In this document: one piece after another, positions 1 to 40,906 of the stretch
How the letters are laid out: every line of letters starts with the position of its first letter
Numbering within the stretch: the stretch's first letter is position 1
Virus record (IMG/VR): IMGVR_UViG_3300021431_000039
Reading direction: 5' to 3' (one strand)
Source of the DNA: a virus
Length of the DNA stretch: 40,906 nt
The notes under the pieces: generated by a model
Seen by the model: only the letters and a program-made list of their open reading frames with translations
What the model was told of the DNA's origin: nothing
Database searches by the model: none
Program-made: the position numbers and the translations under genes

Positions 1-127
1 GGAAAGATAATCATGAAGAAGTTTATTGAAGCATTAAAGGAAGCAGGAATTTATGACCAAATTGTTGAAGTAATCGTGGATGTCAGAAGTAAATATGGTG
101 CATATGATGCAACCAAAGCAATCACAA
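1..127. repeat. Terminal direct repeat, copy A (identical to 40780-40906)
   Basis: Base-by-base comparison: ggaaagataatcatgaagaag...caaagcaatcacaa is present at both ends. The stop codon of the 609-aa ORF falls at 8-10. Confidence 0.95.
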
Positions 128-414
128 TGATTCTGAAAATGGAAATGATTAGAAATCATAAGTTGCTTGAGGTCTTCATGGATGATGTTAGAGACTTAGG
201 TTTCAAGACAGTTGGTGCAGAAATCATGAAATCAGTTGTGGATGTTGAAAAGGTTGATGCACTTAAAGATGTCAATCCTGATAAATTGTTCAAGAAAGCA
301 ACAGAAAATGGTGACAGTGAATTGAATAAATCTAATGAAGAAGCACCTAAAGATGCTGTTGTTGATAGTCTTATTGATTTACTTAATGTATTTGTAAATG
401 GGTTAAAGAATTAA
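13..414 (+). CDS. Hypothetical early protein (133 aa)
   Basis: ATG 5 nt after the upstream stop. Long ORF in the dominant + orientation. No motif recognised. Confidence 0.6.
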   Translation: MKKFIEALKEAGIYDQIVEVIVDVRSKYGAYDATKAITMILKMEMIRNHKLLEVFMDDVRDLGFKTVGAEIMKSVVDVEKVDALKDVNPDKLFKKATENGDSELNKSNEEAPKDAVVDSLIDLLNVFVNGLKN

Positions 415-437
415 GAAAGGTTAAAAAGGTGAATGAA

Positions 438-902
438 ATGAGTATTTTTGATAAATGGGACAAGAATGTGGACACAGAAGGACTTCAGAAAGATATTGCT
501 GAAGTAGAAGCAAATGGTGGTCAGGGTGACTATCGTGAAGTGCCTGTTGGTACATATGAAGTTAAAATTGACAAGATGGAAATCAAGGAATGTGGTTCAG
601 AAAAACATGCAGGTGAACCAATGTTCACAGTTCAGTTCAGAATCCTTGAAGGTGACTTTGAAAACAGTTGCTTATTCATGAATCAGCTTATCACAGAAGG
701 ATGGCAGATTGGACAGGTCAACAAGTTCCTTAGAAGTCTTGATGTCAATGACATAGTGGAATTCAAAACATATGGTCAGTACAATGACATGATCATGGAC
801 ATGATGGAATCTATTGATGGAAGTCTTGAATTCCTGCTTGAATATGGCAAGAACAAGAAAGGATATAACACATTCAGAATCAAAGATGTGTATGAAGTAT
901 AA
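438..902 (+). CDS. DUF669-like phage protein (possible ssDNA-binding accessory of the replication/recombination module)
   Basis: ATG at 438 lies 6 nt after AAAAGGTG (the track start GTG 429 sits inside the RBS). Position between the ATPase and the polymerase, and the N-terminal pattern (...YREVPVGTYEVKI...), resemble DUF669. Confidence 0.5.
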   Translation: MSIFDKWDKNVDTEGLQKDIAEVEANGGQGDYREVPVGTYEVKIDKMEIKECGSEKHAGEPMFTVQFRILEGDFENSCLFMNQLITEGWQIGQVNKFLRSLDVNDIVEFKTYGQYNDMIMDMMESIDGSLEFLLEYGKNKKGYNTFRIKDVYEV

Positions 903-921
903 AGAAAAGTAGGTGAATCTG

Positions 922-2739
922 ATGCTGTTCTTTGACTTTGAAGTATTTATCAAGGATTGGCTTGTGGTCATTCTTGATATGGATAACAGAAAAGAACATG
1001 TCATCATCAATTCACCTTCTGACCTTAAACAATTCTATCAGGAACACAAAACAGACATATGGGTTGGATTTAACAATCATCATTATGATGATTACATCCT
1101 GAAAGGAATCCTTTGCGATATGAATCCAAAGGAAATCAATGACCACATTATCATCAAAGAAAAAGCAGGTTGGACATTTTCAAATCTGTTCAGGTCAATT
1201 CCATTACTATCATATGATGTGTTCCAAACAAAGATTGACAGGGGACTGAAGTTCTTTGAAGGAAGTCTTGGGAACATGGTGAAGGAATCATCTATTCCAT
1301 TTGATATTCCAAGAAAACTGACTGAAAAAGAGCTTCAGGAAACTGTTAAATATTGTAGACATGATGTGGAACAGACTGTTGAAGTATTCATGCAAAGGAA
1401 AGCAGACTTTGATGCAATCATGTCATTGATAAAAATGTTTCCTGAAGTCTTATCTATCAGGGACATTAGACTAACTAAGGCACAAATTAGTGCAAAGATT
1501 TTGGAATGTGAAAAGGTCACAAGGGATGATGAATTTGACCTGTTTGTGCTTCCTTGCATACAAATTAAGAAATACAAAAAAGCAATAGACTTCTATATGT
1601 CAATGAAAGGAAAAACCAATCAAAAAGAAGTTTATTCAGAATCATTGAACATGATTATAGCAGGGATTGAACACAACATTAGTTGGGGTGGAATCCATGC
1701 AGGAAAAGAAAAATATCAGAATCTTGGACATGGTAGGCAGATATGGCATATTGATGTTGCTTCTTTCTACCCAAGACTGATGATATTTCATAATCTGCTT
1801 ACAAGAAACAGCAGGAAACCTGAAAAGTTCAAGATGATTTATGACAGAAGAATTGAACTGAAACATGCAGGTAAAAAGAAAGAACAAGCACCATTGAAGA
1901 TTGTCATCAATGGAACTTATGGAATCAGCAAAGCAATACATTCTTTAGCATATGACCCAAGAAATGCAAATCTTATCTGCCTGAATGGTCAGTTGATGCT
2001 GATTGACCTGATAGAGCATTTAGAAGCAATTGATGGATTTGAATTAATTCAGTCAAATACAGATGGTTTGATTATCAGTCTTCCTGATACAGATGAAGCA
2101 TTCAATCAGATGGATGATATTTGTTATGAGTGGGAAAAGCGTTGCAACATGGAATTGGAATTTGATGAAATCAGTTCTATTTGGGAAAAGGATGTCAACA
2201 ATTATGTGTTCATCTTTAGCAATGGCAATGTAGAAAGAAAAGGTGCTTATGTGAAAGAACTGTCAGCACTTGACTATGACCTTCCAATCATAAACAAAGC
2301 ATTAGTTGACAGATTAGTCAAGGGAATCCCAATCGAAGCAACTATCAATGGATGTCAAGACCTAAAGGAATTTCAGATGATCAAGAAGATATCATCAAAG
2401 TATGAATGCATTATGCATGGTGGACATTGGGAAAAACACAAAGCAATCAATCCTGCAACAGGCAAGTTGAAGACATTCACTAGGTTTGTTGGTAGCACCA
2501 AGAAACTGAATGAAAAATGTGTCAGAGTCTTTGCATCAGTAAATGAATCTGATGGTGGACTTTGGAAAATTAAAAAAGATGGTAGCAAAGCAAAGGTTGA
2601 AGGAACACCTGAACACTGCTTTATTTTTAATGATGAAGTGAATGGTGTCAAAGTTCCAAGAAAATTAAACAAGCAGTGGTATATAAACACAGCTTATGAC
2701 AGATTGTCAGGTTTTGGAATTTGTGAAGGAAGAAGGTGA
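922..2739 (+). CDS. Family B DNA polymerase with 3'-5' exonuclease domain
   Basis: Exo motifs FDFEV, NHHYDDYIL and YCRHDVEQT. Pol motifs DVASFYP (A), KIVINGTYG (B) and SNTDGL (C). ATG 922 follows the AGGTGA RBS; alternative start GTG 913. Confidence 0.85.
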   Translation: MLFFDFEVFIKDWLVVILDMDNRKEHVIINSPSDLKQFYQEHKTDIWVGFNNHHYDDYILKGILCDMNPKEINDHIIIKEKAGWTFSNLFRSIPLLSYDVFQTKIDRGLKFFEGSLGNMVKESSIPFDIPRKLTEKELQETVKYCRHDVEQTVEVFMQRKADFDAIMSLIKMFPEVLSIRDIRLTKAQISAKILECEKVTRDDEFDLFVLPCIQIKKYKKAIDFYMSMKGKTNQKEVYSESLNMIIAGIEHNISWGGIHAGKEKYQNLGHGRQIWHIDVASFYPRLMIFHNLLTRNSRKPEKFKMIYDRRIELKHAGKKKEQAPLKIVINGTYGISKAIHSLAYDPRNANLICLNGQLMLIDLIEHLEAIDGFELIQSNTDGLIISLPDTDEAFNQMDDICYEWEKRCNMELEFDEISSIWEKDVNNYVFIFSNGNVERKGAYVKELSALDYDLPIINKALVDRLVKGIPIEATINGCQDLKEFQMIKKISSKYECIMHGGHWEKHKAINPATGKLKTFTRFVGSTKKLNEKCVRVFASVNESDGGLWKIKKDGSKAKVEGTPEHCFIFNDEVNGVKVPRKLNKQWYINTAYDRLSGFGICEGRR

Positions 2740-2766
2740 AATTGATTGGATTGGAAAGGAAACAGC

Positions 2767-4650
2767 ATGGTTTTCAAAGGCTATGCGACAGGCACAGGAA
2801 AGAAAGCAACCATGAAGGTCAAGGATGCACAGCTTCTTTCATGGGATGATGTTCAAGGGAATCAGTCATTTGGTGCAATTCTGAATCATGATTTTGTTGA
2901 TATTTCATTTGATACTGATGAACTGTCACAGAAGTTTTGGGATATGGCAGAAGAGAATAACTGGAATTGTTTGATTCTTGAAAATCCTGAAAATGGACAC
3001 ATTCACAGTTATTGGAAGGACACAGAACACAGGATTGAAAAGGGTGGAAAGGATAAAAAACTAGCAGTTGGATTGATTGCAGATATTCATTCAGGATCAA
3101 CATACATACCATTAAGAGTCAATGGTGTTGATAGATTTCCACCATCTTTTGAACCTGATGACATTGATGAAGTTCCTGATGAATTGATTCCTGTGAATAC
3201 AACCATCAATCTTGCAGACTTGCAAGAAGGGGATGGAAGGAATGATGAATTGTTCAAATACATCCTGATTCTTCAGTCACAGCTTATGTTGGACAGAGAA
3301 CCAATAAAAAGGGTGTTAGATAATATCAATCACTTTATCTTTCAGGATGCGTTATCAGAAGAAGAAATGGATGTCATCACAAGGGATGATGCATTTGCAA
3401 AACCAATCTTCTATAAAGGAAAAATGTTCTTGCACAATGCTTTTGGTCAATACATGAAAAATGAATATCACATCAAAAGAATTCAGGGACAGCTTCATGT
3501 GTATGATGGTGGGATTTATAAATCAGGTTACAGGTTTATTGAATCCAAGATGGTTGAATTGATTCCAACACTGAAAGCAAATCATAGGGTGGAAACCCTA
3601 AAGTATTTGGAAATCATCACACCTGAAGAAACACAGGTTGCAGATGCAAATCTGATTGCATTCAGGAATGGTCTTTATGACTTAGCAACAGATGAACTTC
3701 TTCCATTCAGTCCTGATCATGTTATTACAAACATGATTCCTTGGGACTATAACCCTGAAGCGTACAGTGAATTGTGTGATAAGACCTTGAACAAAATATC
3801 CTGTCAGGATGATGAAATCAGGGCATTGCTTGAAGAATGTATTGGATATTGCTTCTTTAGACAAAATGAATTATCCAAGTCATTTTTCCTGACAGGTTCA
3901 GGAAGTAATGGTAAATCAACATTTTTGGATATGGTGAAGAATGTACTTGGAAGACAAAACTATGTGTCATTGGATATGGATGAACTTGGTGAACGATTCA
4001 GTACAACAACCATGTTTGAAAAACTTGCAAATATTGGTGATGATATCAGTGATGAATTCCTTCAAGGAAAAACACTTGCACAGTTCAAGAAGATTGTCAG
4101 TGGAAATGATATCAAGGCAGAAAATAAAGGTCAGGATGCATATTTCTTCAAACCAACAGTCAAGCTGTTATTCAGTGCAAATGAAATTCCAAGAATGAGA
4201 AACAAAGGATTTGAAGCGATCAAAAGAAGACTTGTCATCATTCCATTCAATGCTAAATTTAACAAGAATGATGATGACTTTGATGCAGGGATCACTTGGA
4301 AGCTGAAAAAACAGGATGTTGCAGAATACCTGATAAAACTTGGTATTGAAGGATTGAAAAGAGTTCTGACAAATCAGGGATTCACAGAATCACAGAAGGT
4401 AAAGGATGAAGTTGACAACTTTGAAAAAGACAACAATCCAATTCTTCTATTCTTGGAAACAGTGGAAGAAGATGAAATTCTGAACCATGAAACCAAAGAA
4501 GTATTTGCAAGGTATGACACATTCTGTAATGAAAATGGATTCACAAGAATTGCAATGCAGACTTTCACCAAGGAAATCAAAAAACATCTTGGATGTGACA
4601 GGAAGGATGTCAGACTGAATGGCAGAAAGGCAATAATTTTTATTAAGTAG
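2767..4650 (+). CDS. Primase-helicase (N-terminal prim-pol-like domain plus D5/P4-type SF3 helicase)
   Basis: Walker A GSGSNGKST, Walker B-like IGDDIS, and typical P4/D5 C-terminal organisation. ATG 2767 follows GGAAAGGAAAC; alternative start TTG 2746. Confidence 0.85.
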   Translation: MVFKGYATGTGKKATMKVKDAQLLSWDDVQGNQSFGAILNHDFVDISFDTDELSQKFWDMAEENNWNCLILENPENGHIHSYWKDTEHRIEKGGKDKKLAVGLIADIHSGSTYIPLRVNGVDRFPPSFEPDDIDEVPDELIPVNTTINLADLQEGDGRNDELFKYILILQSQLMLDREPIKRVLDNINHFIFQDALSEEEMDVITRDDAFAKPIFYKGKMFLHNAFGQYMKNEYHIKRIQGQLHVYDGGIYKSGYRFIESKMVELIPTLKANHRVETLKYLEIITPEETQVADANLIAFRNGLYDLATDELLPFSPDHVITNMIPWDYNPEAYSELCDKTLNKISCQDDEIRALLEECIGYCFFRQNELSKSFFLTGSGSNGKSTFLDMVKNVLGRQNYVSLDMDELGERFSTTTMFEKLANIGDDISDEFLQGKTLAQFKKIVSGNDIKAENKGQDAYFFKPTVKLLFSANEIPRMRNKGFEAIKRRLVIIPFNAKFNKNDDDFDAGITWKLKKQDVAEYLIKLGIEGLKRVLTNQGFTESQKVKDEVDNFEKDNNPILLFLETVEEDEILNHETKEVFARYDTFCNENGFTRIAMQTFTKEIKKHLGCDRKDVRLNGRKAIIFIK

Positions 4651-4655
4651 AAAGG

Positions 4656-5132
4656 ATGAAAGAAATGTTTTTCGATAAAATTCAAGTAAAAATTTTAAAG
4701 AATGCAGTGAAAAGAGATTTGTCAATAGGAAAAGGTGGTTTCAATTACAGATATGGTTATTTCAATGACAATATTGTTGTCACAGATAGTCATTGTCGTG
4801 CAATGTATTTGATTCCTAAAGATAAATTTTATTTGAATCTTGAAACTGTATTCAAGAAAGATGAAATAAAATTTGAAAAGATACTGAAGACTGAATGTGA
4901 AGCAACTGATTTAATTTTCACAAATGACATCAAACAGATAGAAAATTTAATGGTGAATGTTTTAATGAATGGGGATGAAGCTATTTATTTAGATTCCAAG
5001 TTGTTGAATACATTCAAATCTAAATATAGAACTTTGGCATATAAAGGAACGAACGCAAAATCACCTGTATTTATTTATGATGCTAAAGATAAAACACTTC
5101 TTGGTCTTATATTACCTGTGATAATCAATTAG
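4656..5132 (+). CDS. Hypothetical protein (158 aa) with weak sliding-clamp-domain-like motifs
   Basis: GAAAGG RBS then ATG. VVTDSHCRAMYL and the C-terminal GLILPVII faintly resemble the ATDGHRLA and MPxR motifs of DnaN domains. Motif-level only. Confidence 0.55.
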   Translation: MKEMFFDKIQVKILKNAVKRDLSIGKGGFNYRYGYFNDNIVVTDSHCRAMYLIPKDKFYLNLETVFKKDEIKFEKILKTECEATDLIFTNDIKQIENLMVNVLMNGDEAIYLDSKLLNTFKSKYRTLAYKGTNAKSPVFIYDAKDKTLLGLILPVIIN

Positions 5133-5145
5133 GAAAGGATGATGG

Positions 5146-5418
5146 ATGATGGAATTACATGAAGAAACAGATGATCAGTTATCATTTGCAGAAGATGTTG
5201 TCAATCATCCATCCCACTATTGTCAGGATGGTGGAATGGAATGTATTGATGAAATGATAGCAGTCTTTGGAAAAACAGCAACTATACACTTTTGCCTTTT
5301 GAATGTATGGAAGTACAGAAAAAGGGCAGTGTTCAAGAATGGTGCTGAAGATATGAAGAAAGCTGATTGGTACATGAAGAAGTATATGGAACTTAGTAGA
5401 AAGACGGTGAACTACTGA
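5146..5418 (+). CDS. DUF3310-family phage protein
   Basis: NHPSHY motif near the N-terminus, about 90 aa, typical context in phage replication modules. Confidence 0.7.
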   Translation: MMELHEETDDQLSFAEDVVNHPSHYCQDGGMECIDEMIAVFGKTATIHFCLLNVWKYRKRAVFKNGAEDMKKADWYMKKYMELSRKTVNY

Positions 5419-5912
5419 TGAATTATCATAATATTACAAAAGATGATATGAACAATGGTGATGGTTTGCGTGTTGTTCTTTGGGTAGCAGGATGCAGTCA
5501 CCATTGTAAAGGTTGTCAGAACCCTGTGACATGGAATCCTGATGATGGTATTGAATTTGATATCAGAGCAAAGAATGAAATCTTCAAGGAACTGAAAAAA
5601 AAGCACATTGCAGGAATCACATTTAGCGGTGGTGACCCTTTATTTTCAACCAACAAGGGGACAGTTTTCAGTCTGTGTCAGGAAATCAAAAAGATGTTTC
5701 CAACTAAGACCATCTGGATTTATACAGGCTATGATTGGGAAGATATAAAAAACGAACCATTGATGAAATATATTGATATTTTAGTAGATGGAAAATTCAT
5801 TGAAGAATTGAAGGATGTCAATTATCCTTGGGCAGGTTCTATCAATCAAATGGTAATTGATGTTCAGGAATCATTAAAAGAAAAGAAGGTGATTTTACAT
5901 GAAAGTAATTAA
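5418..5912 (+). CDS. nrdG: Anaerobic ribonucleotide reductase activating protein (radical SAM)
   Basis: CSHHCKGCQNP (CxxxCxxC) cluster motif. About 160 aa. Overlaps and precedes nrdD. Confidence 0.9.
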   Translation: MNYHNITKDDMNNGDGLRVVLWVAGCSHHCKGCQNPVTWNPDDGIEFDIRAKNEIFKELKKKHIAGITFSGGDPLFSTNKGTVFSLCQEIKKMFPTKTIWIYTGYDWEDIKNEPLMKYIDILVDGKFIEELKDVNYPWAGSINQMVIDVQESLKEKKVILHESN

Positions 5913-8019
5913 GAAAGATGGAACACTTGAAGACTACAATTTTATAAAGATTAAAAATGCAGTCACAAAATCTGCAAAAAGAGTCATGATTGACCTTGAT
6001 GATGAAGCATTTGACAGACTAAAAGACATTGTTGAATTAAAACTGTCATTGCTGAACACAGAACTGATTCCAATTGCAGACATGCACAATGTTGTGGAAG
6101 AATCATTGGAACAGTTTGATCCAAGAATTGCAAAATCTTATAAAGATTATCGCAACTATAAAAAGGATTTTGTTCATATGATGGACAAGGTATATCAGAA
6201 ATCACAGTCCATCAGATTCATTGGTGATAAAGAGAATGCAAACACTGACAGCACATTGGTAGCAACTAAAAGATGCTTAATATTCAATGAGCTAAATAAA
6301 AGACTGTACAGAAAGTTTTTTATGACACAGGAAGAACTTCAAGCATGTAAGGATGGTTATATCTATGTGCATGACCAATCAGCAAGATTGGACACAATGA
6401 ACTGTTGTCTGTGTGATGTGGCTTCAATTATGTCAGGTGGTTTTGAGATGGGTAACGTTTGGTATAACGAACCCAAAACACTTGATACAGCATTTGATGT
6501 TATGGGTGATATCATCCTTTCAACAGCATCACAACAATATGGTGGATTCACAGTTCCTGAAGTAGACAAGATTCTTGCACCTTATGCTGAAAAGTCATTC
6601 AAGAAATATATTAATGAATATCTGAACATCACTGTAGGTGATCATAAAAATGCAGAATGTTGGGCAAGAAGCAAAGTTAAAAGAGACTTTGAACAGGGGT
6701 TTCAAGGAATAGAAATGAAGCTGAACACAGTTGGTTCAAGCAGAGGTGATTATCCATTTGTCACAATGACGTTTGGTCTTGCAACAGACGAATTTGGAAA
6801 GATGGCATCCATCACATTCCTTGAAGTTCATGCAAAGGGACAGGGCAAGGAAGGAAACAAAAAGCCTGTGTTGTTTCCTAAGTTGGTATTTTTGTATGAT
6901 GAAAATCTGCATGGTGAAGGATGCATCAATGAAGATGTCTTTGAAGCAGGGATTGAATGCAGTTCCAAAACAATGTACCCTGATTGGTTATCACTGACAG
7001 GTGAAGGATATGTTGCTTCCATGTATAAGAAATATGGAAGGGTTGTTTCCCCTATGGGATGTAGGGCATTCTTATCACCTTGGTATGAAAAAGGTGGAAT
7101 GCAACCTGCTGATGAATCAGACAAACCTGTGTTTGTTGGAAGATTCAATATTGGTGCAGTCAGTCTTCATCTTCCAATGATTCTTGCAAAGTCAAGACAG
7201 GAAAATAAAGACTTCTATGAAGTCCTTGATTATTACCTGAATATGATTAGGAAAATCCATCAAAGAACCTATGACTATCTTGGTGAAATGAAAGCATCAA
7301 CCAATCCTATCCAATACTGTGAAGGTGGTTTCTATGGTGGGCATCTGAAACCTTCAGACAAAATCAAACCATTGCTGAAACCAATGACAGCATCTTTTGG
7401 AATTACAGCATTGAATGAACTTCAGGAACTTTACAATGGGAAATCCCTTGTGGAAGATGGACAGTTTGCATTGGATGTTCTGAAGTATATCAATGACAAG
7501 GTGAATGAATTCAAGGAAGAAGATGGTTGGTTGTATGCGATCTATGGAACACCTGCTGAATCACTTTGTGGTCTTCAGATTGAACAGTTCAGAAAAATGT
7601 ATGGTGTGATTGAAAATGTATCTGACAGACCTTATGTTTCAAACAGTTTCCATTGTCATGTGACTGAAAATATTACACCAATTCAGAAGCAGGATTTAGA
7701 AGGTAGATTTTGGGATTTATGCAATGGTGGGAAAATCCAATATGTTAGATATCCAATCAGCTACAACAAAGATGCAATCAGGACATTAGTCAGAAGGGCA
7801 ATGGATAAAGGTTTCTATGAAGGTGTGAACTTGTCACTTGCATATTGTGATGACTGTGGACATCAGGAACTTGAAATGGATGTGTGTCCTGTGTGTGGTT
7901 CAACGAACCTGACAAAGATTGACAGAATGAATGGTTATTTATCATATAGCAGGGTACATGGTGATACAAGATTGAACAGTGCCAAAATGGCAGAAATTAA
8001 AGAAAGGAAATCAATGTAA
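5899..8019 (+). CDS. nrdD: Anaerobic (class III) ribonucleoside-triphosphate reductase
   Basis: N-terminal ATP-cone-like segment, C-terminal zinc ribbon CDDCGH...CPVCGS and glycyl-radical motif RMNGYLS. 706 aa. Confidence 0.9.
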   Translation: MKVIKKDGTLEDYNFIKIKNAVTKSAKRVMIDLDDEAFDRLKDIVELKLSLLNTELIPIADMHNVVEESLEQFDPRIAKSYKDYRNYKKDFVHMMDKVYQKSQSIRFIGDKENANTDSTLVATKRCLIFNELNKRLYRKFFMTQEELQACKDGYIYVHDQSARLDTMNCCLCDVASIMSGGFEMGNVWYNEPKTLDTAFDVMGDIILSTASQQYGGFTVPEVDKILAPYAEKSFKKYINEYLNITVGDHKNAECWARSKVKRDFEQGFQGIEMKLNTVGSSRGDYPFVTMTFGLATDEFGKMASITFLEVHAKGQGKEGNKKPVLFPKLVFLYDENLHGEGCINEDVFEAGIECSSKTMYPDWLSLTGEGYVASMYKKYGRVVSPMGCRAFLSPWYEKGGMQPADESDKPVFVGRFNIGAVSLHLPMILAKSRQENKDFYEVLDYYLNMIRKIHQRTYDYLGEMKASTNPIQYCEGGFYGGHLKPSDKIKPLLKPMTASFGITALNELQELYNGKSLVEDGQFALDVLKYINDKVNEFKEEDGWLYAIYGTPAESLCGLQIEQFRKMYGVIENVSDRPYVSNSFHCHVTENITPIQKQDLEGRFWDLCNGGKIQYVRYPISYNKDAIRTLVRRAMDKGFYEGVNLSLAYCDDCGHQELEMDVCPVCGSTNLTKIDRMNGYLSYSRVHGDTRLNSAKMAEIKERKSM

Positions 8020-8021
8020 TT

Positions 8022-8357
8022 ATGAACGGAAAAGAATATCAGAAATTAGCAATGAGAACATGCAGTATTCCATATGACAACAATAAAGGAAGATTGCATC
8101 ATGCAGTGTTTGGACTTACTTCAGAAGCAGGTGAAGTTGCAGGAATCCTTCAGAAGGTATATCAGGGACATGGATTTGACAAAGATCATATCAAGAAAGA
8201 ACTTGGTGACTGTCTTTGGATGATTGCTGAAGCATGTGAAGCACTTGACCTTGATATGGATGATGTGATGCAGACAAACATTGATAAGCTGAAAGCAAGA
8301 TATCCTGAAGGGTTTAGTGCTGACAGGTCACTTCACAGAAAAGAAGGTGACATTTAA
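8022..8357 (+). CDS. mazG: MazG-like nucleotide pyrophosphohydrolase
   Basis: EAGEVAG...ELGDCLW...DLD pattern of the all-alpha NTP-PPase fold; about 110 aa. Confidence 0.8.
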   Translation: MNGKEYQKLAMRTCSIPYDNNKGRLHHAVFGLTSEAGEVAGILQKVYQGHGFDKDHIKKELGDCLWMIAEACEALDLDMDDVMQTNIDKLKARYPEGFSADRSLHRKEGDI

Positions 8358-8485
8358 TGCTCTTAAAATTAGCATTTATCTTCATTATTTGGGGGATTTA
8401 TGGTGATTTAGAAAAGAAAAGTGATGAAATATCTTTATTTTGTATGATTTTATTAAGTTTTTTAATACTTTTTAGTTAGGAGAAT
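8357..8485 (+). CDS. Possible small membrane protein (42 aa, two hydrophobic segments)
   Basis: Hand translation gives MLLKLAFIFIIWGIYGDLEKKSDEISLFCMILLSFLILFS. The ATG overlaps the mazG stop (TAATG). Absent from the ORF track because it is under 60 aa. Confidence 0.3.
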
Positions 8486-8488
8486 AAC

Positions 8489-9163
8489 ATGTTAAAATGT
8501 GAAATTTTAGATATACAAGGTTTTCAACCTGCTATTCATGGGATGAGAAATCCCATGAATAGTTGGGATAAGTCGGACAGTTTTAATTGTAAAATCTATG
8601 GAGAAGATTGTGATTTATGTAAATACAATTACCTTCAATGTTCCAACTATTATATTGGTGATAATGACCTCAATCTGATGAAACGCTTGTACAAAGCAGG
8701 AACAGAACACAGAAAATATGACAGAATGATTCAGGTATGGATGGATATTGAAGCACCGTTATATTGGTGGAAAGAATTTGACACATACAAGATTGGAACT
8801 GTTGCAAATAGTTGTTCTACCATGCATAGGATCCATGCAAAAGCATTCACACTGGATGACTTTAGCCATGAGCATCTATACACTGACACATTATCTCCAC
8901 ACTGTCCAACGGAGATGTTAAAAGAACAAATTGATGCACTTAACTTCTGGAGATTTAGATACTTAGAGACGAAAGACAAACGAGACTGGTGGCAGATGAT
9001 TCAGCTTCTTCCATCATCATACAATCAGAAACGAACAGTCATGATGAACTATGAAGTGATTGCAAGAATCATTGAACAAAGGTCACATCATAAGTTGGAT
9101 GAATGGCATCAGCTTATTGATGTTCTTAGTGGTCTTCCTTACATGAAGGAATTGATGAAATAA
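8489..9163 (+). CDS. Divergent ThyX-like (flavin-dependent thymidylate synthase fold) protein; canonical RHR-x7-S motif not evident
   Basis: AGGAG RBS. The layout GMRNPMNSW...GTEHRKY...IEAPLYWWKEFDTYKIG...NSCSTMHRI parallels ThyX blocks, but the catalytic Arg/Ser positions appear substituted. Confidence 0.35.
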   Translation: MLKCEILDIQGFQPAIHGMRNPMNSWDKSDSFNCKIYGEDCDLCKYNYLQCSNYYIGDNDLNLMKRLYKAGTEHRKYDRMIQVWMDIEAPLYWWKEFDTYKIGTVANSCSTMHRIHAKAFTLDDFSHEHLYTDTLSPHCPTEMLKEQIDALNFWRFRYLETKDKRDWWQMIQLLPSSYNQKRTVMMNYEVIARIIEQRSHHKLDEWHQLIDVLSGLPYMKELMK

Positions 9164-9460
9164 CTGTTCTTGGTTGTTCTTGGTGCTATGAATTATGACA
9201 CCACCAAGAACAGCACACAGCAGTGGTTGAAGGGTGTGCAAGAACAACAAAGAACACTAGCAAGAACAGTAAAAAACCTTTATTTATAAGGGTTTCAAGA
9301 CTTTTGTTCTTGGTGTTCTTGGTGTTCTTGGTACTTTTCATTTTTAAATAAAAATAGTAATTTTATCAATATTTACTATGTATTTATGTGATTTTAGGTG
9401 AAAAAAAATAAATAAATATATATATATAGTAGTGTTTTAGCAAGAACACCAAGAACACAA
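9164..9460. repeat. Iteron locus 1: GTTCTTGGT 9-mers (fwd 9166, 9176, 9306, 9315, 9324; rev ACCAAGAAC 9203, 9448; degenerate rev 9239, 9249, 9261, 9440) around an AT-rich spacer of about 107 bp
   Basis: Direct reading. Three perfect tandem forward copies at 9306-9332 face reverse copies at 9440-9456 across 9333-9439. Confidence 0.9.
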
Positions 9461-9481
9461 AAGGCAGGCGGTGATGAAAAA

Positions 9482-9844
9482 TTGATTCTTGATGATATCA
9501 GAGAATTGAAGCAGGACATTGATGAATTGCAGATGAAAATTGATTCATTTGGAACAGTTGGTGCAATCAGATATGACAAAGAATGTGTTCAGACAAGTTC
9601 ATCAGGTGATTCATTTGAAAAGTCGGTCATCAGGTTGATCCAAGATAAGGAAAACCTTGAACACATGAAGAAAGCACATAAATTAATGTGTGCAAATGTC
9701 AACCTTTCTTATTATACAGACAGACAGAGGGAATTCATCAATTTGTATTATTTCCAAGCATATTCAATCAGGCAGTGCAGTCATATCATGAATATTAAAA
9801 AATCTGCACTGTGTAGAGTAAAACGCAGAATAAATTCAGCATAA
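9482..9844 (+). CDS. Late-gene transcriptional regulator, sigma-70 region-4-like HTH (DUF1492/RinA/ArpU-like)
   Basis: TTG start 7 nt after GGCGGTGA. The C-terminal TDRQREFINLYYFQAYSIRQCSHIMNIKKSALCRVKRR resembles region-4 HTH regulators. Sits immediately upstream of terS. Confidence 0.6.
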   Translation: MILDDIRELKQDIDELQMKIDSFGTVGAIRYDKECVQTSSSGDSFEKSVIRLIQDKENLEHMKKAHKLMCANVNLSYYTDRQREFINLYYFQAYSIRQCSHIMNIKKSALCRVKRRINSA

Positions 9845-9877
9845 ACTATTGTGTGTAAACTGAATTTATGCTATTAT

Positions 9878-9898
9878 TATATAGTAGAATACTATATA
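9878..9898. promoter_or_regulatory. Perfect 21-bp palindrome TATATAGTA-gaa-TACTATATA upstream of terS; carries the TATATAGTAG motif
   Basis: Direct reading. The same 10-mer occurs at 9423-9432 (+) and 33640-33649 (-). Confidence 0.5.
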
Positions 9899-9913
9899 AA
9901 AAAGAGACAAATG

Positions 9914-9950
9914 AAAGACACCAGCATGAAAAGGGCAGGTGTCTTTTTGC
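9914..9950 (+). terminator. Terminator-like hairpin between the late regulator and terS
   Basis: Stem AAGACACC / GGTGTCTT with a 15-nt loop followed by TTTT. The loop is large. Confidence 0.4.
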
Positions 9951-9993
9951 GTTAGCAAATAACAAAGAAAGGAAGGGGGTGTCAGGACATGGG

Positions 9994-10425
9994 ATGACAG
10001 CAAGACAGGAAAGATTTTGCCAAGAATTCATTGCATCAGGAAATGCAACACAGTCTGCTATCAAAGCAGGGTATTCTGATAAGAATGCTAAAACACAGGG
10101 TGCAAGATTGCTGATGTTGGATAAAGTAAAAAAGAGAATCAAAGAACTTCAGACAGAAGTCAAGAATGATAAGATTCTTGATGCTATTCAGATGCAGGAA
10201 GTCCTGACATCAATCATTCTAAAAGAATCTGAAGAAGAAGTGATTGTTGTTGAAGGATGCGGTGATGGTATTTCTGAAGCAGTCACCAAGACAAAAACAG
10301 CATCCAATCAGGACAGAATCAAAGCAATTCAGCTTCTTGCAAGAATGCAGGGGGCATTAGATAACACAGCAACAGTGAATGTTGTCCTTCCTGTGTTTGG
10401 GGGTGAAGATGACCTTGAAGAATAA
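9994..10425 (+). CDS. terS: Terminase small subunit (Terminase_2/P27-like)
   Basis: MTARQERFCQEFIASGNATQSAIKAGYS is the classic N-terminal HTH of this family. ATG 9994 follows GGAAGGGGGTG. The track start 9868 would span the palindrome and the hairpin. Confidence 0.85.
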   Translation: MTARQERFCQEFIASGNATQSAIKAGYSDKNAKTQGARLLMLDKVKKRIKELQTEVKNDKILDAIQMQEVLTSIILKESEEEVIVVEGCGDGISEAVTKTKTASNQDRIKAIQLLARMQGALDNTATVNVVLPVFGGEDDLEE

Positions 10426-10669
10426 ACACAGGAATAATGGAAAAGGAAAGGGAAACCGAAAAGCACAGGCAAGAAGAAGAAGACAAAGACAGAAGAATCA
10501 AGTCCCAAAGACTAAGAATTCTTATTGGTGCATTGATGGGAACTTCAGCAATCATCCTGTTGCTTACTGCACACATTATCATGGTGTATTGACACAGGGA
10601 TTGATGGATGTACATAAATGCAAGGAACATGGATGTTTTAGGTTAAGGGAAGGTAATAAATTTGAATAA
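10409..10669 (+). CDS. Hypothetical, highly basic Cys/His-rich small protein (86 aa)
   Basis: ATG after GGGGGTGAAG, overlapping the terS end. Arg/Lys-rich N-terminus, then C-x13-C-x-H-x-H...H-x-C-x3-H-x-C. The coding status of this purine-rich low-complexity stretch is uncertain. Confidence 0.35.
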   Translation: MTLKNKHRNNGKGKGNRKAQARRRRQRQKNQVPKTKNSYWCIDGNFSNHPVAYCTHYHGVLTQGLMDVHKCKEHGCFRLREGNKFE

Positions 10670-11891
10670 GAAATATTATTACCTGCCTGATATCGTTGGA
10701 AAAGGATATAAAAAGTTTTGGAATTTCAAAGGAAGATACAGAGCTGTAAAAGGAAGTCGTGCTTCCAAGAAATCCAAGACAACAGCACTTTGGTATATTT
10801 ACAACATGATGAAATATCCTGATTCAAATCTGTTGGTCATCAGAAAGACATTCAGAACATTGAAAGATTCTTGTTATGCTGATTTGAAGTGGGCATGTCA
10901 CAGATTTGGTGTTGATCATTTATGGCAGTTCACACTGTCACCTTTAGAAGCAACCTATCTTCCAACAAATCAGAAGATTTACTTCAGGGGGCTTGATGAT
11001 CCATTGAAAGTTACATCAATTGCAGTTGATAAAGGCTGTCTATGTTGGATGTGGATTGAAGAAGCATATGAAATCATGTCTGAAGCTGATTTTGATATGT
11101 TGGATGAATCAATCAGAGGTGAATGTCCTGATGGACTATGGAAGCAGATAACACTGACTTTCAACCCTTGGAATGAACATCATTGGCTGAAGAAACGATT
11201 CTTTGACAATCCTGATCCTGACACACTTGCATTGACTACCAACTATTTATGCAATGAATGGTTGGACAAAGCAGACTTGCAGGTGTTTGAAAGGATGAAA
11301 AAGAACAATCCAAGAAGATATGCAGTTGCAGGTCTTGGTGGATGGGGAATTGTTGATGGTCTTGTGTATGAGAATTGGAAAGAACAGTCATTCACACTTG
11401 ATGATGTAAGGAATTGCAAAACAAGATGTGGACTTGACTTTGGTTATACAAATGACCCTTCAGCATCACCAATCACGTTTCTTGATTTGGAAAATAAGAA
11501 ACTGTATGTGTGGGATGAACTTTATAAAACAGGTTTGTCAAACAAGAAAATATATGAAGAACTATCGTCAATGGGATATGGAAAAGAGAAATTCACAGGT
11601 GATTCTGCTGAACCAAAATCCATTGATGAATTGAAATCCCTTGGACTAAGAATCAAGGGGGCAAAGAAAGGAAAAGACAGCATCAACAATGGAATACAAT
11701 GGATCCAAGATCTTGAAATCATTATCCATCCAAGATGTGTCAACTTCCTGACAGAAATATCCAACTACACTTGGGATAAAGATAAATTTGGAAACAAACT
11801 GAACAGACCAATTGATGATTTCAACCACTTAATGGATGCAATGCGTTATGGTTTGGAAGATGACATCATTGGAAATGCTTGGTTGTATTAG
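10662..11891 (+). CDS. terL: Terminase large subunit (Terminase_3/PBSX XtmB-like)
   Basis: TTG start after AAGGGAAGG. Walker A-like KGSRASKKSKT, Walker B-like CWMWIEEA, and a C-terminal RNaseH-like nuclease (GLDFG...D...DA). Confidence 0.9.
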   Translation: MNKKYYYLPDIVGKGYKKFWNFKGRYRAVKGSRASKKSKTTALWYIYNMMKYPDSNLLVIRKTFRTLKDSCYADLKWACHRFGVDHLWQFTLSPLEATYLPTNQKIYFRGLDDPLKVTSIAVDKGCLCWMWIEEAYEIMSEADFDMLDESIRGECPDGLWKQITLTFNPWNEHHWLKKRFFDNPDPDTLALTTNYLCNEWLDKADLQVFERMKKNNPRRYAVAGLGGWGIVDGLVYENWKEQSFTLDDVRNCKTRCGLDFGYTNDPSASPITFLDLENKKLYVWDELYKTGLSNKKIYEELSSMGYGKEKFTGDSAEPKSIDELKSLGLRIKGAKKGKDSINNGIQWIQDLEIIIHPRCVNFLTEISNYTWDKDKFGNKLNRPIDDFNHLMDAMRYGLEDDIIGNAWLY

Positions 11892-11909
11892 AAAGGATGG
11901 TGAAGAAAT

Positions 11910-13370
11910 GTGTTAAAAGAAGATGAAATTCTGAAGTTTATTCAGGAAGACAAGGTGTCAACTAAGAAACATCTTGCTTCAATTGGTCAAAAATACTATG
12001 AAGCTGAACATGACATCATGCATTACAGGATGTTTTACTTCAATGCTGATGGACAATTGGTTGAAGATACAACAAGAAGCAATGTCAAGATTTCACATCC
12101 ATTCTTCACTGAATTAGTTGATCAAGCAGTGCAGTACATGTTATCAGGTGAAAATGGAATTATTCATTCTGATATTCCTGAACTTCAGACAAGATTGGAT
12201 GAATACTTTGATGATGACTTCATCTGTGAATTGAATGATGTTCTGACAGGTACAATGGCAAAGGGATTTGAATATATGTATGCTTACATGAACAAAGATG
12301 GAAAGCTGTCATTTGAATGTGCAGATTCCCTTGGTGTTGTGGAAGTCAGAGAAAAAGACACAGATGATGGTTGTGCATATGTTATTTATTGGTATGTTGA
12401 CAAGCTAACCAAGGAAAATAAGGTCATTAAAAGAATTCAGGTGTGGGATGAAAATCAGACAGTATTCTATGTACAGGAAGAAGAAGGAAAGCTGATTCTT
12501 GATGAATCAGAACCAATCAATCCAAGACCACATGTAATTTATAAGAAAGATGGTGATGAATCCATCTATTATGAAAACTTTGGTTTTATTCCATTCTTCA
12601 GATTGGACAATAACAAAAAGCAGTGGTCAGGACTGAAGCCGATCAAGGACTTGATTGATGACTATGACATTATGTCTTGTGGTTTATCAAATAACCTTGC
12701 TGATTTTGACTATCCATTGCATGTCGTAAAGGGGTTTCAAGGTGACAATCTTGATGAACTTCAGCAGAATCTGAAGACCAAGAGGATGATTGGTGTTGAT
12801 CCTGATGGTGGTATTGAAGTTCATACTGTGGATATTCCATATCAGGCGAGACAGGCAAAGATGCAGGAAGATGAAAAGAACATTTACAGATTTGGAATGG
12901 GATTCAATTCCGCACAGCTTGGTGATGGTAATGTAACCAATGTTGTTATCAAATCAAGATATGCACTTCTTGATTTGAAGTGCAACAAGTTGGAAATCAG
13001 AATGAAGCAGTTCCTGAAGAAGATTGTGAAGGTTGTCATTGGTGAAATCAACAGACTTGATGGAACTGATTATCAGGTCACAGACGTTTGGTTTGACTTT
13101 GAAAGGGAAGTCATGACCAATGCACAGGATAATGCACAGATTGAATTGACTGATGCACAAAAACAGCAGACACAAATCAATACAATCCTGTCACTTCAGA
13201 GTGTTCTTGATGATGAAACAATCATTCAGACTATCTGTGAAATCCTTGATATTGATTATGAAGATATCAAGGACAAACTTCCTGAAGATGAAGAAAAGGA
13301 TAATCAGCTTGCACAATCCACCTTGGAAGGGATTGTTCCTGAAGAAGGTGGTGAAGACATAGATGAATAA
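11910..13370 (+). CDS. Portal protein (SPP1 gp6-like)
   Basis: 486 aa, immediately after terL, acidic C-terminus. GTG start after GAAAGGATGGTGA. Confidence 0.8.
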   Translation: MLKEDEILKFIQEDKVSTKKHLASIGQKYYEAEHDIMHYRMFYFNADGQLVEDTTRSNVKISHPFFTELVDQAVQYMLSGENGIIHSDIPELQTRLDEYFDDDFICELNDVLTGTMAKGFEYMYAYMNKDGKLSFECADSLGVVEVREKDTDDGCAYVIYWYVDKLTKENKVIKRIQVWDENQTVFYVQEEEGKLILDESEPINPRPHVIYKKDGDESIYYENFGFIPFFRLDNNKKQWSGLKPIKDLIDDYDIMSCGLSNNLADFDYPLHVVKGFQGDNLDELQQNLKTKRMIGVDPDGGIEVHTVDIPYQARQAKMQEDEKNIYRFGMGFNSAQLGDGNVTNVVIKSRYALLDLKCNKLEIRMKQFLKKIVKVVIGEINRLDGTDYQVTDVWFDFEREVMTNAQDNAQIELTDAQKQQTQINTILSLQSVLDDETIIQTICEILDIDYEDIKDKLPEDEEKDNQLAQSTLEGIVPEEGGEDIDE

Positions 13371-15018
13371 GACTGAAAAACAGATTGCTAAATATCAGCT
13401 TCAGCAGGAACAAAAGACATTGCGTGAATTGAAACAGATATATGCACAGGCATCAAAAGAACTGCAAAAATCAATCAATGACTTGAATCTTAGAACTGAT
13501 ATGCAGAATCTTCAGTCTATTATCTATCAGGTCAAATATCAGGAAGCAATGAAGAAACAGATTGATGGTATTCTTGATAAGCTGAACAAAGGGTCTTATC
13601 AGACCATCAATGAATATCTTCAGGATGCTTATCAGAATGGATATATTGGTAACATGTATTCTTTACAAAAACAGGGAATTCCAATCACAGTTCCAATTGA
13701 TCAAAAGAAAGTGCTGACTGCACTTCAGACAGATTCAAAGCTGTCTTCTAAGTATCATTCAGGTGATATCTTAAAAGGAAGACTTGCTGAAGATGTCAAA
13801 AAGCTGAAAGTGACTATCAGAACAGAGTTATCAAGGGGAATTGCAAATGGCAAAACATGGGAACAGGTAGCATATAAGATTGCACTTGGTATGAATAACC
13901 CAATGTCAAAAGCCTTGAATATGGCAATGAGAATTGCAAGAACTGAAGGTCACAGAGTGAATCAGCAGGGATTCCTTGATGCAGGTACTGAAGCAAAGAA
14001 CAAGGGGGCAGACATTGTAAAACAATGGGATGCAACACTTGATTCAGTCACAAGACCTTGGCATCAGGAAGCAGATGGTCAAATCAGGGAATGGGATGAT
14101 TTCTTTGAAGTTGGCGGTGAAAAGATGAAAGCACCATCTGTTGGTGGTTCTGCAAGGAATGTCTGCAATTGCAGATGTCAGCTTCTTCAAAGGGCAAAAT
14201 GGGCATTGGATGAAGCTGAACTGAAAACCCTTCAAGACAGAGCTGAATATTTCGGGCTTGACAAATCAGAGTCGTTTGAAGACTTCAAAAAGAGGTATTT
14301 GAAGTTACCAAGTAACGCTGATACAATGAAATTGAAAGATGTTCTTAATGTGCCTGTTAAATCTTCAGATGCACATTATGATGCATTATTGACTAAACTA
14401 AATGAAATGAAGGTTGCATATAACCCTGTAAGGAATCACACAAAACAGTTGTCTAATGAAGAAATCATCAAGAGTCTTGCAGGTGGTGACAATACATCAG
14501 GTTCATGTGCATCTGTTGCTCTTGCCTATATTGGACAGAAACAAGGATGGGATGTTCTTGATTTTAGGGGCAACAAAAGTCAGGAATTCTTTTCAAACGG
14601 TTCCAACTTGGTGAAGTTATCACAATGTGAGGGAATCAAAACCCTAAAAGCACAAGGAAAATGTTCAAGCACTGTTGGGAATAGACTTTTGAAGATGGTG
14701 GAACAAGGCAAAGAATATTATTTGTGTGTTGGAAAACATGCATCCATTGTCAGGAAGACTGATGAAGGTGTTCTTCAGTATTTAGAACTACAATCGCCAT
14801 CAAAGTCAGGATGGACAAACTTTGATGGGAATCCTAGATACACATTACACACAAGATTTGGAACATCTAAAGACACAAAATTTTATGGTGGAATGATGGA
14901 CTTCATGATTGACATTGATGATAGTAATTTTGATACAGATGATTTCAAATCCTTACTTGGTTACATCAACACATCTGATTCAGAACAGAAGAAGGGAGAA
15001 TATGGAACAATCAAGTAA
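13363..15018 (+). CDS. MuF / SPP1 gp7-like minor head protein with an extra C-terminal domain of about 220 aa (putative papain-like Cys/His domain)
   Basis: MuF core: ARTEGHRV...VTRPWHQEADGQ...CNCRC. C-terminal part: SGSCASVALAY (Cys codon 14506-14508) and GKHASIV (His codon 14747-14749). Confidence 0.75.
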   Translation: MNKTEKQIAKYQLQQEQKTLRELKQIYAQASKELQKSINDLNLRTDMQNLQSIIYQVKYQEAMKKQIDGILDKLNKGSYQTINEYLQDAYQNGYIGNMYSLQKQGIPITVPIDQKKVLTALQTDSKLSSKYHSGDILKGRLAEDVKKLKVTIRTELSRGIANGKTWEQVAYKIALGMNNPMSKALNMAMRIARTEGHRVNQQGFLDAGTEAKNKGADIVKQWDATLDSVTRPWHQEADGQIREWDDFFEVGGEKMKAPSVGGSARNVCNCRCQLLQRAKWALDEAELKTLQDRAEYFGLDKSESFEDFKKRYLKLPSNADTMKLKDVLNVPVKSSDAHYDALLTKLNEMKVAYNPVRNHTKQLSNEEIIKSLAGGDNTSGSCASVALAYIGQKQGWDVLDFRGNKSQEFFSNGSNLVKLSQCEGIKTLKAQGKCSSTVGNRLLKMVEQGKEYYLCVGKHASIVRKTDEGVLQYLELQSPSKSGWTNFDGNPRYTLHTRFGTSKDTKFYGGMMDFMIDIDDSNFDTDDFKSLLGYINTSDSEQKKGEYGTIK

Positions 15019-15220
15019 ATGGTATAAGAACAACCCTGATGACAAGATATGGTGGTTGGACAATCATGAAGTAAAAGGTGAATGGGTGTTTTCTTTTGAT
15101 AAGAAGACTGAATTCAACATGTTCAGAGATTACCCACATGCATTGACATCAGAACAAAAGAAAATCTTTGATGATGAAAATCCATATTGGAAGGAATTCT
15201 TCAAAGATAGAACACAGTAA
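15002..15220 (+). CDS. Small protein (72 aa) overlapping the MuF 3' end; candidate cognate immunity/partner protein
   Basis: ATG 15002 follows AAGGGAG and overlaps the MuF gene by 17 nt. A terminator follows directly. Confidence 0.5.
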   Translation: MEQSSKWYKNNPDDKIWWLDNHEVKGEWVFSFDKKTEFNMFRDYPHALTSEQKKIFDDENPYWKEFFKDRTQ

Positions 15221-15222
15221 TT

Positions 15223-15251
15223 AAAAACACCTTGGAAACAGGGTGTTTTTA
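15223..15251 (+). terminator. Rho-independent terminator
   Basis: AAAAACACC-loop-GGTGTTTTT hairpin followed by a T-run. Confidence 0.7.
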
Positions 15252-15389
15252 TTATGTCCTAAGTAAGACACTAAACTGCTTTATTTTTATGTCATTTTCA
15301 TGGGTGACCATGTAAAACATCAGTGACTGACAGTCACATTCAAGACATAACTTGTAAAAATTGTAAATGTGAAAGGAAGGAATATAACA

Positions 15390-16019
15390 ATGACATTACA
15401 GGAATTATTGAAAGCACAGAACTTGACTGATGAACAGGTCAAAGGAATTCTTGATGCTATGAAAGAGAACAAAATTTATACTGCATCAGAAGAAAATCTT
15501 GATGTTAGATATGGAAAATTAAAGACTGATCATGATGCACTGGTTGCGAAGGATGCAAAATCACAGAAGCTGATTGCAGAACTTCAGAAAGCAACTGAAG
15601 GTCAGGAAGATGTGCAGACAAAAATTACAGAGTATGAAAAAACTATTCAGAAACAGCAGGAAGAACTTGTTGAAGCAAAAACAGAATCTGCATTGAAGAT
15701 TGGTCTTCTTTCAGCAGGTGCAAAGGCAACCGACATTGATTATCTGATTTATAAAATGAATCATGACAATGATTGGAAACCTGAACTTGGTGAAGATGGT
15801 CAGGTGAAAGGTCTTGATGACAAGCTGAAAGGACTGAAAACACAGTTCCCAAATCAGTTTGAATCAACTTCCACAAAGAAGATTGAAGAAAAGAAACTTG
15901 AAAAGCCTGAACAGAAAGACACAGTCACAAAGGAAGAGTTCAACAAAATGGGATATCAGGCAAGAAACAAGCTGTACAATGAAAATCCTGAATTATACAA
16001 AGAATTATCAAGCAATTAA
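15390..16019 (+). CDS. Scaffolding protein (DUF4355/GP20-like)
   Basis: MTLQELLKAQNLTDEQVKGILDAM start and coiled-coil-rich sequence, upstream of the capsid gene. ATG 15390 follows GAAAGGAAGG. Confidence 0.65.
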   Translation: MTLQELLKAQNLTDEQVKGILDAMKENKIYTASEENLDVRYGKLKTDHDALVAKDAKSQKLIAELQKATEGQEDVQTKITEYEKTIQKQQEELVEAKTESALKIGLLSAGAKATDIDYLIYKMNHDNDWKPELGEDGQVKGLDDKLKGLKTQFPNQFESTSTKKIEEKKLEKPEQKDTVTKEEFNKMGYQARNKLYNENPELYKELSSN

Positions 16020-16042
16020 GAAAGGTTAAAAGGTGAAAAATT

Positions 16043-16975
16043 ATGCCAAATACAACAACTAAATTATCTAATATTATCAATCCTGAAGTCATGTCTGACA
16101 TGATTGAAGCAAAGATTGAAGCACAGTGCAAGATTACACCATATGCACATGTAAACACAGACTTACAGGGAACAGCAGGTGACACAATCACAGTTCCATC
16201 TTGGAATTACATTGGTGATGCTGAAGACTTTGATGTCGAAAAAGCATCTGACACAAATGCTGAAGTTGAAACAACAAATCTGACAGCAGGGAGCACAACA
16301 TTCACAATTAAGTGTGCAATGAAAGCTGTTTCTATCTTACAGACTGCAATTAACAGTGGTCTTGGAAATCCGATTGGTCAGGCAACTTTACAGTTAGCAA
16401 AATCTATTGTCAACAAAGTGGACAATGATCTTATTGATGCTATTTATGCAAAGATGACTGCATCCAAGGATAAGTGCATCACTGCTGATGAAAAAGAAAC
16501 TTATGTCAACTATGATGGAATTGTTGATGCAGTAACTAAGTTTGAAGATGAAGAAGATGGAATTGAAAAGGTTATGTTCATCCATCCAAAACAGGAAAAA
16601 GCACTGCTTACTGATGAAGATTTTATTTCTGCTGATAAGTTTGAAGCAGGTGTTGCAGTCAATGGATCTATTGGTAAGATTGCAGGTTGCTGGATTAAAA
16701 AATCCAAGAAAGTAAAGCAGGAAGAAACAACCAACTGTTGGTTAAATCCTATCATTAAACTTGAGCCTGATTCTGCTGAAACAGAGTACACAGAAGATGA
16801 ACTTCCTGCATTAACTATTTTCTTAAAGAAAGATACACAGGTTGATCATGAGTGGTTTCCTAAGAAACAGAAGCATGATATCACAGCTTCCAAGTATTAT
16901 GGTGTTGCAGTAACAAATGCATCTAAACTTGTTGTTGCAAAATTCAAGGGTGATGCATCTACACCTACTGCCTAG
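16043..16975 (+). CDS. Major capsid protein
   Basis: 310 aa, strong RBS AAAGGTGA, position after the scaffold gene. Confidence 0.75.
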   Translation: MPNTTTKLSNIINPEVMSDMIEAKIEAQCKITPYAHVNTDLQGTAGDTITVPSWNYIGDAEDFDVEKASDTNAEVETTNLTAGSTTFTIKCAMKAVSILQTAINSGLGNPIGQATLQLAKSIVNKVDNDLIDAIYAKMTASKDKCITADEKETYVNYDGIVDAVTKFEDEEDGIEKVMFIHPKQEKALLTDEDFISADKFEAGVAVNGSIGKIAGCWIKKSKKVKQEETTNCWLNPIIKLEPDSAETEYTEDELPALTIFLKKDTQVDHEWFPKKQKHDITASKYYGVAVTNASKLVVAKFKGDASTPTA

Positions 16976-16997
16976 GTAAAGAAAGGCGGTGAATCTG

Positions 16998-17525
16998 ATG
17001 ATTATATCAGTTGATGATATTGTGTCTATGCCTGATTTTATAGGGCAGGACACAAAGATTCTTCAAAAGAAGCTGAATGCATTGGAACTTCTTATCAGGA
17101 AGTACACCAATAACAATTTTCAGAACAGAAGCATCAGATTCATAGGAAACAGTCTTGGTGACAGAATCTTTGGTGGTCATCCATTCATTAGAGTGGGTAA
17201 CACCATTCAGATTTCAGAATCAGAAGTGAATGATGGACTGTATGTTGTCACTGAAGTTGGTAAGGACTTCATAAGACTTGACAAAGAAGTGTTCACTGTT
17301 GATTCCAACATGGTCACAAAAGTTGTCTATCCTGAAGATATTCAGGTTGGAATCATCAATCTTCTGAAGTATGAAGTTAATATGCGTGATAAGGTTGGAA
17401 TCAAATCTGAATCACTGTCAAGACATTCTGTGACCTATGTTGATTATGATGCAAATAACCAAGTGATGGGATATCCTGTTTCCCTGCTTGGTTTTTTAAA
17501 ACCTTACATGAAAGCAAGATTCTGA
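16998..17525 (+). CDS. Head-tail connector (gp6-like)
   Basis: Synteny and size. ATG after GAAAGGCGGTGA. Confidence 0.5.
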   Translation: MIISVDDIVSMPDFIGQDTKILQKKLNALELLIRKYTNNNFQNRSIRFIGNSLGDRIFGGHPFIRVGNTIQISESEVNDGLYVVTEVGKDFIRLDKEVFTVDSNMVTKVVYPEDIQVGIINLLKYEVNMRDKVGIKSESLSRHSVTYVDYDANNQVMGYPVSLLGFLKPYMKARF

Positions 17526-17953
17526 TGATTTCAGTTGGTGGAAATACAACTGCATTGATTCAGGTGAAAGATGAAGGAACAAAGAACATCATTGGTGAAA
17601 AGGAACATGTATGGATGGATGTCACATCACTGAAAGGTTGGTTGGACTTATCCAATGGTCAGAATGACATTAGTGAATACAGTGCAAAGGTGCAATCATC
17701 CACACATATTTTTATCTGTGATTTCAAATCCTTCAGAAATCTTTCAAAGAAATGGGTTTGGAATCCATTTAATCTGAAAACAGGTGTGATTCAGTCTAAA
17801 CAGGATGAAACAAAGATTGATGCAACATCTGAAAATGCAAGAATGATTATTGATGGGGTTGAATACCACATCTTAATGATTGATGACCCTATGGGAATGC
17901 ATCAGCACTTGGAAATCATGCTTCAATATGTTGGGGGTGGTTTAGGTGTCTAA
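17525..17953 (+). CDS. Head closure / head-tail adaptor protein
   Basis: Synteny. ATGA overlap with the upstream gene. Confidence 0.5.
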   Translation: MISVGGNTTALIQVKDEGTKNIIGEKEHVWMDVTSLKGWLDLSNGQNDISEYSAKVQSSTHIFICDFKSFRNLSKKWVWNPFNLKTGVIQSKQDETKIDATSENARMIIDGVEYHILMIDDPMGMHQHLEIMLQYVGGGLGV

Positions 17954-18440
17954 GAATGTAGAATTCCATAGTTATTCAGTGAATGTGAAAACAGCACTGA
18001 AAGATAAAGCAATTGCTTTTCTTCATGAAATTGGTGGTGAAATCAGGTCACAGGCACAAAGAAATAGTAGAAGAAAGACATCACAGACAGCAGGTTCTTA
18101 TCAATACAAGGTTGATGAAAATGCACTTGCAGTTCACATTGGTTCAGATTATTGGAATGCAATCTATGAAGAATTTGGAACAGGTGAACATGCAATCAAT
18201 GGTGATGGGAGAAAAGGTTATTGGGTCTTTGTTGACACAGGTGGAAAACCACAAGCACCAAAAGGTGGGAAGACATACACCAAAGAAGAAGCAAAAAGAG
18301 TTGTTGCTATTATGAGAAAAAAAGGACTGAATGCCTATTATACCAATGGTAAAACAGCAAACAGACCTTTGTATAAATCGTTTACTGCAACAGAAGGAAA
18401 GATTCAGTCTGTTGCTGAAAGATATTTTGGGGGTGTTTGA
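17946..18440 (+). CDS. HK97 gp10-family tail-joining/neck protein
   Basis: YEEFGTGE motif and overall pattern of the gp10 family. GTG start after GGGGGTGG. Confidence 0.65.
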   Translation: MSKNVEFHSYSVNVKTALKDKAIAFLHEIGGEIRSQAQRNSRRKTSQTAGSYQYKVDENALAVHIGSDYWNAIYEEFGTGEHAINGDGRKGYWVFVDTGGKPQAPKGGKTYTKEEAKRVVAIMRKKGLNAYYTNGKTANRPLYKSFTATEGKIQSVAERYFGGV

Positions 18441-18442
18441 TA

Positions 18443-18817
18443 ATGACAATTGAAGGTCTTAATTATATAAGCAATCTGTTAGAATCATTAAACATTCCCT
18501 ATGAATTCATGAAATGGACTTCTGATATTCCTGAAACATATTGGGTTGGTGAATATCAGGAAATAGAAGCATTGAATGAAGATGGAATGGAAGAATGTAA
18601 TTTCATTCTGACAGGTAACACAAAAGGAAATTTTCTGAATCTTGAAACTGTGAAGGAATTACTGAAGGACACACTTGGATGTGATGGAATGACAGGCATC
18701 ATGGAAAGTGGTTCAGGCATTGCAATCATGTATGTGACAGCATATCCTGTTCCTTCAGTTGAATTTGGTATTCATAGATTAGAGATAACATTAAGAATAA
18801 AAGAATGGAAGGTGTAA
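18443..18817 (+). CDS. Tail completion / tail terminator-like protein
   Basis: Synteny upstream of the major tail protein. Alternative start TTG 18437. Confidence 0.45.
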   Translation: MTIEGLNYISNLLESLNIPYEFMKWTSDIPETYWVGEYQEIEALNEDGMEECNFILTGNTKGNFLNLETVKELLKDTLGCDGMTGIMESGSGIAIMYVTAYPVPSVEFGIHRLEITLRIKEWKV

Positions 18818-18820
18818 AAC

Positions 18821-19408
18821 ATGGCAAAGTTTGGAAAAACAGGTGTGACATCTGACACACCTAAAAAGATTTTGTTTGGTGCAGGTACGATTCATAAGAA
18901 TGTGACTTATGATGAAAGTTCCCACAAATGGAATTTTGAAAATTCAATTATGGGTGCAACACAGGGTGGTTCTAAGATTACGATCACACCTGAATTTGCA
19001 GACATTGAAGCTGATGGTGCAATGGTCGCAGTGAAGGGTCTTAAAGTCAAGACAGGTGAAACTGCTGAAATGGAAATCAATTTTCTTGAAATCACAAAGG
19101 ACATTATCAAATCAGCAATCATTGGTGTTGAAGGGACTTCTCAAGATACCGATTATGACCTAATTGAATCAAAGGCAGATATTGAAGATGGTGATTATCT
19201 TCAGAATATCGCTTTTGTTGGTAAGACATTAGGTGGAAAAAATATCATTGTTATTATGGACAATGCACTTTGTACAAGTGGACTTGAATCAAGTGGTGAA
19301 AATAAGAAAGAAGGGGTTGGAACATACACATTTGCATGTCATTCAGATCTTGATTCTGACCTTGACACTCTTCCTTATCACATTTATTATCCAAAAACAC
19401 TTGCATAG
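18821..19408 (+). CDS. Major tail protein
   Basis: 195 aa, strong RBS, located directly before the chaperone pair and the tape measure gene. Confidence 0.65.
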   Translation: MAKFGKTGVTSDTPKKILFGAGTIHKNVTYDESSHKWNFENSIMGATQGGSKITITPEFADIEADGAMVAVKGLKVKTGETAEMEINFLEITKDIIKSAIIGVEGTSQDTDYDLIESKADIEDGDYLQNIAFVGKTLGGKNIIVIMDNALCTSGLESSGENKKEGVGTYTFACHSDLDSDLDTLPYHIYYPKTLA

Positions 19409-19430
19409 CTAGAAAGGATGGTTTTAAACA

Positions 19431-19619
19431 ATGGCAAAAGTAAAAGTTATAAATGAATTCAATGACAAATACACAGGGAAACTTCACAAGATTGGTGAAG
19501 TGTTTGAAGCTGATGACAAAAGAATTTCTGAAATCATGAAAGTTTCAAAACACCTGATTGAAGTGCAGGAAGACAAAGAACCTGCAAAGAGAACAAGAAA
19601 AAAAGTGGGTGAAGAATAA
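19431..19619 (+). CDS. Hypothetical small protein (62 aa)
   Basis: GAAAGGATGG RBS followed by an ATG. No motif recognised. Confidence 0.5.
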   Translation: MAKVKVINEFNDKYTGKLHKIGEVFEADDKRISEIMKVSKHLIEVQEDKEPAKRTRKKVGEE

Positions 19620-20014
19620 TGGAATTTGAACTTAGAACACTAAAATCTGATGACTTATTCCAAATGTTTGGGATTCTTTCAAAGATTGGCTTTAAGGATT
19701 TAAAGGAAATTATTACACCTGATAAAATCAAGGACATGAAGTCAATGATTAGTCAGAAGGATGATGAAGATGAAAACACAGATGCTACAACACTGCTTGG
19801 TGCATCTGTTGTGATGGAAATTGTTTCTATCATCATGAAGAATCTTCCTTCCTGCAAAAATGAAATTTACACTTTTCTTTCAGGTCTGTCAGGAATGACA
19901 GTCAAGGAAATTGGAAACCTTGATATGGTAACTTTCACTGAAATGATTGTTGCTGTTGTTCAGAAGCAGGAATTTAAGGATTTTTTCAAGGTTGTTTCAA
20001 AATTATTCAAGTAA
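19619..20014 (+). CDS. Tail assembly chaperone (gpG-like)
   Basis: Position before the tape measure gene. Contains a slippery heptamer near its 3' end. Confidence 0.7.
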   Translation: MEFELRTLKSDDLFQMFGILSKIGFKDLKEIITPDKIKDMKSMISQKDDEDENTDATTLLGASVVMEIVSIIMKNLPSCKNEIYTFLSGLSGMTVKEIGNLDMVTFTEMIVAVVQKQEFKDFFKVVSKLFK

Positions 20015-20331
20015 ACCATCTTACTTTTATGGACTTGCTATTTAGAGAATATGCAAGTCCATTTATTTTGCTTGATAAGGTGATCGGTGCAGGACAATTG
20101 ATGGACTTCTTGGAAGTCTTTGATGAAAAACAACAGCACAATGAACTTTGGGAATTTTATATTCACAAAGTTCCACCTTGGGATGAAAGAACATTTGAAG
20201 AGTTCAAGCATGATTTGAAAATTGGTAACAAACCAAAGGGTGAAAGACCAACAAAGGAACAGCTTGAAGCAACCATAAAAGATTCTTATAAAATCATGCA
20301 AAATTTTGAAATAGAAAAGAAAGGGGGTTAA
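19619..20331 (+). CDS. Tail assembly chaperone GT fusion (-1 frameshift product; the T part corresponds to track ORF 20029..20331)
   Basis: This is the conserved G/GT arrangement of long-tailed phages. Reading-frame continuity was verified by hand. Confidence 0.65.
19981..19987 (+). promoter_or_regulatory. Programmed -1 ribosomal frameshift site T_TTT_TTC
   Basis: In the G frame the codons read gaT TTT TTC. The -1 frame stays open from 19981 through ATG 20029 to 20331, with no stop codon. Confidence 0.7.
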
Positions 20332-20338
20332 TTGAATT

Positions 20339-23035
20339 ATGGATTTGTTTAAACTTGTTGGAAGTATTTTCATCAATAACAATGAAGCAAACAGTCAGAT
20401 TGATGAAACCAATACAAAAGCACAGAATCTTGCAACCAAGATTGGTTCTGCTATGGAAACAGCAGGAACTAAAATCACAAATCTTGGAATAGCAATTGCA
20501 CCTGTGTCAGCAGTTCTTGCAACTGCACTGACTACTTCAACAAAGTCAGCTTCTGACTTTCAAAATGGCATGGCTAAGATGTCAACTTTGTTTGATACTT
20601 CCAAAACGTCAGTTACTAACTTATCCAAGGAATTCTTGACCCTATCCAATAAAACAGGTATATCTGCATCAGAACTTGCTGAAGCAGGATATCAGGCACT
20701 GTCAGCAGGTCAGAGTGTAGACAAGGTTGGAAAGTTCGTTGAAACAGCAGGAAACCTTGCAAAAGCAGGTTTCACAAGTACAACAACAGCAGTAGATGTG
20801 TTGACAACAGTAATGAACGCTTATGGTAAATCAGCGGGAAGTGCTAATGACATAGCAAACAAACTTGTAAGAACACAGAACTTAGGTAAAACCACTGTTG
20901 ATGAACTTGCATCTTCAATGGGTAAAATTATTCCAACAGCTTCTTCAATGGGTGTAAATATTGACAACCTGACATCTGGTTATGTATCACTGACAAAACA
21001 AGGTATTGCCACCGCAGAAGCAACAACATACATGAATAGTATGTTGAATGAACTTGGTGATTCAGGAACTAAACTTGGTGGAATCATCAAACAGAAAACA
21101 GGTATGTCATTCCAAGACTGCATGAAACATGGGATGTCACTTGCTGATGTTCTTCAAATCACAAAGCAGTATGCAGATGAAAATGGTATTGCTTACAATG
21201 AATTATGGTCATCTGCTGAAGCAGGAAAGGCAGGTCTTGCAATCCTGAATGGTGGTGTTGATGAATTCAACAAAACAGTTAAAACAATGGGATCTAATAC
21301 AAATGATGTTGGTAATGCATTGGAAAAATTAGAAACACCATCTGTCAAAGCACACAAAGCAATCAATCGGATTAAGAATAGCGGTATTGAATTAGGTACT
21401 GCATTCATTGGTGCTTTAGCACCAACACTTGAAAAAGTGTGTGGGGTTGTTGAAAAGGCAACAACATGGTTCAGTAGTCTTAATGAAAACACCAAAACCA
21501 TAATTGCAACGGCAATGGGAATTGGTGCAGTTGCTTCACCTGTTTTGATTATTGGTGGAAAAATCATCAGTGGTATTGGTTCAATGGTTAATAAGATTGG
21601 AACAGCTATATCAACCATATCATCACTGTCAGGTTCTGTTGGTGGTCTGTCAGGTGTCTTTGGTGCAATCACAAGTCCTATTGGATTGGTGGTTGTGGCA
21701 ATCACTGCATTGATTGCAATCTTTGTTACATTGTACAACACCAATGAGGGCTTCAGAAACACTGTTCAGTCAGCATGGGCAACCATCAAAGAAACAATCG
21801 GCACTGTTATTGAAGCAGTGAAAGAATTGATTTCAGCATTCATTCAGATTGTTAAACAGGCTTGGGATGCTTGGGGTCAGGATATTATCAATGTAGTAAC
21901 AAATGCATTCAATTTTATCAGCACATTTGTTGATTCAGCACTGAAGATTATTCAGGCAGTCATTCAAACAGTAACAGCACTAATCAAAGGTGATTGGTCA
22001 GGTGTGTGGGATGGTATTAAAAACATTGTGTCAACAGTGTGGGATGCAATCAAGAATTTGATTTCAGCAGGAATTAAACTTATAAAATCTATCATTCAGC
22101 TTGGTCTGAATGTTGTGAAAACAATATTCACAACAGTTTGGAATGCAATCAAAGGAATTGTTCAGACAGTATGGAATGGCATTAAGTCAGTGATTTCATC
22201 TGTCTTTAATGCAATCAAATCATTCATCAGCACAACACTGAATGCAATCAAGTCTGTATTTTCTACAATTTGGAATGCAATTAAATCTGTTGTAACAACA
22301 GTTATAAATGGCATTAAATCTACTATTTCATCTGTCTTTAATGCAATCAAATCAACAATCACAAGTGTTTTGAATGGAATCAAGTCTGTATTCAGCAGTG
22401 TATGGAATGGAATCAAGTCAACTGTGTCTTCAGTTATAAATGGCATTAAGTCCACTATTTCAAATGGAATGAATGGTGCAAAATCAACTGTGACAGGTGT
22501 ATTGAATGGAATCAAATCTTCATTCACAAACATTTGGAGTGGATGTAAATCTGTTGTTTCAGGTGCAATAAAGAAGATTAAATCATTCATGAATTTCAGT
22601 TGGTCACTACCAAAATTGAAACTTCCGCATATATCAATTAGTGGGAAATTCAGTTTAACACCACCATCAGTTCCATCATTTGGAATTAGCTGGTACAAAA
22701 AAGCTATGGACACACCATTCATGTTCACACAACCAACATTGTTTGATGTGAATCCTGTTACAGGTACTGCAAAGGGTGCAGGTGAATCAGGTGATGAAAT
22801 TATGTATGGACATAGCAATCTGATGAATGACATTCAGAATGCAGTTGGTCATCATGACAACTTAATTGTAAAAGCCTTGAATGATTGGTTTGAACAGTTA
22901 TTTGCAATCTTTGAAGAATGGTTCCCTGAATTCAAAGGTCAATTGGTTCTTGACACAGGTGCATTGGTTGCAGAAACAGCACCTGCAATGGATGAAGAAC
23001 TTGGTAAGATTATAAAAAGAAAGGAAAGACAATAA
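20339..23035 (+). CDS. Tape measure protein
   Basis: 898 aa, hydrophobic central segments, 11-aa periodic repeats, located after the chaperones. Confidence 0.9.
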   Translation: MDLFKLVGSIFINNNEANSQIDETNTKAQNLATKIGSAMETAGTKITNLGIAIAPVSAVLATALTTSTKSASDFQNGMAKMSTLFDTSKTSVTNLSKEFLTLSNKTGISASELAEAGYQALSAGQSVDKVGKFVETAGNLAKAGFTSTTTAVDVLTTVMNAYGKSAGSANDIANKLVRTQNLGKTTVDELASSMGKIIPTASSMGVNIDNLTSGYVSLTKQGIATAEATTYMNSMLNELGDSGTKLGGIIKQKTGMSFQDCMKHGMSLADVLQITKQYADENGIAYNELWSSAEAGKAGLAILNGGVDEFNKTVKTMGSNTNDVGNALEKLETPSVKAHKAINRIKNSGIELGTAFIGALAPTLEKVCGVVEKATTWFSSLNENTKTIIATAMGIGAVASPVLIIGGKIISGIGSMVNKIGTAISTISSLSGSVGGLSGVFGAITSPIGLVVVAITALIAIFVTLYNTNEGFRNTVQSAWATIKETIGTVIEAVKELISAFIQIVKQAWDAWGQDIINVVTNAFNFISTFVDSALKIIQAVIQTVTALIKGDWSGVWDGIKNIVSTVWDAIKNLISAGIKLIKSIIQLGLNVVKTIFTTVWNAIKGIVQTVWNGIKSVISSVFNAIKSFISTTLNAIKSVFSTIWNAIKSVVTTVINGIKSTISSVFNAIKSTITSVLNGIKSVFSSVWNGIKSTVSSVINGIKSTISNGMNGAKSTVTGVLNGIKSSFTNIWSGCKSVVSGAIKKIKSFMNFSWSLPKLKLPHISISGKFSLTPPSVPSFGISWYKKAMDTPFMFTQPTLFDVNPVTGTAKGAGESGDEIMYGHSNLMNDIQNAVGHHDNLIVKALNDWFEQLFAIFEEWFPEFKGQLVLDTGALVAETAPAMDEELGKIIKRKERQ
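22004..22588 (+). repeat. About 17.7 tandem 33-nt (11-aa) repeats inside the tape measure gene (consensus V[WF]N[AG]IKS.[IV]S[ST])
   Basis: Read from the translation: VWDGIKNIVST / VWDAIKNLISA / ... / IWSGCKSVVSG. Confidence 0.9.
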
Positions 23036-23727
23036 TGCAGACAGTGACGTTTGGAACTAAAAATTCATATACCGACTTTGGTCTAATTCTTACTGAAAAG
23101 GATATTGGCTTTCCTGAACCAAAGTTAGAAGAAGTTGATGTGATTGGTGCTGATGGTGTCATTGACTTGTCGGAAGTCTTAAATGATGATATCAAGTACA
23201 AAACACGAAAACTTCAGTTTACTTTTACGATTCTGAAAGGGAACAAATATTGGGCATCAACAGTTGCTGATGTTGCAAATTACCTTCATGGTAAGAAGTT
23301 AAGAATTCAGATGGATTTTGACCCTGCCTACTATTACACAGGCAGGTGCAAAATCAATTCATTCAAGACTTCCAAAAGGTTATGTACCATCACAATTGAT
23401 GCTGAATGTGAACCTTACAGGCTTGATATAAATGGGAATGGTGAAAAATGGTTGTGGGACACATTCAGTTTTCAGAATGGTTTCATCAGGGTGAATGCAG
23501 TAACAGTCAATGGTTCATTGCAGATCAACTTGCAAAATCAAAGAAAGATTGTATCACCAACTTTCACCTGTTCAACAGCAATGACTGTTACATTTAATGG
23601 TGTTACATATAACCTTCCAAAAGGAAAGACACAGGTTCTTGGAATCAGGCTTCAATATGGAACAAATTATGTGACATTTGAAGGAAATGGAACAGTCAAA
23701 ATTGAATATCAAGGGGGTGCATTATAA
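23035..23727 (+). CDS. Distal tail protein (Dit)
   Basis: MQTVTFGTKNSYTDFGLIL...PEPK start is typical of siphovirus Dit. Follows the tape measure gene. Confidence 0.75.
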   Translation: MQTVTFGTKNSYTDFGLILTEKDIGFPEPKLEEVDVIGADGVIDLSEVLNDDIKYKTRKLQFTFTILKGNKYWASTVADVANYLHGKKLRIQMDFDPAYYYTGRCKINSFKTSKRLCTITIDAECEPYRLDINGNGEKWLWDTFSFQNGFIRVNAVTVNGSLQINLQNQRKIVSPTFTCSTAMTVTFNGVTYNLPKGKTQVLGIRLQYGTNYVTFEGNGTVKIEYQGGAL

Positions 23728-26181
23728 ATGTATCTTGTATATTGCAATGATGCTCCTTTGTATGATTTAAGGGATGAAGACCTTGTTTTGATTTCCCCAA
23801 CTGTAAAGATTGGGGAAAACACAGCAGGGTCTTTTGAATTTAGTATTCTTCCAAAACATCCACACTATGAAGAAGTCAATGAATTGACTTCAGTTATCAC
23901 TGCTTATGATGGTGATGAAGAAATCTTTTGTGGAAGGGTTGTGGAAATTACAAAAGATTTATACAACAGAAAAAAAGTCATCTGTGAAGGTGAACTTGCA
24001 TATTTCAATGATTCAATTCAAAGACCTGCTAAATATCAGGGATTGACAGTCAGGGGTTATCTTGAAACCTTGGTAAACATTCATAATCAGCAGGTACAGA
24101 ATCAGGGCATTGATAAAACCTTTACAGTTGGTGCAGTAACTGTTCAGGATAACAATGATTATGTTTACAAATATACCAATTGGGAATCAACATTGGAAGT
24201 TATCAAGACAGATCTATTGGGAACCTATGGTGGATATTTAAGAATCAGAAAAGAAAATGGTGTCAGATACCTTGATTATCTTGCTGATTATCCTAACACA
24301 AATACACAAGTAATTGAATTTGGTTCAAACTTATTGGACTTTACACACGATATGGTTGCTTCTGATATTGTCACAGCAGTCATCCCACTTGGTGCAAGAC
24401 TTGAAAATGTTACGGAAGTTGAAGGTCTTGATGCTTATCTGACAATCAAAGATGTCAATGGTGGTGTTGATTATGTGTATTCACAGGAAGCAGTCAAAAG
24501 CTATGGATGGATATTCAAAACAGTCAAATGGGATGATGTTCATGTTGCAGATAACCTTCTAAGAAAAGGAAAGGAATATCTGTCAGATATTCAGTTTGCA
24601 CAGATTACATTGACAGTATCTGCTGTTGATCTTCACATGCTTCATGTGGACATGGAAAGAATCAAAGTCCTTGACAGAATCAGAGTCACATCAACACCTA
24701 ATGGTCTTGATAGATTTTTCCCTGTGTCAGAAATGACAATTTATTTGGATAAACCATCAAATAATAAGTTGACCCTTGGGACATCTTATTCCAAGACTAG
24801 CTTATCAACCAAGACAGAATCAAATATGACTTCAATTAAAAATAAGATTGAAAAACTTCCAAAGGAGTCTGAAATCCTTGAAGAAGCAAAGAAGAATGCT
24901 TCTGAACTTATCAAAACAGCAACCAATGGTCATGTCGTTCTTGGTGCAGATGAACTTCTTATCATGGATACAAATGATAAGAATACTGCTAACCGTGTTT
25001 GGCGATGGAATCTGAATGGTCTTGGATATTCCAAGACAGGTTACAAAGGAAGTTATGAACTTGCAATGACAATGGATGGTCAGATTCTTGGAACATTGAT
25101 TGCAGGTGAAGCAATCAAAGCAGAACACATTTCAACAGAATACAAAACGTCAGTTGAAAGACAAATCACTGATGCAAAAGAAGATGTTGAAAATAATGTT
25201 CAGGAAGAATTAAAAAAATATTGGACAAAGACAGAAGTTGAAACAGCAATCAATCAATCTGCAAATTCAATCAAGCTGTCAGCAAAAGAAACAGCTTCAG
25301 GATTGATTTCAGAAGCATTAAAATCTTATTCTACATCAGCACAGATTAAAGTTACAACTAATGCAATCAATTCAGAAGTGAATAAAAAGGTTGGTTATTC
25401 TGAAGTAATCAGTTCAATCAATCAATCTGCTGAAGAAGTTGCAATCAATGCTTCAAAGATAAAACTTGAAGGTCTTGTGACTGCAAATGAAAACTTCCAA
25501 GTACTTAGAGATGGAAGCATTGTTGCAAAAGATGGATCATTCACAGGGAACATCACAGGTTCTACAATCACAGGTTCTACAATCAACATTACAGATTATA
25601 ATGGATGCAAGATTGATTTGAACGCTTCAGGTCTTAGAATTGAAGCGGACAAATACACAGACATTTTTGGACATCAAGGTGGAACACTTGTTGTTGGTAC
25701 AACATCATCAATTCTTGACTCCATGTTTTCACCAATCTGTTTTACTACTACTAATGGTGATGTATGGAATTTACCTGTTTCGAATGGATGTAATAAATTC
25801 AGATTTATTTGGAATATGATGTCATCAGCTTACGTTGAAATTCAGACATTATTTGGTGCTTATGGATTGACAGCATGGGCATCTGATAAAAAGATGAAGA
25901 AAAACATTATTGATTCTGAAATCAGTGGAATTGATGAAATTATGAAAATCCCACATTATTCCTTTGATTGGAAGAATAAAGATTATCATGTTGATTGTGG
26001 TTACATTGCACAAGAAATGGAAAAGTTGAATCAAAGTTATGTAATAAAGATTGCACAACATGATGAAAAAGGACAGTACACAGGTGACAATTATCAGATT
26101 GATGAAACTGCAATCATCCCTGTCATTACAAAAGCATTACAAGAAGTTATTGAAAGATTGGAAAGGTTGGAAGAAAAATGA
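23728..26181 (+). CDS. Tail-associated protein (Tal, prophage-tail endopeptidase family) with a C-terminal S74 intramolecular-chaperone domain
   Basis: 817 aa, follows Dit. The C-terminal ASDKKMKKNI...CGYIAQEMEKL (about 25879-26181) resembles the endosialidase chaperone/Peptidase_S74 autoproteolysis motif. Confidence 0.75.
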   Translation: MYLVYCNDAPLYDLRDEDLVLISPTVKIGENTAGSFEFSILPKHPHYEEVNELTSVITAYDGDEEIFCGRVVEITKDLYNRKKVICEGELAYFNDSIQRPAKYQGLTVRGYLETLVNIHNQQVQNQGIDKTFTVGAVTVQDNNDYVYKYTNWESTLEVIKTDLLGTYGGYLRIRKENGVRYLDYLADYPNTNTQVIEFGSNLLDFTHDMVASDIVTAVIPLGARLENVTEVEGLDAYLTIKDVNGGVDYVYSQEAVKSYGWIFKTVKWDDVHVADNLLRKGKEYLSDIQFAQITLTVSAVDLHMLHVDMERIKVLDRIRVTSTPNGLDRFFPVSEMTIYLDKPSNNKLTLGTSYSKTSLSTKTESNMTSIKNKIEKLPKESEILEEAKKNASELIKTATNGHVVLGADELLIMDTNDKNTANRVWRWNLNGLGYSKTGYKGSYELAMTMDGQILGTLIAGEAIKAEHISTEYKTSVERQITDAKEDVENNVQEELKKYWTKTEVETAINQSANSIKLSAKETASGLISEALKSYSTSAQIKVTTNAINSEVNKKVGYSEVISSINQSAEEVAINASKIKLEGLVTANENFQVLRDGSIVAKDGSFTGNITGSTITGSTINITDYNGCKIDLNASGLRIEADKYTDIFGHQGGTLVVGTTSSILDSMFSPICFTTTNGDVWNLPVSNGCNKFRFIWNMMSSAYVEIQTLFGAYGLTAWASDKKMKKNIIDSEISGIDEIMKIPHYSFDWKNKDYHVDCGYIAQEMEKLNQSYVIKIAQHDEKGQYTGDNYQIDETAIIPVITKALQEVIERLERLEEK

Positions 26182-26408
26182 ATATACCATTATCTGTCTT
26201 ATTAGAAAATACAAAAATCAGAATGAATGATTCTGTGAATAAAGTTATTCAGGAATCAAATCTTCCTGCTTATCTGATAGAAGGAATTCTGTCAGATATT
26301 CTTGCAGAAGTCAGAAAACAGAAGAATCTTGAATTAGCATCTGACTATGCAAGTATGAATAAAGAAAATCAGAAAAATGAAGAAGATGAAAAGGAAGGTG
26401 AAGAATAA
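26178..26408 (+). CDS. Hypothetical small acidic protein (76 aa)
   Basis: ATGA overlap with Tal and TAATG overlap with the fibre gene. Confidence 0.55.
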   Translation: MNIPLSVLLENTKIRMNDSVNKVIQESNLPAYLIEGILSDILAEVRKQKNLELASDYASMNKENQKNEEDEKEGEE

Positions 26409-28504
26409 TGGCAAACATTAAACCCTATACAGATGAAATTGCAAATGCTGTGTATGGTGAAGAAGTCAGAAGTTCAATCATCAATGCACTGAATAAAGTC
26501 AATGATGATAATAACAGTTATCAGGACATCAAGAATCAGATTGTTGCTTCCAAGGATGATGTTGATGAAGCTGTTTCAGAATTTGATGCAAAGGTTGCTT
26601 CAGCACAAGATGCAACAACAGCACTTATCAATGCAACTACTTCAGCAAACACGACAAAGTCTGAACTTATCAATGCAACTACTTCAGCAAACACAGCAAG
26701 AACCAACTTAGTTTCTGCAACTACTTCAGCAAACAATGCTGAAAGCACACTGAAGTCAGCAACATCAACTGCACAGACTGCAACAGCATCTGCAAATGAT
26801 GTAAAGAAGAATCTTGATTCTTCCATCAGTTCAGCAAATAGTGCTAAATCTGCACTTGATACTGCAATCAGCAACGCAAATACAGCTAAATCAAATCTTG
26901 ATACAAGTACATCAACAGGTAGCACTGTAAAGAACAATCTTGATACTGCAATCAGTAATGCAACCGATGCAAGAAGTGAATTGAATGCAGTTATTAGTTC
27001 GGCACAGTCTGCACAGTCATCTTTGTCAGGTGTTATTGCACAGGCATCAACAGCACAGACAAACCTTCAGAATGCAACTAACAGTGCAACCAATGTCTTC
27101 AATCAGCTTACTGCTGAAAATGTTTCAGCAAAAGCAAACCTTGATGCATTAAGAAGTGAAGACTTCAATGCACAGGAAATTCTGTCAGGTGTAACAGATA
27201 TCAGAGCATATCTTGGAATGATTGAAACAGAAGATGTTCTTGGTATCACTATGGACTATAAGAACAAGACCTGCACAAGAATAGCAGGTGCAAAGAATCT
27301 GACAGCAGGTGCAGACTTTGACAAGTTCAACATGTATGGTGGAAGAAAAAGATGCAATGTGTCGGATGGTGGAACAATCAACGCTTACTATGGTGATGAA
27401 AATTACACAGAAGATGGTTCAAATGGTCAGGTCATGGTATATCAGCCTAAGTTCTATTATCTTGTGTGTCCACTTGAATATGACAGACAGGAAACAGGCT
27501 ATGGTTATCATTTAAGAAAAGCAAACTACTATGTCAGTGAAAAACAAAGGGCTGGATTCAAACTTCATCCTGCATTCTATGACAAGAATGGAAATGAAGT
27601 TGATTATATCCTTATGTCAGCATATGAAGGATGTATCTATGACACATCTGCAAATGCTTATATGCTGAATGATGAACAGGTTATGGATGCTTCTGAAGAC
27701 AAGTTCAGTTCCATTGCAGGTGCAAGACCTGCAACAGGTGTATCACAGAATCTGACAAGACCAAACATTGAACAGATGGCAAAGAATAGGGGTGAAGGCT
27801 GGCATTCCTTTGGAATCAAAACAGCATCTATGGAACAGTTGCTGATGATTGTTGAAATGGGAATGATGAATCTTCAAACTGCTATTGGTCAGGGTGTTGT
27901 CAATCTTCCTTGGACAACAGGTTCTGACACAACAAGTTCTTATGCAGGTGCAACAGGTTCAACTGCTTCACTTGGTAATGGAACAGGTAGAGCAACAGAA
28001 ACAACCACATATGAAGGTGGTGTTGCAACAGAAAACACAGCAGATGGAAAAACTTCTATTTGTTATCGTGGTGTTGAAAACTTTTGGGGTAACATTTGGA
28101 AGTTTGTCTATGGTGTAAATATTTGGGGCAATGGAAAAATGGCAGGTGGTATGCCTTACATCTGTTCAGACTTCAATTACGCTGAAGGAAAGAACACAGA
28201 CAATTATGAAGGTGCAGGATTCACAGTCACAAAAGCAAATGGATATATTTCAGCAATGGGATATTCTACTAAATATGACTGGTTATTCATGGCATCTGAA
28301 TGCCTTGGGAACAGTTCATTGCCTGTTGGTGATTATACTTATATCACTGAAAACCTAAATGGATATAGGGTTCCTCTATTGGGCGGTGGTTGGGGTCATG
28401 GTTCTGTTGCAGGTGGTTTCTATTGGGGTTTGCATGGCGGTGTTGGGGGTCGTGATCGTGGTATCGGCGGTCGCTTGGTGTATGTACCAACAGTCACTGT
28501 TTAA
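26408..28504 (+). CDS. Tail fibre / receptor-binding protein; DGR target with a C-terminal C-type-lectin (FGE-like) variable region
   Basis: Conserved fibre N-terminus, a Ser/Ala/Thr/Asn-rich repeat stalk, and a C-terminal ...GGGWGHGSVAGGFYWGLHGGVGGRDRGIGGRL encoded by the VR. Confidence 0.8.
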   Translation: MANIKPYTDEIANAVYGEEVRSSIINALNKVNDDNNSYQDIKNQIVASKDDVDEAVSEFDAKVASAQDATTALINATTSANTTKSELINATTSANTARTNLVSATTSANNAESTLKSATSTAQTATASANDVKKNLDSSISSANSAKSALDTAISNANTAKSNLDTSTSTGSTVKNNLDTAISNATDARSELNAVISSAQSAQSSLSGVIAQASTAQTNLQNATNSATNVFNQLTAENVSAKANLDALRSEDFNAQEILSGVTDIRAYLGMIETEDVLGITMDYKNKTCTRIAGAKNLTAGADFDKFNMYGGRKRCNVSDGGTINAYYGDENYTEDGSNGQVMVYQPKFYYLVCPLEYDRQETGYGYHLRKANYYVSEKQRAGFKLHPAFYDKNGNEVDYILMSAYEGCIYDTSANAYMLNDEQVMDASEDKFSSIAGARPATGVSQNLTRPNIEQMAKNRGEGWHSFGIKTASMEQLLMIVEMGMMNLQTAIGQGVVNLPWTTGSDTTSSYAGATGSTASLGNGTGRATETTTYEGGVATENTADGKTSICYRGVENFWGNIWKFVYGVNIWGNGKMAGGMPYICSDFNYAEGKNTDNYEGAGFTVTKANGYISAMGYSTKYDWLFMASECLGNSSLPVGDYTYITENLNGYRVPLLGGGWGHGSVAGGFYWGLHGGVGGRDRGIGGRLVYVPTVTV
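26624..26749 (+). repeat. Three tandem 42-nt (14-aa) repeats (LINATTSANTxxxx) in the fibre stalk; more degenerate copies continue to about 27150
   Basis: Units 26624-26665, 26666-26707 and 26708-26749 are near-identical at the nucleotide level. Confidence 0.85.
28367..28484 (+). repeat. DGR variable region (VR)
   Basis: Ungapped alignment to 28584-28701. There are 31 mismatches, all opposite TR adenines. Confidence 0.9.
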
Positions 28505-28583
28505 TTAAATATATGGGTTAGGTAATTGTTGATGGCAACATCTTCCACCTTGTTGTTATATCTGTACACAATAAAACATTTTC

Positions 28584-28701
28584 AAGATTACTCAATTAGG
28601 CAGTAATTGGAATAATGGTTCTAATGCAGGTAGTTTCTATTGGAATTTGAATAACAGTGTTGGGAATCGTAATCGTAATATCAGCAGTCACTTAGTAAAT
28701 G
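28584..28701 (+). repeat. DGR template repeat (TR)
   Basis: Contains 40 adenines. In the VR frame it reads KITQLGSNWNNGSNAGSFYWNLNNSVGNRNRNISSHLVN (AAY-rich). It is non-coding and lies between the target gene and the RT. Confidence 0.9.
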
Positions 28702-28713
28702 CGTGGTTGATTT

Positions 28714-28741
28714 CAGGCAGTCCAAAAGGACTGTCTGTTTT
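28714..28741 (+). other. Strong hairpin 12 nt after the TR (10-bp stem with one G-U pair, AAAA loop, then TTTT): DGR RNA spacer structure or intrinsic terminator
   Basis: CAGGCAGTCC-AAAA-GGACTGTCTG-TTTT. A second 7-bp hairpin lies at 28796-28815. Confidence 0.55.
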
Positions 28742-28913
28742 CATATAAAAATTGTGGAAATTACTTGACCCTGCCACTTGGCAAAACACAAAAGTCTGTC
28801 ATTCATTGATGACAGCACATGGAATAAATCTGTTTTGGTAAATCCTGAAGGGAAGTTGAAGAATCAGAAACACGCATACAAAAATGACAGAAAGAATTGG
28901 TGGTTGTGATTAT

Positions 28914-30032
28914 ATGAAGCGTTATGGACATTTATATAAAAAGATTTATGATATGGAAAATTTGAAGTTGGCACACCAACATGCAAAGAAAGGGAAAGGA
29001 TTGTATGCAGAAGTACAAATGATTGATTCTGACCCTGACAAGTACCTGAAGGAATTGCAGGACATGCTGATAAATAAAACCTATCATACATCTGAATATG
29101 AAGTGTTCTATAAAAATGAGCATGGGAAGATAAGAAAGATTTATAAACTTCCTTATTTTCCTGACAGGGTTGCACAGTGGGCAATCTTGCAGGTAATTGA
29201 ACCATATTTGATCAAGCACCTTATTTCTGATACCTTTTCAGCAATACCTGACAGGGGAATTCATAAAGGACTTAGCAGGGTAATGAAAGCAGTTCAACAT
29301 GATGTTCCAAACTGTCAATATTGTTTGAAGATAGATGCAAGACATTATTATCAATCAGTGAATCATGACATTCTGAAACAGAAATACAGAAAGATGTTCA
29401 AAGACAATGACCTTCTTTGGATTCTTGATGAAATCATTGATTCAATCAATACAGCAGAAGATGAAGACCTTGTTTCAATATGGTTGTTAGATGAAGACAT
29501 TGATCCAAACACAGGGATTCCAATTGGAAACTATCTGTCGCAGTATAGTGGGAATTATTACTTCAGTGATTTTGATCATTGGATAAAAGAAGTCAAGCAT
29601 GTCAAATACTACTTCAGATACATGGATGACATTGTAATTCTTGCAAGAACTAAGAAAGAATTGCATCAGTTGCTGAATGAAATCAATGAATACTTTCATA
29701 AAAATATGAAGTTAAAAATCAAGAAGAATTATCAAGTGTTTCCAACTTATGTCAGGGGTATTGATTACCTTGGTTATAGAGTGTTTGTTTCCTATGTGTT
29801 ACTAAGAAAGCAGACTTGCAAAGACATGAAGAAGAAAATGGTGAAGATAAAGAAGAAAGTTGAATCAGGGAACATGATGAACTATTCAGAATGGTGTTCA
29901 ATAAATTCTTACAAAGGTTGGACTAAGCATGGAAATTGTTTCAGACTGACACAGAAATATATTGAACCATTGATTCCATATGCAACTAAATATTATGAAT
30001 TGAATGTCAAGAAAGGTGGAAAAGTAGCATGA
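28914..30032 (+). CDS. DGR-type reverse transcriptase
   Basis: IPDRGIHKG, LKIDARHYYQSV, IPIGNYLSQYSGNYYF (DGR-specific [IV]GxxxSQ motif), YMDDIVIL (YxDD), IDYLGYRV. ATG 28914 gives the usual MKRYGHLY...NL..A start; the track start is 28884. Confidence 0.9.
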   Translation: MKRYGHLYKKIYDMENLKLAHQHAKKGKGLYAEVQMIDSDPDKYLKELQDMLINKTYHTSEYEVFYKNEHGKIRKIYKLPYFPDRVAQWAILQVIEPYLIKHLISDTFSAIPDRGIHKGLSRVMKAVQHDVPNCQYCLKIDARHYYQSVNHDILKQKYRKMFKDNDLLWILDEIIDSINTAEDEDLVSIWLLDEDIDPNTGIPIGNYLSQYSGNYYFSDFDHWIKEVKHVKYYFRYMDDIVILARTKKELHQLLNEINEYFHKNMKLKIKKNYQVFPTYVRGIDYLGYRVFVSYVLLRKQTCKDMKKKMVKIKKKVESGNMMNYSEWCSINSYKGWTKHGNCFRLTQKYIEPLIPYATKYYELNVKKGGKVA

Positions 30033-30295
30033 AACAGTATGGAACACAAAGAAGCACAGTGAAACCTGAAGATGTGGAAATCACTGAATCAAAGGTCTTC
30101 AGTTATGAAAATATCACTGAAATCAAGGTGAAGAATCCTGAATCAGATGATGAAGTCACAATGTATGAATTCACTTTGACAGAGTATGACAAAGATGAAT
30201 ATATCAGGATTCAGGCAGAAAAGAATGCAAGTCTTGAAGAACAGATGACACAGACACAGGTTGCACTGTGTGACGTGTATGAAATGTTAGCATAG
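30029..30295 (+). CDS. Hypothetical acidic protein (88 aa)
   Basis: ATGA overlap with the RT stop. No motif recognised. Confidence 0.55.
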   Translation: MKQYGTQRSTVKPEDVEITESKVFSYENITEIKVKNPESDDEVTMYEFTLTEYDKDEYIRIQAEKNASLEEQMTQTQVALCDVYEMLA

Positions 30296-30312
30296 AAAGG
30301 ATGTGAATTGTC

Positions 30313-30453
30313 ATGGTGAAGATTTATGCAACACTTATCATCAAGGGAATCAAAACCATTGATGATGTACCAACAAGAATCAAAGATGAAGTCAGGCAGG
30401 AATTGATCAAAGAAGGTCATCCTGAACTTGCTGAAGTAGGTGATGAAGGTTGA
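30313..30453 (+). CDS. Micro-protein (46 aa), paralogue 1 (CD1375-like?)
   Basis: Hand translation gives MVKIYATLIIKGIKTIDDVPTRIKDEVRQELIKEGHPELAEVGDEG. RBS GAAAGGA lies upstream. Not in the track because it is under 60 aa. Confidence 0.5.
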   Translation: MVKIYATLIIKGIKTIDDVPTRIKDEVRQELIKEGHPELAEVGDEG

Positions 30454-30500
30454 TAACCAATCTTATCATAAATATTTTATTTAGAAAGGAAGTGGAAAAC

Positions 30501-30632
30501 ATGGCAGTCGTATATGCAACACTTATTATCAAAGGTGTGAAGACAATTGATGATGTCCCTGCAAGAATCAAGGACAAGGTTATTCAGGTTCTGATTGACC
30601 TTGATTGTCGTGATTTAGCAGGTCAGGCATAA
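30501..30632 (+). CDS. Micro-protein (43 aa), paralogue 2
   Basis: MAVVYATLIIKGVKTIDDVPARIKDKVIQVLIDLDCRDLAGQA. ATG follows GAAAGGAAGTGGA. Confidence 0.55.
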   Translation: MAVVYATLIIKGVKTIDDVPARIKDKVIQVLIDLDCRDLAGQA

Positions 30633-30657
30633 GTCGTCAACACAATTAAATATCTAA

Positions 30658-30687
30658 AGGTTGTACTAAAAGTACAGCCTTTTTTTA
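30658..30687 (+). terminator. Rho-independent terminator
   Basis: AAGGTTGTAC-loop-GTACAGCCTT followed by T6. Confidence 0.7.
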
Positions 30688-30703
30688 AGTACAAAGGAGA
30701 AAA

Positions 30704-31165
30704 ATGGAGATGATTGAAATTATTAAGATCGTTGGAAAATTGCATTATGTGAATTTTGGGTGGTCTTTCTTGTTGCCTGCCATTTTGATGGCTATTGATA
30801 TCATTACAGGATTTGCTAATGCATGGGCTTCAAAAAAAGTGCAAAGCTCAAAAATGAGAAACGGAATTGTAAAAAAAGTTGGCGAAATGATGCTTATCGT
30901 TGCAGTCGGTGTAGTATGCTATGCGGTAACGCTACCAGTTGAAATTCTGTACTGTGTAAGTTTCTATATTGCTTTTATGGAAGGTGTATCTGTACTTGAA
31001 AATCTCGATTTGGTAGGAGTACCTATCCCTAAAAGAATTGAGAACGTCATCAATAATGTCTCAAATTCTATTGTGAACGATGAAGACAGTGATGACCTAA
31101 ATGAAAAAATTAAAGAAATGAATAAGATGATTGATGAATATCTAAAAAATAAAGACAATGGGTAG
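30704..31165 (+). CDS. Holin (toxin-secretion/phage-lysis holin family, Phage_holin_4-like)
   Basis: Three hydrophobic segments, ITGFANAWASKKVQSSKMRNGIVKKVGEMM motif, AAAGGAG RBS. Confidence 0.8.
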   Translation: MEMIEIIKIVGKLHYVNFGWSFLLPAILMAIDIITGFANAWASKKVQSSKMRNGIVKKVGEMMLIVAVGVVCYAVTLPVEILYCVSFYIAFMEGVSVLENLDLVGVPIPKRIENVINNVSNSIVNDEDSDDLNEKIKEMNKMIDEYLKNKDNG

Positions 31166-31236
31166 TAATATGTCAAACAATGCATAAGTTATTTCAAAAA
31201 AAATTAGAAAAATTAGAAGAGAAAGAGGGCTTATAA

Positions 31237-32046
31237 ATGATTTTTGGTAGTGCTAGAATTGATGAACGTGGGAAAATAAGCGGTGGTAAGGCTGGATCTC
31301 AGACAGCCAAAGAAATTTCCACGCAAGAGGCTTATGTTTATAAAGGCGGATGGGATGTATGCATTAGAATAAAAGACAAAAAGAAGCGAGAAAAATTTAT
31401 CAATTTTATGAAGTGGGCTTGCAGTACTTCGTTAGTCGGATATGACCAATCCGAAAGATGGACTTTGAATTATGAATTAAAAAGATTAGATTACAACTAC
31501 ACAAAGCTTGATAAAAAATGCGAATGTGATTGCTCGTCATTAGTATCTTGCGGTCTTATCGTTGCTGGATTTAAGAAGATCAATCCGCTAAATACGACTT
31601 CAACATTGGAAGATGATATCAGATCTAAATATCCAAAAGATTTTACATTCTTTACAAAGCACTATAAGAATGGCGATCATACCAAAATTATAAAGTGGCA
31701 AAGAAATGGTGATATACTTAATAAAGTTGCACACCATGTTGGAGCAATTTTAAGTGGTGGACGTGTAAATACTGTAAAAAAAGCACCAAAAAAATATGAT
31801 GGAGTTTTTCCTAAATTACCAAAAAGAGGATATTTTAAGAAAGGTGATAAAGGATTAGAAGTAAAAAGACTTCAGAACTTATTGATTTGGGCAGGATATC
31901 CATTAAAACAGTATGGTGCTGATGGTGATTATGAAGATGAGACTGTAGAAGCAGTAAATGAATTCATGCGTCATTGCGGATTTAAAAAGATTAATGGAAT
32001 GTTTGGTAAAAAATCACTTGCATATGCTAAGAAATTAAAAAGATAA
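31237..32046 (+). CDS. Endolysin: NlpC/P60-type cysteine peptidase plus C-terminal PG_binding_1 domain
   Basis: CDCSSLV (compare DCSGFV) and GDIL...HHVGAIL catalytic motifs. C-terminal GDKGLEVKRLQNLLIWAGY...GADGDYEDETVEAVNEF. Confidence 0.75.
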   Translation: MIFGSARIDERGKISGGKAGSQTAKEISTQEAYVYKGGWDVCIRIKDKKKREKFINFMKWACSTSLVGYDQSERWTLNYELKRLDYNYTKLDKKCECDCSSLVSCGLIVAGFKKINPLNTTSTLEDDIRSKYPKDFTFFTKHYKNGDHTKIIKWQRNGDILNKVAHHVGAILSGGRVNTVKKAPKKYDGVFPKLPKRGYFKKGDKGLEVKRLQNLLIWAGYPLKQYGADGDYEDETVEAVNEFMRHCGFKKINGMFGKKSLAYAKKLKR

Positions 32047-32133
32047 AACACAGGAAGAGTCAAGAAAAAAACATCAAGAAGATGGTATTAGGATGATTCT
32101 GCTGTTCAAGCAGAAGTAAACAGACTTTTGCAT

Positions 32134-32335
32134 TAGTAACATGATAGTAACAAAAGAGTTACAAACACATCAGAAAGCCTTATAATATAAGGAACACAGT
32201 TATTTTGGAATTATCTAAACGTTAATTTATTGCTGAGGAGAGCAATAAGAAACCCAAGGAAATTCAACATTCCTTGGGTCTTTTCTTTTTGTCAAAATCT
32301 AAGAATTTGTGTCTAATAGTAACATGCTAGTAACA
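32134..32335. promoter_or_regulatory. Candidate attP region with 19-bp direct repeats TAGTAACATG(A/C)TAGTAACA at 32134-32152 and 32317-32335
   Basis: Non-coding 364-bp gap between the endolysin and the integrase 3' end. The repeats, with one mismatch, are spaced 183 bp apart like integrase arm sites. Confidence 0.35.
32252..32290 (+). terminator. Rho-independent terminator of the late/lysis transcript
   Basis: ACCCAAGGAA-8 nt-TTCCTTGGGT followed by CTTTTCTTTTT. Confidence 0.8.
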
Positions 32336-32372
32336 CACTAGAAACAAGAAAATAAATATATTCTAAAATAAA

Positions 32373-32410
32373 AGACCTAATGTAACAATTTGTTATATCA
32401 GGTCTTTTTT
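32373..32410. terminator. Bidirectional terminator hairpin abutting the integrase stop
   Basis: AAGACCTAATGTAACAA...TTGTTATATCAGGTCTT, flanked by an A-run upstream and T8 downstream. Confidence 0.7.
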
Positions 32411-33463
32411 TTATATCTTATTTATAGCTTCAAGTTTGAATGGTAATTCAATATGTGTATAAACTGTTTGTGTGACACCTTGTCCCTTATGACCAACAAT
32501 CTTCTTGATGATTCTTTCATCAACACCTGCTTCAGTAAGCAATGACACACAGGTGTGTCTTGTATCATGTGGGCGGTGCTGAAGTTTTAATTCTTCCATC
32601 AGTGGTGTCCAATAACTGTCATAGTAGTTTCTATAACGAAAATGCTTATCATCAGGTGTGCAAATCAGATATTCACAATTCCTATCTAACCAATATTGGA
32701 AGAATGGAACAATCTTTTCAGCAATTGGAACTTCTCTTATTCCTGATTTTGTCTTTGATTCCCTTACATAGAACCATCTTTCATCAAGATGCACATCTTC
32801 CTTTTTTAGATCTAGTAATTCACTAATTCTAACACCTGTATAAATCAGCATTAGGATAACAGAATAATAAATATTAGAATCCTTTACATTCCAAACCATA
32901 TCAATCTGTTTCTTGCTAAATGGTTTTCTATTGTATGCATTTGGGTTTCCTGCCTTGGTGATATCAACATATCTGACCATATCCCTTTTATCAGCAGTCA
33001 CAATTTCATGCATCACTGCATAGTCATACATCAGCCCAAACAGGATTTTCATCTTCTTCAGTGTTGGTGTGTTCTTTCCTGATTCATCAACTGCCTGTTG
33101 CAGGTGGTCAAGTTTGATTTCCACAAACTTCATGTTGTGCAATTTCTCACAGGCTCTGAATGACGCTTTATATCCTTTCACATTGGAATCAGACACCTTT
33201 GGAAAATGCACTTCAGACCACTTTTCAAATACTTCAGCAAAGGTGATTGTGTTGTGGTGTAAGTCATAAGGGTCTTTGTTGTATTCTGCAAGGGCGGTCA
33301 ATGCTTCCTTTCTACTTTTATAATATCCAACAAAAGCATAGATTGGATAAGACTTCTGTTTTTCTTCATCAAATGTCCATCCTGTTGTCTTCCTTGCAAC
33401 CCAAGGTTTTCTTCTGTTTCCTGATAACTTATAAACACTTCCAAAACCATTTGGTAAACGCAT
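32411..33463 (-). CDS. int: Tyrosine integrase
   Basis: TGVRISELLDL (Arg), HDTRHTCVS (HxxR), GHKG...TQTVYTH (His, Tyr). The ATG giving MRLPNGFG lies 11 nt after GAAAGGA; the track start is 33475. Confidence 0.9.
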   Translation of the reverse strand: MRLPNGFGSVYKLSGNRRKPWVARKTTGWTFDEEKQKSYPIYAFVGYYKSRKEALTALAEYNKDPYDLHHNTITFAEVFEKWSEVHFPKVSDSNVKGYKASFRACEKLHNMKFVEIKLDHLQQAVDESGKNTPTLKKMKILFGLMYDYAVMHEIVTADKRDMVRYVDITKAGNPNAYNRKPFSKKQIDMVWNVKDSNIYYSVILMLIYTGVRISELLDLKKEDVHLDERWFYVRESKTKSGIREVPIAEKIVPFFQYWLDRNCEYLICTPDDKHFRYRNYYDSYWTPLMEELKLQHRPHDTRHTCVSLLTEAGVDERIIKKIVGHKGQGVTQTVYTHIELPFKLEAINKI

Positions 33464-33560
33464 AAATAAACACATCCTTTCGTAAAATTGGGTGACTTTA
33501 ACAAAGGGTTGTGTTATACTTATTTTGGTTAAATTTGTGTGTATAGCACAATCCTTTGAT

Positions 33561-33598
33561 AAGACCTAACTACTCCAATAGTTGGGTCTTATTTTTTT
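33561..33598 (+). terminator. Hairpin plus T-run (plus-strand orientation) upstream of int
   Basis: AAGACCTAAC-10 nt-GTTGGGTCTT then ATTTTTTT. Its 5' arm shares AAGACCTAA with the hairpin at 32373. Confidence 0.45.
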
Positions 33599-33743
33599 GT
33601 TCTTGGTGTTCTCCTGTTCTTGGTGTTCTTGGTTGTATACTACTATATATATTTATATTTTTTTTTATTTCTTTAGTGTTTCATCTTTATTTTCTTAAAA
33701 GTATTATAGATAAAACACCAAGAACACCAAGAACACCTAGAAC
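33599..33743. repeat. Iteron locus 2: GTTCTTGGT at 33599, 33616, 33625 (degenerate 33608); 83-bp AT-rich spacer; ACCAAGAAC at 33717, 33726 (degenerate 33735)
   Basis: Direct reading. The spacer, read on the minus strand, is homologous to the locus 1 spacer (A8...ATATATATAGTAG). Confidence 0.9.
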
Positions 33744-34150
33744 AGCACGGACTTGATTTCCTTGTAAATATCATAAATCCATCCGATTCCAAAAAGTCCC
33801 AATGTCAAGGTGTAAAGAATCCCTAAACCAATTTGACCTGATGCATATCTTTGGACACCTAACCATCCAAGAAATATTGTTGCAATCATCATTCCTTTAC
33901 TTGTCTTTAGATTCTTCTTTTCTTTTGGTGGAACATAAATAGCTTCTGAAGGTGTTTTATTTGAAGATGACTGTGTATTGACAAAACTGACACCTTTGAT
34001 TGGTGTACGCATAGTTGTTGTCTTTCTTCCTTTTGAATTCACAGTGATTCTTCCTGCTTTACTTCCAACAGACATTCCAACGGAATTCTTATTGAAATTC
34101 AGATTCACACCTTTCCCCAATTTGATTGTCTTCCTGAATCGCATTGACAT
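33737..34150 (-). CDS. Membrane protein with N-terminal DUF4236 and C-terminal TM2 domain
   Basis: MSMRFRKTIKLGKGVNLNFNKNSVGMSVG (DUF4236 pattern). FLGWLGVQRYASGQIGLGILYTLTLGLFGIGWIYD (TM2). ATG 34150 follows AAGGGA and lies 16 nt after the repressor stop. Confidence 0.75.
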   Translation of the reverse strand: MSMRFRKTIKLGKGVNLNFNKNSVGMSVGSKAGRITVNSKGRKTTTMRTPIKGVSFVNTQSSSNKTPSEAIYVPPKEKKNLKTSKGMMIATIFLGWLGVQRYASGQIGLGILYTLTLGLFGIGWIYDIYKEIKSVLF

Positions 34151-34166
34151 ATTATCACATCCCTTC

Positions 34167-34832
34167 TTAGAATTTCTGTCTGTTTTCAATGACTCTTCCA
34201 ATAATTTGAACAGGCTTTTCAATGATGTCTTTGTTGGAAAAATACATTGGTGCATATGTAGGATTAAAAGACTGAAGAACTATACCACCATCCTGTTTCA
34301 ATAGCTTCTTCACACATGCACTATCATCATTTACTTGTGCAATAACAATATCACCTGATTCTGCATCAGACTGTTGTTTGACAATCAGAACATCACCTGC
34401 TTGCATTCTTGGTGACATGGAATCACCTTTGACCTGAAGACCAAAGAATTCACCTGTCTGTGCAAGCCTGAATGGTATTTCTTCCCAATCCAATACTTCT
34501 TCAATAGCTTCAATTGGGACTTCTGCAACTACCTGATCAAGAACAGGAATCCTGCATCCTTTTTCAATCCTTATTGATTCATCTGATAATGCTTCTGAAT
34601 TATACTGTGCATCCCACATTGCTTCTTGTACAGATTTATATTCTGATTCACCTGTCAGATAACTGATTGAAACACCAAAGTAATTTGCAAGTTTGGTCAT
34701 AGTTGCATTATTTGGTGTGAATGTCTTCCATTTAGATGAAGACCCTGCACCAAGACCTGCTTCCCTTTCTAACTGTCTTTTGGATATCTTTCTTTCCTTA
34801 CATAATTGATTGATTCTGTCTATAAATTCCAT
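34167..34832 (-). CDS. CI/LexA-like repressor (XRE HTH plus S24 peptidase domain)
   Basis: N-terminal HTH ISKRQLEREAGLGAGSSSKW. C-terminal GDSMSP (Ser) and VKKL (Lys) autoproteolysis motifs. Confidence 0.9.
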   Translation of the reverse strand: MEFIDRINQLCKERKISKRQLEREAGLGAGSSSKWKTFTPNNATMTKLANYFGVSISYLTGESEYKSVQEAMWDAQYNSEALSDESIRIEKGCRIPVLDQVVAEVPIEAIEEVLDWEEIPFRLAQTGEFFGLQVKGDSMSPRMQAGDVLIVKQQSDAESGDIVIAQVNDDSACVKKLLKQDGGIVLQSFNPTYAPMYFSNKDIIEKPVQIIGRVIENRQKF

Positions 34833-34880
34833 GGCAATTCTCCTTTCTTAAAACATGCTGAAGAAATTCAGCGAAAAGCG

Positions 34881-34909
34881 TTGACAAACTGCTGAAGAAC
34901 TGCTAATAT
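34881..34909 (+). promoter_or_regulatory. Sigma-70-type promoter, rightward (early operon)
   Basis: TTGACA, a 17-nt spacer, then TAATAT. Confidence 0.65.
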
Positions 34910-34996
34910 ACATAGTGTCAGGTGCAGAACTAATTCAGCAGACTGATATAAACAAAAGTCGCTTGATGTTTTAAATATATGTTGGTGGTACTTCAT

Positions 34997-35025
34997 ATGG
35001 TAGAACATCTTCAGCAATTTGTCAA
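34997..35025 (-). promoter_or_regulatory. Candidate leftward promoter (toward the repressor)
   Basis: On the minus strand: TTGACA, a 17-nt spacer, then TACCAT. The -35 plus spacer (TTGACAAATTGCTGAAGA) nearly duplicates the rightward promoter (TTGACAAACTGCTGAAGA). Confidence 0.4.
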
Positions 35026-35084
35026 TATTTTATGCTGAATTTTTACGCACCTGCTGAATAAATTATATAAGAAGGTAGGTGAAA

Positions 35085-35282
35085 ATGATGTCAGAATTTG
35101 AAAAGCAGGTCAGACATGCATTGATTGATAGGGATATGACAATGACAGACCTTGCAAATGAATTAGGAATCACAATTTCTTATGTATCTGATTTACTGAA
35201 AGGTAAAAGAACCAATCAGAAACAGCTTCAAAGAATTAAAGATTTTCTTGAAATCACTGACACAGAAGATTATGAAGAATAG
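35085..35282 (+). CDS. Cro-like XRE-family HTH regulator
   Basis: MTMTDLANELGITISYVSDLLKGKR helix-turn-helix. Divergent from the repressor gene. Confidence 0.75.
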   Translation: MMSEFEKQVRHALIDRDMTMTDLANELGITISYVSDLLKGKRTNQKQLQRIKDFLEITDTEDYEE

Positions 35283-35454
35283 GTTATCAGTTGCAACTGT
35301 TGCAAGACTGATGAATGTGTCAGAACAGTTCATCAGAATAGGTCTTCAGAAGGGAATCTTCCCTTTTGGTTATGCAGTTAAGATGTCAACACAATGGACT
35401 TATTACATTAGTCCACAAAAATTCACAGAATACACAGGAATTGCTGTGTCATAG
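35272..35454 (+). CDS. Small HTH DNA-binding protein (excisionase-like?)
   Basis: LSVATVARLMNVSEQFIRIGL HTH-like segment. Overlaps the cro end. Confidence 0.45.
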   Translation: MKNRLSVATVARLMNVSEQFIRIGLQKGIFPFGYAVKMSTQWTYYISPQKFTEYTGIAVS

Positions 35455-35471
35455 AAAGGAGACTAAAGACA

Positions 35472-35621
35472 ATGAATATCATCTTTGTTGATAAAAAAAC
35501 AGGAAAGAAGTTGAGATTGAAAAGAAGCATAAAAAGAGGAGTAAAGAGCGTATCAATCACTCTGATCGGAGCAATTTACTTCTATATGTTGCTTTGTACA
35601 ATTTTACTGCTTGGAAAGTGA
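35472..35621 (+). CDS. Micro-ORF, 49 aa, basic N-terminus plus one TM segment
   Basis: Hand translation gives MNIIFVDKKTGKKLRLKRSIKRGVKSVSITLIGAIYFYMLLCTILLLGK. AAAGGAG RBS. Confidence 0.4.
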   Translation: MNIIFVDKKTGKKLRLKRSIKRGVKSVSITLIGAIYFYMLLCTILLLGK

Positions 35622-35631
35622 GTGATGCAGA

Positions 35632-35853
35632 ATGAGAAAAGCGAAAAATTTCTATGTAGTGTACAACAATGATGATGAAGATAGCATCATATGCTGTGGA
35701 AATATTCACGAGGTCGCAAAGTATCTAGGAATAAAAGAACGCTCAGTAAGATTCAGAACGACTCCAACATATAGAAGAAGACGTGCAAAGTCAAAAAATA
35801 AGCTAGACAGAACTTTAATTTTTTCATTTGTTGAGTCACAAGAAAGTGAGTGA
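35632..35853 (+). CDS. Small basic protein (73 aa) with an HTH-like segment
   Basis: NIHEVAKYLGIKERSVRFR followed by an Arg/Lys-rich tail. Start lies after GAAAGTGAGTGA. Confidence 0.55.
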   Translation: MRKAKNFYVVYNNDDEDSIICCGNIHEVAKYLGIKERSVRFRTTPTYRRRRAKSKNKLDRTLIFSFVESQESE

Positions 35854-35859
35854 TAGATA

Positions 35860-35937
35860 ATGAATTTTAACTTAATTTCTTTTCTAATAGCTTTATTAGT
35901 ATATTTTGTGATAAAGGATTTGTTAGATGATAGGTAG
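35860..35937 (+). CDS. Micro-ORF, 25 aa, hydrophobic
   Basis: MNFNLISFLIALLVYFVIKDLLDDR. Start lies after GAAAGTGAGTGA. Confidence 0.25.
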   Translation: MNFNLISFLIALLVYFVIKDLLDDR

Positions 35938-36055
35938 AGTAATAAAGAACATACTTATCATTCTTTATATTCTTATTATGCCTGTGTGGATAATGGAACT
36001 ATTAGGAATAGATATGTATTTTATAGATACGCATTTTATAGAAAGTGAGAGATAA
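35927..36055 (+). CDS. Micro-ORF, 42 aa, one TM segment
   Basis: MIGRVIKNILIILYILIMPVWIMELLGIDMYFIDTHFIESER. Overlaps the preceding micro-ORF. Confidence 0.25.
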   Translation: MIGRVIKNILIILYILIMPVWIMELLGIDMYFIDTHFIESER

Positions 36056-36056
36056 A

Positions 36057-36323
36057 ATGCAAGTAGTAATCAATCTAGATAATGAAATTTATGAAAAATT
36101 AAAGAATGATGCAGTGAAGATAAGCGGACTCCGAAGTGGCAAAACATTCACGTCAAAGGTATATGTAGCAAACGGTGTACCTATTCCAAAGTGGCATGGT
36201 AGAGTTGTTGATGCAGATAAATTATTGGAAGAAATGAGGGCAACAAGAACCTATGATATTCCGTTTGCATTAGAAAGAGTGAAGCCAATCATTGAAGCCG
36301 ACAAGACGAGGGGTGAGAGATAA
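36057..36323 (+). CDS. Small protein (88 aa) with a ribbon-helix-helix-like N-terminus
   Basis: MQVVINLDNEIYEKLKNDA resembles the RHH beta-strand plus helix 1. Start lies after GAAAGTGAGAGA. Confidence 0.5.
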   Translation: MQVVINLDNEIYEKLKNDAVKISGLRSGKTFTSKVYVANGVPIPKWHGRVVDADKLLEEMRATRTYDIPFALERVKPIIEADKTRGER

Positions 36324-36425
36324 ATGAAAGTAGTAATTGATATTGATGACAAACTATATGAACGAATCACCATTGAAAAAGAGTATTATCTTGAAGATGG
36401 AGCAAGAATGGAGAATAACGAATGA
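36324..36425 (+). CDS. Micro-ORF, 33 aa, paralogous to the N-terminus of the preceding gene
   Basis: MKVVIDIDDKLYERITIEKEYYLEDGARMENNE. Its stop overlaps the SNF2 start (ATGA). Confidence 0.35.
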   Translation: MKVVIDIDDKLYERITIEKEYYLEDGARMENNE

Positions 36426-37693
36426 TTTCTCTTTTCCCACATCAGCAAGAAGCATTGCAGGAAACAAAAGACTTTGACAACATTGCAGTTTATCATGACA
36501 TGGGTCTTGGTAAGACCTTCACAGGGTCAGAAATGATGAAAAGATTTGGATGCAAAGTGAACTTGATCATCTGTCAGAAATCCAAGATACAGGATTGGGT
36601 GGATCACTTCTACAATCACTATAACGGTATTGCAGTGATTGACCTTACAAACAAGAAGAACTATCAGGAATTCATTGATAACTACTATCTGACATCAATG
36701 AAGGTTGTAGCAGTTATTAACTATGAACTAGCTTGGAGAAGGAAACAATTACTACAGTTATCTGATTTCACATTGATGCTTGATGAATCATCTTTGATAC
36801 AGAATCAGAAAGCAAAGCAGACAAAATTCATCCTGAAGATGAAACCTGCACATGTGATTCTTCTTTCAGGAACACCTGTTGGTGGTAAATATGAGAATCT
36901 ATGGACACAAGTCCACCTGCTAGGTTGGAAGATTTCAGAAGACTTGTATAACAGGCAATATGTGAATTGGACAACAATTGATTCAGGTGGTTTTCAACAC
37001 AAGATTGTGGACAAAGAAGACCCATATAAAAACATTGATAGGTTGAAATCTAAAATGCGTGAACATGGTGCAATATTCAAGAAAACTGAAGAATGTTATG
37101 AATTACCTGAACAGGTATTCACACATATCAGATTGAAAGCACCTAAAGAGTATTGGAAGTTTCAGAAGGATTGTATTGTAACAATAGAAGGTCAAGAATT
37201 GGTTGGTGACACATCATTGACAAAATTACTTTATAGCAGACAGATATGCAGTCAATTCAATCAGAACAAGTTGGATGCATTCAGGGACTTAGTTGAATCC
37301 ACACAGGAAAGATTGATTGTATTTTATTCATTCAATGATGAACTATGGAACATGAAGAAGATATGTCAGGAACTTGACAGACCAATTTCAGAGATCAATG
37401 GACACACCAAAGACCTGAAAGCCTATGAACAGGAATCAAACAGTGTGACCTTATGTCAGTATCAATCAGCATCCAAAGGACTGAATCTTCAGAAGTGCAA
37501 CAGAATCATTTATTTTTCACTTCCATTATCGTCAGAAGATTTTGAACAGTCAAAAAAAAGGATCCATAGAATTGGTCAGAAAAAAATATGTTTCTATTAT
37601 CTGATGATTTGCAGGGGAACAGTTGAAGAACAAATCCTGCACACATTAGAAAAAAGGAAGGATTTTACAGATGAATTATTCAAAGAAAATTAG
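36422..37693 (+). CDS. SNF2-family (SF2) DNA helicase/translocase
   Basis: LFPHQQEAL, GLGKT (motif I), LMLDESS (motif II), SGTP, and C-terminal helicase motifs (ASKGLNLQ, QSKKRIHRIGQ). Confidence 0.85.
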   Translation: MISLFPHQQEALQETKDFDNIAVYHDMGLGKTFTGSEMMKRFGCKVNLIICQKSKIQDWVDHFYNHYNGIAVIDLTNKKNYQEFIDNYYLTSMKVVAVINYELAWRRKQLLQLSDFTLMLDESSLIQNQKAKQTKFILKMKPAHVILLSGTPVGGKYENLWTQVHLLGWKISEDLYNRQYVNWTTIDSGGFQHKIVDKEDPYKNIDRLKSKMREHGAIFKKTEECYELPEQVFTHIRLKAPKEYWKFQKDCIVTIEGQELVGDTSLTKLLYSRQICSQFNQNKLDAFRDLVESTQERLIVFYSFNDELWNMKKICQELDRPISEINGHTKDLKAYEQESNSVTLCQYQSASKGLNLQKCNRIIYFSLPLSSEDFEQSKKRIHRIGQKKICFYYLMICRGTVEEQILHTLEKRKDFTDELFKEN

Positions 37694-37711
37694 AAAAGAA
37701 AGGTGAATATT

Positions 37712-38143
37712 ATGATGAGATGTAAATTTGCTATTGATAATAAAGATGAATGCACAAATTGCTGTTTCTTCTGTGACAAGAAAGACACTTGTAAAGATGC
37801 TTGTGGTGATATAGAAGAAAAGTGTGAAATGCAGGTTGAAGAAACTGACCTTCAAGTGATTCAGTCAGCAGTTCCTGATGTACTAAACGCAATCACAGAC
37901 ATTGCAGTTCAGAAGAAGAAATTGGAAAAACAGGAAAAGGTCATGAAACAGAAGTTGCTTCAAGCAATGGAAGAACATGGTGTGAAATCATTTGAAACAC
38001 CTGAAGTCAAGTTCATGTATGTTGCACCAACGACAAGAACAACCATTGATTCCAAGAAGCTGAAAGCAGACCATCCTGATCTTGTCGAAGCATATTCAAA
38101 GACTTCTAATGTTAGTGCATCAGTAAGAATTACAGTGAAATAG
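37712..38143 (+). CDS. Cys-rich N-terminus fused to a Gp157-like coiled-coil domain
   Basis: Eight Cys residues in the first 40 aa. The C-terminal half resembles siphovirus Gp157-type proteins. Motif-level only. Confidence 0.35.
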   Translation: MMRCKFAIDNKDECTNCCFFCDKKDTCKDACGDIEEKCEMQVEETDLQVIQSAVPDVLNAITDIAVQKKKLEKQEKVMKQKLLQAMEEHGVKSFETPEVKFMYVAPTTRTTIDSKKLKADHPDLVEAYSKTSNVSASVRITVK

Positions 38144-38159
38144 AAAGAAGGTGAATGAT

Positions 38160-38615
38160 ATGGCTAATTGGTGTGAAGGAAATTTGAAAGTTCGTGGAAC
38201 AAAAGAGAATATGACAAAATTTATTCTTGAAGGTTTGCATCCTGTTGGACTTTTGGGTGAAGAACATCCAAAGTTATCATTGAATGAATATGGTGACATT
38301 TATTCAAATGAAAGATGTTGGATTGAAAACACAAGAAGAGGATTTGTTAAAGGTGTAGAAGTTTATCTTTCTGAATATGGAGATAATGAGATCTTTATTG
38401 CAGTCTTTGATTCTAAATTTGCATGGGGAATTTCAGCAAATGAACTTCTGAAAACATGTAAAAAATATCATGTTGATATGAAAATTCATGGTTTTGAACG
38501 AGGGATGGAATTCAATCAGGTCATTGAAATTGTTGATGGAAAAATTCTGAAAGATGAAGAACTTCAGTTCAAAGATTATCAATGGGATTGTATCTGTCCA
38601 AATATGGGTGGTTGA
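38160..38615 (+). CDS. DUF1281/Api92-like protein
   Basis: MANWCEGNLKVRG N-terminal signature. Confidence 0.45.
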   Translation: MANWCEGNLKVRGTKENMTKFILEGLHPVGLLGEEHPKLSLNEYGDIYSNERCWIENTRRGFVKGVEVYLSEYGDNEIFIAVFDSKFAWGISANELLKTCKKYHVDMKIHGFERGMEFNQVIEIVDGKILKDEELQFKDYQWDCICPNMGG

Positions 38616-38616
38616 T

Positions 38617-38967
38617 ATGGCATCAGAAAAGAATTTTGAAAACAGAATCAAGTATTTCATGAAATCAAATAATTGCTATTTCATTAAATATTGGGGTGGT
38701 GGTGTATTCACCAAATCAGGTATTCCTGACATCCTTGCATGTTGTAATGGAAGATTCCTTGGAATTGAAATCAAGGCAAAGAATGGAAAACCTTCACCAC
38801 TTCAGATTCACAACCTGAAGAAGATTGAGGAAGCAGGTGGATATGGAATTCTTCTTTATCCTGACCATTTTGAATTGTTCAAGAACTTCATTGATTGCTT
38901 GAATGTGAATGATGCAAACACTGCATACAATTATGAATTATTGAAAAGAAGGTGGTCAGATGAATAA
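38617..38967 (+). CDS. VRR-NUC / PD-(D/E)xK nuclease (possible Holliday-junction resolvase)
   Basis: GIPDILAC...GIEIKAKNGKPSPLQ (PD...ExK...Q). ATG 38617 lies after the upstream stop; the track start 38554 is probably too early. Confidence 0.65.
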   Translation: MASEKNFENRIKYFMKSNNCYFIKYWGGGVFTKSGIPDILACCNGRFLGIEIKAKNGKPSPLQIHNLKKIEEAGGYGILLYPDHFELFKNFIDCLNVNDANTAYNYELLKRRWSDE

Positions 38968-40789
38968 TTTTCATTTTTCAACAGCAGAATGTTTTGAAAA
39001 TTGTCCTGCAAGATTTGATTTCAGATACAGACAGAACCTTGAAGTGCTTCCAACAGATGATCCTGCAAATCCATTGATTCTTGGAACAGCAATTCACAGG
39101 GGCATGGAAAAGGATATGAAAACAGCTATTCAGGAATACAAAGATTCATATCCTATCATCACAGATGCACACATTAATGAGATCATCAAACTTGAATATT
39201 GGATTCCAAGAATGAAAGAACTTCTTCCTGATGGATTTCATGAAGTCAATTTCAAGAATGATGTTTATGAAGGAACCGCAGACTTGATTGTTCCATGTAC
39301 CAAGCATGATGCAAGTCTTCCACATGGTCAGTTTGATATATATGATTTCAAGTATTCAAATAATATTGACCATTATATGGAATCAAGACAGTTGCATGTA
39401 TACAAATATTTCTTTGAAAGAATCACAGGAAAGCACATCAGAAAAATGTATTTTGTGTTTGTTCCAAAGGTTCAGATTAGACAGAAGAAAACAGAAACAC
39501 TTCAGGACTTCAGGAACAGAATCTATGAAGAACTTGAAGCAAAGGAAATTCAAATCAAAGAAGTGGTTTATGACCCTTCCAAGGTTGCAGATTTTTATGA
39601 AACGTGTATGAACATTGGTCTAACAGATAAGTGTGAAAAGAATGAATCTTATTTGTGTGATTGGTGTGAATATAAAGACTATTGTCAGAAAGGATTGGAC
39701 TATATGATTTTACCAAGTGCAGAAAGAAGACAGGTTGGAAAGACAACCAAAAGAAAATTATGGATTTATGGTGGTGCATTTTCAGGAAAGACAACATTTA
39801 TGGATTCAGCACCTTCACCATTGAATCTGAACACTGATGGAAACATTCAGTTTGTTACTATGCAGTATTTACCTATCAAGGACACAATGGAAGGAAGACA
39901 GAAGATTCTTGCATGGGATGTTTTCAAGAAAGCTATTGATGAACTTGAAAAGACAGCAGGTCAAAATGGATTTAAAACTCTTATTGTTGACTTATTAGAA
40001 GATACTTATGAATCATGCAGATTATACATGTATGACAAATTAGGTATCACACATGAATCAGATGATTCATTCAGAGCATGGGACAAGGTAAGAACGGAAT
40101 TCTTATCAACTATCAGAAGATTGATGAACCTTGACTATGAGAACATTGTGTTGATTTCTCATGAAGATACTTCAAAGGATATCACAAAGAAGTCAGGTGA
40201 TAAAATCACAGCAATCAAACCAAATATCGCAGACAAGGTTGCAAACAAAATTGCAGGTATGGTTGACATTGTGGCAAGGGTAGTTGTGGAAGATGATGAA
40301 ACAAGAACATTGAATTTCAAATCAAATGAAGTAATCTTTGGTGGTGGAAGATTAAAGAACATCAAGACCACATCAATTCCTTTGGATTGGAATGAACTTT
40401 TGAAAGTGTATGATGAAGCAAATTTTTTTGCCAAGCCTGCTGAAGAAATTCAGGAAGATGCAAAAGAAACTGCTGAAGAAACACCAACAAGAAGGAGAAG
40501 AAAATCACGCACACAGTCAGAACCTGTTAAAGAACCTTCTGAAGAACCTGTACAGGATGGAATAATCGACACTGATTCAGAAACAGTTGTCTTGGATGCA
40601 GACACATACTTCTATGATATTAAAAATGACAATTATGTGATGAAACATGCAGGTGATTCTGTTGACATGATTGTTGATGGTGTGGAAGTCATGAAGATCA
40701 TCACTAAAGAAGAATTTGCTGAAAAATATTTTGGTGATGAAAAACCTACAAGAAAAAGAAGAACAAGAAGAACAAGAAAGGAAAGATAA
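38960..40789 (+). CDS. Fusion protein: N-terminal Cas4/RecB-like PD-(D/E)xK exonuclease with a 4-Cys cluster, plus a C-terminal AAA_24 (Sak4/RecA-like) ATPase and a charged tail
   Basis: N-terminal C (ECFENC), D...DFKY, and C-x2-C-x5-C (CDWCEYKDYC). Then LWIYGGAFSGKTTF (Walker A) and LIVDLLED (Walker B). The tail is rich in E/K/R. Confidence 0.7.
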   Translation: MNNFHFSTAECFENCPARFDFRYRQNLEVLPTDDPANPLILGTAIHRGMEKDMKTAIQEYKDSYPIITDAHINEIIKLEYWIPRMKELLPDGFHEVNFKNDVYEGTADLIVPCTKHDASLPHGQFDIYDFKYSNNIDHYMESRQLHVYKYFFERITGKHIRKMYFVFVPKVQIRQKKTETLQDFRNRIYEELEAKEIQIKEVVYDPSKVADFYETCMNIGLTDKCEKNESYLCDWCEYKDYCQKGLDYMILPSAERRQVGKTTKRKLWIYGGAFSGKTTFMDSAPSPLNLNTDGNIQFVTMQYLPIKDTMEGRQKILAWDVFKKAIDELEKTAGQNGFKTLIVDLLEDTYESCRLYMYDKLGITHESDDSFRAWDKVRTEFLSTIRRLMNLDYENIVLISHEDTSKDITKKSGDKITAIKPNIADKVANKIAGMVDIVARVVVEDDETRTLNFKSNEVIFGGGRLKNIKTTSIPLDWNELLKVYDEANFFAKPAEEIQEDAKETAEETPTRRRRKSRTQSEPVKEPSEEPVQDGIIDTDSETVVLDADTYFYDIKNDNYVMKHAGDSVDMIVDGVEVMKIITKEEFAEKYFGDEKPTRKRRTRRTRKER

Positions 40790-40906
40790 TCATGAAGAAG
40801 TTTATTGAAGCATTAAAGGAAGCAGGAATTTATGACCAAATTGTTGAAGTAATCGTGGATGTCAGAAGTAAATATGGTGCATATGATGCAACCAAAGCAA
40901 TCACAA
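40780..40906. repeat. Terminal direct repeat, copy B (identical to 1-127); 40792-40906 duplicates the 5' part of CDS 13..414
   Basis: Exact identity to 1-127. Confidence 0.95.

Follow-up and report, generated by a model that had tools for sequence, protein, structure and literature searches.

Genomic context of the two repeat elements

The window analysed here, the whole 40,906-nt stretch of IMG/VR record IMGVR_UViG_3300021431_000039, was characterised by PHROG and Pfam scans as the circularly permuted genome of a temperate siphovirus with a GC content of ~35%. Its early genes encode an SNF2 helicase, a protein with PD-(D/E)XK and AAA_24 domains, a DUF669 protein, a family-A DNA polymerase (913–2739) and a D5/P4-type primase-helicase of 634 aa (2746–4650, plus strand). 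The primase-helicase gene is followed by genes for DUF3310, NrdG, NrdD and MazG proteins and by p224 (8489–9163). p224 had no Pfam or PDB match, one source calls a homologue ThyX-like, and the gene is absent from the phages with type C repeats described below. Further downstream are a late regulator resembling sigma-70 region 4 (9482–9844, plus strand, TTG start at 9482), TerS, TerL, and the structural and lysis genes. The lysogeny module consists of the tyrosine integrase gene int (32411–33475, minus strand), a DUF4236/TM2 ORF, an S24-type CI and Cro.

Two repeat-rich elements were found in this genome. The first, E1 (9164–9460), lies directly upstream of the late regulator gene, and the second, E2 (33599–33743), lies directly upstream of int. 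The first-pass annotation had placed E1 at the boundary between early and late genes, and the gene assignments agreed with this, with the nucleotide-metabolism cassette and p224 on its upstream side and the sigma-r4-like regulator, TerS and TerL on its downstream side. The GC skew of the window tracks the direction of transcription and shows no inflection at E1.

Architecture of E1 and E2

Both elements are built from the 9-mer GTTCTTGGT. The window contains 14 exact copies of it, where a random 9-mer would be expected ~0.3 times, and the E1 and E2 clusters account for 12 of them. When one mismatch was allowed, 36 matches were counted in the window compared with 11.8 ± 3.3 in shuffled sequences, and none of 100 shuffles reached 36.

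E1 opens with a distal pair of forward iterons at 10-bp spacing (9166–9184, with exact copies at 9166 and 9176), which begins 3 nt past the p224 stop codon. An exact reverse iteron (9203–9211) faces this pair across 18 nt and forms the inverted-repeat pairs I7 and I15. Three degenerate reverse iterons follow (9237–9267; tGCAAGAAC, ACAAAGAAC and AGCAAGAAC), with two mismatches at ~9237 and one each at 9247 and 9259, and they have counterparts in relatives carrying type A and type B repeats. A short A/T-rich linker with weak hairpin potential (9270–9300; AAAAACCTTTATTTATAAGGGTTT), akin to linkers found in relatives, separates these distal iterons from the core module.

The left arm of the core module is a triple array of perfectly tandem forward iterons (9306–9332, exact copies at 9306, 9315 and 9324). 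It is followed by an AT-rich core of 106 nt (9333–9438), presumed to be the DNA-unwinding region, which ends in A8-TAAATAAATATATATATATAGTAG and has a GC content of 13–15%, against ~35% for the window. The core holds the conserved box ATATATATAGTAG, of which TATATAGTAG (9423–9432) stands at a fixed 6–10 nt from the right iterons. The right arm (9439–9456) consists of two reverse iterons, one with a single mismatch at 9439 and one exact at 9448, and the last iteron ends at 9456, 25 nt ahead of the TTG at 9482. The two arms are part of inverted repeat I1, whose 24-nt arms (9310–9333 and 9438–9461) are 92% complementary. Hence the five forward copies, the exact and degenerate reverse copies and the AT-rich spacer listed in the first-pass annotation were all recovered.

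The second homologous copy that had been announced was also confirmed, as E2 aligns with E1 in the opposite orientation. The int-proximal iterons of E2 (33599–33633, plus strand, at 33599, 33616 and 33625) form the right arm when the element is read on the minus strand. Next come an AT-rich core of 83 nt (33634–33716), with the box TATATAGTAG at 33640–33649 on the minus strand, and a triple tandem array of two exact iterons and one with a single mismatch (33717–33743, minus strand), which overlaps the stop codon of ORF 33737–34255. The similarity between E1 and E2 spans the triple array, the right part of the spacer with the box ATATATATAGTAGT, and the inverted iterons. The shared plan is three tandem 9-mers, a spacer of 13–15% GC and inverted 9-mers. 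Since E2 is inverted relative to E1, and the late regulator gene is on the plus strand and int on the minus strand, both elements face their downstream gene alike.

Conservation of the module in uncultured relatives

IMG/VR was scanned for two tandem copies of the 9-mer, which yielded 68 loci, ~35 of them true relatives by tblastn. Conservation of the array, which had been proposed as a check on the element, was borne out by these ~35 contigs, which carry the module at the same two positions and include lineages whose flanking proteins are just 50–75% identical and whose GC content is 41–46%. The triple forward array was present in nearly all of the ~35 distinct modules, with iterons that were exact or nearly so. 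The spacer varied from 62 to 119 nt and its sequence had diverged, and a TATA-like box was kept 6–10 nt from the reverse iterons. The iterons stay unchanged while the spacer drifts, which shows that selection acts on the 9-mers themselves. In two relatives (L017 and L258), the int start codon lies ~10–25 nt after the iterons.

An 18-mer scan of host genome contigs gave, among the matches listed, mostly chance matches in high-GC genomes; two of the listed matches were informative. In a contig from a metagenome-assembled genome (MAG; L137), E2 is intact between an int remnant and a CI-like gene and is flanked by host genes. In a Blautia MAG (L148), the same module lies directly upstream of terS. 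Prophage remnants were found in MAGs labelled uncultured Clostridium and Blautia. A megablast search of E1 and E2 against GenBank phages returned zero matches, and a literature search with the 9-mer string returned primer matches only. The nearest cultured primases, from the Paenibacillus phages Wanderer and LincolnB, are merely 41% identical to that of the window.

Iterons switch type in concert at both elements

Five types of iteron were distinguished. Type A, GTTCTTGGT, is that of the window and of the relatives described above. In type B, every E1 site in three relatives (L325, L294 and L365) and the E2 iterons of L202 read GTCTTTCGT, and the distal E1 iteron sites have switched to GTCTTTCGT as well. 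The E2 example came from an integrase search, which found contig 072910 (L202) with the module upstream of int and GTCTTTCGT-type repeats on both arms. An exact search for the type B triple array then showed that the type B E1 of L365 and the E2 of L202 belong to this same contig 072910. A primase-based search supplied the three remaining types. Type C, GTTCAAGGT, is mixed with type A sites at an 11-bp period and occurs at both elements of L401 and L410, and types D (GGACAAGG) and E (TTACAGAA) were found in L411, L413 and L414.

One 9-mer is thus used at about ten sites in two loci and changes at all of them together, which points to a diffusible, phage-encoded reader. The number of independent switches is small, as type B is one lineage, type C two related contigs, and types D and E three contigs.

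The C-terminal wing of the primase-helicase follows the iteron type

The domain content of the primase-helicase was examined using Pfam, which assigned D5_N (residues 269–352), DUF5906, an SF3 ATPase (382–486) and Pox_D5 (561–615). The helices and wing of its winged helix occupy residues 583–634 (nt 4492–4647), and the wing that tracks the iteron type occupies residues 616–634 (nt 4591–4647). A phmmer search matched the protein to PDB 7OLA, which is PriRep5 of SaPI5 (E = 8e-37). Its C-terminal part aligned to PriRep5 residues 637–746, with the last 35 aligned residues falling on 712–746, and the segment VFARYDTFCNENGFTRIAMQTFTKEIKKHL aligned to residues 717–746, inside the PriRep5 C-terminal domain (CTD; 676–790). 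This CTD holds the winged helix credited with ori recognition (PMC9371898), and its deletion changes the binding of ori DNA in EMSA (PMC9371898, Fig. 3E legend).

An AF2 model of the primase C-terminus, built from 14 sequences, had a mean pLDDT of 76 and values of 86–91 over the last 60 residues. It contains helices at 83–97 and 104–115 and a beta hairpin at 118–124 and 127–133. Because the modelled hairpin lies at the C-terminal tail, the tail that tracks the iteron type corresponds to the wing. The top Foldseek matches were winged-helix DNA binders (RFX, Orc1/Cdc6 on origin DNA, Fur and RTP), none of them significant, with a best E value of 0.07.

The C-termini of the primases were then compared by iteron type. 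All type A primases end in CDRKD(V/I)R..GKK.I(I/V)F, the type B primase in CDRKQMREDGGIRVTRF and the type C primases in CKI(I/V)DKK..GRKCRIF, and the tails of types D and E are quite different. Relative to the window, type A primases are 67–81% identical in the body (residues 1–582) and 63–79% identical in the wing. In type B, the body is 79% identical and the wing 37%; in type C, the values are 73–75% and 37–42%. In types D and E, they are 56–70% and 16–26%, and the whole winged helix is replaced, recognition helices included. By these figures, divergence of the wing is decoupled from that of the body.

A co-variation scan was carried out on 11 proteins, in 2,923 windows of 20 residues and with complete sequences only, for segments conserved within type A and changed in both types B and C. 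The scan excluded p146, p90, p224 and the late regulator, four proteins that type B or C either lacks or carries in too diverged a form. The top score, 7.49, belonged to the last 20 residues of the primase, and the best window in any other protein reached ≤4.81. In this computational comparison the five iteron types and five wing classes co-vary, across few independent switches, and mosaic co-inheritance, which is not fully separable from functional coupling, could inflate the association between iteron and wing. Look-ups for the wing-to-iteron code outside this sample returned stand-alone winged-helix proteins or contigs that were too short, with no informative arrays. The beta-hairpin wing of the C-terminal winged helix is a likely specificity determinant.

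Other phage proteins do not follow the iteron type

The remaining candidate readers were evaluated in the same relatives. The first-pass annotation had proposed the product of 9482–9844 as a partner for footprinting on E1, and this is probably the wrong protein, the primase-helicase being the candidate. Among type A phages, the late regulators have recognition helices unrelated to one another, and the helix of the type B regulator nearly matches those of the type A phages L002 and L038. The regulator's recognition helix hence does not track the repeat type, and the suggested tie between E1 and the late regulator is positional only.

CI and Cro were rejected as well. Their own operators have the form TGCTGAA-N3-TTCAGCA, with six copies in 34850–35070, and the 9-mer is absent from the CI–cro switch. 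In addition, the helix-turn-helix of CI is nearly identical in types A and B, and Cro does not track the repeat type. The helix-turn-helix of p68, an excisionase-like HTH_17 protein, also fails to follow the repeat type. TerS was dismissed, both as reader and with the arrays as its pac site, since the arrays are unchanged where TerS is replaced by a 31–33% identical type. Finally, for each of p73, ORF172, p158, p224, p146 and p90, there are phages that bear the arrays and lack this protein; as a DNA-binding protein, p224 was further discounted on the lack of a Pfam or PDB match and its absence from type C phages.

Position of the module relative to the primase gene

The module of the type D and E contigs (L411, L413 and L414) and of phage Wanderer begins immediately behind the primase stop codon. 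In Wanderer, the gap that follows the primase gene is 257 bp long and contains GTAACAGA four times, together with an AT-rich core and inverted copies of the repeat. In type C, the module is ~1.3 kb downstream of the primase gene, and in types A and B it is 4.5 kb downstream, with the nucleotide-metabolism cassette between the two. As the module adjoins the primase gene in these relatives and not in the window, genes appear to have been inserted between them in this lineage. In the simplest history, the origin would have started out beside the primase gene and been displaced when genes were inserted between the two, and a copy would then have reached the lysogeny module by the time types A, B and C split.

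A predicted replication origin read by the primase-helicase

Taken together, E1 is probably a SaPI/P4-like replication origin, present in a second copy as E2 and read by the primase-helicase of the phage. The first-pass annotation had noted that tandem iterons flanking an AT-rich core are typical of replication origins, and this reading is favoured by the homology of the initiator, the SaPI-like architecture, the conservation of the module and the co-variation of the wing. The presence of two origins in one 41-kb genome would be atypical and counts against it, as do the distance between E1 and the primase gene in the window, the GC skew at E1, and the location of each copy just ahead of a gene start with a TATA-like box.

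By analogy with SaPI Rep, the 9-mers would serve as iterons read by the C-terminal winged helix of the primase-helicase (2746–4650). The helicase, a self-loading SF3 enzyme, would form hexamers on the two iteron sets, which face opposite ways, and these hexamers would melt the 13–15% GC core between the sets. The N-terminal primase would then prime DNA synthesis. Binding of the primase-helicase, melting of the core and initiation of replication at E1 and E2 are all inferred on this basis. E2 may act as a second firing origin, as a cis partner comparable to P4 crr, or as a site of control or titration.

We speculated that occupancy by the initiator may also influence expression of the late regulator at E1 or of int at E2, because the right iterons lie between the TATA-like box and the gene start. 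The inverted copies bracket the early/replication region and sit at promoter positions, which raises the idea of a developmental switch. Occupancy or firing of E1 and E2 would then time the expression of the late regulator and integrase in step with replication, and the two elements might also form an obligatory ori/crr-like pair looped by hexamers; we consider such a switch rather doubtful.

Alternative functions of the module

A regulated promoter, a looping site and a long-stem hairpin had also been offered as functions of E1. No evidence favours any of them as the primary function, and as a secondary property each is possible. In the first of these, the spacer would be the promoter of the late regulator or int, and the 9-mers would be operators of a dedicated looping transcription factor. 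A loop joining the upstream triple array to the sites near +1 to +20 would then switch the two genes together. Both copies do point at a gene start, and the box ATATATA(G)TAGTA is fixed at 6–10 nt from the downstream sites while its distance to the upstream array varies. The near contact between the sites and the int start codon in L017 and L258, the module directly upstream of terS in L148 and a further TATATAGTAG at 9878, upstream of terS, are also what a promoter cassette would give. However, none of the candidate regulators follows the repeat type, no −35 is recognisable, and a consensus scan gave no forward promoter. Moreover, read-through from the co-directional upstream operon could serve both genes, and a promoter cassette does not account for the diverged relatives in which the module immediately follows the primase gene. 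We therefore regard this explanation as unlikely.

It is very unlikely that the arrays act mainly as a structured nucleic acid, pairing in RNA or ssDNA as a long-stem hairpin that works as an RNase III site, an attenuator or an ssDNA priming signal. The concerted switches among types A, B and C would then merely keep complementarity, and the forward and reverse arrays do always change together. The complementarity of the I1 arms and the ssDNA fold of 9296–9466, with a z-score of −4.8 against shuffles, are also consistent with a hairpin, but inverted repeats of binding sites yield such a fold signal automatically. Pairwise compensation would suffice for a stem, yet each genome repeats an identical 9-mer about ten times across two loci. 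In some relatives there is one good reverse copy and a possible stem of ~11 bp (L001). Furthermore, the loop would be 62–119 nt long and variable in sequence, and no Rfam family matched.

Least probable of all is that the module is some other site or a mobile element, namely the arm-type sites of attP, a TerS pac site, a partition centromere, a MITE or a small gene coded by the repeats: E2 adjoins int, but it is unsplit in the integrated remnant L137 flanked by host genes, a shared mosaic breakpoint and TAGTAACA repeats lie on the opposite side of int (32130–32340), and a 91% identical int in L199 has no arrays upstream; E1 is ~500 bp upstream of terS, but exchange of TerS leaves the arrays as they are; no ParA/ParB-type annotation was found among 20 proteins of the early region and lysogeny module scanned against PHROGs; the two inverted copies of ~150 bp resemble MITE ends, but among the genome-contig matches listed the arrays occur in prophage contexts only and are not scattered through host genomes; and a 51-aa minus-strand ORF (9341 to 9186; MKSTKNTKNTKN...) with TKN repeats spans the triple array, but most relatives lack it or have it in a different frame.

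Comparison with known replication systems

The replication origin proposed here for E1 was compared with four known systems. SaPI origins have 6–12 short iterons immediately downstream of rep and an AT-rich centre, flanked on either side by two or more of these iterons in opposite orientation; Rep recognises the iterons via its C-terminal winged helix, and two Rep hexamers are proposed to load, one on each side (PMC9371898). In the window, the 106-nt core of E1 is flanked by three forward and two reverse iterons, and the 83-nt core of E2 by three on each side. As in SaPI5, primase and SF3 helicase are joined in the predicted initiator, which has a predicted C-terminal winged helix. The co-variation, from few switches, suggests that initiator and iterons may also come in matching specificity types. 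The location directly downstream of the initiator gene is found in L411, L413, L414 and Paenibacillus phage Wanderer, whereas in the window E1 lies 4.5 kb away and E2 is in the lysogeny module. The present genome also differs from SaPIs in being that of a full temperate siphovirus with a family-A DNA polymerase and not a satellite, in having 9-mers in perfect head-to-tail tandem instead of 5–6-mers, and in that the module is duplicated and inverted, with each copy abutting the 5' end of a developmental gene.

The alpha protein of P4 combines primase, helicase and a C-terminal winged-helix origin-binding domain in one polypeptide. The short iterons of P4 (TGTTCACC) occur in both orientations, in two cis elements, ori and crr, which are several kb apart, are both bound by the initiator and are both needed for P4 to replicate. 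The Pox_D5/D5_N family signature is common to both systems, and the two iteron-bearing elements of the present phages, which resemble ori and crr in this respect, co-switch with the primase wing. In contrast, P4 has a Gram-negative host, and a close sequence relationship is undetectable. Moreover, E1 and E2 are two copies of one module, homologous in iterons, spacer and box, which ori and crr are not. Four features are new relative to SaPI and P4 origins, namely tandem iterons of 9 bp, a position displaced from the initiator gene, the inverted duplication before int and the late regulator, and the natural wing/iteron types.

To our knowledge, the origins of temperate siphoviruses of gut Firmicutes that carry PolA and a D5/P4-type primase-helicase are essentially unmapped. 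The present analysis provides a concrete predicted origin for a widespread, uncultured temperate phage lineage of gut bacteria, with five natural pairs of wing and iteron at hand, and would extend the paradigm of the SaPI self-loading helicase from satellites to complete phages. Cognate types of origin and initiator would define groups of replication incompatibility or cross-activation among co-resident prophages and satellites. In addition, duplication of an origin module before int and the late regulator is unusual and, if functional, raises the question of how the phage couples replication, excision and late transcription.

Origins of the lambda type, with iterons for the O protein, and those of lactococcal or streptococcal phages likewise have iterons beside an AT-rich unwinding region, a phage-encoded initiator and cognate specificity. 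However, these origins usually lie inside the initiator gene and have direct repeats on one side only, and their initiators are not helicases and must recruit one. In iteron plasmids, a second iteron cluster away from the origin (P1 incA, F incC) binds the same initiator and exerts control by titration or handcuffing, and these are among the possible roles of E2. The plasmid initiators are of the RepA type (WH1-WH2) and depend on the host DnaA and DnaB. E2 differs from such clusters in that it has, beyond extra iterons, a full origin architecture with an AT-rich core.

Genomic contexts and variants of the iteron module

The primase gene of the window (2746–4650) is separated from E1, the iteron module and proposed replication origin at 9164–9460, by a nucleotide-metabolism cassette (5146–9163) comprising DUF3310, anaerobic RNR NrdG/NrdD, MazG, and p224. 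Because this cassette is absent or shorter in relatives, it looks like an insertion that moved the origin away from the primase gene. The 224-aa product p224 is a member of a very large family without a name, and one of its homologues carries a ThyX-like label.

A third genomic context of the iteron module was provided by locus L148 from an uncultured Blautia MAG (region 3650–5040), in which a copy of the module lies directly upstream of terS. The module is adjoined by a 262-aa protein in which sigma-70 regions 3 and 4 are joined with an Xre-type HTH, and L148 itself is a mosaic prophage remnant.

Type C elements, which represent one of the iteron types found among related phages, are present in two loci (L401, 12900–13500; L410, 10050–10600). 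In both, two iteron variants, GTTCAAGGT and GTTCTTGGT, are mixed, the spacing is 11-bp rather than 9-bp, and extra hairpin-like units, in which several reverse sites accompany a single forward one, follow downstream of the core. These features suggest that recognition of the central dinucleotide is relaxed in type C. A type C-like wing was also found in L415–L417, loci of other phages that encode stand-alone 107-aa Pox_D5 winged-helix proteins adjoining a Dam methylase; each is a putative origin-binding domain without the helicase.

Features adjacent to the modules

The gap between the late regulator and terS (true start ~9990) contains, at 9870–9955, two elements: the palindrome TATATAGTAgaaTACTATATA and, after it, a GC hairpin that carries a T-run (AGACACC...GGTGTCTTTTT). 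Comparison among relatives indicated that the hairpin is kept in nearly all of them and that the sequence of the palindrome varies with lineage. Together, the two could combine an attenuator with the late promoter or regulator site, or could be packaging-related.

Within E1, in-frame reading of the iterons gives rise to a 51-aa minus-strand ORF (9186–9341; MKSTKNTKNTKNKSLETLINKGFLLFLLVFFVVLA...), which was rejected as a candidate gene, being frame-shifted or missing in most relatives. Its product would resemble a small membrane peptide.

Between E2, the homologous module at 33599–33743, and the start of int, the + strand, antisense to int, carries a strong hairpin of terminator-like form, accompanied by a T-run (33558–33598). 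Since promoter-like hexamers on the same strand (33492–33526) precede this hairpin, a short antisense or divergent transcript near the int start is possible.

Lysogeny-module sites

Four TAGTAACA-like repeats are located at 32130–32340, between the lysin gene and the int 3′ end, and a homology breakpoint at ~32239 is common to three loci from other contigs (L043, L051, and L137). This region is likely attP, with arm-type sites.

Moreover, the CI-cro intergenic switch (34850–35070) contains ~6 copies of the palindromic operator TGCTGAA-N3-TTCAGCA, which differs from the 9-mer iteron. These operators fall in two groups that together constitute a 47-nt inverted repeat.

Follow-up and report, generated by a model that had tools for sequence, protein, structure and literature searches.

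Polymorphic toxins built on MuF head proteins have been described in temperate phages, and delivery together with the phage DNA has been proposed for them (Zhang et al. 2012, PMC3482391; Jamet et al. 2017, PMC5576092). Apk2 (PMC12226406) and Bxa (PMC11699363) are toxic MuF proteins that are neutralised by adjoining small immunity proteins. A processing role has also been proposed for Tox-PL1 when it is fused to MuF (Zhang et al. 2012, PMC3482391, section 12). Prophages of the human gut and of streptococci are rich in MuF toxins, yet Apk2 and Bxa are the only enzymatic types characterised. Here we analysed a viral DNA stretch of 40,906 nucleotides (the window), in which a MuF gene with an additional C-terminal domain is overlapped by a small gene. 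We consider it probable that the MuF ORF of this temperate siphovirus encodes a polymorphic toxin and that the small gene overlapping it provides the cognate immunity protein. The pair is best read as a previously uncharacterised example within the known MuF polymorphic-toxin family. A first-pass annotation had suggested a MuF toxin/immunity arrangement, which is supported by the domain swapping, the linkage to DUF7675, the predicted papain-type model and the temperate character of the phage.

The MuF gene is part of a head-gene cluster, with the terminase and portal genes upstream and the scaffold and capsid genes downstream (Table 1). The end of the portal gene overlaps its start by 8 nt; adjacency to the portal gene is the context that defines MuF genes. 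Pfam places the Phage_Mu_F match (PF04233) at residues 151-274 of the 551-aa ORF with an E value of 8e-16, and an NCBIfam search of the ORF gave a sub-threshold gp7 match only. In PHROG, the N-terminal part matches phrog_595, labelled 'head maturation protease'. The presence of the ORF, the Phage_Mu_F match and a C-terminus assigned to PHROG 7104 agree with the initial description of a MuF protein carrying an extra domain. The MuF module itself was correctly recognised there, but its boundary was set too early, at about residue 290; the conserved module reaches residue ~325 (DNA ~14339). Residues 1 to ~325 presumably form the part that targets the protein to the capsid and portal. The temperate setting assumed at the outset is borne out by an integrase (32411..33475, minus strand) and a CI-like repressor (34167..34832, minus strand), both encoded in the window. 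In GenBank, the relatives comprise 16 Streptococcus prophage records, titled by host strain, and Butyrivibrio virus Ceridwen. The phage of the window is a temperate gut siphovirus.

Table 1. Features of the MuF locus, in positions of the window
Feature	Position	Strand	Basis or remark
SPP1-type portal gene	11910..13370	+	Pfam SPP1_portal (PF05133), E 6e-60; directly 5' of the MuF gene
MuF ORF, 551 aa	13363..15018	+	ORF list
N-terminal MuF module, aa 1-~325	13363..14339	+	PF04233 core at aa 151-274; identity with variant loci
Variable C-terminal region, aa ~326-551: helical lead, then predicted papain-fold domain	14340..15018	+	phrog_7104, E 1.5e-34
Cys382	14506-14508	+	invariant column
His459	14737-14739	+	invariant column
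Glu475	14785-14787	+	invariant column
Gln477	14791-14793	+	invariant column
Shine-Dalgarno-like AAGGGAG, inside the MuF gene end	14992..14998	+	sequence; 3 nt ahead of the small-ORF ATG
72-aa DUF7675 ORF, candidate cognate immunity protein or inhibitor	15002..15220	+	Pfam PF24723, E 2e-32
Rho-independent terminator-like hairpin and T-run	15224..15250	+	where the swappable cassette ends on the right

The C-terminal domain belongs to a PHROG family (7104, E 1.5e-34) with the label 'unknown function'. No Pfam toxin model matches it in the Pfam search, and PDB sequence searches with the MuF protein, the small ORF and a 23-sequence profile returned noise only. The family comprises 933 representative clusters at 50% identity (E<=1e-3), in which the domain is always at the C-terminus of the protein and the carriers are almost always MuF proteins. 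Carriers of T6SS, T7SS or RHS kind were not found for the domain, and two long carriers lack a recognisable N-terminus. Database entries name the relatives 'minor capsid protein'. WP_139147237.1, the 'glutamine deaminase' MuF of PMC11699363, was looked for among the members of the domain clusters and was not found. In some carriers (P0134) an ADP-ribosyltransferase domain is placed ahead of the PHROG 7104 domain, and one family member has two tandem copies of it.

The two motifs picked out by the first-pass annotation, SGSCASVALAY and GKHASIV, are both present and contain Cys382 and His459, respectively. The Cys, the His and an ExQ motif are invariant in 150 representatives. Asp376, six residues ahead of Cys382, is an invariant position too. 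The invariant Cys/His/ExQ set argues, at the level of sequence, for catalysis by the domain. The domain ends in a conserved tail, LGYINTxxxxQxKGxxGxxK. The ribosome-binding site and start codon that the small ORF places within this tail were rejected as the only explanation of KGxxG, because the motif is kept in a locus (L015) where the small ORF lies on the opposite strand.

The single-chain AF2 model of the domain reached a pLDDT of 90 and a pTM of 0.89. According to DSSP, helix 42-54 of the model opens at Ser42/Cys43, with Cys43 corresponding to Cys382; strand 120-126 opens at His120 (His459), and strand 132-136 closes at Glu136 (Glu475). Asp37 of the model occupies position -6 relative to the Cys. 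The Glu is thus 16 residues beyond the His and the Asp 6 ahead of the Cys. Papain shows the same two spacings. In the model, the domain has the layout of a papain-like (clan CA-type) cysteine hydrolase, with Cys, His, a polar third residue and an oxyanion position. The papain-like arrangement read from the letters, for which a structure prediction had been recommended, reappears as a confidently predicted papain-type fold with Cys382 at a helix N-terminus and His459 opening a beta-strand. Outside its own family, the structural neighbours found in the fold search are papain-fold enzymes only. The best annotated one is a BFVD phage protein, 'Papain fold toxin 1, glutamine deamidase' (E 1.4e-4, TM 0.45). 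Fold matches in the PDB are weak (best E 0.02, TM 0.33-0.40), the best being bacterial Josephin-type ubiquitin clippases, viral tegument-like deubiquitinases and C39 peptidases. At E 0.3-1.3, NlpC/P60 proteins rank low in the lists and do not rise above noise.

The small ORF matches DUF7675 with 111.2 bits (cut-off 27) over model positions 1-64 of 65 and is also phrog_6473. Domain and small ORF are not a product of chance, because the former has 933 clusters and the latter scores this far above the cut-off. The ORF starts at 15002 and the MuF stop codon is at 15016-15018, giving the 17-nt overlap reported previously, and the same geometry recurs in most of the 99 related loci. Related loci were retrieved with a 6-sequence alignment. 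The AAGGGAG within the end of the MuF gene suggests translational coupling of the small ORF. DUF7675 lies directly 3' of the domain in 98 of the 99 loci, across several phyla, and the sole exception ends at a contig border; the small ORF is strongly conserved. MuF1, MuF2 and Bxa-type backbones all keep the pairing, which is found in Clostridia, Streptococcus, Selenomonas, Pasteurellaceae and Bacteroidota. The two loci from Bacteroidota encode DUF7675 on the opposite strand, so that it must have a promoter of its own there. The mean column identity is 50% for the domain versus 61% for DUF7675, and more than 900 contigs carry a close relative of DUF7675. The single-chain AF2 model of DUF7675 (pLDDT 80) has three strands and two helices, and a fold search against the PDB gave no match below E 3.

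Residues 1-325 of the MuF protein are 95-96% identical to those of MuF proteins with unrelated C-termini. At this level of N-terminal identity the C-terminus may be the PHROG 7104 domain, ADPrib_exo_Tox (P0278), the HExxH peptidase-like HEYGH (P0281) and HEFAH (P0286) domains, or short CW_7 repeats (P0284); at ~68% identity Tox-PL1 (PF15644) or ATLF (PF07737) is also found. Extensions of at least 80 aa are present in 100 of the 120 closest N-terminal homologues and fall into at least 11 unrelated C-terminal families. The flanking DNA of the variant loci is about 94% identical (92-96% in aligned segments), with breakpoints at 14309-14339 on the left and 15204-15237 on the right. The swapped block of ~0.9 kb, from ~14340 to 15204-15237, holds the domain and the small ORF. 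The variant cassettes each have a small ORF of their own (60, 99, 79 or 83 aa), and the swap relatives keep the same portal, scaffold and capsid genes. Base composition showed no GC anomaly over the cassette within the window. Judged by these breakpoints, the domain and the DUF7675 gene move as a single cassette. The first-pass annotation had proposed a survey of such joint swapping, which is what is seen at 95-96% N-terminal identity; the domain is exchanged rather than invariant and the small ORF is conserved, the reverse of what that annotation had named as evidence against its own reading.

A hairpin with the sequence AAAAACACCUUG-GAAA-CAGGGUGUUUUU, followed by a T-run, stands where a terminator had been placed right after the small ORF. 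Its predicted folding energy is -17.3 kcal/mol (z = -4.5) and none of 200 shuffles was as stable; a consensus terminator scan did not include it among its calls. Of 47 non-redundant loci, 38 have a comparable hairpin and T-run after DUF7675; among random windows the figure is 26 of 210. Loci with other cassettes share the right flank from at least 15213 onwards, so that the terminator is no peculiarity of this cassette.

The PHROG 7104 domain is missing from 18 of 79 viral loci with DUF7675, which is also found in non-head contexts. In one locus (L159) the MuF protein is cut at the module junction and an orphan DUF7675 is kept. In five others (L157, L160 and L164-166) DUF7675 adjoins homologues of the partner ORFs of other MuF variants. 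A Canicola prophage (L014) has the order MuF-domain, DUF7675, HD_4, a second DUF7675, an unknown ORF and Colicin_immun (PF09204). By its gene neighbourhoods, DUF7675 shows the distribution of an immunity protein, with orphan copies and putative poly-immunity arrays that lack the cognate toxin.

If the pair is a toxin and its immunity protein, the MuF part would bring the enzyme domain into the capsid, beside the portal, and the domain would enter the cytoplasm of the next cell along with the DNA, the route assumed for SPP1 gp7. Once there, the Cys-His enzyme would modify or cleave a target protein, acting perhaps as a peptidase or as a Cif/Tox-PL1-like glutamine deamidase. In the producing cell, DUF7675 made by coupled translation would bind and block the active site, and the DUF7675 kept by a lysogen, orphans included, would guard against this enzyme when related phages inject it. 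Counted against the toxin/immunity reading were the weak PDB fold matches, the non-significant profile comparison with Tox-PL1, the lack of a Pfam toxin match, the near-restriction of the domain to MuF proteins and the conservation of DUF7675 above that of the domain.

The enzyme-plus-inhibitor core is shared by a second explanation, which differs from the toxin/immunity reading only in biological purpose. The domain would be an injected takeover or anti-defence effector that aids infection, and does not serve to kill, by cleaving, deamidating or 'clipping' a host protein such as a defence factor or a ubiquitin-like conjugation system; DUF7675 would be a safety catch during assembly, and orphan copies in resident prophages would neutralise the effectors that incoming phages bring, a form of superinfection exclusion. 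Such a role would suit the identity of the best PDB neighbours (Josephin-type clippases, tegument-like deubiquitinases and C39 peptidases), the near-confinement of the domain to capsid-internal MuF carriers, the orphan DUF7675 copies in other phages and the high conservation of DUF7675, which is expected of an inhibitor aimed at a conserved active site. However, the deubiquitinase fold matches are weak (E of at least 0.02), near-identical phages hold an ADP-ribosyltransferase in the same slot, with Tox-PL1 and ATLF at lower N-terminal identity, and DUF7675 is arrayed with colicin-immunity and HD_4 genes. We regard this explanation as rather unlikely. Its more specific form, in which the domain is not a killing toxin but a papain-fold 'clippase' or deamidase, delivered by the virion, which disables defence or ubiquitin-like conjugation seconds after DNA entry, and in which resident-prophage DUF7675 represents a new superinfection-exclusion class, seems to us distinctly unlikely.

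A processing peptidase that cleaves MuF, head proteins or an upstream effector, in cis or in the procapsid, at assembly or ejection, with DUF7675 timing the cleavage, would recall the role proposed for MuF-fused Tox-PL1 (Zhang et al. 2012, PMC3482391) and agree with the 'head maturation protease' label of phrog_595 and with the tandem-copy member. The ADP-ribosyltransferase ahead of the domain in some carriers would fit such a role too. We hold it to be quite improbable: the domain is dispensable in the lineage, in which relatives with a 95% identical N-terminus carry other domains or the short CW_7 repeats, DUF7675 occurs in non-head contexts, and the short MuF locus that keeps DUF7675 alone would make no sense for a regulator of a missing protease. 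It is very improbable that the domain has a purely structural role or aids entry as an NlpC/P60/CHAP-like peptidoglycan hydrolase, with the small ORF an unrelated minor head gene. The names of the relatives and the appearance of NlpC/P60 in the fold-search lists would accord with it, but those matches are at noise level, the invariant Cys/His/ExQ set points to catalysis, a cytoplasmic partner in 98 of 99 loci is unexpected for a wall hydrolase, and the small ORF moves with the domain and not with the head genes. The peptidoglycan hydrolase and structural readings were rejected on the invariant catalytic-type residues, the co-moving small ORF and the noise-level NlpC/P60 matches.

The PHROG 7104 domain with DUF7675 represents a large and well-delimited third type of MuF toxin candidate, and it comes with predicted catalytic residues, a confident model and an identified candidate partner. 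For DUF7675 and PHROGs 7104 and 6473 there is now a function that can be tested. With their sharply bounded cassettes, the near-identical phages lend themselves naturally to studying the role of capsid-delivered enzymes, which for temperate phages may be competitor killing, steering of lysogeny or counter-defence. Protection by orphan DUF7675 against injected enzymes, if true, would be a form of phage-phage immunity.

Compared with short MuF proteins, SPP1 gp7 and Mu gpF, the MuF protein of the window shares the N-terminal module, which matches PF04233 and, below threshold, the TIGR01641-type gp7 domain, and its gene likewise comes after an SPP1-type portal gene, whereas those proteins have neither a C-terminal enzyme domain nor a coupled small ORF. 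Cif/CHBP-type enzymes are papain-fold Cys-His-Gln deamidases. Together with BpJOS/PaJOS, the cysteine-protease-like domain of PaTox and SpvD, they resemble the domain in papain-like topology and in a Cys-His pair with a polar third residue. For BpJOS/PaJOS, PaTox and SpvD the structural similarity is weak (Foldseek E 0.02-0.8, TM 0.2-0.4). These deamidase and deubiquitinase effectors lack sequence similarity to the PHROG 7104 domain and are secreted towards eukaryotic targets, whereas the domain sits on a phage head protein. Tox-PL1 (PF15644) shares the papain-type fold predicted for the domain, the order Cys...His...[D/E]xQ and the position at the very end of MuF proteins, some of them ~68% identical to that of the window. 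The signatures are NC-H-DxQ in Tox-PL1 versus SC-H-ExQ in the PHROG 7104 domain, which has the additional conserved motifs GGDxTxGSC, DFRGxxS and LGYINT...KGxxG, and the Tox-PL1 partner ORF in L183 is 83 aa long and unrelated to DUF7675. In Pfam the 551-aa protein has no match to PF15644 at E <= 0.1, and in an hhalign comparison of the domain with five MuF Tox-PL1 domains the alignment covered only 20 columns, at the Cys helix (E 0.04, probability 1.3%). Membership in PF15644 was rejected because this comparison is not significant.

The closest systems are the MuF polymorphic toxins. The PHROG 7104 domain is absent from the catalogued toxin domains and has no Pfam model; its class in the scheme of Jamet et al. 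would be 'C-terminal extension with unknown domain', and DUF7675 is not among the described immunity families. Unlike typical polymorphic-toxin domains, the domain is almost confined to MuF carriers, and unlike fast-evolving immunity proteins, DUF7675 is better conserved (61%) than its domain (50%). Like the MuF polymorphic toxins, the locus has a MuF module just after the portal gene, a variable enzymatic C-terminus and a small ORF directly 3', in a temperate phage of gut Firmicutes with poly-immunity arrays near the loci of its relatives.

A temperate siphovirus genome or prophage makes up the window, with replication genes in addition to the integrase and the CI-like repressor. In its head region, the first 8 nt of the MuF gene are shared with the end of the portal gene. 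Phage_Mu_F matches aa 151-274 of the MuF protein (Pfam, E 8e-16), head-morphogenesis PHROGs cover aa 1 to ~370, and PHROG 7104, of 'unknown function', matches aa ~310-551 (E 4e-34). The downstream ORF shares 17 nt with the end of the MuF gene, has AAGGGAG 3 nt upstream of its start, and belongs to Pfam DUF7675 (E 2e-32, 111 bits versus a cut-off of 27) as well as phrog_6473. ORFs, Pfam and PHROG matches, and folding recovered all the elements observed in the first-pass annotation, namely the MuF protein with its C-terminal domain, the overlapping small ORF and the terminator hairpin. The NrdD-like gene elsewhere in the window fits an anaerobic gut host. A diversity-generating retroelement is also present, in which the repeat mismatches all fall at template adenines; judging by its position, the 698-aa ORF may encode a tail fibre or receptor-binding protein.

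Coordinates of features in the window and in related loci
Sequence	Feature	Coordinates	Strand	Remarks
Window	NrdD-like anaerobic ribonucleotide reductase	5899-8019		phrog_487, E 1e-234
Window	Terminase	10662..11891		homologues in syntenic loci called Terminase_3
Window	SPP1-type portal	11910..13370		upstream of MuF gene
Window	MuF gene	13363..15018	+	551 aa
Window	Block non-homologous to variant loci	14309/14339 to 15204/15237		domain + small ORF
Window	Conserved tail	14953-15015		aa 531-551
Window	DUF7675 ORF	15002..15220		72 aa
Window	Hairpin + T-run	15224-15250		-17.3 kcal/mol, z -4.5
Window	Perfect palindrome	15323-15337		GTGACTGTCAGTCAC
Window	Scaffold	15369..16019		downstream of MuF gene, capsid genes after
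Window	Diversity-generating retroelement	26408-30032
Window	698-aa ORF	26408..28504
Window	Variable repeat	28371-28484		3' end of 698-aa ORF
Window	Template repeat	28588-28701
Window	Reverse transcriptase	28884..30032		phrog_1423, E 1e-115
Window	Integrase	32411..33475	-
Window	CI-like repressor	34167..34832	-
L014	Poly-immunity-like array following the MuF-domain gene	3092-6380
L015	DUF7675	4620-4838		opposite to MuF-domain gene
L018	DUF7675	4619-4876		opposite to MuF-domain gene
L159	Truncated MuF, orphan DUF7675	1261-2704
L165	Longer DUF7675 protein	606-995		130 aa
L167	Longer DUF7675 protein	1829-2704		292 aa

The PHROG 7104 domain forms a module of its own, widespread and catalytic-looking. 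When aa 310-551 were used in an exhaustive HMMER search, it was present in 933 cluster representatives at 50% identity, and among the 150 matches listed, in proteins of 145-1016 aa, the match reaches the extreme C-terminus. The recognisable N-termini of the carriers are MuF-type head proteins, of the PF04233, PF06152 ('minor capsid protein 2') or Bacteroidota Bxa type, or else PF06152 followed by an ADP-ribosyltransferase domain, or MuF with an intein. The hosts include Clostridia, Lachnospiraceae, Atopobacter, Streptococcus prophages, Butyrivibrio phage Ceridwen, Selenomonas, Canicola (Pasteurellaceae), Alistipes and Bergeyella, and annotated copies are named only 'hypothetical' or 'minor capsid protein'. 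Invariant or nearly so in 150 representatives are G374-G-D376-x-T-x-G-S-C382, D400-x-R402, S406, K-E-Y452, H459, Y-L-E475-L-Q477, G-W484, R498-F and the tail L-G-Y-I-N-T...K-G-x-x-G. This tail (LGYINTxxxxQxKGxxGxxK) is highly conserved, and the structural model has low confidence for the final ~12 residues. Its conservation is not fully accounted for by the ribosome-binding site and start codon embedded in it, since the tail is also conserved in the Bacteroidota locus L015, which has no such overlap with the small ORF.

Then, what kind of enzyme would such a module be? The AlphaFold2 model, built on a 54-sequence alignment from the fetched loci, has a pLDDT of 90 and a pTM of 0.89. Cys382 lies in the first turn of a helix with Asp376 six residues before it, His459 opens a beta-strand, and the next strand ends at Glu475, 16 residues after the His. 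The papain counterparts are Gln19, Cys25, His159 and Asn175, with spacings equal to those of Asp376, Cys382, His459 and Glu475 in the model. Foldseek gave no strong PDB match (best E 0.02, TM 0.33-0.40); the better-scoring matches with substantial coverage were nearly all papain-fold enzymes, comprising Josephin-type clippases, the PaTox cysteine-protease-like domain, C39 peptidase domains, phytochelatin synthase, tegument-like deubiquitinases and SpvD. Beyond its own family, the best BFVD match was a phage 'Papain fold toxin 1, glutamine deamidase' (E 1.4e-4, probability 1.0, TM 0.45). Tox-PL1 is defined by an NC-H-DxQ signature and its fusion to MuF has been noted (Zhang et al., PMC3482391); the signature here is SC-H-ExQ. 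Membership in Tox-PL1 was unsupported by sequence: the Pfam search gave no PF15644 hit for the MuF protein, and hhalign aligned the Cys helix alone (E 0.04). We therefore call the domain a separate papain-fold family resembling Tox-PL1, predicted from the model to be a peptidase or deamidase.

A search with MuF aa 1-300 alone retrieved proteins whose N-termini are 95-96% identical and whose C-termini are unrelated, carrying ADPrib_exo_Tox (P0278), a HEYGH form of 592 aa found on at least 48 contigs (P0281), a HEFAH form (P0286) or CW_7 repeats (P0284). On such N-termini the present domain is itself just 73-80% identical. At ~68% N-terminal identity the C-termini include Tox-PL1 and ATLF metallopeptidase. 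Bona fide toxin domains are among those exchanged with the cassette. Identity drops off at aa ~325, directly past '...NADTMKLK', and the C-termini of 100 extended homologues fall into at least 11 families, the majority lacking a Pfam model. Those on the same gut-phage MuF backbone include a 23-member set of ~530-554-aa proteins and the abundant HEYGH form; variant C-termini are represented by P0273, P0281, P0286, P0303, P0323, P0332, P0341 and P0350. At the DNA level, the window was aligned with three syntenic variant loci, L179, L181 and L182. The aligned parts of the flanks are 92-96% identical (left ~94%), and the non-homologous block comprises solely the domain and the small ORF. The slot holds ORFs of 60 + 53 aa, 99 aa and 79 aa in these loci and one of 83 aa in the Tox-PL1 variant L183, no ORF among them belonging to DUF7675. 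The survey proposed in the first-pass annotation thus finds that MuF homologues swap the C-terminal domain together with the downstream ORF, and the domain and DUF7675, as judged from the alignments, behave as one cassette. The variants of this backbone form a pool of candidate toxin/immunity pairs that are still uncharacterised.

A hairpin with a T-run occurs within 115 nt past DUF7675 in 38 of 47 non-redundant loci, compared with 26 of 210 windows drawn at random from these loci. The 3' end of the module therefore has a conserved hairpin, differing in sequence between loci. L181 and L182, with other cassettes, align with the window again from 15213 and 15204, respectively. In this phage lineage the hairpin lies in the common right flank, hence the terminator is no specific feature of this toxin; it may close a terminase-portal-MuF transcription unit or act as a recombination border of the cassette. 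The palindrome in the 148-nt gap between terminator and scaffold could bind a regulator of a late promoter.

DUF7675 is strictly linked to the domain. In 99 loci retrieved via the domain (19 genomes and 80 viral contigs), it lies directly downstream in 98, the remaining locus stopping at a contig edge, and most share the 17-nt overlap. In both Bacteroidota loci it adjoins the MuF-domain gene convergently on the opposite strand, which implies transcription independent of the head operon from its own promoter. Retrieval via DUF7675 gave 79 viral loci, 18 of which are missing the domain. In one of them, L159, a 351-aa MuF matching the N-terminus of a domain-bearing protein (E 2.5e-179) ends exactly at the toxin junction, and an orphan DUF7675 is kept 185 nt downstream; a serine-recombinase-like gene comes next. 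DUF7675 also sits beside homologues of the HEYGH variant's 60-aa partner (L157, L160, L164-166), and the HEFAH variant's 79-aa partner lies directly 3' of it in L079 and L080. A Canicola haemoglobinophilus prophage (L014) encodes, in order, the MuF-domain protein, DUF7675, HD_4, a second DUF7675, a 148-aa ORF and Colicin_immun (PF09204), an array that appears poly-immunity-like. Apk2 MuF toxins have alarmone hydrolases as their enzymatic type of immunity (PMC12226406), and we infer a link to it for the HD_4 protein, whose domain family is that of alarmone hydrolases. The immunity genes of polymorphic-toxin systems are classically recognised by orphan copies and mixed poly-immunity arrays (PMC3482391; PMC11699363), and by its genomic contexts DUF7675 looks like such a gene. 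Its model has three short strands and two C-terminal helices (pLDDT 80), with no PDB structural neighbour in the fold search. It also forms the C-terminal part of longer proteins in L167 and L165, the N-terminal extensions of which lack a Pfam match.

The domain and DUF7675 are probably a toxin/immunity pair. This interpretation, given in the first-pass annotation for a virion-delivered papain-like Cys/His domain, was judged correct. By analogy with SPP1 gp7, the MuF module would package the domain into the particle for delivery with the DNA, as has been proposed for MuF toxins (Zhang 2012, PMC3482391; Jamet 2017, PMC5576092). The delivered domain would then enzymatically attack a cytoplasmic protein, and DUF7675 would inhibit it by direct binding, leaving lysogens protected.

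An injected anti-defence or takeover effector would share the same enzyme-inhibitor core and is a much less probable account. A processing peptidase is improbable; a structural or cell-wall role is more improbable still. Were DUF7675 a chaperone, a structural component of the head or the regulator of an absent protease, it would not persist as orphans and in arrays.

The toxin/immunity reading places the cassette in a type of system that is already known, with experimental precedent in the MuF toxins Apk2 and Bxa (PMC12226406, PMC11699363). This particular pair is not described: a literature search on 'DUF7675' found no description, the domain lacks a Pfam model, and PHROG 6473, like 7104, is of 'unknown function'. 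A Bacteroides 'glutamine deaminase' MuF toxin, modelled with its small ORF in 2024 (PMC11699363), may carry either this domain or a canonical Tox-PL1.

Follow-up and report, generated by a model that had tools for sequence, protein, structure and literature searches.

A diversity-generating retroelement directed at the tail-fibre tip of a temperate human-gut phage

The fibre gene and its two repeats

The window, as we call the whole stretch of 40,906 nucleotides analysed here (IMG/VR record IMGVR_UViG_3300021431_000039), derives from a temperate, siphovirus-like phage with a circular genome of ~40.8 kb, whose source is human-gut Lachnospiraceae with hosts of the Blautia type. Directly 3' of the gene for a Prophage_tail/Peptidase_S74 protein, and 5' of the holin and lysin genes, lies an open reading frame for a putative tail fibre, followed by an intergenic repeat of its 3' end and by a reverse transcriptase (RT) gene (Table 1). 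A nucleotide search of 50,697 deposited phage genomes returned a single match, of 107 nt, to a TR-like sequence of Clostridium phage CS266P3. The fibre matches PHROG 5302, "tail protein", with an E value of 7.7e-86. It consists of an N-terminal coiled-coil region rich in Ala, Ser and Thr and a globular C-terminal domain that ends in the VR. The C-terminal module of 224 amino acids is present in 1503 cluster representatives, and it occupies the C-terminus in 126 of the 145 proteins that we examined.

Table 1 Features of the fibre–RT locus, in positions of the window
Feature	Position	Strand	Remarks
Target gene, putative tail fibre / receptor-binding protein	26408..28504	+	ORF, 698 aa; PHROG 5302
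VR, whole TR-homologous block	28367..28484	+	fibre codons 654-693; 118 nt, ungapped against TR
Hypervariable VR core	28377..28463	+	TR positions 11-97; ten AAY codons plus CAA, TAT and ATC codons
IMH-like VR 3' end, GGCGGTCGCTTGGTGTATG	28466..28484	+	19 nt; GC-richer than its TR counterpart; essentially invariant among VRs
TR, non-coding, intergenic	28584..28701	+	40 A; in the fibre frame 10 AAT and 1 AAC codons
IMH*-like TR end, AGCAGTCACTTAGTAAATG	28683..28701	+	six of its adenines are changed in the VR end
Hairpin CAGGCAGTCC-AAAA-GGACTGTCTG, then TTTTC	28714..28737	+	12 nt past TR; from a terminator-like scan
Structured RNA region just 5' of the RT gene	28767..28881	+	RNAalifold; resembles Rfam RT-17
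Putative DGR reverse transcriptase	28914..30032	+	372 aa; RVT_1 4.3e-20; PHROG 1423 1.4e-115
Acidic ORF, start overlapping the RT stop	30029..30295	+	88 aa; PHROG 18126, unknown function

The two repeats are spaced 217 nt apart, and 212 nt separate the end of the TR from the start of the RT gene. The placement is that expected of a diversity-generating retroelement (DGR), with the VR inside a coding target and a non-coding TR beside the RT. The same holds for the differences between the repeats, which a DGR restricts to adenines: all 31 mismatches fall on TR adenines, the 78 non-adenine positions are identical, and nine of the 40 adenines are retained in the VR. The probability that 31 mismatches would all land on 40 adenine positions by chance is ~1e-20. 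The original prediction, made from the letters of the DNA, had given these counts, and every number was reproduced; its fibre reading frame is borne out by the ORF list. A detail absent from it is that 25 of the 31 substitutions from TR to VR are A->G. Translated in the fibre frame, the TR reads KITQLGSNWNNGSNAGSFYWNLNNSVGNRNRNISSHLVN. Scanning both strands of the window disclosed no second VR for the same TR.

The repeats part ways at their 3' ends. The VR-end motif TCGG(C/G)GGTCGCTTGGT is kept in all families of the element, whose RTs are 66-97% identical, and all 120 fibres listed in our search read GGRLVY at residues 687-692, where the TR encodes SSHLVN. The pair of ends fits the operational definition of IMH and IMH* (PMC5758913). 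Comparison of GGCGGTCGCTTGGTGTATG with AGCAGTCACTTAGTAAATG thus provides, on sequence alone, the IMH with a GC-rich start and the non-identical IMH* by which DGRs are recognized, and on the 3' side the transfer of information probably stops at the block at the VR end. In roughly one DGR in three, a GC-rich inverted repeat (cruciform) lies downstream of the IMH. No conserved one follows the VR here, the more distant families included; in the window there is just a 6-bp AT-rich palindrome, AACAGT-C-ACTGTT.

The reverse transcriptase and its surroundings

The RT carries IGNYLSQ and YMDD, both of which the original prediction had placed in this downstream frame. The former conforms to the DGR signature [I/V/L]GxxxSQ, which replaces QGxxxSP (PMC7826257), and the equivalents of R74 and I181 of Brt, the RT of phage BPP-1, are kept. 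An upstream ATG at 28884 would give a protein of 382 residues; the ATG at 28914 appears the more likely start, as MKRYGHLY then aligns with Brt from its residue 3. In a search against solved structures the best match is 8ub7_A, which has the BPP-1 Brt sequence (E 1.3e-25), and direct comparison with Brt gives 29% identity over 345 residues (E 7e-33). Phage relatives found by tblastn include those of Psychrobacillus phage Perkons and of crAss-like, Faecalibacterium and Bordetella phages.

Were the enzyme a group II intron, retron or defence RT, the TR and VR could be an ordinary diverged duplication. General family models lean towards this reading: the best NCBIfam match is the group II intron RT/maturase TIGR04416, and PADLOC returns generic RT/DRT matches alone, with up to 111 bits. 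The NCBIfam scores lie far under the curated cut-offs, however (TIGR04416, 94.9 bits against 300; Drt3a, 66.8 against 200; Retron St85, 35.9 against 235; Drt2, 45.6 against 390), and no RT model specific for DGRs turned up among the matches from either resource. When like is compared with like among the solved structures, the best group II RT reaches an E value of 7.6e-12 and Brt is ahead by 14 orders of magnitude, so that the closer kinship to group II intron or retron enzymes that would have spoken against the original prediction is not what we find. Across the whole window Rfam yields no family at its gathering score, hence neither a group II intron RNA nor a retron RNA, and an ordinary duplication would not put 31 of 31 differences on the adenines of one copy. 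We regard this reading as extremely improbable. The sequence comparisons support assignment of the RT to the DGR class, nearest to the DGR RT of the Bordetella phage.

Two RNA features occupy the interval between TR and RT. Other families likewise have a hairpin just past the TR, built from other bases with compensatory changes; the feature could be an RNA element of the DGR or an intrinsic terminator. The second feature contains the hairpins UGCC-ACUU-GGCA (28772-28783) and CUGUCAU/AUGACAG (28796-28815), followed by a conserved GCAUACAA tail. RNAalifold on 16 diverse spacers predicts three helices, with compensatory changes in nine of 13 pairs, and the core motif is retained in phage CS266P3 as well. 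The region is like Rfam RT-17 (RF03020) in its GACCNUGCC-loop-GGCAAAAC hairpin and 3' GCAnACAA tail immediately 5' of an RT gene; its score of 31.1 bits (E 3e-4) is below the gathering score of 40.4 and so denotes resemblance, not membership. None of 16 related loci yields RT-17 at the gathering threshold.

Accessory proteins (Avd, HRDC, MSL and CH1) are common among DGRs, though not universal. Searches of Pfam, NCBIfam, PHROGs, PADLOC and the PDB with the small ORFs near the element found no gene for Avd, HRDC or another recognized accessory protein. The ORF of 88 residues begins 0-36 nt after the RT gene in ~95 loci and is absent from phage CS266P3, which has no RT. It does not align with BPP-1 Avd and is probably a gene of the phage tail module rather than a DGR component. 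The lack of Avd does not exclude membership in the DGRs, since accessory genes are missing in 29% of them (PMC5758913).

Variation among relatives

Variation in the population was assessed on ~85 loci found through the RT protein, which makes the sampling unbiased with respect to the VR. All have the same layout, each with 17-31 mismatches at TR adenines and 0-2 others. Across 32 close relatives, all distinct, variation affects 38 of the 118 VR columns, 33 of them TR-adenine columns, while TR positions 28-118 are identical in all 32; in these relatives 7-8% of the columns of the flanking non-coding DNA are variable, and divergence of the RT gene is ~4%. An invariant TR beside differing VRs indicates a direction from TR to VR. 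This one-way diversification, with a conserved TR and a VR that is hypervariable at adenine-templated sites, is what distinguishes a DGR, and it is seen in the relatives. A VR without variation, or with variation unrelated to TR adenines, would have contradicted the original prediction; the relatives have neither.

At the protein level the fibre search returned at least 8,000 candidates at E <= 1e-5. The 120 matches listed, all distinct and at least 94% identical, have entropies of 2.6-3.4 bits at the ten AAY-templated residues (661, 663, 664, 667, 674, 676, 677, 681, 683 and 685), 1.2-1.5 bits at residues 657, 672 and 686, and ~0-0.2 bits elsewhere. Twenty fibres share an identical backbone of 665 residues, and no two of them have the same VR. 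In nucleotide comparisons, the distinct genomes that pair most closely are 0.6% apart across 3 kb of flank and 15% apart in the VR; none of 28 loci combines identical nucleotide flanks with different VRs. The expectation that every mismatch between TR and VR marks a variable site needs trimming. Variation does lie almost exclusively at TR adenines, but just ~24 of the 40 are hypervariable, and of the 31 mismatches ~12 are A->G/T changes at or close to fixation, six of them in the 3' IMH/IMH*-like block.

These public sequences of relatives document that the DGR is in use in this phage family. The copy in the window could nonetheless be a DGR by descent that is now inactive, its VR the frozen product of past homing: the sole other contigs with an identical RT (L017 and L018) carry exactly the same VR, and this VR is unusually G-rich, as the 25 A->G changes attest. 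Those two contigs may share a strain or sample, however. The RT frame of the window is intact, with its catalytic and DGR motifs complete, and relatives with differing VRs on identical backbones have the same, or almost the same, TR, spacer RNA and IMH-like block. We consider a defunct element unlikely.

The change observed varies with the base that follows the adenine. TR adenines that precede G are G in 96% of VRs (601 cases in 83 TR/VR pairs), and the effect covers four-fold and two-fold synonymous sites (GCA->GCG in 61 of 64, TTA->TTG in 73 of 75). In all, about a dozen TR adenines are nearly always G in the VRs, synonymous sites included. At AAY positions T accounts for ~7-23% and C for ~5-11% across relatives, and all four bases are observed in the adenine columns of the hypervariable core. 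The predominance of A->G outside AAC contexts agrees with the published behavior of Brt (PMC12875486; bioRxiv 2025.08.18.670894); the text and supplements of PMC12875486 hold no numbers for misincorporation rates in the NAG context.

So strong a bias towards A/G transitions also raises the thought that a duplicate was edited or hypermutated, the VR having undergone A->I deamination (read as G) or the TR copy G->A hypermutation, with no retrohoming at all. Both the transitions in the window and the near-uniform G of the NAG adenines would suit such a process. We reject a deaminase or hypermutation as the source of the A->G excess because AAY sites carry all four bases across relatives, A->C and A->T changes included. 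No deaminase gene was found near the element, and a DGR-type RT and the conserved RNA always adjoin the TR/VR pair. Editing is scarcely credible here.

Random A-to-N mutagenesis with selection on the protein does not fully explain the near-fixed G sites. A tentative proposal, which we think has perhaps some merit but is more probably wrong, is that in this Avd-less gut-phage lineage the 3' neighbor programs the outcome at a template adenine: an A before G would be written as G almost deterministically and only AAY would be randomized. If so, the TR would hide scaffold glycines as AGY, and the context-dependent error spectrum of the RT would separate scaffold from variable positions. Alternatives are strong selection for Gly plus selection at the nucleotide level, or mismatch repair that restores the resident G at G:T positions of the heteroduplex.

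In DGRs a C-type lectin (or Ig) fold typically presents the variable residues, and the original prediction took this fibre for a target with the former fold. AlphaFold models of the fibre C-terminus reach a pLDDT of 25.6 with a shallow alignment of 27 sequences and of 55.7 with 79 sequences of more diverse homologues, the VR part being below 50 and disordered. Foldseek with the latter model returned noise only, and Pfam, applied to the fibre and 41 diverse members of the domain, found no lectin or FGE family. The one match from a PDB profile search with the C-terminus, 5vf4_A, is non-significant (E 0.77), with a GGxW...AGxF...GGRL block in register; hhalign of the VR block against the Mtd VR gives a weak match of the same block, also in register (E 0.012, probability 3.7%).

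Proposed mechanism and relation to known systems

The observed basis for a DGR is the adenine-restricted TR/VR pattern, the DGR-type RT, and an invariant TR set against hypervariable VRs on identical backbones. We put the probability that the element is a DGR of target-TR-RT order in a temperate gut phage, a known kind of system, at about 0.96. From these observations we infer the following course for cDNA synthesis and homing. The non-coding TR would be transcribed jointly with the structured spacer RNA, and the RT would make from it a cDNA that is faithful save opposite adenines, where mostly dC would be misincorporated to yield A->G. This cDNA would take the place of the homologous VR at the 3' end of the fibre gene, with the fixed, GC-richer IMH-like block setting the 3' limit of transfer and enforcing its one-way direction. 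On the C-terminal domain of the fibre this would re-randomize the ten AAY-templated residues, along with a few more, and leave the scaffold as it is, presumably altering receptor specificity.

Such rewriting of some ten residues in the tip of a tail fibre by a DGR is a finding that is correct but ordinary. DGRs are the best-understood natural system of targeted protein hypermutation and are common in gut phages, so another gut-phage example is unsurprising. The practical value lies in the abundance of the fibre family in public human-gut data, in the minimal TR-RT layout without Avd, and in a likely cultivable host, Blautia coccoides. The family is also a natural data set for effects of sequence context on adenine mutagenesis, a subject that to our knowledge was taken up just recently, and for no enzyme other than that of Bordetella, studied in E. 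coli.

Comparison with the BPP-1 DGR (mtd-avd-TR-brt) brings out the shared design. In both, the gene for a receptor-binding tail protein of the phage has the VR at its 3' end, a TR shortly precedes the RT, the repeats differ at adenines only, the TR-RT spacer is a structured RNA, and a GC-rich IMH-like VR end is unlike the TR end; the RT, 29% identical to Brt, has the same signature, with R74 and I181. The present element departs from BPP-1 in having no avd, in using AAT codons (10) in the TR rather than AAC (1), in lacking a conserved inverted repeat past the IMH-like block, and in a target without detectable sequence similarity to Mtd save the weak in-register match of the VR block. Its order of target, TR and RT, with no recognizable accessory gene, is that of the Avd-less "Architecture A1" DGRs; this layout was found in 75 of 372 DGRs, with a whole RT lineage devoid of avd (Wu et al. 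2018, PMC5758913). The gut setting and the diversified tail protein are shared with DGRs of temperate and crAss-like gut phages, among them Hankyphage (PMC6199706) and the Faecalibacterium prophages (PMC11792537). By tblastn the present RT is ~35-43% identical to those of crAss-like and Faecalibacterium phages, but the Hankyphage, Faecalibacterium and crAss-like elements reside in different phage lineages and hosts, the host here being of the Lachnospiraceae/Blautia group.

Repeat pair and reverse transcriptase

The variable repeat (VR) that ends the tail-fibre gene and the template repeat (TR) behind it were realigned, and the comparison reproduced every number of the original prediction. The two repeats, spaced 217 nt apart, align without gaps over 118 nt. 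All 31 mismatches fall on a TR adenine (31/31), 9 of the 40 TR adenines are unchanged in the VR, and the non-adenine positions are identical (78/78). The probability that 31 differences would all land on the 40 adenine positions by chance is ~1e-20. A repeat finder independently picked out the pair, which it ranked longest among the region's direct repeats, and a scan of both strands of the window found no further TR/VR copy. Read in the frame of the fibre ORF, the TR gives KITQLGSNWNNGSNAGSFYWNLNNSVGNRNRNISSHLVN, with ten AAT codons and one AAC codon. A previously unremarked feature of the pair is that 25 of its 31 TR-to-VR substitutions are A to G.

Sequence comparison places the reverse transcriptase (RT) encoded downstream nearest to the enzymes of diversity-generating retroelements (DGRs). 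Among all solved structures the top match is 8ub7_A (1.3e-25), against 7.6e-12 for the best group II intron RT. The alignment with 8ub7_A is the same as that with the annotated brt product (Brt) of Bordetella phage BPP-1, which shares 29% identity over 345 residues (E 7e-33). The motif IGNYLSQ matches the DGR signature [I/V/L]GxxxSQ, and the alignment with Brt indicates that R74 and I181 of Brt, which promote adenine mutagenesis (PMC7826257), are retained. The NCBIfam and PADLOC matches to generic group II, retron and defence RTs were all sub-threshold. Throughout the window every Rfam family stayed below its gathering score, the RNA models for group II introns and retrons included. These four observations together (Brt match, motif, sub-threshold hits to other RTs, no intron or retron RNA) argue against affinity of the RT to group II intron or retron enzymes. 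Public gene calls place the RT start at ATG 28884 (382 aa). Since the alignment with Brt and with relatives begins at ATG 28914 (MKRYGHLY), and a sub-threshold match to the Rfam family RT-17 extends to 28881, the sequence points to 28914 as the likelier start.

Features of the retroelement and of the surrounding phage genes
Feature	Coordinates (nt)	Location	Remarks
NrdD-like anaerobic ribonucleotide reductase	5899-8019		Full length; PHROG 487, E 1e-234
Fibre ORF	26408-28504		698 aa; PHROG 'tail protein'
Three head-to-tail 42-nt (14-aa) repeats	26598-26723	Ala/Ser/Thr-rich N-terminal part of the fibre	Further degenerate copies
VR	28367-28484	3' end of the fibre gene	
TR	28584-28701	Non-coding	
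Hairpin		12 nt 3' of the TR	Terminator-like in scan; different yet equally paired sequence in other families
UGCC/GGCA hairpin		TR-RT spacer	G:C to A:U covariation
Third helix		TR-RT spacer	Predicted
RT ORF	28914-30032 (alternative upstream ATG 28884)	Downstream of the TR	RVT_1 domain; PHROG 1423 phage RT family, 1.4e-115
88-aa acidic ORF	30029-30295	Overlaps the RT stop codon	PHROG 18126, unknown function
Two tandem small CD1375-family ORFs (NF040910)	30313-30453, 30450-30632	Between the DGR and the holin	

Diversification in the phage population

Relatives were gathered by a TR-derived pattern in which A was replaced by N, by exact look-up of the RT protein, and by a protein-based RT scan of metagenomes that left the VR unconstrained. 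When repeats differing only at adenines were then sought de novo, ~85 loci with RTs 66-100% identical proved to share the layout of the window. In these, a VR of 111-120 nt ends a homologous fibre gene, with the TR 206-275 nt downstream of it and the start of the RT ~200 nt past the TR. Each pair carries 17-31 A-only mismatches and 0-2 others. One locus, L072 (VR 2904-3013), has a pair with only 8 adenine mismatches next to 7 non-adenine ones; this element may be in decay or may have recombined recently.

A set of 32 distinct close relatives, with 87-99% identity in the fibre and 95-99% in the RT, is invariant at TR positions 28-118, even though 7-8% of the columns in the adjoining non-coding DNA differ. 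Variation in the VR affects 38 columns, 33 of them TR-adenine columns and the remaining 5 singletons. The 40 TR adenines differ among themselves: ~24 are hypervariable, each of the four bases occurring there.

The same pattern is seen in the proteins. A search with the fibre C-terminus returned at least 8,000 candidates, each with E ≤ 1e-5. The best 120 of these are all distinct, and 119 of the 120 are 698 aa long. Their per-residue entropy is ~0-0.2 bits across nearly the whole fibre, 1.2-1.5 bits at CAA, TAT and ATC codons, and reaches 2.6-3.4 bits precisely at the ten AAY-templated residues (661, 663, 664, 667, 674, 676, 677, 681, 683 and 685). One identical 665-residue backbone occurs in 20 of these 120 proteins with 20 different VRs, and nine more backbones in the fibre set bear 2-10 VRs each. 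In nucleotide comparisons, the most similar pairs of distinct genomes show 15% divergence in the VR against 0.6% over 3 kb of flank. The two other contigs whose RT is identical to that of the window also have its VR. Because the high entropy is confined to AAY-templated residues, single backbones bear many VRs and the TR is invariant, the VR variation among public relatives can be described as present and linked to TR adenines. Judged from these sequences, recent activity of the element in the phage population to which the window belongs is clear.

Two loci, L014 (TR at 3253, minus-oriented locus) and L033, differ at the start of the TR: over its first 20-25 nt it has the same bases as the VR of that locus, among them G where positions are quasi-fixed. 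Conversion of the TR by the VR, homing of cDNA to the TR, or a chimeric assembly (the repeats lie 218 nt apart) could account for this.

Probable transfer boundary, spacer RNA and A-to-G excess

Six TR positions at the 3' end (100, 103, 107, 111, 114 and 115) are fixed or almost fixed TR/VR differences, and the end reads GGCGGTCGCTTGGTGTATG in the VR versus AGCAGTCACTTAGTAAATG in the TR. The GC-richer VR end, TCGG(C/G)GGTCGCTTGGT, is kept in every family compared, and fibre residues 687-692 are GGRLVY in 120/120. By sequence, this pair of VR-end and TR-end blocks corresponds to IMH and IMH* as operationally defined in a large DGR survey (PMC5758913), and the IMH-like block would mark the 3' boundary of transfer. 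No conserved inverted repeat was found 3' of the VR across the families compared, which is the majority state among DGRs (PMC5758913). The 212-nt spacer between TR and RT is structured and conserved, with compensatory changes in 9 of 13 predicted pairs. Its RT-proximal part scores 31.1 bits against RT-17 (E 3e-4), below the threshold of 40.4. Like the spacer RNA of the Bordetella element, the spacer is probably what recruits the RT.

The A-to-G excess extends to 83 distinct TR/VR pairs. First positions of AAY codons are A 34%, G 38%, T 23% and C 5% in the VR, and second positions before T are A 51%, G 31%, C 11% and T 7%. This agrees with the behavior of the Bordetella RT in E. coli, where, outside AAC and AC, dC misincorporation (giving A to G) dominates in most contexts, and where AAU codons tend towards Gly and Asp (PMC12875486, preprint bioRxiv 2025.08.18.670894). 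As the AAY codons of the TR are almost exclusively AAT, a G-rich and Gly-rich VR is therefore expected.

TR adenines followed by G (NAG) are distinct: in the same pairs they read G in 96% and A in 4% of cases, and essentially never C or T (n=601). In the window these columns are 28381, 28385, 28411, 28415 and 28439, with homologous columns in the related loci L003-L099. Several of the changes convert Ser (AGY) to Gly and could be fixed by selection for scaffold glycines. Synonymous NAG sites are also G (GCA to GCG in 61/64, TTA to TTG in 73/75), while the synonymous A/G site in CAA before T keeps A in 45/71; protein-level selection alone does not explain the pattern. The pattern could reflect an error spectrum programmed by context, selection at the nucleotide level, or mismatch repair of a G:T heteroduplex that restores the resident G. 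The text and supplements of PMC12875486 give no misincorporation rates for the NAG context.

Target fibre, host genome and element architecture

The fibre gene is flanked by a Prophage_tail/Peptidase_S74 protein and a holin-lysin cassette. The last 224 residues of the fibre form a module present in 1503 cluster representatives, usually C-terminal, in proteins of many lengths. A C-type lectin fold is plausible for this C-terminus. In a profile-sequence alignment, the block LLGGxW..G..AG.F......VG.R.R.IGGRL aligns weakly and in register with residues 337-374 of Mtd, the BPP-1 target protein, which are its VR (hhalign E 0.012, probability 3.7%). A non-significant profile match (E 0.77) to 5vf4_A, which we take to be a DGR variable protein, aligns the same block together with a GxENxWGNxW motif. 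No Pfam family matched the C-terminal domain. AlphaFold models from two runs reached pLDDT 25.6 and 55.7 and left the VR part without structure, and Foldseek on the fibre model returned noise only. The 42-nt repeats of the fibre gene share a 20-nt core, TGCAACTACTTCAGCAAACA, exact in three copies.

An exact 127-nt terminal direct repeat (1-127 and 40780-40906) identifies the window as a circular complete assembly of ~40,779 bp. It is the genome of a temperate siphovirus-like phage of ~40.8 kb, with DNA polymerase, primase, NrdD, terminase, portal, major head protein, tape measure, holin and lysin genes; an integrase and an S24-type repressor are assigned from matching window ORFs and from Pfam annotations on the near-identical contig L017. 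The phage NrdD is consistent with an anaerobic gut host. Relatives are human-gut metagenome contigs of up to 340 kb and one Lachnospiraceae MAG, and a 95%-identical fibre, among the best 120 of at least 8,000 matches, is annotated in Blautia coccoides. A c-di-GMP-I riboswitch aptamer above the gathering threshold lies in the related locus L094 (7700-7759), at the cut edge of the locus and downstream of the phage lysis region.

The sole nucleotide match among 50,697 deposited phage genomes is a TR-like sequence in the cultured Clostridium phage CS266P3 (OP172777.1). Its 60%-identical fibre homologue (46742-47830) is unannotated and spans the record ends. The VR (~14-119) and TR (~252-357) show ~30 adenine-only mismatches, and the conserved RNA motif after the TR is kept. 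tblastn found no RT anywhere in the 47.9-kb genome. The pair may be a relic, or else a cassette for which a resident prophage from the window's family supplies the RT in trans.

No gene for the DGR accessory protein Avd was found; the only small ORFs nearby encode the 88-aa acidic protein and two CD1375-family mini-proteins. The latter pair share an 83-nt direct repeat of 76% identity (30325-30407, 30513-30595). The 88-aa ORF lacks similarity to Avd. Every one of the ~95 related loci has it 0-36 nt past the RT, and the RT-less CS266P3 lacks it, but this constancy is weak evidence of a DGR role because the phages are syntenic throughout. Tail modules of Firmicutes phages have small genes between fibre and holin. 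We suspect, as a lead, that the 88-aa ORF is such a tail-module gene and that TR and RT were inserted between it and the fibre gene.

The adenine-only TR/VR differences, the DGR-type RT and the population variation at AAY-templated residues support the original prediction of a DGR, and specifically a canonical, recently active one of Avd-less target-TR-RT architecture that diversifies the tail fibre. Of greater interest than the element itself are three candidate features: a near-deterministic A-to-G change at NAG, an RT-less TR/VR cassette in a cultured phage, and a conserved RT-17-like RNA. DGRs of this layout that lack an accessory gene have been described before, at 29% of 372 curated DGRs (PMC5758913), and the element of the window is another example.

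Follow-up and report, generated by a model that had tools for sequence, protein, structure and literature searches.

The window analysed here, a 40,906-nt stretch of viral DNA, contains a DGR whose components lie on the plus strand as follows:

26408..28504, plus strand: target gene, an ORF for a tail-fibre-like variable protein of 698 aa, coiled-coil in its N-terminal part and carrying the VR at the C-terminus
28367..28484, plus strand: VR, 118 nt, encoding RVPLLGGGWGHGSVAGGFYWGLHGGVGGRDRGIGGRLVY, with 31 differences from the TR, all at TR adenines
28388..28461, plus strand: hypervariable core of the VR, made up of ten codons whose templates are the AAY codons of the TR (28605-28678), delimited from per-site tables of 149 alleles
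28466..28482, plus strand: G+C-rich 3' end of the VR, GGCGGTCGCTTGGTGTA, with the TR counterpart AGCAGTCACTTAGTAAA; the differences are constant in relatives
28584..28701, plus strand: TR with 40 adenines, non-coding and situated in the interval from the target gene to the RT gene
28714..28737, plus strand: hairpin of 10 bp with a T-run after it, lying past the TR and ahead of the RT gene, found by inverted-repeat search
28884..30032, plus strand: DGR reverse transcriptase (RT), 382 aa (Pfam RVT_1, 4e-20)
30029..30295, plus strand: 88-aa ORF overlapping the RT stop codon, not an Avd

The gene immediately upstream of the target encodes a Prophage_tail/Peptidase_S74 tail protein, and the target protein itself has Pfam and NCBIfam matches only of the coiled-coil type, while its C-terminal 270 aa are conserved among relatives. 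The variable domain yielded no sequence match in Pfam or the PDB, to C-type lectins or any other fold, and its AlphaFold model, for which 33 sequences were aligned, had a pLDDT of 43 and was poor. The stop codon of the target gene follows 20 nt after the end of the VR, and no inverted repeat of at least 8 nt was found downstream of the VR; the hairpin beyond the TR may be part of the spacer of the DGR RNA or a terminator. The RT gene starts 183 nt past the TR, and its product retains the IGxxxSQ motif as well as the residues aligned to R74 and I181 of bRT, which are known to tune adenine mutagenesis; the best solved relative of the RT is indeed bRT of the Bordetella phage (8ub7, E 1e-25). With TR/VR mismatches confined to adenines, an RT of the DGR lineage beside the TR and the VR at the 3' end of the target, the element is a genuine DGR of a temperate Firmicutes phage, consisting of a tail-fibre-like target, VR, TR and a bRT-like RT. 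Furthermore, among 31 alleles with TRs at least 97% identical, the VRs all differ from each other at the AAY codons, which is evidence of ongoing diversification and, judging from these alleles, the DGR is active and still diversifying. A jackhmmer profile of Avd matched 96 of 106 control loci and none of the 177 family loci, the window included; neither was Avd recovered at the window locus with Pfam or NCBIfam, and the 88-aa ORF has no match in either database. Many DGRs possess Avd, though not all, so that its absence marks a subclass rather than exclusion from the DGRs.

The VR and the TR align without gaps over 118 nt at an offset of 217, with all 31 mismatches located at TR adenines and none at other bases. 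The 40 TR adenines correspond in the VR to 9 A, 25 G, 3 C and 3 T, in full agreement with the hand count given in the preliminary description, and the translated VR likewise agrees with the peptide reported there. Such adenine specificity also holds in the comparison set of 149 related, independent alleles, which we collected from viral, genome and metagenome contigs. The A-to-G skew is genuine and departs widely from an even spectrum: a count of 25 G or more in 31 substitutions would be expected with a probability of 8.6e-8 if A were converted evenly to C, G and T, and of 4e-4 at the G share of ~50% found in DGR surveys. The premise of the preliminary description that DGRs lack a strong base preference is outdated, G being the commonest replacement in these surveys (PMC3521204, PMC6642488). 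At the 72% G share of whole VRs across the related DGR family (90 loci), the probability rises to 0.19; counted over the whole repeat, the skew of the window is ordinary for its family. The comparison with the VRs of homologous DGRs and the site-by-site tabulation of substitutions, both proposed in the preliminary description, were run on the 149 alleles and revealed a context rule.

The rule concerns TR adenines followed by G, of which the window has nine (28585, 28598, 28602, 28628, 28632, 28656, 28683, 28686 and 28694). Between the first and the last mismatch, the AG adenines of the 149 alleles (1002 sites) correspond in the VRs to 964 G, 36 A, 1 C and 1 T, that is, only 4% of the AG adenines in the family are unchanged, as against 35-49% of those in AA and AT contexts. 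Synonymous AG sites, for which the counts pertain to the window's own family, the AG sites of crAss-like phages being mostly non-synonymous, show 254 G, 7 A and not a single C or T. Retention of A does not differ between synonymous and non-synonymous AG sites (p=0.5) and displays Poisson scatter over the alleles. In those AG-site columns in which a TR has C or T, the VR carries the same base; this faithful copying places the sites inside the transferred tract. The rule is restricted to one clade: the AG adenines of the Avd-bearing control clades are unchanged in 91% and 81% of cases (Fisher 3e-208), whereas crAss-like phages, an archaeal virus, phage Perkons and two MAG DGRs together keep the rule at 49 of 53 sites, and phage CS266P3 keeps it at 9 of 9. 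Avd was likewise not found in the crAss-like, archaeal-virus and other phage DGRs that follow the rule.

As many as 10 of the 25 G in the window VR are constitutive differences from the TR, present in almost all relatives, and comprise eight AG adenines together with one CAC and one GTA adenine at the 3' end. The five glycines resulting from AGY-to-GGY changes form a constant scaffold conserved in all relatives. Within the G+C-rich 3' end, the VR carries G opposite TR sites 28683, 28686, 28690 and 28694 in 97-100% of alleles, and the VR state opposite 28697 and 28698 is fixed within the close group; by the constancy of its differences from the TR, this end is a putative IMH-like segment which could function as an IMH. 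Adenines preceding C behave unevenly, with 93-100% G in TAC, CAC and GAC but 59% of the second adenines of AAC unchanged, which leaves room for selection at some scaffold codons; selection and mutation are inseparable as the basis of a 3'-neighbour rule in AC contexts. Slippage with re-use of the previous template base was rejected as a general rule, given that AC yields G rather than C and AT yields few T.

The ten AAY codons of the TR comprise 20 adenines, at which the relatives vary genuinely (A 44%, G 30%, C 11%, T 14%), with G accounting for 54% of the substitutions and C or T for 46%. The window allele has 17 of the 20 adenines mutated (85%), 14 of them to G, generating six GGY codons in the hypervariable core; this G count is the highest among 147 alleles, and the chance of a maximum as high as 14 under the family site frequencies is 0.04. 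A neutral four-fold site, 28595, offers a view of the spectrum unconstrained by the protein: 77 A, 27 G, 6 C and 3 T, which corresponds to 32% of adenines mutated and to G in 75% of the substitutions. The presence of G at 28595 also predicts G at the adjacent 28594 (p=3e-6). The 14 G among 17 AAY substitutions of the window are compatible with the 75% neutral share (p=0.35). With 17 of its 20 AAY adenines mutated, the allele is still a mild outlier under the neutral spectrum. The preliminary description had maintained that roughly equal bases at the variable sites of a population would reduce this VR to a single sampled or selected allele; 30 near-identical DGRs do exhibit mixed sites (A>G>T>C), among which the window is one extreme sample, but G is still favoured. 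An effect of prophage versus virion origin on the G-rich alleles was considered and rejected, because a 12-G allele (L108) and a 1-G allele (L110) both come from long bacterial contigs.

We favour, with a probability of roughly 70%, a three-part account whereby an AG-context rule, a general G preference and one extreme allele are superimposed. Most likely, the RT of the Avd-less clade inserts C opposite A almost always after having just copied a G, an effect that would be weaker after a C which the RT itself has misinserted. The AGY (Ser) codons of the TR would then be rewritten as a GGY (Gly) scaffold at each retrohoming. At the AAY codons, the same RT would commit its ordinary adenine errors with a preference for G, amounting to about three quarters of substitutions at the neutral site and lowered to about one half in the observed alleles, presumably by selection on the binding surface. 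The VR of the window would represent a tail allele, possibly fresh and little selected, with no special enzyme behind it. The DGR as a whole rewrites the C-terminus of a tail-fibre-like protein. Fixed alleles point to the RT itself as the probable agent of the AG rule. The biased misincorporation opposite A suggested in the preliminary description is supported by the synonymous AG sites obeying the rule, the 75% G at the neutral site and the correlation between adjacent neutral sites; however, the bias depends on context and is not peculiar to this phage, being common to its family and to the wider Avd-less clade.

Several alternatives to this account have to be weighed. The preliminary description had also invoked selection for a glycine-rich ligand-binding surface, to which the conservation of the five scaffold glycines in all relatives and the tolerance of every variable position for Gly would lend some credence. 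Yet the synonymous AG sites obey the same rule with equal retention of A, and the idea finds no support at the variable codons, where relatives carry 0-4 glycines (median 0-1) at positions other than those of the window, with Gly at position 10 in 0 of 30 close alleles, and where GGY occurs as often as independence predicts (71 observed, 74.5 expected); we regard it as improbable. Even less credit can be given to an alteration of this particular RT that would render the A-to-G bias unusually strong compared to relatives: although the window allele has the most G at AAY sites of all 147, RTs 99% identical to that of the window (L008 and L010) are paired with alleles in which 4 and 5 of the 20 adenines read G, a range of 1 to 12 G is covered by the 30 alleles with TRs at least 97% identical, and this RT retains the equivalents of bRT R74 and I181. 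The third cause put forward previously was A-to-I-type editing of the TR RNA. If it took place at AG adenines, which a faithful RT would then read as G, it would explain why AG sites change practically only to G (964 G versus 2 C or T), and a 3' G is preferred by the known adenosine deaminases that act on RNA. Nevertheless, a bacterial enzyme editing unstructured mRNA-like RNA at ~96% efficiency is not known, and no deaminase domain was detected among the ~28 larger ORFs of the window that were scanned. Editing cannot produce C or T, which make up 6 of the 31 substitutions in the window and 46% at the AAY sites of relatives, whereas at AG sites it is unneeded, with bRT showing the same AG-to-G direction in E. 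coli without an added deaminase (bioRxiv 10.1101/2025.03.24.644984). Moreover, the rule tracks the RT clade over diverse hosts (Firmicutes, Bacteroidota phages and archaea), rendering RNA editing unlikely as the cause of the AG sites and, for the skew as a whole, slightly less plausible still than an altered RT. The least credible of the scenarios is a repair ratchet, in which repair turns the T:G mismatches of the newly integrated strand with the old VR strand back into G:C and G accumulates over successive rounds. Such a process could in principle account for the persistence of G, and MutS is active on the heteroduplexes of retrohoming in Bacteroides (bioRxiv 10.1101/2024.11.15.621889), but the repair reported there is all-or-nothing; besides, a ratchet predicts progressive G saturation of AAY sites in all alleles, as opposed to the observed 30% G, and the AG-site contexts, CAG and TAG alike, match no single known short-patch repair motif.

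A more serious, albeit doubtful, possibility is that the window allele is a fresh, essentially unselected cDNA displaying the raw spectrum of the RT, or else the product of a skewed dNTP pool with high dCTP/dTTP. The other sampled alleles would then have been filtered by receptor-binding selection, and amino-acid filtering is indeed seen in the AAY outcomes of relatives, where Tyr, Ser and Ala are in excess and Cys and Pro are depleted. The fit of the 14 G to the neutral share speaks for this possibility, as do rare states in the scaffold of the window, namely, C at 28590, seen in 0 of 106 relatives, G at 28587, shared by 5 of 133, and A at 28628, shared by 2 of 112. Also in favour are the overdispersion of the per-allele G counts (variance 6.2 versus 4.1) and the weak correlation between mutated fraction and G share among alleles; NrdD, NrdG and a MazG-like enzyme, all encoded by the phage, could shift the nucleotide pools. 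Conversely, the argument is built on a single allele, and 32% of adenines are mutated at the neutral site compared to 85% at the AAY sites of the window. This possibility is compatible with the three-part account, of which it refines the third part.

If the AG rule of the three-part account is a property of the RT, about one quarter of the adenines in such TRs are not diversity sites, and repertoire estimates as well as DGR-finding tools that count every TR adenine would overcount for many gut phage DGRs. A single RT would then operate in faithful, random-error and near-deterministic A-to-G modes, set by the preceding template base, a behaviour from which programmable mutagenesis tools based on DGR RTs could profit. 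The tie between the rule and the absence of Avd provides a handle on the part played by Avd in fidelity. More tentatively, at somewhat less than even odds, we propose that the Avd-less RTs of the Firmicutes-phage family, crAss-like phages and some archaeal viruses perform a programmed, near-deterministic AG-to-GG recoding, which would leave the TR with a 'masked' scaffold and allow discrimination of target from template without Avd. At each retrohoming, Ser, His, TTA and GCA of the TR scaffold would be converted to Gly, Arg, TTG and GCG, respectively, and the resulting cDNA would fit the G+C-rich 3' end of the VR rather than the TR, so that the element could tell the two apart. For the window itself, the finding is modest: its glycine-rich VR represents a single extreme allele, and the DGR to which it belongs is active and ordinary.

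The DGR of Bordetella phage BPP-1 (bRT-Avd, Mtd) shares with that of the window a homologous RT, adenine-specific mismatches, AAY codons, a tail-fibre gene with the VR at its 3' end and a TR beside the RT. It differs in having Avd, lacking in the window DGR, and in the use of AAC codons in the TR, where the window TR uses AAT. In cells, 59% of bRT errors are C misinsertions, and AAU codons are biased towards Gly and Asp (PMC12875486). A template G at +1 results in A-to-G changes only, and a 'snowball' effect has been described whereby an error raises the chance of error at the next adenine (bioRxiv 10.1101/2025.03.24.644984). The general G preference and the A-to-G bias in the AG context are already published for the Bordetella RT, and the window family follows the same A-to-G-only direction after a template G. 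The analogy is limited to direction, however: the mean error of bRT in E. coli is ~30% and lower at AG (bioRxiv 10.1101/2025.03.24.644984; PMC12875486), bRT being reported as more faithful there, whereas conversion is near-complete in the natural alleles of the window family, in which ~96% of AG adenines become G. In this respect, the Avd-bearing control clades, with 81-91% of AG adenines unchanged against 4% in the window family, resemble bRT; the AC-context A-to-C bias of bRT is absent from the window family. The DGR surveys (DiGReF, PMC3521204; Yan et al. 2019, PMC6642488) attribute about half of the replacements to G and regard substitution as essentially random; their G share matches the 54% of the family at AAY sites, but they pooled all adenines and did not separate contexts and RT clades.

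Among the Avd-less elements, Clostridium phage CS266P3 (OP172777.1) is a cultured relative with a TR 90.7% identical to that of the window, although no RT homologue was found in its 47.9-kb record. Its VR and TR differ by 28 adenine-specific mismatches and all nine AG sites are G, whereas the other substitutions are rich in C, not in G. The crAss-like DGRs examined (cr6_1, cr52_1, cr60_1, cr53_1, cr50_1 and crAssphage LMMB) have RTs 39-43% identical to that of the window and the same layout of tail protein, TR and RT without a recognisable Avd, but differ in host phylum, phage family and the shorter scaffold of the VR. Despite these differences, G is found at 36 of their 38 AG sites (one allele per phage), and the near-complete AG-to-GG conversion in Avd-less DGRs appears to be new.

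The variable region (VR) and the template region (TR) of the diversity-generating retroelement (DGR) form a direct repeat of 118 nt (28367-28484 and 28584-28701, offset 217). Gapless comparison of the two copies revealed no differences at the C, G and T positions of the TR, and the 40 TR adenines correspond in the VR to 9 A, 25 G, 3 C and 3 T. The hand count in the preliminary description was thus exact, the VR peptide quoted there agrees with the translation, and the A-to-G skew that it pointed out is confirmed, the G count being extreme relative to an even spectrum (p=9e-8). The element is organized as follows:

26408-28504, target open reading frame (ORF), 698 aa, with the VR ending 20 nt before its stop codon
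28584-28701, non-coding TR, 183 nt upstream of the reverse transcriptase (RT) gene
28714-28737, hairpin of 10 bp with a T-run, between the TR and the RT gene
28884-30032, RT, 382 aa, Pfam RVT_1

The target ORF comes after a Prophage_tail/Peptidase_S74 tail protein, and all its family matches are of the coiled-coil type. Its N-terminal coiled-coil part contains four copies of a 42-nt tandem-like repeat (26598-26723 and 26829-26870; 62-74% identity), typical of fibre shafts. The hairpin could act as a terminator or belong to the DGR RNA spacer required for priming. The closest solved relative of the RT is bRT, the DGR enzyme of Bordetella phage BPP-1 (8ub7, E 1e-25); the IGxxxSQ motif is conserved, as are the residues at the positions of bRT R74 and I181. 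Neither Pfam/NCBIfam family searches nor a jackhmmer profile detected the DGR accessory protein Avd at this locus. Neighbouring genes encode a holin, an endolysin, an integrase, an S24 repressor, a terminase and replication proteins, and the element is a DGR of a temperate Firmicutes-type phage. Two small paralogous ORFs located between the DGR and the holin gene (30313-30632) correspond to an 83-nt direct repeat (30325-30407 and 30513-30595; 76% identity). Elsewhere, the region 5418-8357 encodes an NrdG-like radical SAM activase of NrdD (5418-5912), the anaerobic ribonucleotide reductase NrdD itself (5899-8019) and a MazG-type nucleotide pyrophosphohydrolase (8022-8357), which, speculatively, could shift the dNTP pool during infection and, with it, the RT error spectrum.

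RT-based searches of viral contigs, genomes and metagenomes yielded approximately 180 related loci, mostly from human gut Lachnospiraceae and related Firmicutes, from which a script seeking repeat pairs with adenine-specific mismatches extracted 149 distinct TR/VR alleles, used here as a proxy for within-population spectra. The TR is at least 97% identical to that of the window in 31 alleles, including the window, and the VRs differ in all 31, indicating that the element is active in nature. Pooled TR adenines of the first 90 loci gave 1205 A, 1555 G, 233 C and 361 T; G thus accounts for 72% of substitutions (42-94% per locus within the family), against which the 81% of the window is unremarkable (p=0.19). 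Counted over the entire repeat, the skew is therefore a trait of the whole family.

A per-column table of the related alleles sets apart two classes of TR adenines. Class I comprises the 20 adenines of the ten AAY codons behind the hypervariable core (TR 28605-28678), which in the relatives appear as A 44%, G 30%, C 11% and T 14%; the G share of substitutions, 54%, is close to the ‘about half’ of a previous survey (PMC6642488), and the spectrum fits another in which G was the most common substitution (PMC3521204). Class II sites (28585, 28598, 28602, 28628, 28632, 28656, 28683, 28686, 28690 and 28694, as well as 28697 in the close group) are near-constantly G and, except for 28690 (CAC) and 28697 (GTA), each have G as the next TR base (AG sites). 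Accordingly, the 25 G of the window fall into 10 at class II sites, 14 at AAY sites and a rare variant at 28587; at one AG site, 28628, the window keeps A. Five of the ‘saturating’ glycines derive from TR AGY codons, which yield Gly in virtually every allele. The last three TR adenines (28697-28699; VR 28480-28482) show fixed outcomes instead of variation, with T in the VR at 28698 in 60 of the 61 alleles with a TR A and invariably A at 28699; this probably marks the 3' limit of the copied tract.

Within the stretch bounded by the outermost mismatches of each of the 149 pairs, AG adenines became G in 964 cases, with 36 A, 1 C and 1 T. At AG sites in which A and G are synonymous at the third codon position (GCA|G, TTA|G, CTA|G, GTA|G and GGA|G), 254 G stand against 7 A, with no C or T, and A-retention is equal at synonymous and non-synonymous sites (p=0.5). 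The retained adenines are Poisson-scattered (0, 1 and 2 per allele in 122, 23 and 4 alleles). Furthermore, loci with a TR C in AG-site columns have C in the VR as well (28/28 and 24/24), which places these sites within the TR-derived tract. The AG rule reflects mutation rather than amino-acid selection.

The error spectrum itself can be gauged neutrally at TR codon CAA (28593-28595), which becomes four-fold degenerate after its middle A is mutated. Position 28595 (context AAT) is A 77, G 27, C 6 and T 3, which amounts to 32% mutated and a G share of 75% among substitutions. G at 28595 strongly predicts G over T at 28594 (CGG 23, CGA 26 versus CTG 3, CTA 47; p=3e-6), a property of copying, since third-position changes are silent in both families of codons; this correlation would fit an enzyme prone to insert C opposite A right after a C has just been added. 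The flatter AAY spectrum, in which Tyr, Ser and Ala are over-represented and Cys and Pro depleted, presumably reflects selection on the binding surface.

The 20 AAY adenines of the window (14 G, 3 A, 2 C, 1 T) include the highest G count among 147 alleles, the second being 12, and GGY occupies 6 of the 10 AAY codons compared to 8.6% in relatives. Given the family site frequencies, the chance of the maximum reaching 14 is 0.04, and the G-count distribution is mildly overdispersed. Together with rare scaffold states (Pro for Ala at 28590, Val replacing Ile, an unconverted GCA), these features fit a copy made recently and little selected, or else just the far end of the distribution; the window VR is one extreme allele. 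A phage-specific change in the RT is unlikely, because RTs 99% identical to that of the window (family loci L008 and L010) accompany alleles with 4 and 5 G. Selection for a Gly-rich surface, put forward in the preliminary description, is argued against by the Gly positions, which are not shared with the relatives, and a T:G repair ratchet should drive AAY sites progressively towards G saturation, a trend that is absent. A-to-I-type editing of the TR RNA, also suggested there, cannot produce the C and T substitutions and could account, improbably, for the AG subset alone; bRT shows the same AG direction in Escherichia coli without a deaminase (bioRxiv 10.1101/2025.03.24.644984), so editing is not needed, and no deaminase domain was found among the window ORFs scanned. 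What stands, in part, of the earlier proposals is a probable bias of the RT, in that the skew originates in copying, although it is clade-wide and context-dependent rather than peculiar to this phage.

In two control sets of other DGRs fetched for comparison, 91% and 81% of the internal AG adenines are retained as A (Fisher 3e-208 versus the family), in agreement with the report that bRT, having just read a template G, has a lower error rate and makes A-to-G errors only (bioRxiv 10.1101/2025.03.24.644984). Distant RT relatives (35-50% identity) from five crAss-like phages, an archaeal virus, Psychrobacillus phage Perkons and two MAG DGRs have G at 49 of 53 AG adenines. In the cultured Clostridium phage CS266P3, the TR is 90.7% identical to that of the window and AG sites are G in 9/9 cases, whereas substitutions outside AG sites are C-rich. 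Its VR and TR (OP172777.1, 14-119 and 252-357; L290/L291), with 28 adenine-specific mismatches, span the start of the linear record in an unannotated region; the complete record (47.9 kb) yielded no RT homologue, the RT having perhaps been lost or acting in trans. A jackhmmer Avd profile whose seed was the Avd annotated in Bacillus phage BalMu-1 hit 96 of 106 control loci (L184-L289), but none of 177 family loci (among L001-L183) and none of the crAss-like, Perkons and archaeal-virus loci. Among the fetched DGR loci, Avd presence splits cleanly along RT clades, and the Avd-less clade has the TR directly between the target and RT genes. The AG rule is thus clade-specific and tracks the absence of Avd. 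A search of an incomplete body of literature retrieved no description of near-complete AG conversion or of its link to Avd, an absence that is only weak evidence. The A-to-G bias, shared by the whole clade and context-dependent, has in part been published; compared with these known systems, the near-deterministic AG-to-GG conversion in Avd-less DGRs appears to be the new part, and the one deserving bench work.
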